Source of the DNA: Botryllus schlosseri
Lineage: Eukaryota
NCBI GenBank assembly: GCA_051294905.1
Contig: CM119371.1
Coordinates: 9,426,001-9,490,000 of the forward strand
DNA: 64,000 bases
Reading direction: 5' to 3'
Shown piece by piece: positions 1 through 64,000 of the stretch (positions are counted from its first letter, which is position 1; each line of letters starts with the position of its first letter). Below the pieces are notes generated by a model. The model made no database searches. It was not told the origin of the DNA and saw only the letters and a program-made list of their open reading frames with translations. The position numbers were made by a program, and so were the translations under genes.

Positions 1-280
1 ATCCTCTGAGTCTGGATCACGAACTGTATCTAGTTAGTGGTTATATTGTTAGAAAGTCGTGGATTTTAAATGTAGTTAGTTTTAGTTCTAGTTGCGAGTT
101 TCAAAGGGTGAGTAGGCTATTTCTAGTTCTAGTTGCGGATTTTAAAAATCAAGTAGTTTGTACAAGTCTAGTAGCCAGCAGTGCACCGACTGCGGCAACG
201 CTATACCTCAAATCAAATACATATTCAAGTACGCTACAATATATGATGCAGTTCTAGCAGTACGGAGCACATTGACGATA

Positions 281-2223
281 TCACGATCCGACCAAAATGT
301 CAAATGGACTGCAGGCAGCAACCTGAGACTCCGTAGAGCACCGATAGTACCAGAGGTCAACATCGTCATTTATAGGTGTATTGGAGTCGTACCACGATAT
401 AACAATATTCCGCCCTTTCATTCGCATTCGACCTACAAAATCATTCATTGCCAAACGAGCAGGAAGTTCTTCTACCCATAAAAACGGGATGAAAAGCACT
501 TGGAGTTTATTACAATTGTTGAAGAGTGTATCTAACACCTGGGATATGTTAGGGACAATCACACTGTCCTCACAATCGCACGCGATAGATAACCACCGCA
601 ATTGCTTGCACCGAGACAAGTGGTTGGGCAAATCTTTCGAGAAATCCAATAGATCATGGCCGAGTTGAAGATTGATGAGATGCGGCATCCACTGCAAACA
701 CTTGGTAAATTCCGTATATTCACAAGCACTATAACGGCAGCCAATGTCAACAAGCACTAACGATCTTAACTTGTGTAGATCCAGAAATATATTTTCCAAT
801 CGTTCAACACCTTCCAACCAAATTCCACGTATAGCCAGGTGCTCAAGTTTCGACAAGTTTGCAATACAGGTTAGATCCTTGGTGTTGATATGGATCCAAG
901 ATTCATCGGAACCTTCCAATTCCAATTTCGTCAAATTCGGAAAGGTGGACACTAAATCGCCGAAAAAAGTGGTTCTTCCACGTGGAAACCTAAACGCCGA
1001 ACATTTAGAGTACGATGATGTGGGGTTCGAATATGATCGATTGCGCATGGTTGCATTAACGCAAATAGCCAAACCCCGTAATTGTTTCAAATTTTTCGTA
1101 GCGTCCAAGAACTTGAATAGATGGAGCGAATAGCCTAGCAGATTCAGATCCACTAAATTCGTGAATGAGCCGAGTCTTTGGTATAGTTTTTGGGGGGCGT
1201 CCGATCTCTGATGAAAAAACCTCCCAATGTCTAAATGGGTCAATTGCGGCATTTTACATTCTAAAAGTATACCAGTGATGGTATTTTTCAAACACTCAAA
1301 TCTAATGTTTTCCACTGATGGAGACAGACAGAGACATTTTAGAGCTGGCAGTGATGAGGGGAAAGACGCCCCATCACATTGACAAGGCCCGAAATTGCCA
1401 CCATCCAAGTCCCAACGGGAAGAGATATAACTACAATCCCATTTAACTTGTTTTTGTTGTCTTTTTGAACGCGATGCAATCCGCAATTTTCCAGCATGTT
1501 CACAGTTTTAATATACCATTGTTGCTGTGGACCTCCCGTAGATACGATATCGTCCGGATATATTGAATACTTGGTTATTTCATGAAGTGTATGCCGTGAT
1601 GGTTCACTTATAAATGAAAGAACCCTCATGTTACGTATTGATACTGAGTGTGATTCCTTATCACAGCAAATCTTGAAGAACTGGTCGAAATAGTTTGCTT
1701 TGTTGGTTCTTCCTTGACCAGCATTAACGAAATCGATGTGAAGAATTTTCAATTGCAGTATCTGATCCTCCACACCGGTAACGAACTCCGACAATGTATT
1801 CCCCGACATTAACAAGCATAGATTTCGAAGGCATGGGGTTCGTCGTAATAAAGCAGTCAACTGGCTGGCGTTGAGGAGGAGACCAGTCAAGTCCAGTGTC
1901 GCAAGATGATTTAGTGCCGGTAGATTTGTGAATAAAGACTTCGAAAACCAAGAGCAATTTCGGAAGCACAGTTGCTTGATGGCATTTTTAGCTTTTGTTA
2001 CCGTTCTTTCACATAATTCATCCGACATAAAGACACAATTGGTGAAATTCAATCTTTGATTCAATCCCGCTTCACCACACAGGTTGTAAAACATTTTGCA
2101 TACTAATTGCACATGCTGTATACGTTGTTCCAGGGGTATATATTTCAATACTTCTCGCCATATCTCCAGAGGAAGCTTTTCCAGATTGAAATTTTCAGAT
2201 ATTGATGGATCAACTTCAGCCAT
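281..2223 (-). CDS. FBXL18: F-box/LRR protein, FBXL18-like; single coding exon split by a frameshift near 1360-1375 (possible pseudogene or null allele)
   Basis: ORF 1339-2223 starts with an F-box (LEKLPLEIWREVLKYIPLEQRIQHVQLVCKMFYNLC) followed by LRR-like segments (IKQLCFRNCSWFS, LATLDLTGLLL). Overlapping ORF 281-1486 continues the LRRs (FPNLTKLELEGS, LHKLRSLVLVDIG, LSRCKQLRWLSI) and ends in SQVA, like the SRVA end of FBXL18 as I recall it. Confidence 0.8.
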
Positions 2224-2232
2224 GTTCTAGAC

Positions 2233-2250
2233 CTATTTTTTGTTAGTGTA
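2233..2250 (-). promoter_or_regulatory. Splice acceptor just upstream of the FBXL18-like ATG (5' UTR intron or trans-splice site)
   Basis: Minus strand reads TACACTAACAAAAAATAG|GTCTAGAACATG: CTAAC branch-point motif and an AG 9 nt before the start codon. Confidence 0.5.
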
Positions 2251-3832
2251 TAAGGGTAATGTTAACCAATTTAAAATTGGGGTGACTCCTTAAATATTTC
2301 AACTGTAATAAATATTGTAAATTATGCTGGAATCAAAATGGCCCTTTGTGTTAAAGCTTCAGCTATCTTCACTGCATTTCCTGGAATTATGACTATCCAA
2401 CAATAATTTTCATTTTCTATGGATGTAAGTCAAACATGTATTATAATAGATCGCAATTATGCGTTTTGGAACATTTGATTATCCCAGCCGTGGCTATCTG
2501 GTAACGATATGGTGCGAACGTGAGGTTCACGTTAGCGTTCAGTGTGTGAACCTCAGAAATTTGCAGGTTCACGTTAGCAAACGAACGTTGGCATGTTCCA
2601 CATCAGACATGGGGTAATCGCGATTAGTAATCGTAATCGATTACGACGATTACAGCATTTTCAAGTAATCGTAATCGCAATCGATTACATTCTAAAGAAA
2701 TCCGAAGTAATCGTAATCGTAATCGACTACTTCCCATATCTAATCGATTTTTTTGTGAAAGAACGATTACGTTTTGTTTGTACAAGGACTATGACATAAA
2801 CTGAATATTCGTGAAGAAGAATGAGATAATATACCACGTTAGCGATAGCACAAACGTCAGTTTTCAAACGCCACTGACTTATTATTACGTCAGAAGTATT
2901 AGCTCCGCTCGTCATTGCGTAACAAGTATCCACACATAGTAAACAGACATGCGATGGACAATTGGACATTGTAGTGTGATCGTAAGAACACATCCCGTGG
3001 CGTATATCAGGTTATCAATACACTACAGACGCCGCTACCTCGCAGCAGGATATTGATCACCACTCTGCCTACAGATTCAAATAGTAACTTATGTATTAAT
3101 GTTTGGCTGTGCTTAGTTAAACGCAGTTTACCATTGCTGCTTGGCGAGTCTGACGAAGATTCGGAATTTTGTACTCGTCGAATAAGACATTGCAGTTTCC
3201 ACAACGAAGCATTACAAATAAACAGCTGCTGATATATATCATAACCGAGCCGTGCTTAGCCGTTTCTCGTTACAGCACCTCGCTGTATATGTATTAAGTT
3301 GAAAGCAGAATTTTTATGTTAACTATATCTTATTCTCATATATAACTACTTGAAACGGGCGTCAATCGTAATTTCACTGTTCGTTACTTAGCATTTAAAC
3401 CTGCCGCCATAACCATCCGCTTATATAGCCTTACATGTTAGCGTGGGTTGTAGCTAGAATCAGCAATTCAGCCAAAACAGCAATTCCCCTGTCCAACCGT
3501 TGGTCAATTTTCAAAACGGAATTTCGTCAATAATATTGGTAATTGCATTATATTACTATTCATTTATAACCTCTCTGAGCCCCGAGTGTCAGATTTACCT
3601 GTAAAGCTGGGGCACGTAATTCATATTCATAGCATCTGGTATGTTGTTATAATTACTGTATGTTGTTTATTCGCGACCTCCAGTCCGTTGTATAATCACA
3701 AGATATTGTACTCGCCCAAACGTAGCAGACTAAAAAGAATATCTTTTGTGAGACGCACACACAAATTGTCATGGCTTTATTCCTTTGTGGATGCGCCGGG
3801 TGACATTTGCATTTTGGGCCCAGATTAGAAGG

Positions 3833-4714
3833 ACTGATTATTGCGACGACCGACGGGTTATCACGTACTCCCGTCGTTTATCCATGTTCAGTTGGATTTC
3901 TTCATTTAGAGTAAGACAATCAGAGCACTGGGCCGGGTTTCCGCCCCTTACCAAGAAAAAAAAACGCTCTCTCGCAGGTACTCACACCAGCTCCTCCAAG
4001 CTAAGTTGCGTTGCTGCAGTGCGCGCAGAAGCGCCAATCTCCGCGTCTAGACTCGGGAATATTAACTATAGATTCCCATTGAGCCGCCGCGTGGGCGAAG
4101 ACAAGCAATGCCCCGAGCGACTGCGTTCGTATGTTCCTTGGCGTCGGCCGACCCATGTTCAACTGCTGCTCATATGAAACGAGCTTCAACTTTCAAATCT
4201 CTCATTTGGATATTTGCTACAGCGCAGTGGTGGCCATACGAACGAAGGGTTTTGGGCGAGACTTTCAGGGGGTCCCCCTATAAGTATCTATCCGTAACTT
4301 ATGGGGGCATCGCCCCCCAGACCCCTCTTTCGCCTCCGTTATTATTATCTATCTATCAAGGTTTGGCCAGGTGCTGGATTCGGCCAGGTCTATTTTTGCA
4401 TGTGTGCAAGGATAGACTACATCAAAACTAAGTAATTCTACCGCATGCAGAGACGTGATGATTATCGGGGTATGGTACTTTTCTAACTAATGCAGAGATT
4501 TGATGATGATTGACACATCTGTAAGGAATCCTATTCTTGCTTTACACGGATTTCCATGTTTATTCGTTATTATCCTTGAAAAAAACGCGTAATCTAAATA
4601 GGGGAGCCCTTCGACCAGCCCCCCCCCCGGCGACCGCCCACCTCGCCCACCCCAAAAGCCACCACTACTACAGCGACCGCGGGCGACTCATTTGGTCCGC
4701 GTTGGTGACCCCTG
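3833..4714 (-). mobile_element. TIR element (CAGGGGTCACCAAC end) filled with 28S rRNA-derived sequence, copy 1; interrupted by 4225-4667
   Basis: Antisense 28S-like tracts GACCCATGTTCAACTGCTG, ATATTTGCTAC, CAGAGCACTGGG, ACTCCCGTCGTTTA; ends in GTTGGTGACCCCTG at 4714; collinear with 18816-19281. Confidence 0.75.
4225..4667. mobile_element. MITE with 8-bp TSD
   Basis: Ends CAGTGGTGGC / GCCACCACTA; TSD CTACAGCG at 4217-4224 and 4668-4675. Confidence 0.8.
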
Positions 4715-4789
4715 TACTACAGACATTTGAATCGCAAGGCTCAAAAAACATTTTCAAGAATTAATTAAATTCTTGAAAATACTCTATAA

Positions 4790-7214
4790 CAGTGGTTCTC
4801 AACCGCCGGTCCGCGGACCGGTGCCGGTCTGCGACGACATTCCTGCCGGTTCGCCAGGTAAATTACAGTTTTATACCTTAATTTCTAGATGCAATGTTGG
4901 AGGCTTGTCCATTGATCAAATAAAAAAATGTCAAATTTTGAACTGATTCAGAACTTCGTGAGGTAACATTAGGGCTGGCAACATGTTCGACTTGACTTGA
5001 AGTTCAAGACGCGTCATTTCACGATACGCGAGCGACAAGTACAAAACAGAGACCAGCTGACTCATCGCTAAACAGCGCAGTTTGCTCGATCATTCGTTTT
5101 CGATTCATTCGTTTGTGCAGAACCCTAACTGGGGTACCCCAAACCTTCCGAGCTTAAAAAGGCGCAAAATCATTTTGAAAATGAACATAAATCATAGCGT
5201 ATTTTTTTTTTACTTTTCCAACATTTTTTAAATTATTTTCGGGCTTTGCGCGACTTAGTAATACTATATGTCTTGGTGCCCGTCTCCAAGAAATAGGCTA
5301 CGCATGATTAATGTGAATAGGCATTTCGGTGTCAGGCATTACCACGCCACGTCTTACCAACATATAATGAAGTTTAGGCTAACATGGGACTCAGAATGGT
5401 GTGCCAAAATTCGGTAGCGAGAAAACCGATTCAGTCATGAATGATCGAAAATTTTCGCTATTGCTGCGATTAAGCTACATAAACTCTCTGCCTTCACCAG
5501 TGGTTCTTAACCTTTTTTTCTCCAGCGCCCCCTTCCAAAAACTGTCTGGGTCTGGGCGCCCCCTATTTTAAATACCGTACTAAAAAACAATGGAAGTGGT
5601 CGAAGTCCGGTAGGTCTTTTCGGGTTTGGACTTTACTATTTGAAATATTTCGCGGTTGAATCGCGCCTGAGGACCAATCGAGTAATTAACGAACTTGTAT
5701 ATGTGCTATATTCGGGATCAAATCAAAGTTGTTATTCATAACGACATTCGGGTAGGTCTACCGGTTCATACCATCTGGTTCGAGCCCGATCTACACATCC
5801 CAATTTCACTTCTGCGATTGGCACTATACGGGAAGTTGATTGTATTGGTTTTTATTTCATTGTTTTGTGTTACTAGCAAATCAACTGAGAATGTGACGCT
5901 TTTCTCACATTGAATTAGTACTTCACCCAGCTCTTAGCTTCAAGATGAATGTATTCCAAACAAAGTTAACCATATCATATAACGCTCATGCGCGTTGTGG
6001 GTGACAAAACTAAACAGTAGTATCATTTATGATACGATGAAAAAAAATATATTTCCGAAATAACTTTGTAGCTCTTAAATACAATTATATTTCGATAATC
6101 ATTTTGGCCGGAAAGCTCCAAATCATCTTTAATGTACAAAGGGCATCACTCTCAAAAGTAGTAGCGTACAGCAGTGCCATCTGAACTGTTTCGACACAAT
6201 ATGCGCTGCAGGATACAATAAGTAAAGTTCGAAACATTTTATGGGAAATATATCGAGCTAGCGTGACGGGAGTGTTTTAACGGAGAATTGGATATTCAAA
6301 AGTACTCGCAATTTATTTTACACGAATTATACTAAACCAGTGCATGGAACCAGCGTAAGTCATTGTAATTTGTAATGAGACCTCAGGGATATATAGGACT
6401 CTTGTTCTACTATATAATCATATGCCCCTACTACACGATCTACTGCGACGCCTTTTTTCGTCAGCGCCGCCGTACCGCCCCCTGAGCCCAGCGCTCCCAT
6501 GTCACCCCCGTGGCGTTTCCGCTCCCTTTAAAATCCAAATAGCCCCTGGGGCGCTGGAGATAAGGTTAAGAACCACTGGCTTTCACAGAGTAGAATGAAT
6601 GCATGCTCACAAGTACAGGTTAAAATATCCACACAACTGTGGGGTTCGGGGGCGGATCTCCAGGTAGTTTGGCTTATCGCACTGTGGGGATCAAGACCAA
6701 CGTTGTTTGAGGTGGGATGATGATGAGATTTTTGGGCCCGGATTTGCGGATCACCAAGATAGCTGTTGTAAGGTGTATTCGTGCGGCGCGTTGTATTCGT
6801 AGTTTCCAGAGTAGTAGCGTCTGGTGGTTGTGGGTAATGAGTAAGGTATCACGGTAAGGTGCTTGGTTCGACTCCGAAACGCTTCTTCTATCGATATTGT
6901 CAGACAGAAGAATGTTATTCCAGTTGGCGTGGTCGGTTAAATCCATGGCCGTCGGCGCGAAAGACCGTAAACGACTCTGGGCATTAGCATGTTTATTTGC
7001 GGACAAGGCAATTTTATCTCGATTCAGCAGACTCAGTACCATAAAATCACATGGATACTATCATGAAGATAATTAAAATTACGATCAAACCCTCTAAATG
7101 CCACTCTCTAGCACCATATAGTTGACAATAATAGTTGCGTACTTAACATTTTGGCTGCATTTCAATTTTTGAAAGTTCACCGGTCCGCGAGGCGATAAAG
7201 GTTGAGAACCACTG
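4790..7214. mobile_element. hAT (Buster/Charlie-type) non-autonomous element
   Basis: TIRs CAGTGGTTCTCAACC / GGTTGAGAACCACTG; perfect TSD CTCTATAA. Confidence 0.9.
5498..6578. mobile_element. hAT-type MITE nested in 4790-7214
   Basis: TIRs CAGTGGTTCTTAACC / GGTTAAGAACCACTG; TSD GCCTTCAC / GCTTTCAC. Confidence 0.85.
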
Positions 7215-8757
7215 CTCTATAATATATGTTGGTTTTCGAAATACTTTTGAGTCCCCTTCGAGCACGCTCCCCACTCTATTAAGGAGTTTGGGGTGCGGCA
7301 GGTAAAGACCTGGCAATAATGCAAATCGTTGGATGCGATAAATCATCCACTATAAAGTTGGGCAATTGATATATCATGACGTAATTACCACATGACGCAT
7401 GATGTATGAAGAAAGTTGATATCTCATTGAGCCTTTTCATCGCAATCCTTGAATTGTCTTCCCATATATCATTTAAGATTATAGTCCTAAGCAAAACAAA
7501 TGTAATCGTGAGTAATCGTGATTACTTTTTCAATGTAATCGTAATCGACTACTGCCTGATTTTGCTGTAATCGTAATCGTAATCGCGTGATTCCGAAGTA
7601 ATCGTAATCGCAATCGATTACATTCATAAAGTAATCACCCCATGTCTGTTCCACATTGCGAACATTTTTCATATATTGCAATTTTCCACATCAATATAAC
7701 ATCAAGTCTTTCCATTTCAAATTCAGACGCTGTCAACATGAAAAAATAAGCACTAAACGAGCATGTACTTTGTTAGAAAAAGTTTGCTCGAAATATTCAG
7801 CTTCCCGTTTGTGAATATTTATTGGCTCTTATTGCTATGAGCTTGACCCGCAATCGCACATCAAGAAGTACTAAATACACTTCATGTAGCTAGTCGGTAA
7901 ATTGTGCGTCCTTATCCAATCAATTACACTGGTAAACAAAATGAAAAATGAAAAATTTGCTAGATCATCTGAGAACCGTTTTAGGGGTTTTCGAGGTTAC
8001 TTATTACGAATATCCCATTAGTTTTGCCAGATTGGTTCTTGTTCTGAAGATATTTATACCCCTAAAAAGCCATAAATTAGTGTATTTAGCCATGAATATT
8101 TGACTTGGTAGGAAAATAAATCGTAGTTTTTCCTAATTTTATAATGCGCATATATAGATAATTGACTATGATGAACATTCATGTTGTTCTCAGGTAATCT
8201 ATCAATATTAGCATGACCTGATGCGAAATATTTGCTTGTCAAAAAAGCTGTTTGTCGAACCCAACGATTATACTTTTGCACAACGGAAATACACATTCCC
8301 CTGTATCAATTGGTCATCCTATCAAGATTAAAGCGAAGTATAAAGCTATAAAATTTGTCCTTGAAAGGCTTAACTACAATACTCATATGTGTCTCGATTC
8401 GTTTGACTGGTAAATGGATATTTCTCGCTGAGTCTACAGAGTGGGTATACCTAGTATCCCTTTCAAACGAGAAGCTTAAATCTGGTATCTTTGATAGATT
8501 TCAGATTCCAATACGGATAAAAGATTCCAATTTCATGTTAGGAAGGAGTTCACTGCATGGAGTTTCTCCTAAGATATAGCAAATAAAACTTTTTAGACGA
8601 TCACAAAGCACACAACTACAAACAGCCAAGCCGCAAATTCGTATCTGCATATGGAAAACTTGGAACAAACACAGGCATAAAAGTTCACTTCCTGTTCAGT
8701 CATATTGATATATTTACTGAGCATCGTCTTGACTAGCAAGGGTAGAGGTTCCATGTA

Positions 8758-9650
8758 AGTAGTATAGGAGATCGCTAGTGGTGTGACATTGTGGCTAATG
8801 GGTGCGGCGGTGATTCGTAGTGGAAACTCATGGTGGTGGAGTCGTACTTTCAGACCGCCCTCTCGGCGGTGATTCGTAATGGTTTCTTATGGGCGCGTTG
8901 GTGTGTCGTACTTTCAGCTATAGGCTGCGGCGGTGCGTCGTATTGAAAACTCGTGTTGGTGAGTCGTACTTTGAGGTGTAGGCTGCATTGGTGTGTCGTA
9001 TTGAAAAACGAGACTCTTTGTGAGTCGTACTTTCGGGTATAGGCTGTGGTGATGAGGTGGAGATGAATATCAAGTATATGGATCACGTGATTGATCCTTA
9101 CTTAATGTGTACATCACTGATTATTACATATGACCGATTCGAGGTAATCCTAACGTTTACGGCGAGTGTAACACCAATTTATCCTTATTCTTATGGACGC
9201 GGCGACTTGTCGTATTTTCAGCAAAAAGGTGTGAAATAGTTCGATAAATCTAAGAATTACTCGCATGGTAATATTTTGGTAATTAATTGGTCACAGAGCC
9301 GGCGTAGACGGCGATTCCAATACCAACAAACAATAACCGCGCACGGAAACTAACACTTCAAAACGGTGTGAAATAATTGTAAGATGCTACGATCGCTCGC
9401 AAGATAACACCTTAGACATAACCACCTCTCGTGACTTTTTTTTACATGTATATGTACACGTATGTATGTCGCAGAACTGGATTTCACTGGTAAGATTTAA
9501 TAAGTAACGAATAACAGAACCGTCGCAGACGCTCATTCGAATACTGACAAATTATCACTTATTTCTGCTCTAACCCTAATCCTTTGCGATGTTAGCGCTT
9601 ATTCAAAAAGATGTGAAATAATTGACTTTAATACGTCTGCGATATACTTG
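8758..9650 (+). mobile_element. Diverged, truncated Polinton/Maverick-family terminus related to 41928-56155 (right boundary approximate)
   Basis: Starts AGTAGTATAGGAGATCGCTAGTGGTGTGACATT versus AGTAGTATAGTAGATCTCTCGTGATGCGCCATT; shares GTCGTACTTTCGGGTATAGG-type repeats; 9265-9425 matches 42815-43015. Confidence 0.75.
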
Positions 9651-11278
9651 AATACATCGATCGTGATTGTGTTTATTAGATTCACGAATTGAGACGATGA
9701 TAATACTGTTTCTAAAATGTTTGCTTTACAACTCTTTCGGAAGTTCGTTACAACTCATTCGTAATGAATTTCTGAATACAAATACTAAAAACACAAGTTG
9801 AAGACGGATGATTTGTTTTTAATAAACTAAAAAAGTACTTTCGTTTTCGTATTGGACTTGCGTTCTGATATTGATAGATGTGTTGAGTAATATGCCCAGT
9901 TTATAAAAATCTCGGTAATGTTTTTGGTACCTTAAGTTGGGCGATCAATTATAACCCCAGGAATATATGGTTGCATCACCAATAGGAGTGGTTTTGGGAG
10001 CCTCTTTGGGCGGTAAATACAAGTTGTGAAGGGTGGCTTTCTCCCTGGTACCCGACTTTTCTAATATCGGTCACTCAATCACTACAAGCTATATACGATA
10101 CACAAACACAGTCTTTCCTTGGCTGACTGAGCCAGGTATTATCACACGATTCATGAGCAAGAATTATCTATTTGTTTGCATTGGTTAGGAACTCAATTAA
10201 AAATTGGAAGTATTATTGTTATCAAAAGTCCTTCAGCGTTTGTTCTCAAGTCGTACCATGTGCGAAACTGTTTTAAAGTCCACGAATGAATCTTTTAAGA
10301 ATATTGATACTTGATTATAATAATATTATTCGTCACTCTTCTTTCAGCCCCGTGATCAGATTTGCCGGTATCATGTCATGCAGAAATGCCGGTTAATAAT
10401 GGCTCCGCACATGCCGGAAGACTAAAATGTGGCCACCAATTTTGGCTCAATTATAAACATTAGATGTAAAGCTATAGGAATTCGATCATTTTGAAATTAT
10501 TCATATTTATTCAAAATATTTTTTTTTCAAATCTTACTGTCTACTTCATGAAAATGTTTTGAGTTGTCTGCAAAAACTATCCAAACTAATTTAACGCGAT
10601 TCCAATCCGTAGAAACAAAGTTATTTGCGTTTTTCATAAATAATTCTGAGATTACCCACCTTCAACGTTATTCTTGCAAATCCAAAATTTTCAACTGCAA
10701 TAACTTCGCTTCTACAAGCTGGAAGTGAACAAAAATTGTTGTAATCGTTATATTTAGACACTTTTTAAAAAATTTATATTAAATTCGAAATTTTTAAACT
10801 CCAAAAGCATTCCATGTGCCATAGTTGGAATTGAGCCAATTTTATAGTGCAACATTTTCAATTCCACCCAACATTTTTATGTAATAGCCGCAAATAGTTA
10901 AAAAAAATTATATCAGAACAAGCCTACCCAACGGCCTCAGGGCGATAATGGGAATATAATTTTTTCACAATTGCGAAAATGGTTAGAATCATCTTTGTAT
11001 AAGCTTAAAAAATTTTTCGCGCTGCGAGCGTTTCAATGCGACTTGGTTTTTCGATTTTGATATAGTATAGCGCCCTTTGCAATCGGAGCCCCACAGTACA
11101 GATGCGAACATCACAGGAAAATGATGCTCACCATATAAAGATACCAACTCGGAATCGTATGCTCCTCACGAAAGAAATTTGTTTCTGGTACGTTTTAGTG
11201 TTTCCAATATCTTTCCACTATACCGACAATCCTGATGGGAAATCAATAAATAACAGCATGCGACTAAGTGACTAATAA

Positions 11279-11622
11279 TAGGCTTACCATGCGTCCTCTT
11301 TTAAGAGGATTTGTCCTCTTTTTTGACTTTTTTGAAAGTGTCCTCGGAGGACGCCCTTTTGTCCTCTTTTTTGAGATTTTGTCCTCTTTTTTGAAAATTT
11401 AGGTCAGATTTAGAGCAAATTGCGAGTGATATGCCGCAAATTAGCACAGAAGTGACGCTGCGGCGGATATTTCGGAGTGCAAAACGGTGAAAATTTAGCT
11501 CTGCGCGAAAAGATGACCTTAGGAGAAATTCACCGGTTTTTGAGAATTCTACTCCGGTTTTGCATCTTGCAAATTTCTGAAAAAGTGTCCTCTTTTTACA
11601 TTTTCAAAATATGGTAAGCCTA
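11279..11622. mobile_element. hAT-type MITE with TGTCCTC subterminal repeats
   Basis: TIRs TAGGCTTACCAT / ATGGTAAGCCTA; perfect TSD ACTAATAA. Confidence 0.88.
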
Positions 11623-12869
11623 ACTAATAACAATTGGGCCACTCAAAGATGTACCATGATTTATAACTTCAACAGTCAACGCAACGACTTGTACTCGAAT
11701 TCAAGTCATAATACCACGACTTGGACTCGAATCTCTGCACTCTGACTTGAACTCGGACTTGACTCGGTGGAGACTTGAAAATGACACGACTTGACTCCGG
11801 TCAAAACCATAAAAGTGAGATTTGACTTGTGACTCCGAGACTTGTGACATGGTTACAACCCTGACATAGATATTTGGCGTCCAGCTAGCTCATTACGACT
11901 ATAAACCGGAATTCGGCCGTAGGTTACATTAGTAATAGTAGTGCGGCCGTGAATAGCCACCCCTGCCCTTCAAGGTTACTATTGTGTGGGTTTCCAGATA
12001 TATCATAATAGTTTCATTTCGTTGCTGTTAGCCTGGTTCGTCATATGGCATTCACGGGCATGTTCAATATAATCAAAACTGCGTCAAAACGACCGAACTC
12101 TGTCGATATTTCGAATTCACCTCACCGCATTTATTGACCTTCACTGACTCATGAGTTCGCTTGAAGTAATATTGATTTAGCAATATGAATATATGTCTCC
12201 TGAAATAATGAGGCAAACAACACTAAAGCTTCTTGCCAACTTCATAATGTCGCATTTAGCTCTTGAGCCCACATCAATATGCGCTTGATGCCCACTAATA
12301 GGCTATGGTCCAACGGTGGAAAAACCCTGTTCAGAGTTAGAATCTAACTAGACTCTAGTGTAGGCTCTCTAATGGAAGCTACTCCTAATTGACCTGCTTT
12401 CTGCACGCTCACCTAACTGGGTGGTCTAGCTCCAGCATAAAATTGATGCGACCGAACTGGAAAGCAATCAATCGATACTCCACTAGAATGACTGATTTCG
12501 CTGCGCAACAGCTTGTGGAGATCAATTCGTCAATAAACGTGAGAGGTAATGAACGAGCAATGGCGAGGTCAACTGTCTTTTATGCTCTATGTTTTTGTAC
12601 TAATCCTATTGTGAAATGAGATCGGAACGATAGATATAGGCTTAGGCATATGGGATGCAATCGCCTTGGGGGCACTATGGAACAGTCTTATTGATCAAGT
12701 TCGAAGGATAGGGAAAAGGGCCGTTTATTGTCTTATGCAGCATTGCGGTGCTTTGGAGACGGAGATGTTCTACTACGTTACGTTACGCACAGGAATATCT
12801 AGAACTAAGGTTCAAGCTCTAGACATTCATGCTTGGTATCACCAGTGGCTTGGCAAATGATTATTATCA

Positions 12870-13110
12870 GTTTTTGTTTGTTTGTTTGATATTCATGTAG
12901 TTTTGAGTACATTGGTCATTTTGCACCAGGCCGATATTCTTTATTTTTGATTCCGCATTAACCGACTTGTAGCGCGGCCCACTTCCAGTCTTTTATAAGA
13001 CACCGCTTGCGCGGATCACGTGGCCAGAAGGAGCCTAGATAAACCTCAATTACTTAGGTAGGAATTCTTTGAGTCGACCTAGGTCGGACTCGAACCCACA
13101 ATCCATTGGT
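12870..13110 (-). mobile_element. tRNA-derived SINE (family 1), 5'-truncated
   Basis: B-box GGTTCGAGTCC on minus; body and (CAAA)n tail match 21220-21507. Confidence 0.8.
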
Positions 13111-13125
13111 GCTATATCGATGTTG

Positions 13126-13640
13126 GTGGGCGTTATAAAATTAAATTTCCCATATATTTCTTTATCATGCCGTTGAAAATTTCAATTTGTTGTCGGAGGT
13201 TATTCTGGGCTTATCTTCCCCGGCGTCGCTGTTCTCATGGCGACAAAAAGACCCGGAAAAAGACCCGATGAAAGGGCGCACTCACATGGAATGGAAAGAG
13301 CAAGAAAGAGCCGCGGAATAGACACTAACATAACATCGAAAAAGGAACTGTGTCATCGGGCACTGGGCCGAATTGGATGCAAATTTAAGAAAACTCTACC
13401 CACAACTGGCCGTTCGGTATCCTCCTATCTGTTCATTACATCGCATTGTGTCTTATCGCATTGGATATTGTGTGTGTCTTGTTTAGATCAAAATATAATT
13501 GGACCATTATTGAATATTGTATTAATTGTTCCGAAGTATAAATCATGCACTTTTAGCGAAAACTGTGTGTATTCACACCGAAAAGGTGGTTCACGTAAAA
13601 AGATCCTCTCTCAGAGTTTTATCACAGTTGATGCTAGATG
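13126..13640. repeat. Dispersed repeat family, also at about 39480-40980 (split) and 56370-57610 (pieces); probably a DNA transposon remnant
   Basis: Shared blocks GTGGGCGTTATAAAA, TCCTCCTATCTGTTCAT..CATCGCATT.TGTCTTATCGCATTG and GTGTGTATTCACACC. Confidence 0.6.
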
Positions 13641-13679
13641 TGGTGTCTGCGGTGGGACTTCAGTAATTTACGAAAGCTC

Positions 13680-14114
13680 ATATTATTATTATTATTGATG
13701 AAAAGATGAGTGACGCTTTTCGCCTGTGAGGCCAGGTGCGTCACGGACTAGAATGAGCTATCGATATACAAAATATGGACAAGAACCAATTTACAAGTAA
13801 GTACCACATGATATAACAAATTTCGAAACATGGGATAACATTTCGGGGATGATCAGTAGATTTTCGAGTGTTGCAGTGATTTTGAGCTCGCGCGCCCTGT
13901 CGAATAAAAAGTTCCGATGAAAATCATATCTATTGCAGTGCAGCAAAAAATGCACGACTGTTTCAGGCACTGCACAATTGTCGCATAGGTCGGTGTCGCT
14001 ACATCCAATTTTATATAAATGCCCTTTCAGGCGGCAATGGCCTGAACGAAGCCGAAATATTAATCGTTCGTAAAGCCTATGTCGATGCATCGATGGAAAG
14101 TGGCTATCAGTCAA
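13680..14114 (-). mobile_element. 3' fragment of a non-LTR retrotransposon (I-group-like ORF2 end)
   Basis: RLRSGHCRLKGHLYKIG..C..C...ETVVHFLLHC zinc knuckle followed by a (TAA)n tail. Confidence 0.8.
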
Positions 14115-14797
14115 TGATCTATGGAAATTTCGATAGTGACCTCCTCGCTCATACGAAAGCTCATATGAAAAAGATCATGTCGATGGCACATGTAAGTTCA
14201 GTCGATCTGAATACAAAAATCGAAATAATGTCGGTTTCTATGAATAATCCCACGAATATTAGCGCGGGAAACTTCCTCAGTCACAATTCTTTTCGATTCT
14301 GACTCTCTCAAAACACTCATTTAGGCCTACTTGAGTGTAGCATCCGAGAACATTTGACTTTCGTCGTTGGCTAGTTGCATATTATAGAAGTCACTTTAAA
14401 AATCCACACTACATTTTCGAAGACTCTGGGTTTCTTTAGAATTAGTCATATACATAAAGTCTTATATGAAACTGAAGAATAGGGTTTTGCGATCCTTTGA
14501 GCTTCTACAGCTACAACTGTGTTTACAGTTTGCTTCTCAAGGTTTCGTATGCAAAAGAACATCTTGGATTTGGCATACGAGCTTTTATCCGGTTAAGAAC
14601 GAGATTGGGTCTTTATTCTAAAACCCAATCTGGCGAATCATAACAAGGATAATGATCATGTAAGAAGTGAAAAGATATATTATTACGAAGACAACAGACG
14701 CAACTATCCATCAGGAATTAAATTGATTGGAGTAGCCAGACGCCAAAACCAGTAAATAATCCTCACTTCACTAAATCGACGACGAGTGGTCGTTTGT

Positions 14798-15075
14798 TGA
14801 TTGTTCATTTGTGGTATTCATGGTGTTTGTCGACTATTACGGTCATTTACACCAGGCCGATATTCTTCATTTATATTCCGTAACTGTCGTCTTGTAGCAC
14901 GGCCCACTTCTAGGCTTTTTATAAAGCACCGCTTGCACAGATGAGATGACGAGAAGGAGCCTAAATAAACCTCCAACACGTAGGTAGGAATTCTGGAGTC
15001 GACCTCGGTCGGACTCGCACCCGCAGTCCATTGGTGTTGCAGCCGTGGATTATACCACTACGCTATCTCGCCACC
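14798..15075 (-). mobile_element. tRNA-derived SINE (family 1), full length
   Basis: Head GGTGGCGAGATAGCGTAGTGG (A-box) with a degenerate B-box; flanked by AGTGGTCG(T/C)TTGT direct repeats. Confidence 0.85.
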
Positions 15076-15130
15076 TAGTGGTCGCTTGTGTCTACGAAGT
15101 CACTGAAGCTTTTCAGCAGTGTGAGTTTTC

Positions 15131-16607
15131 TAGGGTTGGTGCGAACCCCTGAAAGGTTCAGGTTCACGAACCTTTTTAAAAGGTTCTGTGTGAACGCGAA
15201 CGTAAACCTATGACGTCACGTGACGGAACATTGCTGATTCAAACCCTACATTTCAGTGAAGCGATATATTAATGTACAGTAGGGCTGTTCAAAAATAACT
15301 TTTTTTCCGGATTCCAGCCATTCACTGAATAAATTGTCAGGTTACCATAACAAAGCCTGCACACCAAATTTGGTTCAATTTTAACAAGTATAAGCGTCCG
15401 CAGAGCCAATTAAGACTTTTAATTTATTACGTTAAATTAAAAAAAAGTTTCAAATTTTTTTGTCGACCCCATGAAATTGTCGAGTTGTCTTCAAAAAGGA
15501 TGCAAAACAAAGTTGGCTCGATTCCAACCCGTACAAGCGGACTTATTTGAGTTTTTTGTTGATAATTCTCGGATTATCCTTGATCGGTGATAATCCGAGG
15601 ATTATCAACGAAAAACTCAAATAACTCCGCTTCTACTCGTTGGAATTGACTCAAATTTGTTTTGCGTCGTCTTTGAAGAGAGCTCAACAATTTCGTGGGG
15701 TTGACAGAAAAATTTGAAATTTTTTTCAAAAAATTTCTCCTAATAAATTAAAATTTTTAATTGGATCTGCGGAGTCGTATACTTGGTAGAATTGAACCAA
15801 ATTTGGTGTGCAGCGTTTTTTAGGGTAACCTGACAATTTAATCAGTGAATGGCCTGAATCCGGGGGGAAAAGTTATTTTTGAACAGCCCTAATGTACAGT
15901 CAGCCCATAAAATTAATATCTTTCTCGCTTCGCCAACAATTTCGAAGAGGACTTGCAACGGAATATTAGCTTACGCCCAAATGATCTAGGCTAGACCGGA
16001 CAATGTATTCGGCGTCTGACTGTTGCTACATTGATATTGATCAGAGTGTAAAACGGCTTTCAATTTGTACATTCTACCCGTATTGCCTCATAAACACGTT
16101 ATACAGTAGCCAACAACGCAATCGCACGGATTTGGTTTTTATGATATAATGAACATATCAAATTAAGATGGATCCTGTACGCCTGCTAGATTTTTTACAT
16201 CAGAGAACCATGTATTCTTTAAATCAATTTCTGTGATTAGTTGATGAAGCACAATTCGCTGACTACCTACATGTTATGTACATCGTTATTTGTGTTGTGT
16301 GATTACTGGTCTAGCTCACAGCAGAGACTCATTAAACAGGTATTGGTATTCACAAACGGAAAGCTGAATATTTCGAGCATACTTTTGTAACACAAAAGTA
16401 AGTACAATTCTTTTAATTGGCAAGGTACATGCTCGTTTAGTGTTGAAATTTTTATGTTGTCAGCGCCAAACAAGGAATGCAAGGAATTTCTACCAAAGAT
16501 GTTATAATACATGACAAATTGGAACAAACGAATGAGGTTCACAGTGCAGAACCTACCAAGGTTCGTTTGTGAAAGCGAACGTGAACCTCATGTTCACACC
16601 ATCCCTA
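15131..16607. mobile_element. MITE with GTGAAC/GTTCAC subterminal repeats; related pieces at about 2510-2590/7650-7870, 27030-29090 and 60300-60800
   Basis: TIRs TAGGGTTGGTGCGAAC / GTTCACACCATCCCTA; internal blocks recur at 28640-29000 and, inverted, at 60320-60790. Confidence 0.75.
15280..15891. mobile_element. Fold-back (whole-length palindromic) MITE
   Basis: TAGGGCTGTTCAAAAATAACTTTT termini; arms pair inward to about 15585; perfect TSD ATGTACAG; decayed relative at about 10500-10870. Confidence 0.9.
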
Positions 16608-17453
16608 GTGTTTGAATGCTTATGATTGAATGCTTCTGAGGCTTTACGATCACGGCATGTAAGTACGTACATTGCTTGAACCGTTCAAGTTGAAAGCCAA
16701 GCTTGCGATATGCGTATACGAAATAGTAGAGATGTTTGCATGCTCTGCATTATGAATTTTACCATTGGACTGACATGAATTTTCCTGTTAATAGCGTAAC
16801 GATTTCTTCAATCACTTTGGAAGTTTTTCTATTAAACGTAAATCTGACAGACATGTATCGAACAGAATTGGACCGTAGCTAAATACTTCGCAGAATGAGT
16901 AGTACCACGAAGACACGAGCAGCACGGTCTGATAGGAGACAATCCGTAACTAGATTGATTTTACCAGATACGGAATATCTGCAGATGGCATGCTCGAAGG
17001 TACTTGCGGTATTAGGCAGGATAAGGCTACGCTTTCCGTATAGCTGAATGTATAACTAGTAAAATCTCACTTTCATATCGCAATACCTCGGGCTCAGTAG
17101 ATCCTTAAGTATAGGCCATTGTTGTTGTCGGCGATACGCTATTTGCTAAATGGTACAAAACTTAAAAGCTGTAGGCGTCGATGCATCCTCCATCCTTTCT
17201 ATTTCAACAGCCCGACCTCGAGGCCCATACATCTTGAAAGGTTTCAACTGTTGAGCATCACAGAAATTAAAACGTAAATGACTTATTTCGGACCACGAGT
17301 GTGATTTAAGATTGGCAACACGAGCAAGTTTATTATGTTCAGTGCTGTACTTGGAAAAATGATTCGCGAGTGGGCTGGATTGATTGGTTCTTTGCATGTG
17401 TAGAAGTATTTATTTTTATGATATTTATCAATCGTATAGAAGTGCATTTAAAG

Positions 17454-18412
17454 CAGTGGCTCCCAACCTGTGGTACGCGTACCACTAGTGGTACGCGAAG
17501 GTCTTCCAGGTGGTACGCGAGTAGATTCTGTTATTTTTTCGACCGAAGGGAGTTATTAGTTAAGGTGGGGTTGAACACAACGATTATTCTCCAATAAACT
17601 TCAGGCTTAGCGTGGCCTCCTCGTACTCGACTCTAGCTTCTCACTCTATTCCCCATCTGCTAATTTCCCCTTCTACGTGGGAGTCCGAACAAGTATTTTC
17701 ATCCCTGATGACTATCAAGTCGAAAAATCAAAACCGACTTATTGCGCCCATGCATGACTTTCGATGCGCTGTGAGCCAACATATGCCACGCATCGACCAG
17801 CTAGGGCAGTGGTTCTCCTGGGGGGCGTGAAAGCATCTAAACAGGGGCGCGAAGCTGCGGCCAGCCGAAAATTTTTTCGCGTTTCGCGCGATTTACCTGA
17901 ATTTCATTGTCTTTGCTCTGTGAATAGTCATAACTGCATATTTAGGAGTTCTATTATCAACTGTCATAACCTTCCATGCAATCAAATTATTCGTTAGGAT
18001 TGCTAGCATTCTGGTTGCATTTTGTGATATAACGATAATGGGGGCGCGAAATTCTTCACTATCATAAACGGCGGCGCGTCTAAAAAAATTTGAGAACCGC
18101 TGAGCTAGTGGAAAATAAGCTAAATGCAGCCATCGCATTAAAACAATTGACGTTTGTAGTTTACTTTTAATTCAATATTATGTTGTGCTTCTTGTGACTC
18201 GTGGTGAAAAACAATTCCATGCATCCCATTAACCCTGACTGATAATGCCTAGTGTAATAGTGCTTCCTATTACGCCTCGCACACGTCAAAAACGTCATTA
18301 TGACGTCATAAACATTTTTTGACCGTCTTCAGCGTAACTTATGTGGGTGGTACGCGAGCACTGCATAAAACCTCGAAATGGTACGTGGGTGAAAAAAGGT
18401 TGGGAACCACTG
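17454..18412 (+). mobile_element. hAT Buster/Charlie deletion derivative with transposase C-terminal remnant
   Basis: TIRs CAGTGGCTCCCAACC / GGTTGGGAACCACTG; perfect TSD ATTTAAAG; STWESEQVFSSLMTIKSKNQNRL...PRIDQL...QPSH* dimerisation-domain remnant. Confidence 0.9.
17807..18102. mobile_element. hAT-type MITE nested in 17454-18412
   Basis: CAGTGGTTCTC / GAGAACCGCTG ends; TSD AGCTAGGG / AGCTAGTG. Confidence 0.8.
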
Positions 18413-18815
18413 ATTTAAAGGTAACATGGTTTCGATGCTGTCAGCATTGTGTGTCCTGGAGTTAAATCAAAAGTACAATCAGTTAATGTTAATCCATGAG
18501 CAGGTCACTGCTAACAGTTTAAAATTTTCATTAAGTTCTAGGTATCTGGACAACCGACTCTCATCCCTAATTTTGACAATCAGGACGACCCAGTTATCAA
18601 GTGACTTCGATGTTTCTGATGCGTGCACGTTATCATCGAATTCATATCTGGTTTGCTTTAGATATACAAATACGTACATAAATTATTTCCATGCCGTCGG
18701 TCATTATATCATCAAATAACAATATTGAATTTTGGCTCAGTATCCAAATTTTATATAGTGTGACCGGCGAATGGATTTAAATTTCAAATGCGGACCGCGA
18801 GCTAAAAAGTTTTCC

Positions 18816-19281
18816 CACCAACGCGGTGCCCTCGGGCTACCGGTATGTCGAGAGAACCAGATGAGTCGCCAGTGGTCGCAGTATAAATTATTCAAATAGG
18901 AGATTTGAAAGTCGAAGCGGTGAAGGGATTTATACGAGCATCAGCTGAATATGGGTCAGTCAACCCAAAGGAACATACGAACGTAGTTCCCGATCGGGGC
19001 GTTGCCCGTCTTCGCTCTCGCAGAGGCTTGACGGGAATCTAGTTAATATTACCGAGTTTCGGCGCGGAGATTGTCACTTCGGCGCGCAGTGCATCAACGA
19101 AACCGAGCCAGCCAAGTATTTTGTTCTTGATGTGGGGCGGGAATCCTGCCCAGTGCTCTGAATGTCTATAGGTGAAGAAATCCATCGCAGCGTGGATAAA
19201 CGGTGGGAGTAACTGGTTGCCTGTCGCAATAATCAGTACACAAGAAGTGGCTTTTGGTTTCAAAAAGGTTGGTGACCCCTG
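18816..19281 (+). mobile_element. TIR element filled with 28S rRNA-derived sequence, copy 2
   Basis: Begins CACCAACGCGG (eroded TIR) and ends GTTGGTGACCCCTG; internal TATTCAAA..TTTGAAAGTCGAAG..ATGGGTCAGTC and CTGCCCAGTGCTCTGAATGTC..GTGAAGAAAT..AAACGGTGGGAGTAAC resemble conserved 28S rRNA. Confidence 0.8.
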
Positions 19282-19461
19282 CTTTGGACCGTTTTTACTA
19301 ACTGTTTCTACTCGACATTATATGAAAGTAGCTATAATTGCAAGGTCCCAACGTCTTCGAAGTTGAAAGGTTTTGAGTGGCTCCTAACCGGGGTTACCAT
19401 AGATAGTCTCAGGGAGGAGGTCAAGACACGCACCCAACTCATACATATGATTGGTGATAAC

Positions 19462-20354
19462 TAGGGCAATTTTTTTTTGACATGTCAAAAAAAGTCAAAA
19501 TTAGGTCAAAATTGTAGCGTTAGGTCAAAATTTGTCAAAATTGTTTACAAAGTCAAACATTTTTTGACCTCTGCATTTCGTTTGTATCGTAGATTTTGCG
19601 CTGTCGGTAAACTTATCATTTGATATTTTACAGCTTGTAGCCTACTTTAGAGGCCTACCGTTGTAAACGTCCCATCGTCTGCTCATTGTGAATCATAAAT
19701 GGTCAAATGAAACAAATACTGACATGGTTTTATGGTCAACGTACCGCAATATCCTAGCTGAAGCAAGACTGCTTGGACATTGCATGGTTCTTATATCAAG
19801 AAGCGCAAGCTGAAAAATTGTGATATAGACAACATTGTCAGAATGAAGCAACACGGTTTGTCACAGACAACTTCGCAACGCACACAACGCACACAACTTG
19901 AGTGTTGTCAGCCAACAAATGCTGCTGTGGAACGTTCTTTTTCCGTTCTTGGCAAGCTACGTAGTAAGGACAGACACTTTCTACCCAAGAATGTAGGAAA
20001 GGATCTTTCGTTGTACTACAACAAATTTTAATTATTTCCACCAGAATACGTAATGTAACTACTGGAATTCTTCATAGCGCCAGATTTCGTTAAAATACTA
20101 GTTTTTCATGTAAAAATCTGTCAGTTTTTGAGCCAAAAACGTTTTTTTAGGTCAATCTACTTTGTGAGGACAGACAGTTCCAACCAGAAATGAAGATAAG
20201 TAGTACAATTTGAACATTATATGCGAAAACACCTAATTTGCATACGTGAGGTCAAAATTTGGTCAAATTTCAGTTTTTTTAGGTCAAAAAAGGTCAAAAT
20301 TTAGATTTTTTAGGTCAAAATCTTCCGTTTTTTGAGTCAAAAAAAATTGCCCTA
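19462..20354 (+). mobile_element. hAT non-autonomous element with GTCAAAA repeats and dimerisation-domain remnant
   Basis: TIRs TAGGGCAATTTTTT / AAAAAATTGCCCTA; perfect TSD GTGATAAC; CQPTNAAVERSFSVLGKLRSKDRHF. Confidence 0.9.
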
Positions 20355-20521
20355 GTGATAACTCGTATGTCTTGGCCACCATTCGGTGCAGGGAATTGTG
20401 CGCTATCGCATGGGAATTCTGTGGAGGTATGTTGTCCGCAGTGGCATAACCAGAGAAGGTTTGGATTCGATATCGAAACCTGAAATGCCGGATCTATCTC
20501 CAATACTTAATAGCTCATTAG

Positions 20522-21896
20522 TAGGGCGATTTTATTTACCGAAAAAACGGAAGATTTTACCCTAACCATTTGCCCTCGTGTATGTAAATTACGTGTTTTC
20601 GCACATAATGTTAGCTTTGTACTACTTATAATCATTTCTGGTTGAATCTGGCTGTACCTACGAAGTTGTTTGGCCTGAAAAAACTTTTCGACTTAGAAAT
20701 TGACAAATTTGTACATGAAAATACTTTATTTTAATGAGATCTGTACCAAGACGAATTTCAGTGGTTACATCACGCATTGTGGTTGATATCATTAAAATTT
20801 GTTGTAGTACAAATACTTTCCTACATTCTCGGGTAGAAAATGTATATCCACACTAATTAGCTTGCTAAGAAAAGAATGAAAAAAGAACGTTAAGCAGCTG
20901 CAGTTGTTGGCTGGTAACACTGAATTTGTGCGCACACTGCTGTTGACACACCGTGTTGCTTTTGGGCAGCGAGATAGCGTAGTGATATGATCCACGGCTG
21001 CGACACCAATGGGTGGCGGGTTCGAGTCCGACTGAGGTCGACTCCTGAATTCTCATACGTAAGTGTTGGAGGTTTATACAGGCTCCTCCTCGTCTACAAG
21101 TGGGCCGTGTTAGAAGCCTGCAGATATGGAATCAAAATAAAGACAATTGACCTGGTATAAATTACCATTGTAGTCGACACACAGCATGGATGGCACAAAC
21201 AACAACAGCCGTATAGTGTGGTGAGATAGCGCAATGATATATAATCCGCGGCTGCAACACCAATGGGTGCGGGTTCGAGTCCGACCGAGGTCGCCTTCAG
21301 AATTCCGATACCTAAGTGTTGGAGGTTTATCTAGGCTCCTCCTCGCCACATCATCCGCGTGAGCGGTGTCTTACAAAAAGCCTAGAGGTGCGCCGTGCTA
21401 TAAGTCGGCTGTTACGGAAAATATTGAAGAATATCGGCCTGGTGTAAATGACGATAGTAGTCGACAAACACCATGAATACCACAAAAACAAACAAACAAA
21501 CAAACAACAGCCGTGTTGCTTTATTCTGACAATGTTGTCATCATCACAATTTTTCACCAAGCGCTTCATGATAGGAGAACCAATCTCCACGCAGTCTTGC
21601 TTCAGTTAGGATATTCCGGTACGTTGAGCGTAACATTATGCCAACCTAGTTGTTTCATATGACCGTTTATGATTCGCAATGAGCAGACAATGGACCGTCT
21701 ACAGTGGTAGGCCTTATAAAGTATAGGCTACAAGATGAAACATTTCAAATGATGAGCTCACCGACAGTACAGACGATACAGACGAAATGCAGGTTAAAAA
21801 ATGTTCTGACTTTGTAAACATCTTTGACTATTTTTTGACCTAACGCTACAATTTTGACAAAATGTTGACTTGTTTGTCATGTGAAAAATCGCCCTA
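20522..21896 (-). mobile_element. Second, inverted copy of the 19462 hAT family, interrupted by a SINE pair
   Basis: TAGGGCGATTTT / AAAATCGCCCTA ends; reverse-complement similarity to 19462-20354; CTCATTAG on both flanks. Confidence 0.85.
20964..21510 (+). mobile_element. Two tandem tRNA-derived SINEs (family 1)
   Basis: Two heads with GAGATAGCG..GGTTCGAGTCCGAC, each with a CAA/CAAA tail; the pair is flanked by CCGTGTTGCTTT direct repeats. Confidence 0.85.
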
Positions 21897-22544
21897 TACT
21901 CATTAGCAATTGAGCTACTGGTTAGAGGCGACACGCTTTTGCGTTAGGACCGATCAATATGAATGCACTTGCTTGGGCGAAGCCCCGCATTTCTTACCTG
22001 GTCTATATGAACGGGAATAGCCTAAGTCACTCTGACTGCGATAAATATCCACTATACTGTTTTCGTTTTGTGTGAAACCCACATTTAGTGGTTTTGTTCT
22101 TTTATCACTTTATTGATGGACGGCAGCTCATTTGGGCACCGTTTATCAGCAGTAACGTATGTAACTTAGATGTATATTCGTATGCACCTTAGAACCTCTA
22201 ACCACGGAATATGATATATTTTAGGGTAAATATATTTCAAGATCCGGAGAAGAGGACACTTATGACAGGTTGCAAAAGTTTCCAGAGCGTACGAGAAAAT
22301 GGAAGTATTTTATATTTATCGAGATAATTCCGTTGTGTAGTCTAAATAAGGTCGTTTCCCCGATTGGAATCCCGAAATACCCGCTTTCACCGTATATTGC
22401 CAGTGTTGCCAAAAAAAAGTCAATTTTCCGTTCAATTCGGAAATGCCCATCGTTTAGGCCAACACTTGGCCCTTCTTCATGGCCTTTTTGACCATTTAAG
22501 GTTAAAAAGGAGGACAAATTACCAAAATGGATCACATTCTGGCT

Positions 22545-23899
22545 CAGACTTGGACAACTAGATAATTCTAGTTTCTAATTTCACTAAATTACAGCAAAAT
22601 GCCAGTAATCTAATTTTAATCTAATTTGCGAACTGTTTCTATTCTCTAATTCTAATCTAATTTGTGAATTGTTCTTATCCTCCAATTCTAATTCTAATCT
22701 AATTTGCGAAATGTTCCTATTCTCTAATTTTAATTCTAATCTAATTAATTGTTTTCCTGAAGATGTTTCTTTGTCCGCGGCATTTTTCTGCGAGTTTACA
22801 AGAATATCCCTCTCGCGCTGGGAAATCCAGTGCCAAGCAGCTATCGCAGTCATAGTAGTTATTATGCGACGGATAATAGTCATGCTGGCATAGTAGCTTG
22901 TAGTCTGCGAACAATATTCTAGTTTCGATCACCAACAGAACAGCAGCAAAGAAAATGAGATGGGTGTTACTAGGGCAAGTTTTTGTTGCAGTTAAATCCA
23001 TGGAAAGTAGCATTTATTTTTGACAAAAGTGGTAGTAAAAAGTTGCATTCACTTTTTCACAAAATCTGCACTAAAAGACCACATTTTGCACGGTTGACTA
23101 AAAAAAAGGTAGTCTTCCCAGTTCCACTAAAAAAAAAGGTCAACCTCCCAGTTCCACTATAAAAAAAGGTCAACTTTCCGACTCAGCTCCCGAAATACCC
23201 GTAAGAGCGTTACTTCAGCGCTGATTTACGGTATTTCGGTCAAATTTGGCCCTGTATTTCACCAAAATAAAAAATACTTTCAGGAAAAATCGAAAAAGTT
23301 GCAAAATGTTGCAAAAAGTTGCATGAAAAAAATGGACAAAAGTTGCAAAAAGTTGCACCATAAGATTCCTTCAAACAGCTTAAAACAGCATTCTACATAT
23401 CTTACGAGTATTTAGGAAGCTCCCGGAAGCTGTAAAAAAGTTGCAAAAGCTGCAAAAACTTGCCCTAGTTATTACAGGCCGTTTTCTAAGCGTCTCGGTC
23501 TTTTCTGTGTATGGGCCATTGCACGTCAAGGCAATATGACCTCGCGAGCCGCGTGTTGATGAGCCCTTGTATAGTGCAAAACGAGCCAAGCTTTGTACAG
23601 ACGTTTACCATTCTTATCGTTATGGTAATGCACTGTAATTTGATATGAACTTAACTTTTTGCAGTAATTCTTTCTCATTCGCAACTTCCTCCAATTTCCA
23701 AGTTTTTTCGAATTCGGTAATTATAGTTCTAATCTAATTTGGAAAACAACTGTGCATCTCTAATTCTAATTCTAATCTAATTTGGAAAACGATGTGTATC
23801 TCTAATTCTAATTCTAATTTAATTTGAAAAATGTGTGGCTCTAATTCTAATTCTGATCTAATCCGCAAAAGCTGAAAATTTTCTAGTTGTCCAAGTCTG
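22545..23899. mobile_element. MITE with (TCTAAT)n subterminal repeats; a related end lies at 1-170
   Basis: TIRs CAGACTTGGACAACTAG / CTAGTTGTCCAAGTCTG; no clear TSD. Confidence 0.7.
22971..23467. mobile_element. MITE with AAGTTGCA repeats, nested; family also at 36671-37519 and about 32950-33395
   Basis: TIRs TAGGGCAAGTTTTTG / CAAAAACTTGCCCTA; decayed TSD GGTGTTAC / GTTATTAC. Confidence 0.75.
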
Positions 23900-24025
23900 T
23901 CGGGCGCAGGAAGTACATTTCTCGAGAAAGAAGGACAAATCCGCCTGAAGGTGGACGATGGTAACCCCAATATATTTATCTACAATATAGGTTATACACA
24001 TACGTCCAAGGATCACGTCAAAACC

Positions 24026-24233
24026 ATGGTCGGCCGTGGTTCAATGCACGTGTCACCGGACAGTGCCTGGTCGTGGGTGATTTGCTTCGGGAACTCCTTG
24101 GCGTTGTTCAGCTCGCTTGGGATTTATCGTTGCTTTGGGGTATGCTACGATTCTGTGATGTCCGAATTCGATGTGAAATACGCGCAGGTGTCACTGGTGT
24201 CAGGATTCTTCACCGGATCCATGTCGTTCGGAG
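24026..24233 (+). CDS. SLC16/monocarboxylate transporter-like MFS gene, coding exon 1
   Basis: MVGRGSMHVSPDSAWSWVICFG matches the MCT PDGGWGW motif; acceptor TAG ending at 23990; donor GTACGA at 24234 (phase 1). Confidence 0.85.
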
Positions 24234-24312
24234 GTACGAGAAAAAATATCTTCAGCGTATTTCGGATTCCGGTATTACAACCCTTTACCTACGTGAGTTC
24301 TGATTTGAACAG

Positions 24313-24453
24313 CTCTGTTTCTTATCGTTGCGAAATGGCTTGGTCTCAGAAAAGTAGGATTGGCGTCAACGTTCCATTTCAGCCTGTCTTTATTTATCGC
24401 CTCTCAAAGCACCAGTATTGAGATGTTTGTGGTATTTTGAGGAGGAGTGACTG
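24313..24453 (+). CDS. SLC16-like exon 2, with in-frame TGA at 24438-24440
   Basis: Acceptor AACAG, donor GTGAGT, phases fit exons 1 and 3; ALFLIVAKWLGLRKVGLASTFHFSLSLFIASQSTSIEMFVVF*GGVTG. Confidence 0.8.
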
Positions 24454-24504
24454 GTGAGTGATAGATATCTTTTCCGGTATATATTAGAATAGTTTTCTAG
24501 AGAT

Positions 24505-26875
24505 TGTTGTTGTTGCTGCTGTTGTTGTTGTTTATTAAACATAAATAATGGCGCTTATCACCTGACGGCCTTTTGCGCCTCGGCCAATAACATTGTACAT
24601 GAATAATGGCGGAAACGGAATAAATTGGATGCACTCAGATCATAACAGGCGGTATCACAAGAACACGAGGGTAAGGCGGTTGCAGAAGAAAACAAATCAA
24701 CTATCAGAATAGTATGATAAACTCAAGGTACAAATTGCGGTTGCACGCAGGGCTTTGGAGCCGGAGCCCCGGAGCCGTGCATTTTTACCGGAGCTGGAGC
24801 CGGAGCCGGAGCTCCATATAAAATTCAGCCGGAGCCGGAGCCGGAGCTGGAGCCAGTTATTTGAGGGGTAGCTCCGGCTCCGACTTATTTCATGAGATGC
24901 TATTATATATGCAACAACCATATCTGCCGAGTTTACCGAATTCAAAAGCAAACCTTCGCGAAATTAAGAATCGTTTCCTCTTTGGCGCTAACCATGTTCC
25001 TGGGGATTTAATAGTAGAGCAGTTAAATGTTCAATTTTCATACTTGAGTGCCGAACCTCGGTATGCGACATATGCCTGTCAATATTGTGGGTATTCGGCA
25101 TACCCGCAATTTCATCATCAGCACAACCTTGTTGGCCAATTGTATACGCTTCGAAAAGAATGATCACTATGTATTACGCGAAATAGGAGAGATGATAAAA
25201 ACGTGATTTCGTTGCTCATGTCGATATGACGAGCACGAGCCGAGAAATTCCATCTCATCGTTGCTACGAATCGGATAAGCAAATACTTGTTTTTTCGTGA
25301 TAGTTCTTTAGTAGGGCCGCGAAAGTGGACAGTGTTATTGCGAATATGCAATTATGCATGCTAATTGCAATTCATTACTGCGCATCATTGTCATTCACTC
25401 CAGTAAGGATTTTCGAACTTAAATAGGGGATGACAGAAGATTAGGCCAAAACCCCATGGTATTCTATGTTGGAGACAAATTACTGATTTGATACGCGATT
25501 TCCAATTTGTGATCATCTGTTTCGTAAACATGTAAATGTGCAATGTGCATACTGCACAGTTTAATTCGTTATTGGCATGGCGCAATGTGCATGACACAGT
25601 GTTTATTTCGATTATTCGATTCATTTCAACGGGAAAATATTATTCCGATAAACTTGATCGACACCGGATGGACTGGTAACGAGTGCACCAATATCGAACA
25701 TCAAACCATAGGCCATTTGGTTTCAAATCGAATTTCTATTGATCCCGTCGTTATATCCGAACATTTTGCGCTAACTACAGTTACAGTTGAATAATAATCG
25801 CACATTTGAAGATTGAATTGAGCTGTATGGGCTAATGGCAATGAGTACAGTGCCAGTGTTAAAATGTCGCATCAGAATTTTAATGCTGTGGCACGGAGTA
25901 AAGTGCTTTTTTAGTTTAATATAATAGACGACGATTTACTAAAAATGTGACTGGACCCTGGATCTGCCAATGCGTCGAAACTGGTATTTTAGTCCAGTCA
26001 TCAACATCCCAAGTGCCGCGGCCAGACGAATCATATTTTTGGTTGGCCTAGCGAGTTCACAATCTGAGCAATTCAATTTCGATAATATAACATGATTTCG
26101 ATAATATAATGGGAAATTAGCTCGCAGGCTACTCAAAGCCTTATCGCGGGCTACATATGGACCGCAGGCCGCGGGTTGCTCACCCCTGATATAGACAAAC
26201 ACCTTCGATAGTTTTCAGAGCCGGAGCCGGAGCTGGAGCCGGAGCAGTGGTAATAATGCTGCTCCGGAGCTGGAGCCGGAGCTGATGTATGATAGAAGAG
26301 AGCTCCGGAGCCGGAGCTGGAGCAATGCAAATTTACGGCTGCTCCGAAGCCCTGGCTGCACGATAACACAAATTCAACAACAGGAGGTGTTATTTGAGGA
26401 GTAAGCAGTTCAGTAATACAAAAATTCACTTTCAATTGCGCACATTTATCTATAAGAAATGCACGGTGAAAAGCATATTTTGGACAACATATTAAAAAGT
26501 GTTCGACGGTTTCGGAGTATCGGCAGTAACTACAACATGGAGATTCAACTATTCCAATTTTAAACAAATGGGCGTTCAATCGGCAAACAAATGGGCGTTC
26601 AATCGGCAATGTCCAGATTTCAAACGAAACATGATGCCATCTATGAGGCGGTTTCCACAAGTAGGGGAAGAATCACAAACCGAGGATTTGAAGGATTTAT
26701 ATTGACATCCTTTTTCGGATACGTGGTATTCCTGATCCCACAACGTGATGCAGTGACGACGTACGATACGGCGGGCTTCTTGTTTCGAGAGCATCGGCAA
26801 ATCCCGATAATTCGACGGGGAGTCGGAGACGGTTTTCGCTAATCTGTCCGCTTTTTCATTGCCGTGAATGCCTTT
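24505..26875 (-). mobile_element. 3' part of an RNase H-bearing LINE (I-group-like), interrupted by MITE 24748-26354
   Basis: GIHGNEKADRLAK RNase H end; FRLKSGHCRLNAHL..C..C..ETVEHFLIC knuckle; 23-nt tandem duplication near 26562-26607; (CAA)n tail at about 24505-24530. Confidence 0.85.
24748..26354. mobile_element. hAT-type MITE with GGAGCC repeats
   Basis: CAGGGCTTTGGAGC / GCTCCGAAGCCCTG ends; TSD GTTGCACG / GCTGCACG. Confidence 0.85.
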
Positions 26876-27775
26876 ATAGAGATTAGTCCTTGGTGGATTT
26901 GATTGAATATTTCAAAATTCAAGCTCACGTGAAGTCTTAAAATAACAGTGGACGTGGACATGCCTTAGAAATCACCACGTCTGTCTTCTATCTTTTGCGG
27001 TTTTCAGGGATTGTGGAACTCCTGAGTGGTTCAGGTTCGTGTGAACATAAAACGTTAACCTATGACGTCACTATACGTCATATTGGTAATTCCAATCCAA
27101 CATTTCAGTAAAGTGACATATATTTTGTACACGATTCCAAGCGATGATTCAGGCCACATGCTGATACATACACACTACACAAGCATACATCGGTACATGA
27201 TGACTTTTTAAACGTCACCAAATGTATCGACTGGATCAATCAAATGCTAATTCCATAAAATCTAATTTTCAGTGGTTTTCCAGCAATTTCGACGATGACT
27301 CGCAAGAAAATGCAAGCTTATACGCCTCAACGGCAGGACCGTCACTGCCGCACCGCAAACCCCCCTATTGGGTGGGACAAGCTCGAACGCGACCCAAAAT
27401 TATCTCGTGAATGAAAATAAATTAGAGAGCTTTTTTTGAAAATTTGTACAACTTTTTTAAAAACATTTTCGCGATTTAGTTTCAAAGGATTTGTAGAAAT
27501 AGGCATTTCCGAGCCGAGCCGCACCAAGACATTTAACGATTAGGAAAATATGGGGCGCCGGGAAGAGTGCCAAAACGTTCTGCAGTGAGGATACGTTTGC
27601 AGTAAAGGACTGCCCTTTATGTTAATCGAAAACGTCGATATATACATGTCTACTTGTCCATTGGCGCCTAAATGGATGGAGCCGAATCTTCCTGTCCTGG
27701 CAATCTTAACTCCACAGGACAAATGCCATCCACAAAGAACAATTGGAAATGAAGAAACACCAACTTGGCATCGTG

Positions 27776-28145
27776 GGACGCGAGTGGCGCAGCTAATTAA
27801 GCGCTAGCGTCACGACACCAATGGCAGTGGTTCGAATCCCGGTTCGGACCAACTTCTATGTGTCGGAGGCTTATCTGGGCTCCTCATTGCTAACCTCACT
27901 GCCGTAGCAGTGTCTCGAAAAGCCCAGTATGATGGTGAGCCGCGCCAGTAAGAAGTCAGCAGTAAAGAACGAGTGCAGATGCAAGAAAGAGAGCGAGACT
28001 GAAGTTGGGAGCGCACGAGTGTGAAAGTCATCCGGAAAGAATACGAAAGCAAAGATCCTGAATATTACTACTATCTTTGTCGTGGTGTACATGACCTTAA
28101 TAGGCGATAAACACCACTGTTGTATGTGTTAAATAAATCAAACCA
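27776..28145 (+). mobile_element. tRNA-derived SINE (family 2)
   Basis: A-box TGGCGCAGCTAA, B-box GGTTCGAATCC, AATAAA plus CAAAC tail; TSD AACTTGG(C/G)ATCGTG. Confidence 0.85.
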
Positions 28146-29090
28146 AACTTGGGATCGTGTGCATCTGTTAGCGATTTCAATATCTTTTCACATAGCAGAC
28201 AGGAGGTCATAAAATAGCAACATGTAAAGAAGTGATTGTGCCAACGTGCTCACCCGGAAATGTTTAATTATTATTACGCAGCTCAAATTTTCCAAGACAA
28301 CACTGCCGTCAATCTGACTACGTGGACTGAGCGAGGAGAAGAAATTTCGAGGAATATATATGCTATACCAACATTAATATTGACCGATTCAATCACGAAT
28401 CACGGAAAACGTTCGCGCCTCGCGCGATTACGCCAGACAAAGTAACGAATTACTGAGTACAAGTAAATCTCGCTCACAAGCAGTGGTAAAAACGCAGAAC
28501 CCGAAGGGGGACTGGGGGAAAATCCCCTCAGAAGTTGGTTTTATCACTCTATCATGGGGGGGGGGGAGACCAATGTTTTGGGGGGATGACGAAGTGCTGT
28601 TTCGGCCCGGCCCGATGGTCTAGGCCAAACCAGACATTTTATTCGGCGTTAGACTAATGCTGCATTGATACTGAGCAGAGTGTAAAACGGGTTTCTATAT
28701 ATTTGCTTCGTACCAACATCACCTCGTAAATAAGTTATACAGTAGCCAACACGCCAATCGCAAAGATTTGGCTTTTATGACACAATAAACATATCAAATC
28801 AAGGGGGATCACGTACACCTGCTACATTTTTGCATTAAATAGCGATGTATTCTTTATATCAATTTCATTGATTGATAAAATAAGTCTTTATCATAGACTT
28901 ACTGCATGCAGTGTATCACGCTATTTGTGTTATGTGATTGCGGGTCAATCTCACAGCAAAGAGTCACAAAATATTCACAAACGGATGTTATAGTTACATG
29001 AAAAATTGTAACGTATGAAGAAGGTTCACAGCGCAGAACCTATCAAGGTTGATTTGTAAACGTGAACTTTTAAATTTGTGAGGTTCACAC

Positions 29091-32000
29091 CAATGTTCCC
29101 TCTAATTTTTCGCGAGTCTGCGCAAACATGCCAACTCACTGCGCAGGCCCTTGGACAACAGTGCGCAACCAGGCCCCCATATGACGATAAGCCGAACTTC
29201 ATGACGCCCCTCAGCCTATACGCTGTTTCACGCTACTTATCTGCTTGATTGAGTCTACGCTTACTGAGTCACCTTTTTCTCGCCTAAATGCGCCAAGCGC
29301 GAGAAATATTTATAATTCATGACTGAATCGGTCAATATGATCGGGAATTGCGCATATATTGCTATCAATTTTTATCCTCTCTCTGCTCACGTAATCTGAT
29401 TTACCGGTAGAGCTGAGGGAGGTGTGTTTGAAAAGGTAGGACCCCTCCATAATAATTTAACATCTCCCGATGTATATACCCGTTGGCAGAAACGAAACAG
29501 CACTTCGTTAGCCCCCCACCCCCACCCCAAAAAACCTTGAGTCTTGGGCTCCCATAGGGTGATAAACGCCCCCCACCATTGCATTGTTCGCTTTTGTCAC
29601 GAAGTTATAGTTTCACTGTTTAGTAAGCCAGCGCGAAGCGCGAAAATTTTCGATAATTCATGATAAAATCGGTCAATAAGATCGGGAAATGCATATTTTT
29701 GCTATCAATTCCTTGTTCTCTCTGCTCTAGTATAATCAGATTTATCGGTAGAGCTGATTGAGGTGTCTTTGAAACTGCAGAGCCCGTAAATAATCATTGG
29801 GCATCTTCGGGCGGGCGGACCCGTTGGTGTGACTTCGTTACATGATGTTATTTCGTGACCTCCTGTCTCTTATATCAAAAAATATAGAATCGCGCAAGCG
29901 TACTAAACTGAAAGATTACACGATTTCGGATTGGTATTTCTTCACTGGCATATATTTTTTTCCTGCGGGATGGTATTTGTCTTGTGAGGTTCAGATTCCA
30001 AAGACAGCAACATTTAGCGCCAGTCATTTAGGCGCCTATATGGACTATTAAACCTATATGTATTTTGCATATATAACGATGTTTTCGGTCAGCATAGGAC
30101 AGTCCTTTACGGTCAAGGTTTTCTCGCTGCCGATCGTTCTGGCACACTTCTTGGAATCGCATGTTACATGGCCTAAAACTTTATATGTCTTAGTGCGTCG
30201 TGGCGCGGTAATGGCCAACGCCGATATGCCCATTTCTATAAATCTAGTGTATTTTTTATTGGGGGAAGAGTAGGGGAGATGTGGTACCGATGGATCACTG
30301 GGACCGAAAATACTTTGAAAATTCTCTATGATAATTCCATGATTACACTCCGTCAACTTGTCTACAATTGCATGCTGGCAAAATCTTTCGTCACATACCA
30401 AAAAATTCGACGAGCGCGAGCTATGGCGTCTCTCAGAGATGTTATTTTGTTTTATGGGGTGTAAACTAAATTTAGATCGACATATAAATTTTTCTCTGTA
30501 ACCCTCAACACGAACAAACCAGCAATCATTTTTATTGGGAAGTGTAGGGCTTGTATCAGGCTATATAATGGCACCTATTGGTTTTTCAGTACCTTCCTTG
30601 AGTGGAATTTTTTTCGATTCATGTATAAAATTCGTAGGGTGGGGACCGATGATACAATAGCCAAATCAAGTAAAATAATCAAGCATACTAATCATGAAAC
30701 AAATGAAACATGCCTACGTACAGAAAATCGTTATGTAATAATTGCATATGATGTGTTATCGCTGTTACGAGATCTTTGGAAGTCGCACTGTCGATTTTCG
30801 GGCAATATGTATGTACCCTTAAATTTATAAGTTCGAGCCTAAATCCAAACGTGAGTTTATGACAACATTTGAGTTAATATTTATTATATTTTTTTACATT
30901 TGCGACCAAACATTCTTCTTTGGCTTGCTGTAGCTTAGATTATAATACTGAGCAAGAAAAGTTGTCACATCTGAGCTTTTTAGGGTATATGTGTCATAGG
31001 TCCCCGGGTCGTGTGCCATTGGACCCACCGGGTGGGGACCGATGATACGTTCGAGCAACAAATTTTGAACGTCCATAAATATTTTTTGAAAAGACGGATG
31101 TTCATGTATATGTTCGCGATAGGTAGAGCTTGTATCAAAGTGCTGAGCCAGCAAAAGATCTGCTGTTTTCGGCTGAACATTTTGGGGCCAGCGATCATTT
31201 TCCAATTTTTGATCCATCGGTACCACATCTCCCCTACCCAATAATCAAGATATTTGGCGACTTGAAATCGCGCGCAGTGCGAAAATTCTTTGAAAAAGTT
31301 GCATAAATTTTTGAAACATACCCTATAATTTATGCTAATTCACAAAATAATTTTGGCCCCCTTCGAGCTCGACCCCCCCCCCCCAATTGCGGGGTTTGGG
31401 GTGCGGCAGTTACGGCCCTGCGACTACGAAGTGGTAACAACTATCAATTCACCATTTTTCAGTATTTTCCTCCGGTATTGCAAATGTGTCCTCTTTTCAG
31501 ATTTCCAAAATGTGGTAATCCTAGGTATTACCTTATCGACAGAAAACTCCCGTTCAAACTAATTGAATAATATCAGTGCACAGTTGCGGCGTTTCCCGAT
31601 CAACGTTTGCAAGGGGATGGATTTTTCAACAATGTTGGTGCTTGTACTTGCAGATTCTGCATATTATCCTATCTCACCATACGTGATCAGATTTGCCTGA
31701 TGAAAGTGATGACTTCGAAAATTCACGGCATGTAATTGTACAGTAAATCTTATGCAATGTTCATGCCACACGGAGAAGACTATTCGTTAGTTTCTCGCAG
31801 ATTAACTTCGCGCTAGCCCATTCTTATTTAGTTAAACCATGTTATTTCGCCATTCCCAGAAAATATTGTGCTACTGAAATGATTACAGTATCGCTCACGC
31901 GTACGAGACCATACTAAAAGAACAATCTCTTTCGTGAGGCGCACGTCATTGCAAATTATCATTTCTTTACAGAGCGCAATATTTACCTGTACCTCGGTTT

Positions 32001-32206
32001 CAGACTTCACCTGTAACACTATTGGCCCCTAGCAATGTTCCCTCTGATTTTACACGAGTCTGCGCGCTTGCGCGGTCCCTTGGAGAACAACAATTAAAAA
32101 AAAAGTCATCCCTACGGATTTTTTGTGCGCAGCCAAGATTTTCTGTGCGCAGAGACCGGTTCAGCACTGCGCATTTGCGCTCGTGCGCAGCTTAGAGGGA
32201 ACATTG
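29091..32206. mobile_element. Composite hAT-type element (CAATGTTCCCTCT TIR) with about 2.9 kb of internal sequence
   Basis: Left end 29091, right end 32206, perfect TSD GTTCACAC; a second left end at 32033 lacks that flank. Confidence 0.75.
30270..31237. mobile_element. MITE inserted in a repeat that recurs inverted at 63612-64000
   Basis: 28-bp TIRs GTAGGGGAGATGTGGTACCGATGGATCA / TGATCCATCGGTACCACATCTCCCCTAC. Confidence 0.8.
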
Positions 32207-32615
32207 GTTCACACACAGAATGTGAACGTATGCCTCATTTACATAAGTATAACTTTGTAGAGATTATTCCTTGTTGGATCGCATTAAATAATTCAAAATT
32301 TAAGTTCGCGCAATACATATAGCTTTGAAATAACATTTAACATGTCTTGAAAATCGCTACTAAATATACGACTTTACTTCAACTTATATTTGAGTAGGCT
32401 GCCAACGATCACTTTCTCGACCACCCCTATCTGTATCTGTTGCACCATCGGCATCAGCCGAAACACTAAATCACGTAGCAGAAAATGCCCTGAAATAATA
32501 GCGGCATCTATGTTGATATTCTGTCAATTCTGAACACCAACGAATTATTATCCACTCGTTCTATATGCAATGCTTATGACTCCTTGCCAATAAATGCACA
32601 ATTTCTGTCTCGTAG

Positions 32616-32841
32616 GATTTTTCGATGGCATATCGATCAACTTGGTCTTCCTCGGTATATCTATTTATTACGAGAAGCATCGCTCCAAGGCCGCTGGGCT
32701 GATTTCATCTGGAGTGTCCGTCGGAGTCCTCGTGGCAGCGCCTGCACTATCAGCAATCATCGGAGAATATGGATGGCGCGGTGCGATGCTCATCACTTCA
32801 GCCGTGACGCTCCACGCTTGCGTAGGAACTGCGCTATATAG
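32616..32841 (+). CDS. SLC16-like exon 3
   Basis: YYEKHRSKAAGLISSG...EYGWRGAMLITSAVTLHACVGTALYR (MCT YFxKRR and GWRG motifs); AG and GTGAG boundaries; phases consistent. Confidence 0.9.
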
Positions 32842-33443
32842 GTGAGCTAGTATATGCAATTTTATTGACTTCTGACTGCGCGCTATTCAAACTGAATGTA
32901 GGTATTCAGTAACGAAGTACATCTTCATTTTCCGAGTACTCGTTCACGTTTGCAGACCTATGTAGGGGGTTTAGGAGTTGGAGACGTCTTGTTTCAGGGT
33001 AGGGGATTAGTGGATTATAGCTTCGCTATTTAGCGTTTTGCGAAAAATTATTTCCGTATTGCGTTATATTCTTGCTGTGTACCGATGAAAAATGTAATTG
33101 TCGGCGGTCTTACTCCGCCGTCCATGAAATGGGTAAGTACCAAGTTTGACAGCTCTGCAGGAACTGACAGCGAAATTCTTTCATGTGGGTTTCGGACCTA
33201 AAGAACTTTAAAATTTTTGCATGGTTAATTGAACACGCAGCCACGCTGCACATCTTAAACTGTCGGTTTATACTACGGAACCTGTCGAGTATCGCAATCC
33301 CCAATAATTAAAAATAATGTGCAAAATTGGTGCAACTTTTGTCAAAATGAAGTGCAACTTTATTGCGATTTCAGTGCAACAAAAACTTGTCCCTGTTATC
33401 ACAGATCAGTGATTAGCAACCGACATAAATTACACTCTTCCAG

Positions 33444-33629
33444 GCCGGTTGCGAGTGTTGATGTGGAAGAAAATCCCGTTGCTGCAGATGACCGGGTCTT
33501 GGCAAAGTGTCCCGCTTCAGATGATAACACTTGCTTGATTCGGATCAAAGCCGTATTGACTACACCCTGTTTTCGCGTGTAGTCTACATCTTAGCTTACG
33601 CAACTAGCACGACTTACTGGGCGGCCATG
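33444..33629 (+). CDS. SLC16-like exon 4, with a 1-nt frameshift near 33565-33575
   Basis: Acceptor TTCCAG, donor GTAAGG; loop RPVASVDVEEN...; the entry frame stops at 33580-33582 while the shifted frame gives SRVVYILAYATSTTYWAAM in phase with exon 5. Confidence 0.7.
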
Positions 33630-33710
33630 GTAAGGAATTCAACTTCCCACCTTTAAAGGTGACGAAATTCATATACTTTTACTGGAGTTTTACCATAGGT
33701 TTGTCTACTG

Positions 33711-34570
33711 CAGTGGTTCCCAACCTTTTTATCCTAATTCCCCCCTTCCGATTTATTCCGAGCCTTCATTCCCCACCTAAAATCTCCATATCCATATCCA
33801 CCCTTTAAAGTGCTACCTACAATAAAATTTTGCAAGACTTTGCTTAGTAAATAGTATGTGCTATTGGGGATTGGTAATATACTCCGGAATTGATCAACAC
33901 ACAATAGAATGAATGCAGCGGTGAACTGGTAACCGTATACGCACCTCCGTAAATATATGTATCTCCCCCGGCGCGCAGCCAACAGAAAAATAGCAGGGGT
34001 TTGAAAATTTTCCAAATGTTGGGATGTAGCATCAATTTTCTTACGTAAATGCCGAAAAATACATGGGTCAGCTCAACTTCCTGATGTTGACGAACTGATG
34101 CGTGCGATATATATATAAGCCGCCGTTAACTACACTTTCGCACAATACTAAAGAACTTGAAATAACATAAATATGCAATTTCATTTGTAACGAGTCCGGG
34201 TGTGCTATCAATTAGCCTGTCCAGGATCTCCCTTGAATACATGTTCATTGTTCAGCAATACGACCTCTTATTACAACGAATAAAAAAAATTTCTATCACT
34301 ACGTTTCGTGACCGATGATGGTGTACAAATGAATAAAACTATTCTGGAGATCGCGTGTTGCTATCCAGGCGATTCTCGCTAATTGGAGGTGCTGATAATA
34401 TGAATCGCTGAATTGCAAATGAGCTACGAAATATTCGGACGGCATTTCAAAACGGCATTTAATAAAGGAGAATATTACTGTAAAGATTTTTTCAAAAGTG
34501 AGTTTATTCCCCACCAGAAATCCCGAAATTCCACACCAGTGGGGAATTCCCCACCATTTGGGAACCACTG
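33711..34570. mobile_element. hAT Buster/Charlie-type MITE
   Basis: CAGTGGTTCCCAA / TTGGGAACCACTG ends; TSD GTCTACTG / ATCTACTG. Confidence 0.85.
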
Positions 34571-35347
34571 ATCTACTGGTGCTGCTTACGCAAGCGGTCA
34601 GGAATACATACTAATTTCAATTTTAGTAGTACAGTCAGATTTTCATCCATGTCATAAATTTTCCATAACGACCTGGCCAAATAGCTCTTGTGCCCCGTTA
34701 ACCGAACATATATTTCTAGAATTAGCCTACAACTAATATTTCTAGTTTCGTTAGTCATTGAAAGTGCACCCTGATATTTTCGAAGTACCCACTTTTGATC
34801 AACTGCTAAAGGCATGTGGCTCATTGTCCGAATATACTGTAATGAAACTATACTTAATCTAGTAGTTTTCACACCATCATTTGCTACTTCTACTTGCAGC
34901 GGTTTTGAGATGAAGAGATGGGATAAAGTTCTGATTGAGTAGAAATTGACAGTGTTATATCTAATTCTACTTCAGTAGCCACAGTGAATACTTTGACCAC
35001 CACTACCTATCTTTCCTAATTGGCTTCTCAATCGCATAAATGATTAATGCTTGTGGTCAGTGCGTCATTGCATATTACATATCTGTTATTAGACCCTCTT
35101 TTACAAACGTCATCAATGCATCAATTGAATTAGGGTTACCATACGTTCTCCTTTACGAGGATTTGTCCTCCTTTTTAGGAAATGTACTCCATCCGCCCAA
35201 ATTTCCTTCTTTATGACTATTTGTCTTCCTTCAAAGCCTATAATGCCCAAAACGACCACGAAAAACGTTATATTTTGACCTAAAAGATCGATGACGGGCT
35301 ATGCGGGAGTGTAATCTGAATATACCTTTTTTGCCAACACATATAAT

Positions 35348-36545
35348 TAGGGCGATTTTTTGAACTTAAAAAACTTGATTTTGACAAATTTTGACCTCAT
35401 GTATGCAAATTAGGTGTTTTCCCATATAATGGAATTGTGCTACTTATCTTCATTTCCGGTTGGAACTGTCCGTCCTTACGAAGTAGTTTGACCTGGAAAT
35501 ACTTTTTTTACTTAACATCTGACCAATTTTTACATGAAAACCTTTATTTTAATGAAATCTGGACATTTGAAGAATTCCAGTAGTTATATCACGCATTATG
35601 TAGAAATAATAAAAATTGATTGCAGTACAACGAAAGATACTTTCGTACAATATCGGGTGGAAATTGTCTGTCCTTGCTAAGTAGCTTGCCAAGAATGGAG
35701 AAAGAACGTTCAACAGCAGCAGTTCTTGGCTGTTCTGTTCTGGTTCTTTAGTGCTGACAATACTAAAGTTTTGCGTACACTGCTGGTGACACACCGTGTT
35801 GCTTCATTCTAACAATGTTGTCGACACCAGGGTTGACTTGACTCGAGTCATTTTTTTCAAAATACGGGAAGGAATCGACTTGACTCGAGACTCAGACGGC
35901 CAAGACCGACATTTCATTGTAAGAATTGTGAAGTAACCACCCTATTGAGATTTCGTCTGATTGGTACTGGTACTTGAAAATGCAAAAAAAAACCTGCTAA
36001 AATTGAGCTCGGACTCGAGTCATGATTCCATGACTCAGACTTGACCCGATGCTCGATGACTTGGACTCGGACTTGACTCGGTGGTGAATTGAAAATGACT
36101 CGACTTGACTCGAGTCAAAACAATTAAAGTGAAATTGACTCGTGACTCGGAGCCTGGTGACTTTGGTTACAACCCTGGTCAACACTACGTCATCATTTTT
36201 CATCATTTGCTTCTGGATATCAATGCCAACGCAGCATTGCTTCAGTTAGGATATTGCGGTACGTTGAGCATAACATAACACAATGTCTACCTATTTATTT
36301 CAATTGACCGTCTATGGTTCACAATGAGCAGACAATGGGCCGTCTACAATGGTGGGCCTATAAAGTAGGCTAAAAGCTGTAAAATATCAAATTACTAAGT
36401 TCACCGACAGTGTAAAATCTACGGTACAAACGAAATGCAGGGGTCAAAAAACATTGACTTTGTAAACAATTTTGACAATTTTTGGACCTAACGCTACAAT
36501 TTTGACAAAATTTTGACTTATTTTGACGTGTCAAAAATCGCCCCA
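35348..36545 (-). mobile_element. Third copy of the 19462 hAT family
   Basis: TAGGGCGATTTTT / AAAAATCGCCCCA ends; TSD CATATAAT / CTTATAAT. Confidence 0.85.
35828..36177. mobile_element. MITE with GACTTGACTCG repeats; partial copy at about 11685-11862
   Basis: CAGGGTTG / CAACCCTG ends; TSD GTCGACAC / GTCAACAC. Confidence 0.8.
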
Positions 36546-37777
36546 CTTATAATATAAGATGTAATCGGGTATTTCGGGAGTCAAATCGGGAACACGACTT
36601 TCTGTTTAGTCAACACCACAGAAGTATAGTTAAAAAGTTGGTAATTCGGTAGTCGAGTAAAAGTGATAACTAGGGCAAGCTTTTGCAACTTTTTCCACTT
36701 TTTTTACAGCTTCCGACAGCTTCCTAGATACTCAGAATCTATGTACTATGATGTTTTAAGCTGTTTGGAGGGATTTTATAGTGCAACTTTTTGCAACTTT
36801 TCTCTATTTTTCATGCCAATTTTTACTCCAACTTTTATCAAATATTGCGTTAAAATGTAAAGGAATGATTTGAAAATAAGCTATAAACTATTTCTAGTAT
36901 GCTTCTATTCTCTTTGATTTTTGCAAAACAGAAAGCTATATGATGGGTTAGCTGCATCTCACTAGTATCTATGACACAATGACTTGCAAGCAAGAAGTTC
37001 AACTACCCCTGCCAAGAACGACCGTGCCCGAACAGTAGTTAAATAGTTCACGTTTATTAATATTATCGTTTAAATTTCAAAATTTCCCTTTTCACGAGCG
37101 CCCAGGCGAGACCGCCGAACATTACATTTTCACTGAGTCACATTTTTCAGGCTATCGCTTTTGTTAAAGTCACCGAGAGTGAGTTTTTCTGCAGTGCCTC
37201 AGGTCAAGTATACAGACCTAGGGGGTTTGGGGTATGTTATTTGACTTGTTTTAGGGGGAGGGGGTTCTCGCTATGCTGTTTGGCTTTAGGGGGAAATTAT
37301 CCCCACATTGCGTAATTTTCCAGCTATGTGCCGGAAAAAGTGTAAATTTTTGCGGTTTCGCCAGATCGTGCATTAAATGGCGATAAAGTAACAAATTTTA
37401 CAGCTCTGCATGAACTAGGTTATACAACGGAACGTTTCGAGTATCTCATACCCTAATAATTCAACAAAAATTATAAATGCAATTTTCTCGCGATTTTAGT
37501 GCAACAAAAACTTGCCCCAGCTGATAACCTTTTTTGAGTCAACACATCAAGATTTCTAGTAAATATCCCAAAATCAGCTTTTTAAATTTTGTTAAACCAT
37601 CTTTTATGATCTGACAGAAGTGTCCTCCATATTCGATTCCAGAATATGGTAACCCTAATTAAACTTCATCGGTTCACTGTCTGTTATCTTACCGGCATTT
37701 CAATTAAACTTGACATAGTGGGCCTACTGAAGATTTCATTTCTCAATGAGATCTACCACTTCACAATTTGAGCTTTT

Positions 37778-38176
37778 TGTTACATGGAAGTACTTTCCAT
37801 CAGTGTCGAGTGACTTAACTTGTGTGGTGACCCCGTCACGGCGTATACTCGTAGCAATAACGGGAACGCGGGGTGTGTTCCTGGGCTCGGGACCTCGTCT
37901 CTTTGCGTCTGCCGCCTGCTCAAATGACCCTTAGGGTACACAATATGAATACGGCGGGGCTGACAACACCACAAGTCTATACGGTTACAATATATAGAAT
38001 AATACGACACAAGAAGCTCATAACGGCGAATTCTCACGGACGCATACATGCACACTGTACAGCAGACTGTAACGAACTCCGCGCCAACCCCACGCACACA
38101 TAGCCCATCAGCCTAAACCTATCTCAGCAGCAGCCTTGCCATCTACAAGCGAGTACGAACTACCAACATGGTAACA
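37778..38176. mobile_element. Possible solo LTR
   Basis: About 400 bp, more GC-rich than its flanks, bounded by TGTTAC...GTAACA; no TSD found. Confidence 0.35.
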
Positions 38177-38189
38177 TCACTCCTTAAGC

Positions 38190-41100
38190 CAGGGGTCGGC
38201 AACCTTTTTGTAGTCACGGGCCAGATTTCGAGTGTACAACTTTTTCGCGGGCCGGAATTTTTCATAATACTATATTTTATGCTCATTTCGGTATATTATC
38301 CTACATTGCTGCAATCTCAATCATACCATTAATAAAACACATTTATTTACACTTCAACAACGCAGAATAAATGTGACAATTGACGCAGCTTGCTTTGTGA
38401 AAGGTTTTCAACTTCTGGTAACAAATCAGATGAAGCAAGAATCTGACCATATTTGAAATGGGTGTCCGAAATAGTGATCTTAGCTTGCTCTTCGTGAATT
38501 TCATTGTTGAAAACTATTGTTTACATTCGTACGTGCTACCAAATATCGATGCAATTTCTTTTGCATTGTTGATCAAGCTGGATAAAGACCAATTTCAAGA
38601 AGGTCCTCTTTGTAAAGTCATGCAGCGATATGCCCTTTGTATCAAATTTGTCACTCAATTCAACTGCATCGCATTTCAAAATGGCCCATTTGAAATTTTC
38701 AGGAAATGGTATTGGCGTCCACATTAAACGGAATGCTGTATAGTGGGAATTTATTTTGTAGAGAAGGAATTTAGGAAAAGCGGGTGAATATTCAGTAATT
38801 AAATTTCGTATCACAGTTACAAATGTAGTGTTGGTACTAGGTTTTCTCTCCTCCAGTATAAGAACGTGAGCATAATTTCTTTGTATTGTTGACATTCCCA
38901 GGGTCGTATATTTGTTTCGAATGCGCCTCAACATCTCATGTATTCAGCTGTTTTCCCCCGAAGTTGCAAATTCAATTTGTTCAGATGTGACGTTAAATGT
39001 ACAAAGAAAGCTAGATTAGAAAACCATTTTCGATTACAAGATTATGAGTCGGCGATATTTATATTTTCGAGGAGAGTTGCTTTTTCATTTCTCGGTTCGT
39101 ACACTCGTGCAAGCATAGCTGCTCGACTTAATGCGCCAACATAGCAGATATAAAGGACATCGCCATATTAATTCTCTGCTTCTAATATTATCTGGCGTAA
39201 ATGTTGGTGATTCAGTTTGTGAGACCAAATCATATAGACAGTTTCCATCATTGTGGCCAAAACACTATTCGCCTTCTGGTGAATTTAACTATAAATAACT
39301 AACCTACGGGGGCTAGTTATCTATAATTAAACAGTGTAAGTTTTGAGATTTTGTCATTGCGTCTGAGATGTTCCAAGCGTTTTTGGCGGGGGGCATAGCG
39401 TATAGTGGTGACGATAAACGCCTACCAATCTGGCGGCCCGGCTCGATTCCCGTCGGAAGTTTATCTGGACTCCTCTACCCCCGCCGTCGTCGTTCTTACG
39501 ACGACAAAAAAGCCCAGAAAAAGACCTGAGAGAAAAAAGAAAGCACTCGCTAGGTATGGAAAGAACTAGTAGAAAGGGCCGCGGCTTCAACAAGATCAAC
39601 ATCGAAAAGAAATGTGACATCGGACACTCTAGGCCAGGGGTGGGCAAACTTTTGAGCTCGCGGGCCGCATTCAACATCTGAATCCATTCGCGGGCCGCAC
39701 TATATAAAATTGGGATTATAAACGAAAACGTGATATCGATATTTGATTATATAGTGAGGACATGCATGGAGATAATATACGTAAGTGCTTATTTAAAACA
39801 AGCCAAACATTGCTTTGATGATGTCGTACACGCGTCAGAAACATATAGTGGCGAGATTTCATAGGCTGGCGGACCTCAATAACCAATTTGTCAAAACTAC
39901 AGAGATGAAAGTCGGTTGGTCCGATTCTTAGAACAGAATTTAAATTTAAATCTGTGAGCCTGAGCAGCGATCTGTTCATAGATTTACTAATTCCACTTTT
40001 GGTTCAGTTCCTGGACACACAATGCTGACAGCATCATAACCATGTTAGCTTCAAACACGCCTCTACTATGTGTAGATAAAATATAAATACCCCAATTCTA
40101 CGCATACAAACGATTCTACCTAAGACACGCCCGAATCGTTTTTTTATAAACACAACACTGAAATAATTAAAAATGGAGTGGCCAATCTGAAATCCCAATC
40201 GTGATCCAAATTATGTCAATCTCGTTGCAGCTATCCCGCGGTGATATTAAGTATTTACCTTAGATCAGTGATTCTCAAACTTCTAAAGACACGACCCCCC
40301 CCCCCCCTTATGATGGTGACAGATTTCGCGGCCCCTTATCGTCATATCACGAAACGCAACCAGGATGCTAGCAAATCTAACGGGTAGTTTGATGGCATGG
40401 GAGGTTACGGCTGTGGATGAGAGATTTCTTAAATATATAATTCAGACTAAACACAGAGCAATAACTTTGAAACGGATGGAAATCGCGCGGAGCGCGAAAA
40501 CTTTTTTCAGTTGCGCTCAGCTTCACGCCCCCCTTCAGATGTTTTCACGCCCCCAAGGGGGGCGTGTCCACCAGTTTAAGAACCACTGTCTTAGAATTAT
40601 CATGGTGAAATATACTAAGAAATTGTTGATCAAGTCCCTGCATTAATTCGATTTTTGGTACCGGTACGCATTTTATCAATATTTTTAAAAAGTTTCTTTA
40701 GACTCTCGCGGGCCGCACAGAACGGTGTTGCGGGCCGCATGCGGCCCGCGGGCCGTAGTTTGCCCACCCCTGCTCTAGGCCGAGGTGGATGTTAGAATGA
40801 TAGGATCGCAACTGCGTGTCGTTCGACATCCTCCTATCTGTTCATGACATCGCATTCTGTCTTATCGCATTGCACATTGCGTATGACTTGTCCAGATGAA
40901 AAATATAACTCAACGATTGATTGATTCCAGCAAGCAGAGGAAGGACACCTTTATTGTCACACCCCATCAGAGTGGTAAACCCTTTAAAAAGTATGGTAGC
41001 CTACACCCTCGGTTGCGAGATAGGCTACACCCGATTGATAAGTAGCCTACTGAAGTAGTCTGCTCTACAGACAATCTCCATCTCCTACTTCAACCACCTT

Positions 41101-41293
41101 CGTTTTATGGCGTAGCAATAGACTAATACCATGTAGGCTACTTATATCGTAGCAATGCCGCATTATTTCCAAGCAGTGCTGAACTTCAGATTGAAACTCA
41201 TTATGAAACGGCGGGCCGTATTCTTGTGATAACTAATTATGATGTCGCGGGCCGGACGATTTCGCTTGGCGGGCCGTAGGTTGCCGACCCTTG
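38190..41293 (-). mobile_element. hAT SPIN/Buster-like transposon with a decayed transposase (about 38370-39290)
   Basis: TIRs CAGGGGTCGGCAACC / GGTTGCCGACCCTTG; TSD CCTTAAGC / CCCTAAGC; remnants ASIFGSTYECKQ.FSTMKFTKSKLRS and LAFFVHLTSHLNKLNLQLRG. Confidence 0.88.
39635..40772. mobile_element. hAT MITE with GCGGGCCGC repeats; contains MITE 40266-40588
   Basis: CAGGGGTGGGCAAAC / GTTTGCCCACCCCTG ends; perfect TSD CTCTAGGC. Confidence 0.9.
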
Positions 41294-41332
41294 CCCTAAG
41301 CGCTACCAAACATATAGACATATACTCACTAG

Positions 41333-41526
41333 CAATGTTCCCTCTAATTTTTGACCAATCTGCGCACAGTCACCAACTCACTGCGCAGACCCTTGGACAA
41401 CAATGCGTAACGACTAAAAAAAAGGTCACCACTTCGGATTTTTTGTGCGCAACTTAGATTTTCTGTGCGCAGAGACAGTGTCAGCACTGCGCATTTGCGC
41501 ACGTGCGCGGCTTGGAGGGAACATTG
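41333..41526. mobile_element. Short hAT MITE (CAATGTTCCCTC family); another copy at 59904-60097
   Basis: CAATGTTCCCTC / GAGGGAACATTG ends; perfect TSD CTCACTAG. Confidence 0.9.
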
Positions 41527-41768
41527 CTCACTAGCATCCATCTTCAGCCACGCTCTCAGTCAATTCGCTACTCAGCCAACTCAACACGCGGTCTCCAGCC
41601 ATACTACGCGCAACACAATTTCTAACGGCAAATACAGAACATTCTGGAAACCTCGAAACTCGTCAATCTCGGTCATTCATATCTTCGTCGGTATTGATGA
41701 GGATGAGATGTATCACAACGTGGATACGAGGTTACTGATCTGGTCCAAACTCGTGTTCCGATTCTCAG

Positions 41769-41920
41769 GTGGGTACTACCTTTTTGAACATTCCACTTGG
41801 GATGGAATCACTGGGTTTGGATCGGACGGCCGCGTCCATTTTACTCACCTGTCAATTGGCCGGCGATCTCGCTGGAAGGATATTTGTTGGACTGATCGGT
41901 GATTGCAAGGGTGTGAATAC
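41769..41920 (+). CDS. SLC16-like exon 5 (TM7-TM8 region)
   Basis: Acceptor TCTCAG; VGTTFLNIPLGMESLGLDRTAASILLTCQLAGDLAGRIFVGLIGDCKGVN (MCT TM8 D...R...G..D); donor GTAAGT at 41921. Confidence 0.85.
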
Positions 41921-41960
41921 GTAAGTTAGTAGTATAGTAGATCTCTCGTGATGCGCCATT

Positions 41961-42180
41961 GGTTTCTTATGGCGGGGTCGCGAGCGGCTGGAAAACCGGG
42001 GGTGGCGAGCGGCTCCTTATGCCTTATGGCGGGGTGGCGAGCGGCTATTGCGTCTTATGGCGGGGGTGGCAAGCGGCTCTTATTTCTTATGGCGGAGGTC
42101 GCAAGCGGCTGAGAAACCGGGGGTGGCGAGCGGCTTTTATGTCTTATGGCGGGGGTGGCGAGCGGCTATTGTGTCTTGTG
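41961..42180 (+). repeat. G-rich subterminal tandem repeats (mirror at 55903-56122)
   Basis: About 7 units of (TCTTATGGC)GGGGGTGGCGAGCGGCT with a higher-order period of about 121 bp. Confidence 0.9.
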
Positions 42181-45100
42181 GTCGCACGGTAACCCTTTTC
42201 AGTATAGACAGCGGTCGCACGCGGCTTCGTCGTTGGCATGTCGTACTTCGTGTTGAATATGTATCAAGTAAATAGTCATGTGAATGAACCTTTGTTAATG
42301 TGTATATCGTCGTGTATTATTACACGGTGTCTACTGATTCGCCATGTGTTCTTATGGGTGCGGTCGTGATTCGCACTTTCGGGTATAGGCATCTCTCGCA
42401 CATCGCATGGAAAACTCGTGGTGGCACATCGCCCTTTCGGGTATTGACATCTCTCGCACGTCGTACTTTCGCATGTCGTGCTTTCGCGTATAGGTTGTGT
42501 TGGTGATTCGCCATGCGTTCTTATGGGTGTGGCGGTGATTCGTACTTTCGGGTATATACATCTCTCGACCGTTGTTGAATATGTATCAAGTAAATAGTCA
42601 TGTGAATGAATCTTTGTTAATGTGTATATCGTGCCGCACAAACGGAAACGCGGCTTGTTGTGAGGATTAAGCAGTGCGACCTATATTTCGAATGACCTGT
42701 GTGTGGAATTGTTTCACGGCCAGCCGCGTGCTACTATCGATGATTTCACTAATCCTGTCAGCACTATTACATTCAGGAGTATTCAGTATTCAGCAGCGAC
42801 ACGAAAAGCGATCAACAAATAACCGCGTTCACAAACTAACACTTCAAAAATGTGTGAAATAGTTTGCAAAACCCCGCGATCGCTGACAAGATAATGTCTC
42901 GGGCATAACCATTTTAGTGATTTGGTGTTAAAGACATACCGATCGCTCACAAGGTAATATTTCGGTAATTAGTTTGTCACAGAGCCGTCGCAGACGGTGA
43001 TTCGAAAACCAACAATTTGACACTTTCTGGTGCTTGCTATATGTTTTGACACTTCGGAACGTGGTCGACTTTAGTTGTATGATAAGAATCATGTGAATAT
43101 ACAAGTAATGTGTCAATTTGTCAACTTGAAATGAAACTTACTGCACAAACCAAGTTGATTCGTATCTGAATGTGTTAATTCGGTACAATTCTAATTATTT
43201 TGAGAAATCTTTTGATTCGACCGTAACCGAATATTACTGACGCCGACTTTCAGCCGCATCGAATTATTCGCACATTCCGCGCCGCTGTTTTCGCACTTAT
43301 AGAATCAACACAACTATAACTCGACAAGAATCAAGAATCACAAGTATGTGTATTATACAGTTATTGTCTTTATCAACACGAAATCAAACTCTTAACAAAA
43401 ACACGCAACTAATCATTTGCCAGCTCTAACATTATCAAAAAATTCCAGTATTGTTGATTGAAAATCCTCGAGTCCTTATTATCAAAAACGTTATAGTACG
43501 GTGTCGGAATCCATTCGCGGGGTGTACTAAAGCTAAATCCAGATAATCCAAAATGAAATATTTGGACTTTGACATAGTGTGAATTGAAATAGGATTGACA
43601 AACATGACTACCAACTTCCCCACAGTCCCGTTTCGATATTATACATACATTGATTTGAAACAAGTAATGAAACATCACAACTCTATTCACGGTCTGGCTT
43701 TCCGTTTGTCAAAGAGATATTTTTACATCTTACCATACTCAAAAGAATTATTCACAACATTACCAATTGTTAAAAATCTAGTTTTCAATTACTTGATTAT
43801 ATCACTGCAACTCATGAATTTGAATTAATTCATCCTGGTTGTATTCGTATGCTCGGTCTTTTTTTATTCGATTGTAAAGGTTGTTACTATTCTGAAGACA
43901 AAGTAATTACTACTCGGTGCATATTCGTTTTTACTTGGACATATTATATTTTGAGTATACGAGATTTGAATGTCTGAACAATAACTGAGAAATAATTTAT
44001 CACAATTAAATCCGTATATTACAGCGTAAAAGATATTTGAATGTCAGCAACTCGGTAAGATCATAGTTACTACCACATTACCTAATTTACCCGACCAACT
44101 CGTCATGAGCATTCCCGAAATCAACACAAACATGAATACTGACTTGAGTTAACCACAAAACAGCATCAAGTTTTAAATCCACTTGTAGCTTACGGATTAT
44201 TTGAATGCGGGTTATGTTTTGTTGTAATTGAGTGTACGGAAATAGTATTACGTCTTGACATCTTACCATCTTACGATATTCAAAGAGTCAACCACGAAAA
44301 CATTGTCAAGTAAATCCGTTACCCGACCAACTCAAACAGTATCAGTACGAAAAACAGCCAAACATACACGAGTCCATACAATCACTAAAACCTAAAATCC
44401 ATAACAAGTTCGGTTGTATTCATATCCCTACACATCTTTTTTTTTTTATTCAGCTTGAAAAGTCGTTACTATTCTGTAAGATAAAGGAATTACTACGCGG
44501 TATATTCTGCAAGACAAACTAATTACTACTCGGTATATTTTGTAAGACAAAAGTAATTACTTCTCAGTGTCGGCGACTTGAGATTAACATAATATGTTTG
44601 AGTATACGAGATTTGAAAGTCTGATCAACGTAGTTGCGACTTCATTTCTTACAATCGAACGCTGGTGTTATATTCAAAGTTATCATGCTGTAAACATAAG
44701 GATTGACACATTGATTTGACATATGTTATAGTTGATCATGACTTGATTATTAAATTATTCGCGTTAATTAGACACGGCGTTGTGGTAAATGTTATGACAG
44801 CAACAAACTTTTCAGTGCCAATGTTATTAACATATTAAGCTGTAAAACTATGTGTGTCTGAAATGTTCTTGATAGGAAAATTACTCCACCTTGGTAAAAA
44901 TCACTCTGCGTATCGTGGATATCAGAAAATATTTCCAGTAACCAAGACTAAAGATGAAACGACAATATCGGAATTATTACATTCAACAATCAGTACAATT
45001 ATTAAAATCTATCGTTTGCGATAAACAGCGCTAAAGATGTAATTATCCCAGTATTCATACATCCGATACAAAATGCTTTATTATCCCGATTCACAACGGT

Positions 45101-47379
45101 TAATTGAAACGACTAAGTGTAGAGTCAGTATATTACAATGACACGTCGTTACTATTGAATCCAGCAATTGATACGATTTATTGTCGGGATTTGTGACAGC
45201 GCATTGAAACATACACAACTTACAAAGTGTGAAAATATCACTTTGGGTATCGAGTACCGTTTGAAGCGTGCGATCAATACATAATTCCGTTCACACTCTC
45301 TAAGGCGTTGTGAAGTCTACAGATTTACACTTCAAGACTTTGATCAACACAAAAACAATTTGGAGTATCTTTACTGGATACATCCTATTCTACTAGACTT
45401 GAGTAATACACAAAACTCATAGCATTAACAAAATCGCAATAGGAGCTACACTGAAATCTACAAATGTGTTTGCATTGTTGTTAGTGATCATAAATTATCA
45501 TTTGAATAAGTAATTGTAATCATAAAACCAAACTTGCGAAAGTCATTACCATAACAAAAGAATATTGTAGGTTGCTTGCTAAATGTACGCCAGAAATATT
45601 TGTAGAACGCTCACGACCAAAGAAATCGGAAATTTCCCCACACGGTCATTCGTCAAAGTATATGTTGTCACAATACTCATCCCGTAAAAGATCTTACTTG
45701 TATGTGATTGAATCGCTGGTAATTAACCCGCTAAATCAAACCACAAGGAAATTTCACTCACTCATCGGATATTAAACAGCGTCACTTAATCGGCGTAGAT
45801 GATTTTTTCTAAATGCAAATCATATCTGTCCACCCAAGAACAATTTTCACTCACTTGGGTAACGAAACCAAGCGGTGGGCCTTCGTTCAATATTTTGTTT
45901 GTGTCAAATACTTTGCAATAAACACACTGGAGTGGTTGAGCTTTACATCATCAAGCTGTCATCTGTAAATCGAGATCACATCCGACTTGTAACTGTATCG
46001 TTTACCTAACCGAGTTGTATGCACAGTTTCATATTTTTATCATTTAGTGATTGCTGAACATACCAAACGATACACATTCACTTCCGAAATACTGCGTTGA
46101 TCTCAATTCCCTTTGTCGTGATAACCGAAGTACATTTGTTTCGACTTCGTAACAGCCGACTTTTCTATGACACGATAAATTTTGACAAGTTATGCTTAGA
46201 AGATTGGTTGCATATCGCGAAAAATAACATACTGCTCATATTGATACTGTTAATCGGTATTTTCACGCGAGTCGATTTTCAAATGAGTAAAATTTATTAC
46301 ATGAGTTTCTCCGCTTAATGTAAATGAAAACTCAGTCGTCTTTTAACATCACAAAGACATTGATCAAAAGTAAGCAATCAAACACAACACTTTGTACGAC
46401 ACTAATTATTGTTCCACACATCTCATTTCATACCAAGTGTATACGAAAGATATTCATGTTACACGAAAATATTCGCTCATGCTACAAACCTGTACAATGA
46501 TTGGTGGTGTAAGGCCAGCACAATTGTGGTATCCATACGAGTTTAGTTAACACAATTTACGACACCGAGGTCGCCCCATCTTTCGTAAGACAACAAACCA
46601 AGGCTTCAGGATATGTCCATGTCATAGCAATGAATCGGCTACTCCAACAACAGAGTGCATATGTTTTCTAGTTACGGTGCTTACATCTTACACACAAATC
46701 AATCTACTTTGCTAACGAAAAGTGGTGAGTCATCATATGGTTATCCTCACTAGTAAAACATACTATCATACAAAATGGTCGTTATAGTTTGCACACCAAC
46801 GGTACATCGTACAAGTAACAAGTCTCGAGAATCCAGTTATTCAAAAAACGTGAAAGTATTTCTACACCAAGTTGTTATGTTGACGAAAGCGTATATTGTA
46901 ATATCATGATCGATTTGCATTCGTTGGTCACAAACTGTCACTACTCTAAATAATTCTTTTTCACTCAAAACCTACTTGTCACCATTCGTTTTCATCAAGT
47001 ACGAGTTCAAGAAACTTACTACGACATGAATTTTTATTTTTATGTTGTGTAAATAGGTAATAATTAATTCAAGTAACACTATATCAACATCATCGAGTTG
47101 CGCGAATAGATTTACATGTGGTCTTGTGGTTTTCATCGGGACATACAGCACGAACTAACTGTAGACTCCTCTCTGTTGTACAGCTACTCGGTAATCGACA
47201 TGCATTAACATGTAAACAACGATCTTGTTTCGTCACACCAAAAATATGTTCACTGTCGCGATACTCCGCACAAGACGTGCATAGCCTTTTCACACTCGTA
47301 ATAGTATACCAACGTCAAGCGATAACGTTTAACAAGACCAACGACACTGATCCCACGACGTTTACCTATGTAAAATTAC

Positions 47380-47870
47380 CACTTTCACTTGCCAGTCCAT
47401 CGTTTACCTGACTAAACATATTATTTTCCTTTGGAGATCTGATGTTTATCCAGAGTAAGAAACCTTTTTCACTTGGAAATCTATTTTTTCCTTGGCTAAC
47501 AAACCTTTTTTCACTTGTAAATATGTTTTTTCCTTGGCTAACAAACCTTTTTTCACTTGGAAATCTATTTTTTCTCTGGTTAACAAACCTTTTTCCTGGG
47601 TAACAAACCTTTTTCCCTGAGCAACAAGCCATTTTCACTTGGTGGTCCGTCGTTTACCTGAGTAAAAATATCATTTTCCTTTGGGGATCTGGCGTTTACC
47701 CGGTGTAACAATACATTTTCGCTTAGAAAAATACTTTTACCTAGAGTAACTAATCATTTTCTCCTGGGTAACAATCCCTTTTCGTCTGGAAACTATCATT
47801 TAACTGAGTACCAATACCGTTTTCACTTGGAAATGCATTTTTTCCCTGGGTAACAATACTATTTTCGTTT
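47380..47870. repeat. Internal minisatellite of the arms (mirror at about 50220-50710)
   Basis: Repeated CAAGTGAAAA and CCA(A/G)GGAAAA motifs, including near-exact units of about 43 bp. Confidence 0.85.
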
Positions 47871-50800
47871 TGAAAACTGACAACCACACCGGTCAATTTG
47901 ATATTTTTGTATATTGTTACAACGAACAGTGACGGAAATATACACAGACTACCGGTTTCAGAGTACACCCCATCGGTCGTATCACGTCAATATCATCGGT
48001 TAAGCACATACAATATACTCTTGTACACCGAAATGCACGCTTTGGAAAATTGGACAATAGGCTGCGATAGTTCTGTGATGTCCGGGTTCGTGCTTTAGAT
48101 TTTCAGAGTCAAAATGTCTGAATAAAACACCTCCTCGACGACGGTTGGTATGTGGATAACGGTGTTCGGAAAACGGTTGGATTTATGTCGCCCATCGCGA
48201 TAACAATTCCTGGTCGAGTTTTTCTCCGGCATGTTTGCTATATTGTGTCTTTATTGGTCAATGTATGTCTCGACATTCAGTTTGAAATCGGAAATGATAA
48301 AGTATGTAACCGGATCCGGATATCAACTCTGAATCGATAAACCAATGAACAATATTCAAAGTAAACATGTCACACCCTGTGTTTCCACGAAAAAATACCA
48401 TCCAGACATACGTCGCGCTTGTTTGCCCACATCAGTATACGCGCAAATGGAGGTGTGTGACATTGCATGCAATGTGTTGGTATACAAACATCGATCCACA
48501 GACATTATCATAGCCGGTAGTTTTGATGTAGATCGAATGTCACCCGATAACAATACCAATAAGCCACATTGCAATGACTCTGAGTCCGTCTGAGCATGAC
48601 ATAAAGACACACAAACATAGAAACCGTAACATGGGGTATTCGCACGACGGTGAAAGTGAACTATACAGCATATACCAGTAGAGTGTTCACAGTCAAATAT
48701 GCGAACCGTGCACAATCATATACCCAGGTTTTTGCTGAATATGTACGAAACCAATAAATCGATACATTTCTTTTCTCTGGACATCAATATTACAATCGCC
48801 ATTCAAATGCATCGCTCGAATGTGAGGTTCGTCGGGTGTAAAATCCATGTCAAATAACACCAAAGTGTGCCTTCCGTGTTTTATTATTTCCACCGACGCT
48901 TCTTGCCTGTGTCGTAACACTATGGTGCAGGGACTCGAAAAACGATGGATTGCGAAACTGATTGACATGTTCTTCGATATGACCAGCAGAATTGATGTCA
49001 ATACCCTTGTGATGATGTCGTTTCAAAATGTTACCGATCTCTTGTGGCGATGACCGTTTCGAAATGTCACCGGATGAACTGGACCCTTACAAAAGTGTGT
49101 TTTTTGATTGCGTGTGAAATCACGAGGTAGTGTTCTATTGTGGTGTACGATTGCAGATTCCACAGAAACACACCTTATTGGATCACAGTATCAGTCCGAG
49201 ATTTTCAGAATCACTGTTCACGATATTTACCTGGAGTCATTATGTGGGAGTAGCGACATCCCGTGATTTAGTGAAAGACTGATCGCAATCATTTCGAGCA
49301 CCGTACTTCGATAGTTCACATTGGTCAAACGCTGTACAACAGAAAATTTCGGTGTCGACAACACGACGGATATTGACGATGTATCCAATTGGTCTGGGTG
49401 ATCTTTCGGGAGATAGGGTCATGACTATCTTGCAATGTAACAACACGATAACACCATCGAGTAAATCAGTGAACGGTGTCGAAATATCGATGTAATAGCG
49501 CGGACTCATAGTCATTGCAATGTGGCTTATTGGTATTGTTATCGGGTGACATTCGATCTACATCAAAACTACCGGCTATGATAATGTCTGTGGATCGATG
49601 TTTGTATACCAACACATTGCATGCAATGTCACACACCTCCATTTGCGCGTATACTGATGTGGGCAAACAAGCGCGACGTATGTCTGGATGGTATTTTTTC
49701 GTGGAAACACAGGGTGTGACATGTTTACTTTGAATATTGTTCATTGGTTTATCGATTCAGAGTTGATATCCGGATCCGGTTACATACTTTATCATTTCCG
49801 ATTTCAAACTGAATGTCGAGACATACATTGACCAATAAAGACACAATATAGCAAACATGCCGGAGAAAAACTCGACCAGGAATTGTTATCGCGATGGGCG
49901 ACATAAATCCAACCGTTTTCCGAACACCGTTATCCACATACCAACCGTCGTCGAGGAGGTGTTTTATTCAGACATTTTGACTCTGAAAATCTAAAGCACG
50001 AACCCGGACATCACAGAACTATCGCAGCCTATTGTCCAATTTTCCAAAGCGTGCATTTCGGTGTACAAGAGTATATTGTATGTGCTTAACCGATGATATT
50101 GACGTGATACGACCGATGGGGTGTACTCTGAAACCGGTAGTCTGTGTATATTTCCGTCACTGTTCGTTGTAACAATATACAAAAATATCAAATTGACCGG
50201 TGTGGTTGTCAGTTTTCAAAACGAAAATAGTATTGTTACCCAGGGAAAAAATGCATTTCCAAGTGAAAACGGTATTGGTACTCAGTTAAATGATAGTTTC
50301 CAGACGAAAAGGGATTGTTACCCAGGAGAAAATGATTAGTTACTCTAGGTAAAAGTATTTTTCTAAGCGAAAATGTATTGTTACACCGGGTAAACGCCAG
50401 ATCCCCAAAGGAAAATGATATTTTTACTCAGGTAAACGACGGACCACCAAGTGAAAATGGCTTGTTGCTCAGGGAAAAAGGTTTGTTACCCAGGAAAAAG
50501 GTTTGTTAACCAGAGAAAAAATAGATTTCCAAGTGAAAAAAGGTTTGTTAGCCAAGGAAAAAACATATTTACAAGTGAAAAAAGGTTTGTTAGCCAAGGA
50601 AAAAATAGATTTCCAAGTGAAAAAGGTTTCTTACTCTGGGTAAACATCAGATCTCCAAAGGAAAATAATATGTTTAGTCAGGTAAACGATGGACTGGCAA
50701 GTGAAAGTGGTAATTTTACATAGGTAAACGTCGTGGGATCAGTGTCGTTGGTCTTGTTAAACGTTATCGCTTGACGTTGGTATACTATTACGAGTGTGAA

Positions 50801-53800
50801 AAGGCTATGCACGTCTTGTGCGGAGTATCGCGACAGTGAACATATTTTTGGTGTGACGAAACAAGATCGTTGTTTACATGTTAATGCATGTCGATTACCG
50901 AGTAGCTGTACAACAGAGAGGAGTCTACAGTTAGTTCGTGCTGTATGTCCCGATGAAAACCACAAGACCACATGTAAATCTATTCGCGCAACTCGATGAT
51001 GTTGATATAGTGTTACTAAAATTAATTATTACCTATTTACACAACATAAAAATAACAATTCATGTCGTAGCAGGTTTCTTGAACTCGTGCTTGATGAAAC
51101 GAATGGTGACAAGTAGGTTTTGAGTGAAAAATAATTATTTAGAGTAGTGACATTTTGTGACCAACGAATGTAAATCGATCATGATATTACAATATATGCT
51201 TTCGTCAACATACCGACTTGGCGTAGAAACACTTTCACGTTTTTTGAATAACTGGTTTCTCGAGCCTTGCTATACTTGTACGATGTATCGTTGGTGTGCA
51301 AACTATAACGGCCATTTTGTATGATAGTATGTTTTAGTTGTATTGTTGTGATGACTCAGCACTTTTCGTTAGCAAAGTGGGTTGATTTGTGTGTAAGATG
51401 TAAGCACCGTGCTAGAAAACATATGTACTCTGTTGTTGGAGTAGCTGATTTATTGTTATGACATGGACATATCCTGAAGCCTTGGTTTGTTGTCTTACGA
51501 AAGATGGGGCGACCTCGGTGTCGTAAATTGTGTTAACTAAACTCGTATGGATACCACAATTGTGCTGGCCTTACACCACCAATCATTGTACAGGTTTGTA
51601 GCATGAGCGAATATTTTCGTGTAACATGAATATCTTTCGTATACACTTGGTATGAAATGAGATGTGTGGAACAATAATTAGTGTCGTACAAAGTGTTGTG
51701 TTTGATTGCTTACTTTTGATCAATGTCTTTGTGATGTTAAAAGACGACTGAGTTTTCATTTACATTAAGCGGAGAAACTCATGTAATAAATTTTACTCAT
51801 TTGAAAATCGACTCGCGTGAAAATACCGATTAACAGTATCAATATGAGCAGTATGTTATTTTTCGCGATATGCAACCAATCTTCTAAGCATAACTTGTCA
51901 AAATTTATCGTGTCATAGAAAAGTCGGCTGTTACGAAGTCGAAACAAATGTACTTCGGTTATCACGACAAAGGGAATTGAGATCAACGCAGTATTTCGGA
52001 AGTGAATGTGTATCGTTTGGTATGTTCAGCAATCACTAAATGATAAAAATATGAAACTGTGCATACAACTCGGTTAGGTAAACGATACAGTTACAAGTCG
52101 GATGTGATCTCGATTTACAGATGACAGCTTGATGATGTAAAGCTCAACCACTCCAGTGTGTTTATTGCAAAGTATTTGACACAAACAAAATATTGAACGA
52201 AGGCCCACCGCTTGGTTTCGTTACCCAAGTGAGTGAAAATTGTTCTTGGGTGGACAGATATGATTTGCATTTAGAAAAAATCATCTACGCCGATTAAGTG
52301 ACGCTGTTTAATATCCGATGAGTGAGTGAAATTTCCTTGTGGTTTGATTTAGCGGGTTAATTACCAGCGATTCAATCACATACAAGTAAGATCTTTTACG
52401 GGATGAGTATTGTGACAACATATACTTTGACGAATGACCGTGTGGGGAAATTTCCGATTTCTTTGGTCGTGAGCGTTCTACAAATATTTCTGGCGTACAT
52501 TTAGCAAGCAACCTACAATATTCTTTTGTTATGGTAATGACTTTCGCAAGTTTGGTTTTATGATTACAATTACTTATTCAAATGATAATTTATGATCACT
52601 AACAACAATGCAAACACATTTGTAGATTTCAGTGTAGCTCCTATTGCGATTTTGTTAATGCTATGAGTTTTGTGTATTACTCAAGTCTAGTAGAATAGGA
52701 TGTATCCAGTAAAGATACTCCAAATTGTTTTTGTGTTGATCAAAGTCTTGAAGTGTAAATCTGTAGACTTCACAACGCCTTAGAGAGTGTGAACGGAATT
52801 ATGTATTGATCGCACGCTTCAAACGGTACTCGATACCCAAAGTGATATTTTCACACTTTGTAAGTTGTGTATGTTTCAATGCGCTGTCACAAATCCCGAC
52901 AATAAATCGTATCAATTGCTGGATTCAATAGTAACGACGTGTCATTGTAATATACTGACTCTACACTTAGTCGTTTCAATTAACCGTTGTGAATCGGGAT
53001 AATAAAGCATTTTGTATCGGATGTATGAATACTGGGATAATTACATCTTTAGCGCTGTTTATCGCAAACGATAGATTTTAATAATTGTACTGATTGTTGA
53101 ATGTAATAATTCCGATATTGTCGTTTCATCTTTAGTCTTGGTTACTGGAAATATTTTCTGATATCCACGATACGCAGAGTGATTTTTACCAAGGTGGAGT
53201 AATTTTCCTATCAAGAACATTTCAGACACACATAGTTTTACAGCTTAATATGTTAATAACATTGGCACTGAAAAGTTTGTTGCTGTCATAACATTTACCA
53301 CAACGCCGTGTCTAATTAACGCGAATAATTTAATAATCAAGTCATGATCAACTATAACATATGTCAAATCAATGTGTCAATCCTTATGTTTACAGCATGA
53401 TAACTTTGAATATAACACCAGCGTTCGATTGTAAGAAATGAAGTCGCAACTACGTTGATCAGACTTTCAAATCTCGTATACTCAAACATATTATGTTAAT
53501 CTCAAGTCGCCGACACTGAGAAGTAATTACTTTTGTCTTACAAAATATACCGAGTAGTAATTAGTTTGTCTTGCAGAATATACCGCGTAGTAATTCCTTT
53601 ATCTTACAGAATAGTAACGACTTTTCAAGCTGAATAAAAAAAAAAAGATGTGTAGGGATATGAATACAACCGAACTTGTTATGGATTTTAGGTTTTAGTG
53701 ATTGTATGGACTCGTGTATGTTTGGCTGTTTTTCGTACTGATACTGTTTGAGTTGGTCGGGTAACGGATTTACTTGACAATGTTTTCGTGGTTGACTCTT

Positions 53801-56800
53801 TGAATATCGTAAGATGGTAAGATGTCAAGACGTAATACTATTTCCGTACACTCAATTACAACAAAACATAACCCGCATTCAAATAATCCGTAAGCTACAA
53901 GTGGATTTAAAACTTGATGCTGTTTTGTGGTTAACTCAAGTCAGTATTCATGTTTGTGTTGATTTCGGGAATGCTCATGACGAGTTGGTCGGGTAAATTA
54001 GGTAATGTGGTAGTAACTATGATCTTACCGAGTTGCTGACATTCAAATATCTTTTACGCTGTAATATACGGATTTAATTGTGATAAATTATTTCTCAGTT
54101 ATTGTTCAGACATTCAAATCTCGTATACTCAAAATATAATATGTCCAAGTAAAAACGAATATGCACCGAGTAGTAATTACTTTGTCTTCAGAATAGTAAC
54201 AACCTTTACAATCGAATAAAAAAAGACCGAGCATACGAATACAACCAGGATGAATTAATTCAAATTCATGAGTTGCAGTGATATAATCAAGTAATTGAAA
54301 ACTAGATTTTTAACAATTGGTAATGTTGTGAATAATTCTTTTGAGTATGGTAAGATGTAAAAATATCTCTTTGACAAACGGAAAGCCAGACCGTGAATAG
54401 AGTTGTGATGTTTCATTACTTGTTTCAAATCAATGTATGTATAATATCGAAACGGGACTGTGGGGAAGTTGGTAGTCATGTTTGTCAATCCTATTTCAAT
54501 TCACACTATGTCAAAGTCCAAATATTTCATTTTGGATTATCTGGATTTAGCTTTAGTACACCCCGCGAATGGATTCCGACACCGTACTATAACGTTTTTG
54601 ATAATAAGGACTCGAGGATTTTCAATCAACAATACTGGAATTTTTTGATAATGTTAGAGCTGGCAAATGATTAGTTGCGTGTTTTTGTTAAGAGTTTGAT
54701 TTCGTGTTGATAAAGACAATAACTGTATAATACACATACTTGTGATTCTTGATTCTTGTCGAGTTATAGTTGTGTTGATTCTATAAGTGCGAAAACAGCG
54801 GCGCGGAATGTGCGAATAATTCGATGCGGCTGAAAGTCGGCGTCAGTAATATTCGGTTACGGTCGAATCAAAAGATTTCTCAAAATAATTAGAATTGTAC
54901 CGAATTAACACATTCAGATACGAATCAACTTGGTTTGTGCAGTAAGTTTCATTTCAAGTTGACAAATTGACACATTACTTGTATATTCACATGATTCTTA
55001 TCATACAACTAAAGTCGACCACGTTCCGAAGTGTCAAAACATATAGCAAGCACCAGAAAGTGTCAAATTGTTGGTTTTCGAATCACCGTCTGCGACGGCT
55101 CTGTGACAAACTAATTACCGAAATATTACCTTGTGAGCGATCGGTATGTCTTTAACACCAAATCACTAAAATGGTTATGCCCGAGACATTATCTTGTCAG
55201 CGATCGCGGGGTTTTGCAAACTATTTCACACATTTTTGAAGTGTTAGTTTGTGAACGCGGTTATTTGTTGATCGCTTTTCGTGTCGCTGCTGAATACTGA
55301 ATACTCCTGAATGTAATAGTGCTGACAGGATTAGTGAAATCATCGATAGTAGCACGCGGCTGGCCGTGAAACAATTCCACACACAGGTCATTCGAAATAT
55401 AGGTCGCACTGCTTAATCCTCACAACAAGCCGCGTTTCCGTTTGTGCGGCACGATATACACATTAACAAAGATTCATTCACATGACTATTTACTTGATAC
55501 ATATTCAACACCGGTCGAGAGATGTATATACCCGAAAGTACGAATCACCGCCACACCCATAAGAACGCATGGCGAATCACCAACACAACCTATACGCGAA
55601 AGCACGACATGCGAAAGTACGACGTGCGAGAGATGTCAATACCCGAAAGGGCGATGTGCCACCACGAGTTTTCCATGCGATGTGCGAGAGATGCCTATAC
55701 CCGAAAGTGCGAATCACGACCGCACCCATAAGAACACATGGCGAATCAGTAGACACCGTGTAATAATACACGACGATATACACATTAACAAAGGTTCATT
55801 CACATGACTATTTACTTGATACATATTCAACACGAAGTACGACATGCCAACGACGAAGCCGCGTGCGACCGCTGTCTATACTGAAAAGGGTTACCGTGCG
55901 ACCACAAGACACAATAGCCGCTCGCCACCCCCGCCATAAGACATAAAAGCCGCTCGCCACCCCCGGTTTCTCAGCCGCTTGCGACCTCCGCCATAAGAAA
56001 TAAGAGCCGCTTGCCACCCCCGCCATAAGACGCAATAGCCGCTCGCCACCCCGCCATAAGGCATAAGGAGCCGCTCGCCACCCCCGGTTTTCCAGCCGCT
56101 CGCGACCCCGCCATAAGAAACCAATGGCGCATCACGAGAGATCTACTATACTACTTAAGTTGGGTACCTTGTTTTTCGACTCAAATAAAGTCAGAATGGG
56201 CAGTTGGACACATTGCTGGTTTAACAACTCAGTGGCGTTTGGGTGGGATAAAATTAGGTTCTGTATAGTGACGGTAAAGATTACACTAGCAGACATTCTT
56301 CAACTTTTTTGGCTTTATTTATCATCCAGTGTGCTGTGCCTCTTCTTTACATCGACGAGGCCCACGTGGGTGTCTGATTTCTATAAGACTACTCCAAGTC
56401 GTTTCGACGCCCTCCTATCCTTTCATTGTATCGCAGTCTTGTGATGTTTTGAAAGGAAGAACATATTAATAATTGATACTGATATCACAAACTAGGCCAA
56501 AAATACTTACTTTTGTACATACTTTTAAAAAGTTACTTTTTCTTCTAGTTGAGTACCGATGGTAAGTACTTTGACCACCTCTGATGACGTCACAATGATA
56601 TAGCTATGACCCAACAGCAATGAATACGGCACAGAACAGGCTGCTTTTAGCACTGAAATGCAAAATTTTAAATCACAGATCGTAAAGAATCTTGACGTGA
56701 TAGAAAAAAGCGACTTCATATTCGTAATTAGCGTACGAAAATTGAGTTGCTAGTCACTATTTTGGCAAAAAAGCAAAAATCATGTCGACTAGTGTAACGG

Positions 56801-57760
56801 ACTAAATCAGGAAATATATTATATTAGGGACGGTTCTCAATCGTACGGGCCGCGAAAACATGCGCTATTCGTGAAACTCCACTTTTTCGACTCGGTGCGC
56901 AGGGTGAGTCTTTGGAATTGCACAATGCTGTTTTCTTTTTGGTGCAATGTCACTATCCAATATCTTATGTCACTAATATGCAGCTGCGAAATTGCTGACA
57001 CACGTGGAGATTTAGTTCTAGGGTTTCAGATAATTATGACATCAGTATAGCGAGACACCGTCACTACCGTACTCAATCCGAATCAATAAATGGGGGCACG
57101 CGCATGGTTATTTGCATTTATATGAATTAGACAGCGACTTTATGAGAAGTTTCCGTCACTTGTGTCCAAATTCTGAACTTGTTTATTAATCGTTAGTTCT
57201 CATTGCAATTTACGCTCCGCTCGAAATATCCCGGCGTCAGCAATACATTTGCACGACTGCAGCTGTTATTATAATTCTTGTAAAATACGGGCAACGTGCT
57301 AGTCAAACTGCTAACTAAATATCAATGCTAGTGGGCGTTATAAAATGACATTTTCATTATATTTCTTTATCATGCCGTAGCATAATTCAATTTGGTGTTG
57401 CGTATAATAACTTCATACGCGCCGAACATAATATGATTCGTCTTGGTTGGAGTAGGCTACACGCATGTTGAAGTAAAGAACTAGACGCAGTATTGTCTCC
57501 GTTTTTTCGGTGTAGAACTCATGCATTCTTAGTGAAAAGAGTGTGTATTCACACCCAACGGATAGTTTACGAAGACAGAAATTAAGTCAGAATTATATCG
57601 CGGTGATAAATCCTATGCGCTTACGTGCATACCGTCCTGCGTCTTTCCGTGGCAACGTTATTTGGATTAACATGTTGCATTCGATTTATGAAGTTTTGTA
57701 AGTCTGAGGTAGATTCTAGTACCATTTACTGGGGCTGTATATTCACACCCGTATATCAAG

Positions 57761-59751
57761 CAGAGGTGGTCATAGTAGTCAAGAAAGCTACTCCAGTAGA
57801 AGTAGACGTAGCGACGAAAAAATCTACTTAAGTACGAGTAGAAGTATTTCTTTCATAAGCAACCTAAAACTACTTGAAGTAGAAGTAGAATTGGCTGACT
57901 CTAAATCAACTCAAGTAAGTAAGTAGTTGCGAAAACGATCGTAATTAGTTCACATGGATTGTGAAAAGGTACGAATTGAGCTATGCAAAAGGTGCCGAGC
58001 TTGATTTATATTGATGCATACCAGGAGGCATCCAATTTTCGACAGCATAAGCATTCGTCCGCATAATGGGATAAAAATGATAGTCTTGATATGGAAATGC
58101 GATACTAATCCTCCGTTTACTCGAACAGCACGTTTTAGTGAATATCATGGCATGGCGCCATTCCCCATATTATAAGGCCCGTAGTTTAGTCGAAGAGCAA
58201 TACGAAGAAGTTGAATGTGATACGGTGTAAAGACTTTGCGTGATTAGTAAACGTTAGTAAAAAATATGGTGTATCGTAAAAATGCCATACTGTGTAGCTT
58301 CATTTCCGGAAATTATGGCATTACCACACTCGCTTTTATACTTCAACATGTAAGTTATCTACACAAAAGAATTGATATTAATTAGAACTCAAAGTCTAAG
58401 ATACTGGGAATTGAAAGTGAAATATAAACACTACTTCTAAAAGCGGAACATGTATTTCATGTATTTCATGTATTTAGTCCAGAAAGTTTTGAAGGTTGGT
58501 ATGCTAAAACAGTTCGAAATCTAAAAAAGTCAGAGTCCACTTTCCCAGATTAGGACACGCCATGGACTGCTAGATTACGAAATGATAGGTAAATGCTAGA
58601 TAGCGAAACATCAGTTTCAAATATTATGATGAGCCATAATATTATATACTGTGATGAAATATTTGATATGGCGAAGGGCGACAATGTCATGTGAACGGAA
58701 CCACGCCAACCCGCTACCTAAATTATATTCACCGATACAATCGCGAAATCATACTGGTTAATCCGTATCCACTGCGCGCGAAGCGCGACGGAAATCTGTG
58801 CTTTCCTCAAATTTCATGAAATTTAAGGGCGGAGATAATAATGTTGGATTAGCAATAAAGTCGATCATCGCGTTCATCAGGATTTATCAAGCCGGGATTA
58901 AGGAAACCGGTTGATCGCAGCGCATAAAGTTAGTGTTTATCTCATGATTTAACAAACCGGAAAAAAATATAGATGTATAAAAATTATCTATAAAAATTGC
59001 GTACACTACGTACCATTCCTACGCACAAATCTTTCCGTTAATGACCGTGTCGACTGTCTCATGGGTATTGGCTCACTAAACAATCAACGAATTATGTACC
59101 CGCCATTGCAGAGCAATATCAATATTCCATAATCCGTTACTTAGTTGTACCCTTCCGTACGAATTGGAAACGATTTTCATTTCGCGATTATGATAATTAT
59201 ACTTATTGCAGTGGCAGTATCGTCATCAGCAGGCTGCTGTTCATTCGACAAAATTGACAACTGACGCGTTTTCGGATTATGATGCAACAGATAACGCCAC
59301 TAGATTGAGAACTCGGGACACCTCGACTAACCATCGCGCGTAACCTTTTCCAATTTTATGCGTCGCGATTAGCCGTATTTAATCAGACGATTAGAATTCT
59401 TTTGGATCAGCTACCTTTATTATCTCCGCCTAAAATGCGTCCCGATTAGCAGTTTTTAATCACATGATTAGCATTCTCCCGGATGAGCTACCTTCATTAT
59501 CTCCACCCTAAATGTTCATGATCCGTGAAAACAACCCCGAAATACCTCAGGCTATCTTCCCAATTGGAGAAGTAAATGACTTCTACTTGACAAACTGAAA
59601 ATAGCGAAAAGTAAGTAAGTAGATCACAAAATATTACGAAGTAAAAGTAGAAGTAGCGAAAATCAAATCTACTTGAGTAAGTACCAGAAGTAGAGGAAAA
59701 CTACTTGGGTACTTCGAAAAAGTAGAAGTACTTCGTTACTGACCACCTCTG
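57761..59751. mobile_element. MITE-like element with AGTAGA/AAGTA subterminal repeats; another end near 56583
   Basis: CAGAGGTGGTCA / TGACCACCTCTG ends; no clear TSD. Confidence 0.65.
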
Positions 59752-60809
59752 AGCGTCCCCATGGCTGCTACTCTCTTTGGTCAATCAACGTATAGTGCAA
59801 TCCAAGATTGCACAGGGCACGCCTGGTACATCGAATTCGCGAGGGATATTGGTTGCTGGCGCTACAGCAACTTAAATTTAAGGAAGTTGTAAAGGGGTCC
59901 GAGCAATGCTCCCTCTAATTTTATCACGAGTTTGCGCGCAATCCCCAACTCATTACGCGTTCCCTTGGACAACAGTGCGTAACGGCTGGAAAAAGGTCAC
60001 CACTTCAGATGTTTTGTGCGCAGCTTACATTTTCTGTGCGCAGAGAACGTGTCAGTACTGCGCAATTTCGCGCGTGCGCAGCTTAGAGGGAACATTGGTT
60101 CCGACCCCTCAGCCCTAGATACGCCACTGTCTTTACCTCTCAAACACATGTTTATGCTGCCAAGAGAATTATTATTCTGGCCGTTAAGAAAATTTACTAA
60201 CAAGGTGTTGCAATAACGATAAAATTCAGTAGAAAATTGATAATATGTCAAAGAGCCATATCTTATACCCAAAAGAGCCATAGGTTCCCGACCACTGATA
60301 TATAGGATGCATCGTTGTCCAATGTAAAAAATCTAGCAGGCGTACGGGATCCATCTATATTTGATGTATATATTGTATCATTAAGGCGAAATTCGTGCGA
60401 TTGGGGTGTCGGCTACTATGTATAACTTGTTAATGCGGTAATATCGGCAGGAAGCATAAAAACCTATTTTACACTCTGCTCAATATCAATGTAACAATAG
60501 TCAGACGCCGAATACATTGTCTGGTATGGCCTGGACTGTTAAGGCGTGAGCTTCCCTTCCAATTCCTCGTCTAAATTGTTGGCAAAGCGAAGGAAGATGA
60601 TGATTTTATGGGAATTTTATAACATTTGATTGCTCCAGTTGATACATTTGGTGGCGTTTAAAAAGTCAGCATGTAATTCAGCAATGTGGCATAATGTGGC
60701 TCGAGTCGCCGCTGGGTTTCATGTAGGCGTATATATCAATTCACCGAAATGTAGGGTTCGAATTAGCATTATGACGTCATGTGACGTCATAGGCTCACAC
60801 CATTCCTAA

Positions 60810-62800
60810 CTACCCGATAACGTAGGAAAGTATCTTTCGTTTGAACAAGCTATTTGGGGTACAGAACTTCAGAACAACGCGAAACAATAACTTCATATTG
60901 TAAATTTATTCGCTAAAAGCTTTTCGACTGTCCCTCATCAGTAGCGAACGTCAGTAATAGGGTGAATCAAATTAGAAATGTTGGAACTATTATGTCTGTA
61001 TGACGTAATCATAATAAAAACAAACAACTAGTAGACAGGCAAGACACGGTAGTAACGATACGAAACAAACGTAACGAGTACATATATTCGATTATAAATA
61101 ACCGGAGACAACAACACAGAACATCAATGAAATATTCCAAGACTGTAGAGGCGTTCCTTCTGACGACAGAGAATCGGCGTTCGCAGCTTTATGATCGCAG
61201 ACTCCAGGACCTTCAAATGAAAAAGAGAACGGCCACGAGCAACTATAGAAAATTGACTGTCATTGTAATGATTTGCATATTCTGGATGGGATGAAGATGG
61301 TGTCCAATGGCCGAATTACAAGCAGTAACTTGATCATAATCACGCAGTGTGTCAATAGACTGCGATGATGGAGTAGAAGAAACATTAGTTATTCTAATCG
61401 GCCGTGCGACATGCTGGCGAATTCTCTTGCTGCAAGCGCTGGGACGTGAGACCTACACACCGACTATCACACCGGCACGTGGATTCATAGATTATGTTGC
61501 TTTGATTTGTCGCAGGTAGCACATCCTTTTGGGTTGCAGGCATCAGAAAGTGATAAGACTACGAACTCTGATTTGTCGAAAGAAGGCACGGACCAGCATT
61601 CCTGCCACCGGATAGTATAAACCTTTCGTACTTGAAAATCTTCTCGTCTTGTATGCGACCCGAATCATAACAACTCATACTCGATTCGGATTCGATTACT
61701 GGAATCAGCCCATTTCAAGGCATGTTGAAGCAACCTCTGCAGATACTTTATGGTAGCATATCTGCGGCTGAGGTGGAGACCCTCCGGTCGCAGAGGCAGG
61801 CAGACATAACAAAAGAAGAAGTCTAACGTGAGACATGCTATTGTAACGGTCACATCAGTCAGTGGGAATCAAGTCTGCTACACTTGCTGGGCGCATAACG
61901 CACCATTTGGTGAATAAAGGAAAGACTTGAAACCAGGCAGATCCTGTTGTAAATGTGTGAACGAGGCCATAAAGAACATCGATGTAACTGCGGTCGCTTA
62001 ATGTGCGAATAACTCTGCCGTATAATCGGTAGGTGCGTCGATTTAAGTTCAATCGAATATTTCACAGGTAAGCGCTGTGGACTTCAAATGTGAGCAGCGT
62101 CAATTGTTGCTGCAATGCAGCTGAATCGATTATTGTGTAATTTCGAAGTTGCCTCCGGAAATCTCGTTTTTCCGCTTGAGAGGAATGGATGAAACACGGA
62201 ATTGCGAATATGTCATTGGCGTTATAGCAAAGGCAGTTTAAACTGTGTCGACAAGAAAGGTTGATCCACGCGACTATGTTTGACGCAGGATATGTCACAG
62301 TGCAGGGTTTTGAGTTCGTTGAAATTATAGCCAACTTCACCATATGCCGGATTATCGCCAGTGTATGCTATAGGTTTCTCGAATAGTAGAGTGGGATTAG
62401 CGTCTCGTATGACCGGCTTCAGCTGTAGCCTTCGTAGATGTTATGAGAACGGGACAATGTACGTATTTGAAGGCTGAGATGCTTGTAGGCGTAATGCCGT
62501 TACGATGGTGTTTCAGTGTTTCGACATGAAAAGATTTGTTCGGGTCAATACTTCTTTTATAATGTCGTTGGCGATTGCGTAGCTAGCTATGCCCTTGATT
62601 TACATATTCTATTGATTCTCCTTGACAAGCACTCTCACGAGCACTCCAGATTCAATGTTTTGTTGAGCGGAAAGCAGTTACAGTGGTATAAAACCTATAT
62701 ACGTCTGAGTCTACATCCTGAACTGCTAGGCTATCCGCACTGAGATACTGAATACTATTGGCGAGCTTCCCTCGGTTATTAATTCCCAATGCTGGCATGC
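60810..62800 (-). mobile_element. Decayed Penelope-like retroelement (GIY-YIG endonuclease at about 61124-61560; RT region heavily degraded; boundaries approximate)
   Basis: KDVLPATNQSNIIYESTCRCDSRCVGLTSQRLQQ/RIRQH, SAIGHHL and HLKVLESAIIKLRTPILCRQKERLYSLGIFH* across frameshifts. Confidence 0.85.
60908..60949 (-). ncRNA. Minimal type I hammerhead ribozyme
   Basis: Minus strand GTTCGCTA-CTGATGA-GGGACAGTC-GAAA-AGCTTT-TAGCGAAT: stem I TTCGCTA/TAGCGAA, intact core, palindromic AAGCTT stem III. Confidence 0.8.
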
Positions 62801-62854
62801 ATGCGATGCATTACGCATCAATATCATATGGCGTTTGTGGCTCTAGCCCTAGCA

Positions 62855-64000
62855 CAGTGGTTCTCAACCGGTGTGCCGCGGCACACTAGTGTGCCGTTTA
62901 CGTCTTGCAAGTGTGCCGCGAGCGATTTCATCGAAATTTTGAAATTATGCGCAAAATAATTCTAGTCTAATCCACACGATCATCAACGTAAAATCGAGCT
63001 TGATGTGAAGTTTGTATGCGCATTTGACATATGCTCGTAATCAATATCCGCCGCGAATTACCTTTACTCATCCCGCGTGCTTTGATGGCTGAATTCTAAT
63101 CCTTATTGTCTCCCCAATCACCAGCGAGAAATGAACTCCTTTGAAAGGGACATAGCAATCCACATTGCGATTGTTAGGACCTGTTAGGTAGCGTCGCGGC
63201 ATTTTCGTTAAAATTTAGGCTTGTATAGCACTATCGTTGTGCTACCGGCGATTGATATGAGAATTGAGAAGTAAGGTTGATCAAAATGTAATAGTTAACA
63301 AACTTCCTCGCCGCTGAGGTTATTAACTTGGTTTGTTGGAAATATATTGAACTGCAGGTGGCTGCCAGTAGAACTATTGAGGTATGGCTATATATCCTCA
63401 CGCGATCTGCGTGGAAATGTACTGTATAGCCTACGCCTCTGTATTCGTTGGTGGCGATCGTGCTTGACCTCGTCGATGCGATGGTTGTTGTTGTTTGTGG
63501 TATTCATGGTGTTTGTCGACTACTATGGTCATTTACACCAGGCCGATATTCCGTATTTTTGATTCCGTATCTGCCCACTTCCAGGCTTTTTGTAAGACAT
63601 CGCTTACGTGCAGCACCGTAACTGCCGCACCCCAAACCCCCCAATTGGGGGGGCCCGAGCTCGAAGGGGGCCCAAAATATTTTCGTGAATTAGCATAAAT
63701 CATAAAGTATTTTTTGAAAATTGATGCCAATTTTTCAAAATTTTTTCGCGCTGCGCGCGAATTCATGAAGCCGTTTATCTTTATTATTGGGTATTAGGCC
63801 ATATAACATGCGACTCCAAGAAGTGTGCCAGAACGATCGGCAGCGAGAAAACCTTGGCCGAAAAGGTGAATGCCCTTATGCTGAACGAAGACGGCGTTCT
63901 ATATATAAAATACACATAGGTTTAATTGTACATAGGCGCCTAAATGACTGACGCCGAATGTTCCTGTCTTTGCAATCTGAACCTCACAAGACAAATACCA
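62855..64000. repeat. Cluster: hAT MITE left end (62855), partial SINE (about 63485-63610, minus), inverted copy of the 29970-31420 repeat (63612-64000)
   Basis: CAGTGGTTCTCAACC; SINE tail GTCGACAAACACCATGAATACCAC on minus; reverse-complement matches to 29975-30175 and 31240-31420. Confidence 0.7.

Follow-up and report, generated by a model that had tools for sequence, protein, structure and literature searches.

Miniature hAT elements are mobilized in trans by a transposase that recognizes their ends alone, and the interior is carried along. Capture of sequence by elements with terminal inverted repeats (TIRs) is known; multicopy cases in animals are rare, and four are given in the study on Pack-TIRs (Tan et al. 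2021, PMC8277862). Pack-hAT-N8_XT of Xenopus tropicalis is such a case, a non-autonomous hAT element with a few hundred bases of host sequence. According to the same study, animal TIR elements acquire host DNA when gaps are filled or forks switch, at short microhomologies that are found at the breakpoints, and amplification comes later. The cargo is gene or UTR sequence, target-site duplications (TSDs) are shown, and one example has three copies.

Pokey/mPok of Daphnia is a piggyBac transposon with a TTAA target, which inserts in the 28S gene and carries IGS and ITS2 spacer repeats (PMC3849761); its TTAA site appears to be the same spot as the R2 site. SINE28 of mammals is a dispersed repeat from 28S, a retroposon derived from the LSU 3' end with an A-rich tail and variable TSDs that has been re-derived from rRNA repeatedly (Longo et al. 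2015, PMC4994717). In the table of rDNA-bearing transposable elements of a 2024 review, Pokey is the sole DNA transposon, with spacer DNA, and SINE28 the sole entry with 28S (PMC10946416). Mar of Drosophila willistoni is a Buster-group hAT MITE with a short CAGGGG TIR and nnnTAnnn-type flanks; it is non-coding, about 500-600 bp long, and was formed when its own autonomous element lost an internal part (PMC3517528). The Buster target preference is defined there as nnnTAnnn.

The element described below lies in a 64-kb window, that is, the whole stretch of Botryllus schlosseri DNA that was analysed. It has ends like those of Mar and an interior of 28S coding sequence. The reading that we prefer, with a probability of roughly 0.65, is capture of rDNA at the DNA level, followed by neutral spread as a hAT MITE.

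The two copies in the window and their ends

Copy A occupies 18816-19281 on the plus strand (466 bp), and copy B occupies 3833-4714 on the minus strand. In a comparison of the window with itself, 18877-19237 (+) and 3833-4224 (-) were 69.6% identical over 401 columns (E 2e-49), which confirms the two diverged copies that the first-pass annotation had claimed. An nhmmer search found no third copy in the 64-kb window. No ORF of at least 110 aa lies over copy A.

The left transposon end of copy A (18816-18873, +) lacks the first 7 nt of the TIR and matches the left end of copy B; it showed no significant match to upstream 28S. The rRNA-derived interior is followed by a right subterminal region (19215-19267, +), which has no significant 28S match and is presumably derived from the transposon, and by the right TIR of 14 bp (19268-19281, +) with the flank CTTTGGAC. 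Copy A therefore has an intact right TIR and the inner 7 of 14 nt of the left one. It begins with base 8 of the TIR, where a 4-nt CACC overlap (18816-18819) joins it to another hAT MITE, at the right end of the latter. The right part of this neighbour occupies 18414-18819 (+), and an intact relative of it lies at 39635-40772 with the TSD CTCTAGGC. In one public sample (X1), 23 contigs depart at 18819 carrying the neighbour family's own end; this means that the fusion of copy A with its neighbour is local. A composite in which copy A and the neighbour moved as one was considered and rejected: the plausible boundaries show no matching 8-mer, and a left end of the neighbour was not detected.

The left end of copy B (4668-4714, -) has a complete TIR (4701-4714), a subterminal region shorter than that of copy A, and the first rRNA letters. 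It is separated from the body by a 443-bp TIR element unrelated to the family (4225-4667), with the 8-bp TSD CTACAGCG on both sides (4217 and 4668), as noted in the first pass. In the body (3833-4224, -), segment 1, the same junction as in copy A and segment 2 are followed by the first part of the right subterminal region. The right end is lost, copy B terminating at 3833, about 44 nt before the position expected.

The 14-bp sequence CAGGGGTCACCAAC is present in the window at two places and no more, 4701-4714 and 19268-19281; neither an autonomous partner with these ends nor an empty parent element was seen there. It forms the left end of copy B and, inverted, the right end of copy A. A perfect 14-bp inverted pair is thus formed between the copies only, which supports the earlier assignment of hAT-type ends. 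The common TIR proposed earlier is present in both copies; a TIR pair is present in neither, since copy A has the right TIR and 7 nt of the left one, and copy B the left TIR only. The element's own TSD is unreadable in A and B: each is without one end, and no matching 8-mer was found at a plausible boundary. Among the window copies and the public-contig pieces examined, none has both TIRs and a TSD. Neither window copy is whole, and the element, which is real, is incompletely proven and in this sense partly confirmed.

The features assessed for a Buster-type hAT MITE were a TIR of 5-27 bp at both ends, an 8-bp TSD, an nnnTAnnn target, and a short, non-coding, multicopy sequence. The ends are of the CAGGGG type. 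The outer flank of copy B, CTGTAGTA, fits nnnTAnnn, and the right flank of copy A is one change off. The family is short, non-coding and multicopy, with diverse flanks. Similar ends are present in fish hAT MITEs; this was not used as evidence. The flanks of A and B have nothing in common, and they are neither TTAA nor rDNA. Identity as a hAT MITE, leaving the capture route aside, is considered highly likely, and the affiliation is probably with the Buster group. The single-strand DNA fold of copy A (z -2.1, 4 of 100 shuffles as good) was set aside as a candidate feature and attributed to TIR remnants and rRNA helices.

It should be mentioned that the window has 40% GC and is dense in short TIR elements; single-cell RNA runs exist for the eukaryote that it belongs to. 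At 17271-18819 there is a three-level nest of hAT MITEs, in which the neighbour of copy A is split by a 959-bp MITE (17454-18412, TSD ATTTAAAG) that contains another short element with an end at 18102. A 14.2-kb near-full palindrome lies at 41928-56155, with arms (41928-48588 and 49501-56155) that are 99.3% complementary, ends that begin AGTAGT, and the 6-mer TAAGTT on both sides; an assembly artefact is possible. Its AGTAGT ends and 6-bp TSD resemble Polinton/Maverick termini. A long hairpin at 15307-15863, with arms of 138 and 132 nt that are 86% complementary and sub-threshold matches to plant miRNA families, is probably a fold-back MITE. An F-box and LRR-like gene lies at 281-2226 (-) in two overlapping frames (295 and 408 aa, stop to stop); the F-box has E 6.6e-6, the LRR matches are weak, and the gene is possibly frameshifted or split by an intron. 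By eye, a frame stretch at 23876-24421 (+) resembles the first exon of an MFS (monocarboxylate-type) transporter, with no Pfam match at E 0.001, and fragments at 13791-14174 and 26151-26911 (-) resemble the C-terminal end of non-LTR retrotransposon ORF2, with no Pfam match.

Origin of the interior from 28S rRNA

In narrow cmscan searches against RF02543 (eukaryotic LSU rRNA), copy A matched with 43.5 bits (E 4e-9) from model position 1457, copy B with 32.9 bits (E 2.8e-6), and segment 2 of copy A alone (19141-19214, model 2193-2268) with 28.3 bits (E 1.5e-5), all three being below the Rfam gathering score of 50 and not listed by cmscan of the whole window. The 28S origin proposed in the first pass stands on this comparison with the LSU model. 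Low-scoring Rfam matches to sR18, DUF2693-FD, PYLIS_2, CRISPR-DR27, and NPPA-AS1 were judged to be due to chance.

The copies were also compared with 28S genes fetched from public contigs. This panel consisted of eukaryotic contaminants in bacterial genome or MAG contigs, with at least 24 loci, of which 16 were usable per segment; loci without an anchor were left out. It held no identified chordate, and the host's own 28S was outside the comparison. At least 24 bacterial genome or MAG contigs (L003-L026) were found in this way, most of which carry eukaryotic 28S as assembly contamination. Other collections gave little: there were no loci from a first metagenome pattern, and none matching A, B or 28S among the 39 loci from a second one. 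In viral contigs, two loci had the 28S motif and none had either element end, and plasmids gave no match to the search pattern.

Segment 1 of copy A (18874-19148, +; LSU model ~1457 to ~1716, with the end position taken from the alignment) has a private deletion of about 27 nt near 19110. It aligns with 28S genes over about 270 nt unbroken, and scored above the best of 30 shuffles at all 16 usable loci. The sequence GGAACATACGAACG, which had been taken for a non-rRNA linker, sits inside this unbroken alignment, so that this claim is withdrawn. Segment 2 (19149-19214, +) extends to model position 2268 by cmscan, and its BLAST identity with the fetched 28S genes was up to 84% over 69 nt. Segment 1 ends in a conserved CCCTG, and in 28S the start of segment 2 follows TTCTG. 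The two are joined on the 3-nt overlap CTG, which is common to the end of the one and the start of the other (19146-19148, +). The 28S sequence missing at this junction is 462-602 nt long, with a median of 479 nt (13 of 16 loci measurable). The same CTG junction is present in copy B, in agreement with the common internal order described earlier, and in the majority letters of the family contigs at 19141 and 19144.

Both segments keep their native order and orientation. A single 28S stretch of about 820 nt (model ~1457-2268), shortened by an internal deletion of about 480 nt, is the best reading of the interior, in preference to separate pieces with linkers. The two non-adjacent 28S segments of the first-pass annotation are both 28S, and their joining seems to reflect the ends of this single stretch. 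Foreign rDNA makes up about 340 of the roughly 500 bp of the element.

The cargo region, model 1457-2268 of 3401, is in the middle of the LSU. This position bears on the possibility that the family is a SINE28-like SINE spread by retrotransposition, with hAT-like ends by accident. In its favour, SINEs derived from 28S do exist, and copy B is truncated at one end. However, SINE28 comes from the 3' 500 nt of the LSU and has an A-rich tail and TSDs of 5-28 bp (PMC4994717), whereas the cargo here is from mid-LSU, tail-less, and placed between 14-bp sequences that form a perfect inverted pair and have Buster-like flanks. By eye, neither copy has a tail, and copy A terminates in the TIR. The SINE reading is largely refuted and is considered extremely improbable, as the first pass had also held in treating the element as other than a tailed SINE.

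The tail after 19214 was compared with the 28S sequence downstream, and 354 to 1200 of 2000 shuffles were as good; a degenerate continuation of 28S beyond the R2 site was therefore rejected. The earlier view of GTCGCAATAATCAGT as non-rRNA sequence agrees with this result. At 6 of 6 loci examined, 13 nt of 28S separate the end of the rRNA match from the GGTAGCC of the R2/Pokey hot spot, so that the cargo does end shortly before the R2 site, as had been claimed. R2 inserts at this spot, and the cargo would end about 15 nt upstream of the R2 junction. Past the cargo, the family majority reads GGTAGCC, and the same motif is found in the majority reading of the left subterminal region (18842-18848). 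For the GGTAGCC after the cargo there are three candidate origins: 28S that has lost 13 nt, a microhomology of 7 nt, or a motif of the transposon. Three of the contaminant contigs, L013 (pattern match 391-408), L004, and L006, depart from 28S right after GACTCTCTT, at the hot spot adjoining the cargo end; these departures are probably due to an R2 insertion or group I introns.

The 13-nt spacing raises another account of a hAT element, in which the cargo came by way of RNA or R2 damage, a 28S fragment near the R2 site or an rRNA retrocopy having entered a MITE. The fragment would be a ribozyme-cut co-transcript or an R2-scarred rDNA unit, reverse-transcribed or patched in. In many animals the R2 ribozyme makes its cut 9-36 nt upstream, in some at -13 (PMC3774820), and if the majority GGTAGCC is 28S with a 13-nt deletion at the site, this would also suit such a route. 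However, the R2s of sea squirts are reported, in the same source, to cut at their own 5' ends. Inspection by eye revealed neither poly(A) nor a direct repeat around the cargo, the similarity of the tail to rRNA is below significance, and the GGTAGCC in the left end might mean that this is a plain transposon motif. In addition, the coincidence was spotted after the fact. We consider this route unlikely, and DNA-level capture remains the preferred reading, although none of the observations tells a DNA template from an RNA one.

Copies A and B have 26 changes in common at conserved columns, defined by at least 85% agreement among the 16 fetched 28S genes. Eight were set aside, at edges and at the misaligned junction. 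The remaining 18, at 174 conserved rRNA columns, compare with 5.6 expected under a generous null of independent pseudogenes (P ~2e-5). This excess shows that A and B come from one master that had already decayed; some of the common changes could be features of the host lineage, as the panel was without an identified chordate. One of the 18, at 19093, reverts in the family majority, which speaks against family-wide status of this change. Copy A has 22 private changes, 15 of which fall among 40 of the 106 rows listed; at all of these 15, the letter of the family majority is that of 28S. In segment 2 of copy A, Rfam flags just two pairs as non-standard, and both coincide with common changes (19182 and 19196), which speaks against host-lineage features. 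Since such changes break conserved rRNA helices, the cargo appears to be no longer under rRNA selection.

The family in public contigs and its spread

Public contigs and reads were aligned to 18760-19420 at a likeness cut-off of 80%, which gave 883 pieces in X1 and 294 in another sample (X5). The single-haplotype depth in X1 is 44-52. The summed depth of the bins over the interior ranged from about 1,000 to 21,000 and reached 27,800 at the junction, where the majority reading follows the element and not rRNA; summed contig depth does not equal copy number, being inflated by unitig overlaps and deflated by the 80% cut-off. At single interior positions, up to 54 X1 contigs differ from copy A. 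The family has tens of copies, and plausibly hundreds; only tens are claimed.

The right boundary is sharp. The depth reaches about 95,000 in 19243-19288 and falls from about 92,000 to about 120 directly past the TIR. After 19281, 68 X1 and 14 X5 contigs diverge, with flank agreement of 0.39 and 0.42, respectively; the X1 consensus of the 68 contigs, sister families included, begins TTCTAGA. The earlier proposal that the element was amplified is in accord with this multicopy state, the sharp right end and the many different flanks. The right end is several-fold deeper than the interior, and some contigs link it to other interiors. It is probably common to a larger family, not all of the 68 contigs carrying rDNA, and this sharing fits capture by an existing element.

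On the left side, one X5 piece (record 10) covers 18817-19037 with 37 differences and has 259 other letters upstream, and another (record 9) covers 18816-18965. In 20 X1 contigs, an rRNA-type end is joined to the right end at 19231. The linkage of the left end with the cargo and that of the cargo with the right end are seen in separate contigs and in copy A; among 16 of 1220 pieces examined, none crosses the whole element. Copies are about 30% apart, and internal deletions are frequent among them.

These flanks also bear on passive spread, by which an rDNA pseudogene embedded in a MITE would have been multiplied as part of a larger repeat, or through duplications of the segmental or tandem kind. 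Such an origin would account for two copies less than 15 kb apart and for the fact that no TSD could be shown. One X5 piece (record 16) extends 17 nt into the right flank of copy A, though it is more simply an allele. Against these points, A and B have no common flanking sequence, the left flank of record 10 differs, and the depth collapses past the TIR, where the loose ends agree at only 0.39-0.42. Passive spread is thus very unlikely.

Of two RNA runs, 6% of X10 yielded 38 reads and 13% of X14 yielded 30. None of the reads was at least 95% alike to the locus. All of them pass into unlike sequence, they lie in both orientations, and a start or end common to them was not found. They look like read-through of other copies inside host transcripts.

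A role of the cargo for the element or the host, as a source of rRNA-like small RNA, a silencing shelter, or a nucleolar tether, might explain the many copies reached, and the few RNA reads of other copies would be compatible with it. However, the common changes break conserved pairs, and the distance among copies and their frequent deletions do not suggest constraint. The features of the reads also speak against a role, and the right end exceeds the cargo in abundance. We see no sign of function for the rRNA cargo, and such a role is regarded as most improbable. A combined scenario, with cargo from an R2-cut 28S molecule and rRNA mimicry that then aided a rise to hundreds of copies through a silencing shelter or nucleolar tether, is speculative and quite doubtful. 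If it were true, damage to rDNA by a retrotransposon would have seeded a DNA-transposon family, and a DNA transposon would for the first time be seen to use 28S coding sequence as a working module.

The preferred reading, DNA-level capture by an old non-autonomous hAT element with neutral spread, may be described as a series of steps. First, a short hAT derivative would have copied about 820 nt of mid-28S rDNA, a template present in abundance, into its interior when synthesis switched templates in the course of replication or of gap repair, the latter being the route proposed in the first pass. About 480 nt was lost between the two CTG motifs, before or after the capture; the resulting junction is observed, and the manner of the loss is presumptive. 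The master then gathered substitutions, as judged without the host's 28S, some of them breaking conserved rRNA helices. The multiplication that followed would have been cut and paste by a hAT transposase acting in trans. Later, copies decayed by truncation, nested insertion, and fusion. Most likely, the rRNA part was a neutral passenger and the ends did the work.

Comparison with described systems

In the literature searched, mostly non-subscription and with Repbase and Dfam outside, no precedent was found for a DNA transposon with 28S coding cargo. The main text of the Pack-TIR study nowhere uses the terms rRNA or rDNA, and rRNA, 28S, and LSU are absent from 12 supplementary files (file 7 outside the search) (PMC8277862). 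A family in which tens to hundreds of loci carry 28S coding sequence would be an added route by which rDNA-like pieces are scattered through a genome. Pieces of this kind can be mistaken for pseudogenes of rRNA, mislead FISH or copy-number analysis by false rDNA signals, or be masked as rRNA.

SINE28 is likewise a dispersed repeat from 28S. The present family differs from it in a mid-LSU origin, TIR ends, the absence of a tail, and a single decayed master, where SINE28 has a 3' origin, a tail, and repeated derivation from rRNA. Pokey/mPok is also a DNA transposon with rDNA-derived sequence, and the cargo here ends by what seems to be the same 28S hot spot. However, the element described here has a hAT-like character, neither of its two copies is situated in rDNA, and its cargo is 28S coding sequence in place of spacer repeats; the piggyBac features of Pokey were not found.

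With Mar, the family shares the short CAGGGG-type TIR, the non-coding character, the size, and the nnnTAnnn-type flanks. The two differ in origin, Mar being formed from its own autonomous element and the present one containing foreign rDNA over most of its length. The closest resemblance is to the multicopy Pack-TIRs of animals. Both are non-autonomous hAT elements with a few hundred bases copied from a host locus other than a transposable element, as the LSU matches indicate here (the host's own 28S being unseen), and both were later amplified. Short microhomology, which the Pack-TIRs have at their breakpoints, is seen here at the internal deletion (the 3-nt CTG). In the Pack-TIR cases, TSDs are shown, the cargo is gene or UTR sequence, and copies are few, whereas here no TSD was seen, the cargo is 28S rRNA, and the family has at least tens of copies. 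On its sequence features, the element seems to work in a Pack-TIR-like manner on a Buster-type MITE, and membership among such elements is probable.

Follow-up and report, generated by a model that had tools for sequence, protein, structure and literature searches.

A palindrome of 14 kb in a stretch of 64,000 nucleotides of the Botryllus schlosseri genome (the window, meaning the whole stretch that was analysed) raises the question of what kind of element it is, how its two halves arose and what has kept them alike. The left boundary reads ...cgTAAGTT, directly followed by AGTAGTATAGTAGATC..., and the right boundary reads ...GATCTACTATACTACT, directly followed by TAAGTTggg.... Since the flanking TAAGTT copies and the terminal sequences abut at these points, the limits of this gene-less element were set to positions 41928-56155 (14,228 bp). 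The boundary sequences contain a perfect 6-bp target-site duplication, TAAGTT, on the left (41922-41927) and on the right (56156-56161), and the termini are AGTAGT...ACTACT. An inverted-repeat search returned an outer pair (41928-46671/51412-56155; 4744 nt, 100% identity) and an inner pair (46990-48588/49501-51099; 1599 nt, 99% identity), whose inner ends are separated by 912 nt. According to this search and a global alignment, the left arm (41928-48588, plus strand, 6661 nt) is read inward from the terminus AGTAGTATAGTAG, and the right arm (49501-56155, minus strand, 6655 nt) is its reverse complement. The inverted repeats account for 94% of its length, and a 6.6-kb inverted repeat of such identity cannot have originated by chance. 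Between the arms lies a unique spacer of 912 bp (48589-49500, plus strand), which contains a 21-nt motif of the family at 48835-48855. Re-measurement confirmed the initial annotation, which had listed two arms of about 6.65 kb, the 912-bp spacer, AGTAGT termini, a perfect TAAGTT duplication and the lack of a long open reading frame.

Within the left arm, the terminal 472 bp or so (41928-42399, plus strand) are common to all other sampled copies at 87-95% identity and include subterminal repeats of about 32 and 121 bp at 41963-42181. Tandem repeats of 42/84 bp occupy 47456-47724 (plus strand; mirror 50369-50665); their unit number differs among copies and, in some copies, between the arms. The longest stop-to-stop frame of the element comprises 134 amino acids. 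A Pfam scan of 42 frames from the left arm and spacer, out of 81 frames of at least 60 amino acids, gave no hit that reached the curated cut-off; neither an Rfam family nor a tRNA was found in the element, and tblastn gave no match to 15 open reading frames of the autonomous helper described below. By the definition given in the abstract of PMC5499653, a Polinton carries genes for a protein-primed family-B polymerase and for a retrovirus-like integrase. As polymerase, integrase and any other gene are absent from the window element, it is a non-autonomous derivative and, strictly speaking, no Polinton.

The element has numerous relatives. The terminal motif AGTAGT-N6-GATC-N2-TCG has 2,007 matches in the 495-Mb genome (1005 forward, 1002 reverse; control: 12 + 18 = 30), and the 21-nt spacer motif occurs at 710 places genome-wide (323 + 387; control: 0). 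The sample studied comprised the window copy and 10 other copies that were fetched. All 11 possess a perfect 6-bp duplication, each a different one, and the search for further copies with their own duplications, as suggested by the initial annotation, was thus successful for all 10. The window copy and nine of the ten others have AGTAGT...ACTACT ends; C9 has AGTAAT at one end. Seven of the ten (C15, C26, C12, C7b, C7a, C9, C8) are long palindromes with total lengths of 12.7-16.0 kb, in which the two arms, compared over 4.5-6.8 kb, show between 0 and 21 mismatches. The layout of the family is a terminus, an arm of 6.1-6.8 kb, a spacer of about 0.9-1.1 kb, the same arm inverted, and a terminus. 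Over the initial 25.6 Mb of contig 1, the spacer motif lies at most 600 bp from the midpoint in 16 of 35 adjacent terminus pairs; these 16 measure 12,888-14,955 bp, with a median of 13,666, and the remaining 19 span 3.3-23.7 kb. Identity between copies is 81-94%, that is, a difference of 6-19%, in the alignable parts. The window element is one of about 700 copies of a gene-less and probably helper-dependent family, which by simple arithmetic (about 700 spacers times approximately 14 kb) accounts for some 10 Mb or 2% of the 495 Mb.

The same genome harbours candidates for the helper. A polymerase-like open reading frame gave 373 candidates; all of the 41 that were scored match over at least 975 residues, and 37 of them are free of stops, with open frames of 1020-1300 amino acids. 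Relatives of the polymerase elsewhere were found with E values down to 4e-185, and PF03175 is present in 62 of the 120 listed. The frame itself has a weak PF03175 score of 17-18 bits, and no solved structure was matched by sequence. On contig 3 (approximately 9621200-9637000), a single copy combines the polymerase with an rve integrase (PF00665, 60.3 bits, E 2.4e-16), a Chromo domain (37.5 bits, E 2.2e-9) and an ATPase, which is recognizable by its P-loop only, plus a weak Pox_A32 score of 16.3 bits that is below the cut-off. Capsid and protease genes were not identified in the helper by these searches. For one helper frame of 301 amino acids there is a language-model lead only, to Preplasmiviricota clusters. 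The autonomous copy is longer than 15.8 kb, as this length was read without reaching either end. Judged by these sequences, the genome probably contains dozens of intact Polintons with protein-primed polymerase, rve-chromo integrase and P-loop ATPase. The initial annotation had proposed to look for an autonomous partner, and probable partners that carry a protein-primed polymerase and an rve integrase and have related ends are present in the same genome.

How closely are family and helpers related? Contig 1:24394130 holds a truncated polymerase-bearing element whose 21-nt terminus is one base off that of the window element, and 746 bp of this truncated element are 82% identical to positions 4733-5452 of the window arm; past approximately 45 nt, the subterminal repeats differ between the two, as judged from the one helper terminus read. 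C14 and both C26 arms carry remnants of the helper's end-proximal gene of 217 amino acids. The end of C14 is 91% like the first 472 bp of the window element. Compared to the ends adjoining three intact polymerase genes, it is 90-96% identical at positions 324/382-1202 and 79-82% identical at positions 1-81/90. Among the matches listed for the terminal 472 bp of the window element, none adjoins a polymerase gene. For this end beyond about 45 nt, the link to the helper is indirect; it runs via the relatives C14 and C26 and via the first 21-45 nt or so. The putative cis-acting ends are common to the family and to autonomous elements of the same genome, and the assignment as a non-autonomous element of the Polinton/Maverick type holds on account of the 6-bp duplication, the AGTAGT termini and autonomous partners with related ends.

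The spacers of the window element, C26, C12 and C7a are homologous and align end to end, and both arm-spacer junctions coincide; homology to the spacer of C15 is partial. Spacer and both junctions are as in the window element in three of five copies aligned. Because they are common to the window element and other copies, the palindrome must be ancestral to the family. In C14, the homologue of the arm extends 29-31 nt into one spacer end only. Such asymmetry of the junctions is expected if the original unit consisted of arm plus spacer, and the fold-back or copy-back origin proposed for this architecture fits it. The initial annotation had further regarded the window copy as a recent, individual snap-back genome, and this claim is not supported: copies with no more than 81-94% identity to one another have the palindrome, its spacer and both junctions in common, and the motif occurs 710 times. 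The fold-back therefore dates back to the founding of a large family, or close to it.

In the global alignment, the two arms of the window element (6661 versus 6655 nt) show 6 gap events and 35 mismatches. A single tract of 445 bp, 46627-47071 on the plus strand, with its mirror at about 51014-51463 on the minus strand, holds every one of the gaps and 32 of the mismatches; the other 6.2 kb or so contain 3 mismatches. The left-arm side of the tract is closest to copy C26 (95.1%). The right-arm version was probably imported from another lineage, since it matches the right arm of C11 at 96.2%. Tracts have been exchanged among copies of the family. In general, the arms of one copy differ by 0-0.5%, compared to 6-19% between copies, and therefore evolve in concert: the own partner is the best match for 18 of 22 arms overall and for 16 of 16 arms in the eight clean palindromes. 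The siblings C15 and C6, which are 99.5-99.7% identical and have different duplications, point in the same direction; of the four differences in the 1.88 kb where all four arms exist, two sit on both arms of each copy. Resetting is not absolute, as indicated by C11, whose two arms stem from different lineages, and by the foreign 445-bp tract of the window element. The initial annotation had read the near-identity of the arms as a recent event or as homogenisation. The near-identity is explained by resetting or homogenisation that continues, together with insertions that are young; with respect to the age of the fold-back, the reading fails.

Several other explanations must be weighed. Inverted duplications can be created by long-read assemblers, but eight clean palindromes at eight loci with different perfect 6-bp duplications, different arm lengths and diverged sequences, together with the recurrence on contig 1 of terminus pairs that have the spacer motif at their centre, render an assembly fold-back practically negligible; an artefact would not be expected to reproduce this architecture at separate loci that have their own flanking duplications. 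That the window copy is an individual and recent snap-back or copy-back genome of an ordinary Polinton is very improbable. Its near-identical arms, its intact duplication and the asymmetric junctions would be expected in this case, but the copies with the same spacer and junctions have diverged to 81-94% identity, the spacer motif has 710 places, and no remnant of any of the 15 helper frames is left in the window copy. The latter observation, and the dissimilarity to the contig 1:24394130 element in the subterminal repeats beyond some 45 nt, might instead suggest that the family was moved by another DNA-transposon superfamily with 6-bp duplications and that its Polinton-like ends are coincidental. 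We consider this equally improbable in view of a 21-nt terminus shared, apart from one base, with a polymerase-bearing element, of helper terminal-gene remnants in family members, and of end regions that are 90-96% identical to those adjoining intact polymerase genes. It is slightly less far-fetched, and still quite improbable, that the copies are kept through host use, for example as a source of hairpin RNA for small RNAs directed against Polintons. Long inverted repeats do yield double-stranded RNA if transcribed; however, arms and helper coding regions have almost no sequence in common, and there is no sequence sign of a dedicated promoter.

The alternative that deserves most attention accepts the family as described and attributes the likeness of the arms mainly to chromosomal gene conversion from arm to arm instead of to the replication cycle. 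Such conversion is known from the palindromes of sex chromosomes and from plastid inverted repeats, and it could keep the arms alike in place. Long inverted repeats that are close together are good substrates, the foreign tract of the window element and the lineage-mosaic arms testify to recombination on copies, and the symmetric differences between C15 and C6 fit equally well. However, one-arm differences accumulate (3-21 per copy in six of the seven other palindromes), indels of 41 and 83 bp separate arms, and the heterogeneous C11 persists, so correction in place is not fast. Moreover, the 11 perfect duplications in 11 copies point to young insertions. We thus regard gene conversion as the main cause as unlikely.

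The explanation that we favour, and hold to be fairly probable, is a gene-less, helper-dependent Polinton satellite in the form of an inverted dimer, whose arms are reset in replication and whose length is set by the capacity of the capsid. The ends, the duplications and the copy number suggest mobilisation in trans by the helper. The founder would have been a truncated Polinton derivative of about 7.5 kb, consisting of end, arm and the present spacer, that folded back or was copied back. By analogy, replication may start from the AGTAGT ends by means of the helper's protein-primed polymerase, and insertion may be catalysed by its integrase. A displaced or excised single strand would snap into a hairpin, in which mismatch correction removes arm differences or one arm serves as the template for the other. 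Each new insertion would thereby begin with identical arms, like the LTRs of a retrotransposon. A Polinton model outlined in a passage of PMC4046053 likewise proposes a single-stranded intermediate with paired inverted repeats. The length of 13-15 kb might be maintained by the capsid capacity of the helper, as in the case of half-size helper-dependent adenovirus genomes, which enter the capsid as inverted dimers. A constraint on length, already suspected in the initial annotation, is plausible given that the 16 spacer-marked copies fall within 12.9-15.0 kb; shared ancestry could account for part of this narrow range. A more specific version, a "hairpin satellite" of animal Polintons, is possible but less likely than not: a haploid genome of approximately 7 kb would exist in the form of an inverted dimer of 14 kb, since no other size fits the helper capsid, and the second arm would be re-copied from the first, or corrected against it, in a single-stranded hairpin in every cycle. 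If true, the roughly 700 integrated copies would be the first natural record of single-stranded fold-back replication and size-limited packaging of Polintons, and the family would be a defective-interfering parasite that is more numerous than its helper.

The family combines features of several known systems. The termini of Polintons reportedly read 5'-AG...CT-3' and include a short tandem repeat at the very end, which Kapitonov and Jurka (2006) are said to have taken to serve protein-primed initiation. With autonomous Polintons/Mavericks (polintoviruses) the family shares such ends with AGTAGT, the terminal inverted repeats and the 6-bp duplication, which is within the Polinton criterion of 5-8 bp. 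Its length lies in the Polinton range of 13-25 kb, as stated in a section of 10.1101/2023.08.22.554363. In contrast, its inverted repeats measure 6.1-6.8 kb instead of the 100-1500 bp quoted for Polintons, and its copies lack polymerase, integrase and any other gene. Foldback (FB) and long-TIR Mutator/Foldback elements also consist mostly of a long inverted repeat and are often gene-less. The arms of FB transposons are composed of tandem repeats, and their duplications have 9 bp; the arms of the family are complex sequence with tandem repeats as small parts only, the duplication has 6 bp and the termini are those of Polintons. Membership in FB was therefore rejected.

Adenoviruses offer comparable systems in the symmetric adenovirus-host recombinants (SYREC) and the snap-back DNA of incomplete particles. 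As passages of PMC4189039 describe, rearrangement occurs in helper-dependent adenovirus genomes that are smaller than about 75% of the full size, and direct and inverted dimers were the packaged form of a 15-kb vector. Such genomes are protein-primed linear replicons that have lost all genes and kept their ends, and sub-size molecules give rise to inverted dimers of near-genome length that the helper capsid accepts. The family likewise has the form of an inverted dimer, in which a sub-size unit is doubled and a viral end stands at either side. The adenovirus dimers are non-integrating products of cell culture and are packaged, whereas the family is a heritable, integrating and diversified lineage of hundreds of copies, known here from integrated sequence alone. 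Butterfly Polintons, as portrayed in part of 10.1101/2025.02.07.637071, similarly have unusually long terminal repeats (about 2 kb, containing the hexon and adenain genes) that duplicate internal sequence, but they are coding, of autonomous type and have a large unique core instead of a non-coding spacer of about 0.9 kb. Large non-autonomous retrotransposon derivatives (LARDs), as described in PMC6431247, are likewise long non-coding derivatives that keep only cis-acting ends and outnumber their helpers, and their paired repeats are identical at insertion owing to the replication mechanism; unlike the family, they belong to a different class with an RNA intermediate and direct repeats.

What is known of Polinton replication, and of whether Polintons form virions, still comes almost entirely from sequence. 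The family provides hundreds of natural replicates for the copying of ends, the correction of repeats and the size that is tolerated, because its halves stay identical, its lineages drift by 6-19%, its length varies by no more than about 2 kb and its tracts are exchanged. Gene-based Polinton searches of the standard type would miss it entirely. Its long perfect palindromes are potential fragile sites, and the family as a whole is a natural probe of how Polinton DNA is copied and packaged.

The window element comprises a left arm (41928–48588) and a right arm (49501–56155), which were located by self-comparison of the window, are inverted relative to each other and are separated by a 912-bp spacer. 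Its termini read AGTAGTATAGTAG... (left) and ...CTACTATACTACT (right), with TAAGTT outside both, which gives an element of 14,228 bp with a perfect target duplication of 6 bp. Aligned globally, the two arms show 35 mismatches and 6 gap events, and 32 of these mismatches and all 6 gaps are concentrated in a 445-bp tract (46627–47071). Outside this tract, the arms (~6.2 kb) differ at 3 sites. The element contains no stop-to-stop frame longer than 134 aa, none of the 42 frames searched in left arm and spacer (81 are listed for the whole element) reached the Pfam cut-off, and neither an Rfam family nor a tRNA was detected in it. The description of arms, spacer, termini, duplication and lack of a long ORF in the initial annotation was thus correct in every particular. 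A Logan contig of 330 nt (run X1) contains the left flank and 30 letters of the element, one letter below the bridging criterion; Logan contigs are short and repeat-dominated. From one RNA run, 77 reads were placed on the element, nearly all by partial match only, which is no gauge of expression. The insertion is located directly 3' of an exon-like coding stretch (41739–41927) that ends with ...GTGAATACG/GTAAGTT. One frame of this stretch appears membrane-transporter-like by eye, and Pfam assigned no family to the 61-aa frame of the presumed exon. On the exon-like reading, the duplicated TAAGTT would belong to a splice donor that was preserved by the insertion.

In the genome (495.5 Mb, 219 contigs), sequences matching the initial 600 bp of the element are numerous and occur in inverted pairs 13–16 kb apart (40 of 2352 candidates scored). 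Ten further copies were fetched, and seven of these pairs are long palindromes like that of the window: C15 (14,493 bp; arms 6766/6767, spacer 960, 4 mismatches), C26 (14,023 bp; arms 6546, spacer 931, 3 mismatches), C12 (13,891 bp; arms 6495, spacer 901, 0 mismatches), C7b (13,349 bp; arms 6161/6121, spacer 1067, 7 mismatches), C7a (13,777 bp; arms 6477/6394, spacer 906, 11 mismatches), C9 (12,702 bp; arms about 4.9 kb, 20 mismatches) and C8 (16,026 bp; arms 4.5 kb plus further structure, 21 mismatches). C6 is a sibling of C15 with rearrangements, and C14 has a 700-bp repeat only and is not a long palindrome. The search for copies with other target sites, as proposed initially, was successful: the window copy and all ten others have perfect 6-bp duplications, each of them different. 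The terminal motif AGTAGT-N6-GATC-N2-TCG has 1005 + 1002 matches in the genome, compared to 12 + 18 for the reversed control. These counts correspond to about a thousand elements, and exact-match motifs undercount copies; the subfamily closest to the window copy accounts for 22 termini. Several hundred copies have the palindromic architecture, which by arithmetic amounts to about 10 Mb, some 2% of the genome.

Several individual loci deserve mention. Three terminus pairs (41.8, 28.7 and 14.7 kb) are nested at contig 1:16768420–16810257, which suggests elements inserted into elements. The inverted match of C9 extends about 280 bp past the termini and the GACCAC duplication (stretches L037, 26–302, and L038, 6335–6619), so that C9 seems to sit within another inverted repeat. 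C6 contains a duplicated pair of ORFs of 271 and 220 aa (L033, 2214–3685 and 5046–6517), which probably represents a different mobile element that has jumped into an arm; the longer ORF matches an Sgf11-type zinc finger weakly, with a score below the cut-off. In C14, about 7.4 kb (L041, 6704–7601; L042, 1–6542) lie between the arm-like left part and the 700-bp right repeat; this middle part matches almost nothing among the fetched sequences, and L042 contains no frame of at least 120 aa. A different repeat with AGTAGTTTTGGTCGATCG(C/T)TCG accounts for 15 of the 23 places of a 7-N variant of the terminal pattern on contig 1 (162773–3823620), all on the minus strand and 0.1–0.6 Mb apart.

The spacers of the window copy, C26, C12 and C7a align over their whole length, and the arm-spacer junctions of the window copy are those of C12, C7a and C26 within a few bases. 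The spacer of C15 aligns partly with the window type, and C7b has another spacer. A 21-nt spacer motif was found at 323 + 387 places in the genome (control: 0). The initial interpretation of the window copy as an individual snap-back or copy-back defective genome is rejected, because spacers, junctions and motif are common to other copies. The first 25.6 Mb of contig 1 contain 35 pairs of adjacent +/- termini with a distance below 25 kb. The spacer motif lies at most 600 bp from the midpoint in 16 of them, whose lengths are 12,888–14,955 bp (median 13,666); the other 19 pairs span 3.3–23.7 kb. The palindrome is ancestral, one architecture inherited by hundreds of copies. The arm homologue of the non-palindromic C14 stops exactly at the left junction of the window copy, and on the other side it extends past the junction to cover 29–31 nt of the spacer's right end; comparison with C26, C7a and C12 gives the same picture. 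The founder may have been a unit of end, arm and spacer that broke at its inner end and underwent fold-back or copy-back there, and the left arm-spacer junction would then be the joint of this founding fold-back. The asymmetry seen in C14 would fit such an event, a thin indication from one relative and about 30 nt.

Between copies, megablast aligned only 1.3–5.3 kb of about 7.5 kb, with 81–94% identity; only the siblings C15 and C6, a young pair, are closer, with 99.5–99.7%. Arms within a copy differ by 0–0.5%, and the best match of an arm is its own partner for 16 of 16 arms in eight clean palindromes and for 18 of 22 over all arms. The four arms of C15 and C6 can be compared over 1.88 kb, where 2 differences are present on both arms of each copy; changes confined to one arm number 2 in C15 and 0 in C6. 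Over the whole arm, C6 differs from both C15 arms by 6 substitutions, and the C15 arms differ from each other by 4. The differences found on both arms indicate that changes pass from one arm to the other within a short time. Resident copies gather one-arm differences too, including tandem-repeat indels of 41 and 83 bp.

For the 445-bp tract of the window copy, the left-arm version is 95.1% like C26 and the right-arm version 96.2% like the right arm of C11. Beside the tract, the nearest relatives are C12/C9 upstream and C8/C26 downstream. Since the nearest relatives change along the arm, the arms are mosaics, and the comparison of tract and flanks indicates that one window arm has acquired a tract of another lineage since the last resetting. 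C11 consists of a C14-like arm joined to a C7b-like arm; it was considered as a decayed palindrome, which was rejected as its arms derive from two lineages.

A search of the genome with the profile PF03175 gave no match at the default threshold. At E values up to 10, nine weak places were found, two of which are the host polymerases delta and alpha; the remaining ones led to a family of Polinton polymerases with long ORFs. A genome search with one of these ORFs gave 373 candidates; in the 41 that were scored, the match always covers at least 975 residues, and 37 are free of stop codons, with open frames of 1020–1300 aa in three size classes. Pfam assigned no family to the ORF, and among solved structures no relative was found (one chance match, E 0.08). 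In the protein collection, E values of relatives go down to 4e-185, at 31–38% identity; 62 of the 120 matches listed contain PF03175, and some bear the name DNA-directed DNA polymerase. Many invertebrate relatives (P0009–P0120) are annotated with C2H2 zinc-finger families or names, which points to a zinc-finger region at the N-terminus or to fused gene models. The host polymerases delta (contig 5:11747019–11750414, L051; 1075 aa in a single uninterrupted frame) and alpha (contig 11:12224237–12227347, L054; 1037 aa in the locus, open at both ends, within a 1455-aa genome frame) each occupy one uninterrupted frame, which is unusual for an animal-like genome.

One putative autonomous helper is located on contig 3 and known from a stretch without either end (9621200–9637000); its near terminus is expected about 0.8 kb outside this stretch. 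Near its polymerase gene are genes for a 359-aa integrase with rve and Chromo domains and for a P-loop ATPase of 215 aa that weakly resembles Pox_A32, as well as some ten compact ORFs with no assigned family; for one helper ORF of 301 aa, a language model gave a lead to Preplasmiviricota clusters. A probable autonomous partner, for which the initial annotation had proposed to search, is present in the genome, and so is a polymerase-bearing element with a terminus close to that of the window copy. This element (contig 1:24394130) has a 21-nt terminus that is one base off that of the window copy, with likeness over about 45 nt by eye, subterminal repeats of another kind and remnants of two small helper genes; its polymerase gene is truncated near residue 750 and followed by 746 bp that are 82% like window arm positions 4733–5452. 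Furthermore, remnants of the helper's end-proximal 217-aa gene occur in C26 (both arms) and C14. No trace of any of 15 helper ORFs was detected in the window copy. The end of C14 is 91% identical to the first 472 bp of the window element and matches ends 3.9–4.0 kb from three intact polymerase genes on contigs 14 (21253370), 3 (37580243) and 8 (27484403), with 90–96% identity over positions 324/382–1202 and 79–82% over 1–81/90. A second class of Polinton ends in the genome has CGCTGGTGACC-type subterminal repeats in pairs 12–24 kb apart and only the first few dozen bases in common with the window's class. With two classes of ends, several helper and end lineages coexist.

The family has Polinton-type ends and duplications and no genes, intact helpers are present, and the arms change in concert with exchange between lineages. 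It is plausible to assume that the helper's protein-primed polymerase replicates family copies from their ends and that its integrase inserts them. A published model proposes that the terminal repeats of a Polinton in single-stranded form pair with each other and so create the origin (PMC4046053). A single strand of the window element would instead become a hairpin with a 6.6-kb stem and a 0.9-kb loop, and the arms could be rendered identical in each cycle either by mismatch correction within this stem or by copying back along the nascent strand. LTRs, which are made identical by reverse transcription, may be likened to these arms, which would be reset by the proposed replication step. The main rival explanation of arm identity is gene conversion in place. 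For adenovirus, it is described that helper-dependent genomes undergo rearrangement when shorter than about 75% of the full length and that a 15-kb vector was packaged as direct and inverted dimers (PMC4189039); the term 'SYREC' was not found in the papers listed on this analogue. The adenoviral inverted dimers offer a close parallel to an inverted dimer under selection for capsid size. By analogy, the narrow range of 12.9–15.0 kb despite many indels would fit capsid-size selection. We infer replication-coupled resetting of the arms in combination with a packaging limit.

Polintons are described as 13–25 kb long with repeats of 100–1500 bp and 5–8-bp duplications (10.1101/2023.08.22.554363). 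Repeats of 584 bp are described for a copy in a lizard, where no non-autonomous relatives were found (PMC3014272); for butterfly Polintons, gene-bearing repeats of ~2 kb were recently described (10.1101/2025.02.07.637071). No gene-less or palindromic Polinton family was found in the literature searched in full text; Repbase Reports, Kapitonov and Jurka 2006 and many journals lie outside this scope, and a prior description is possible. The family derives from Polintons, is non-autonomous, has the body of an inverted dimer and was amplified to hundreds of copies.
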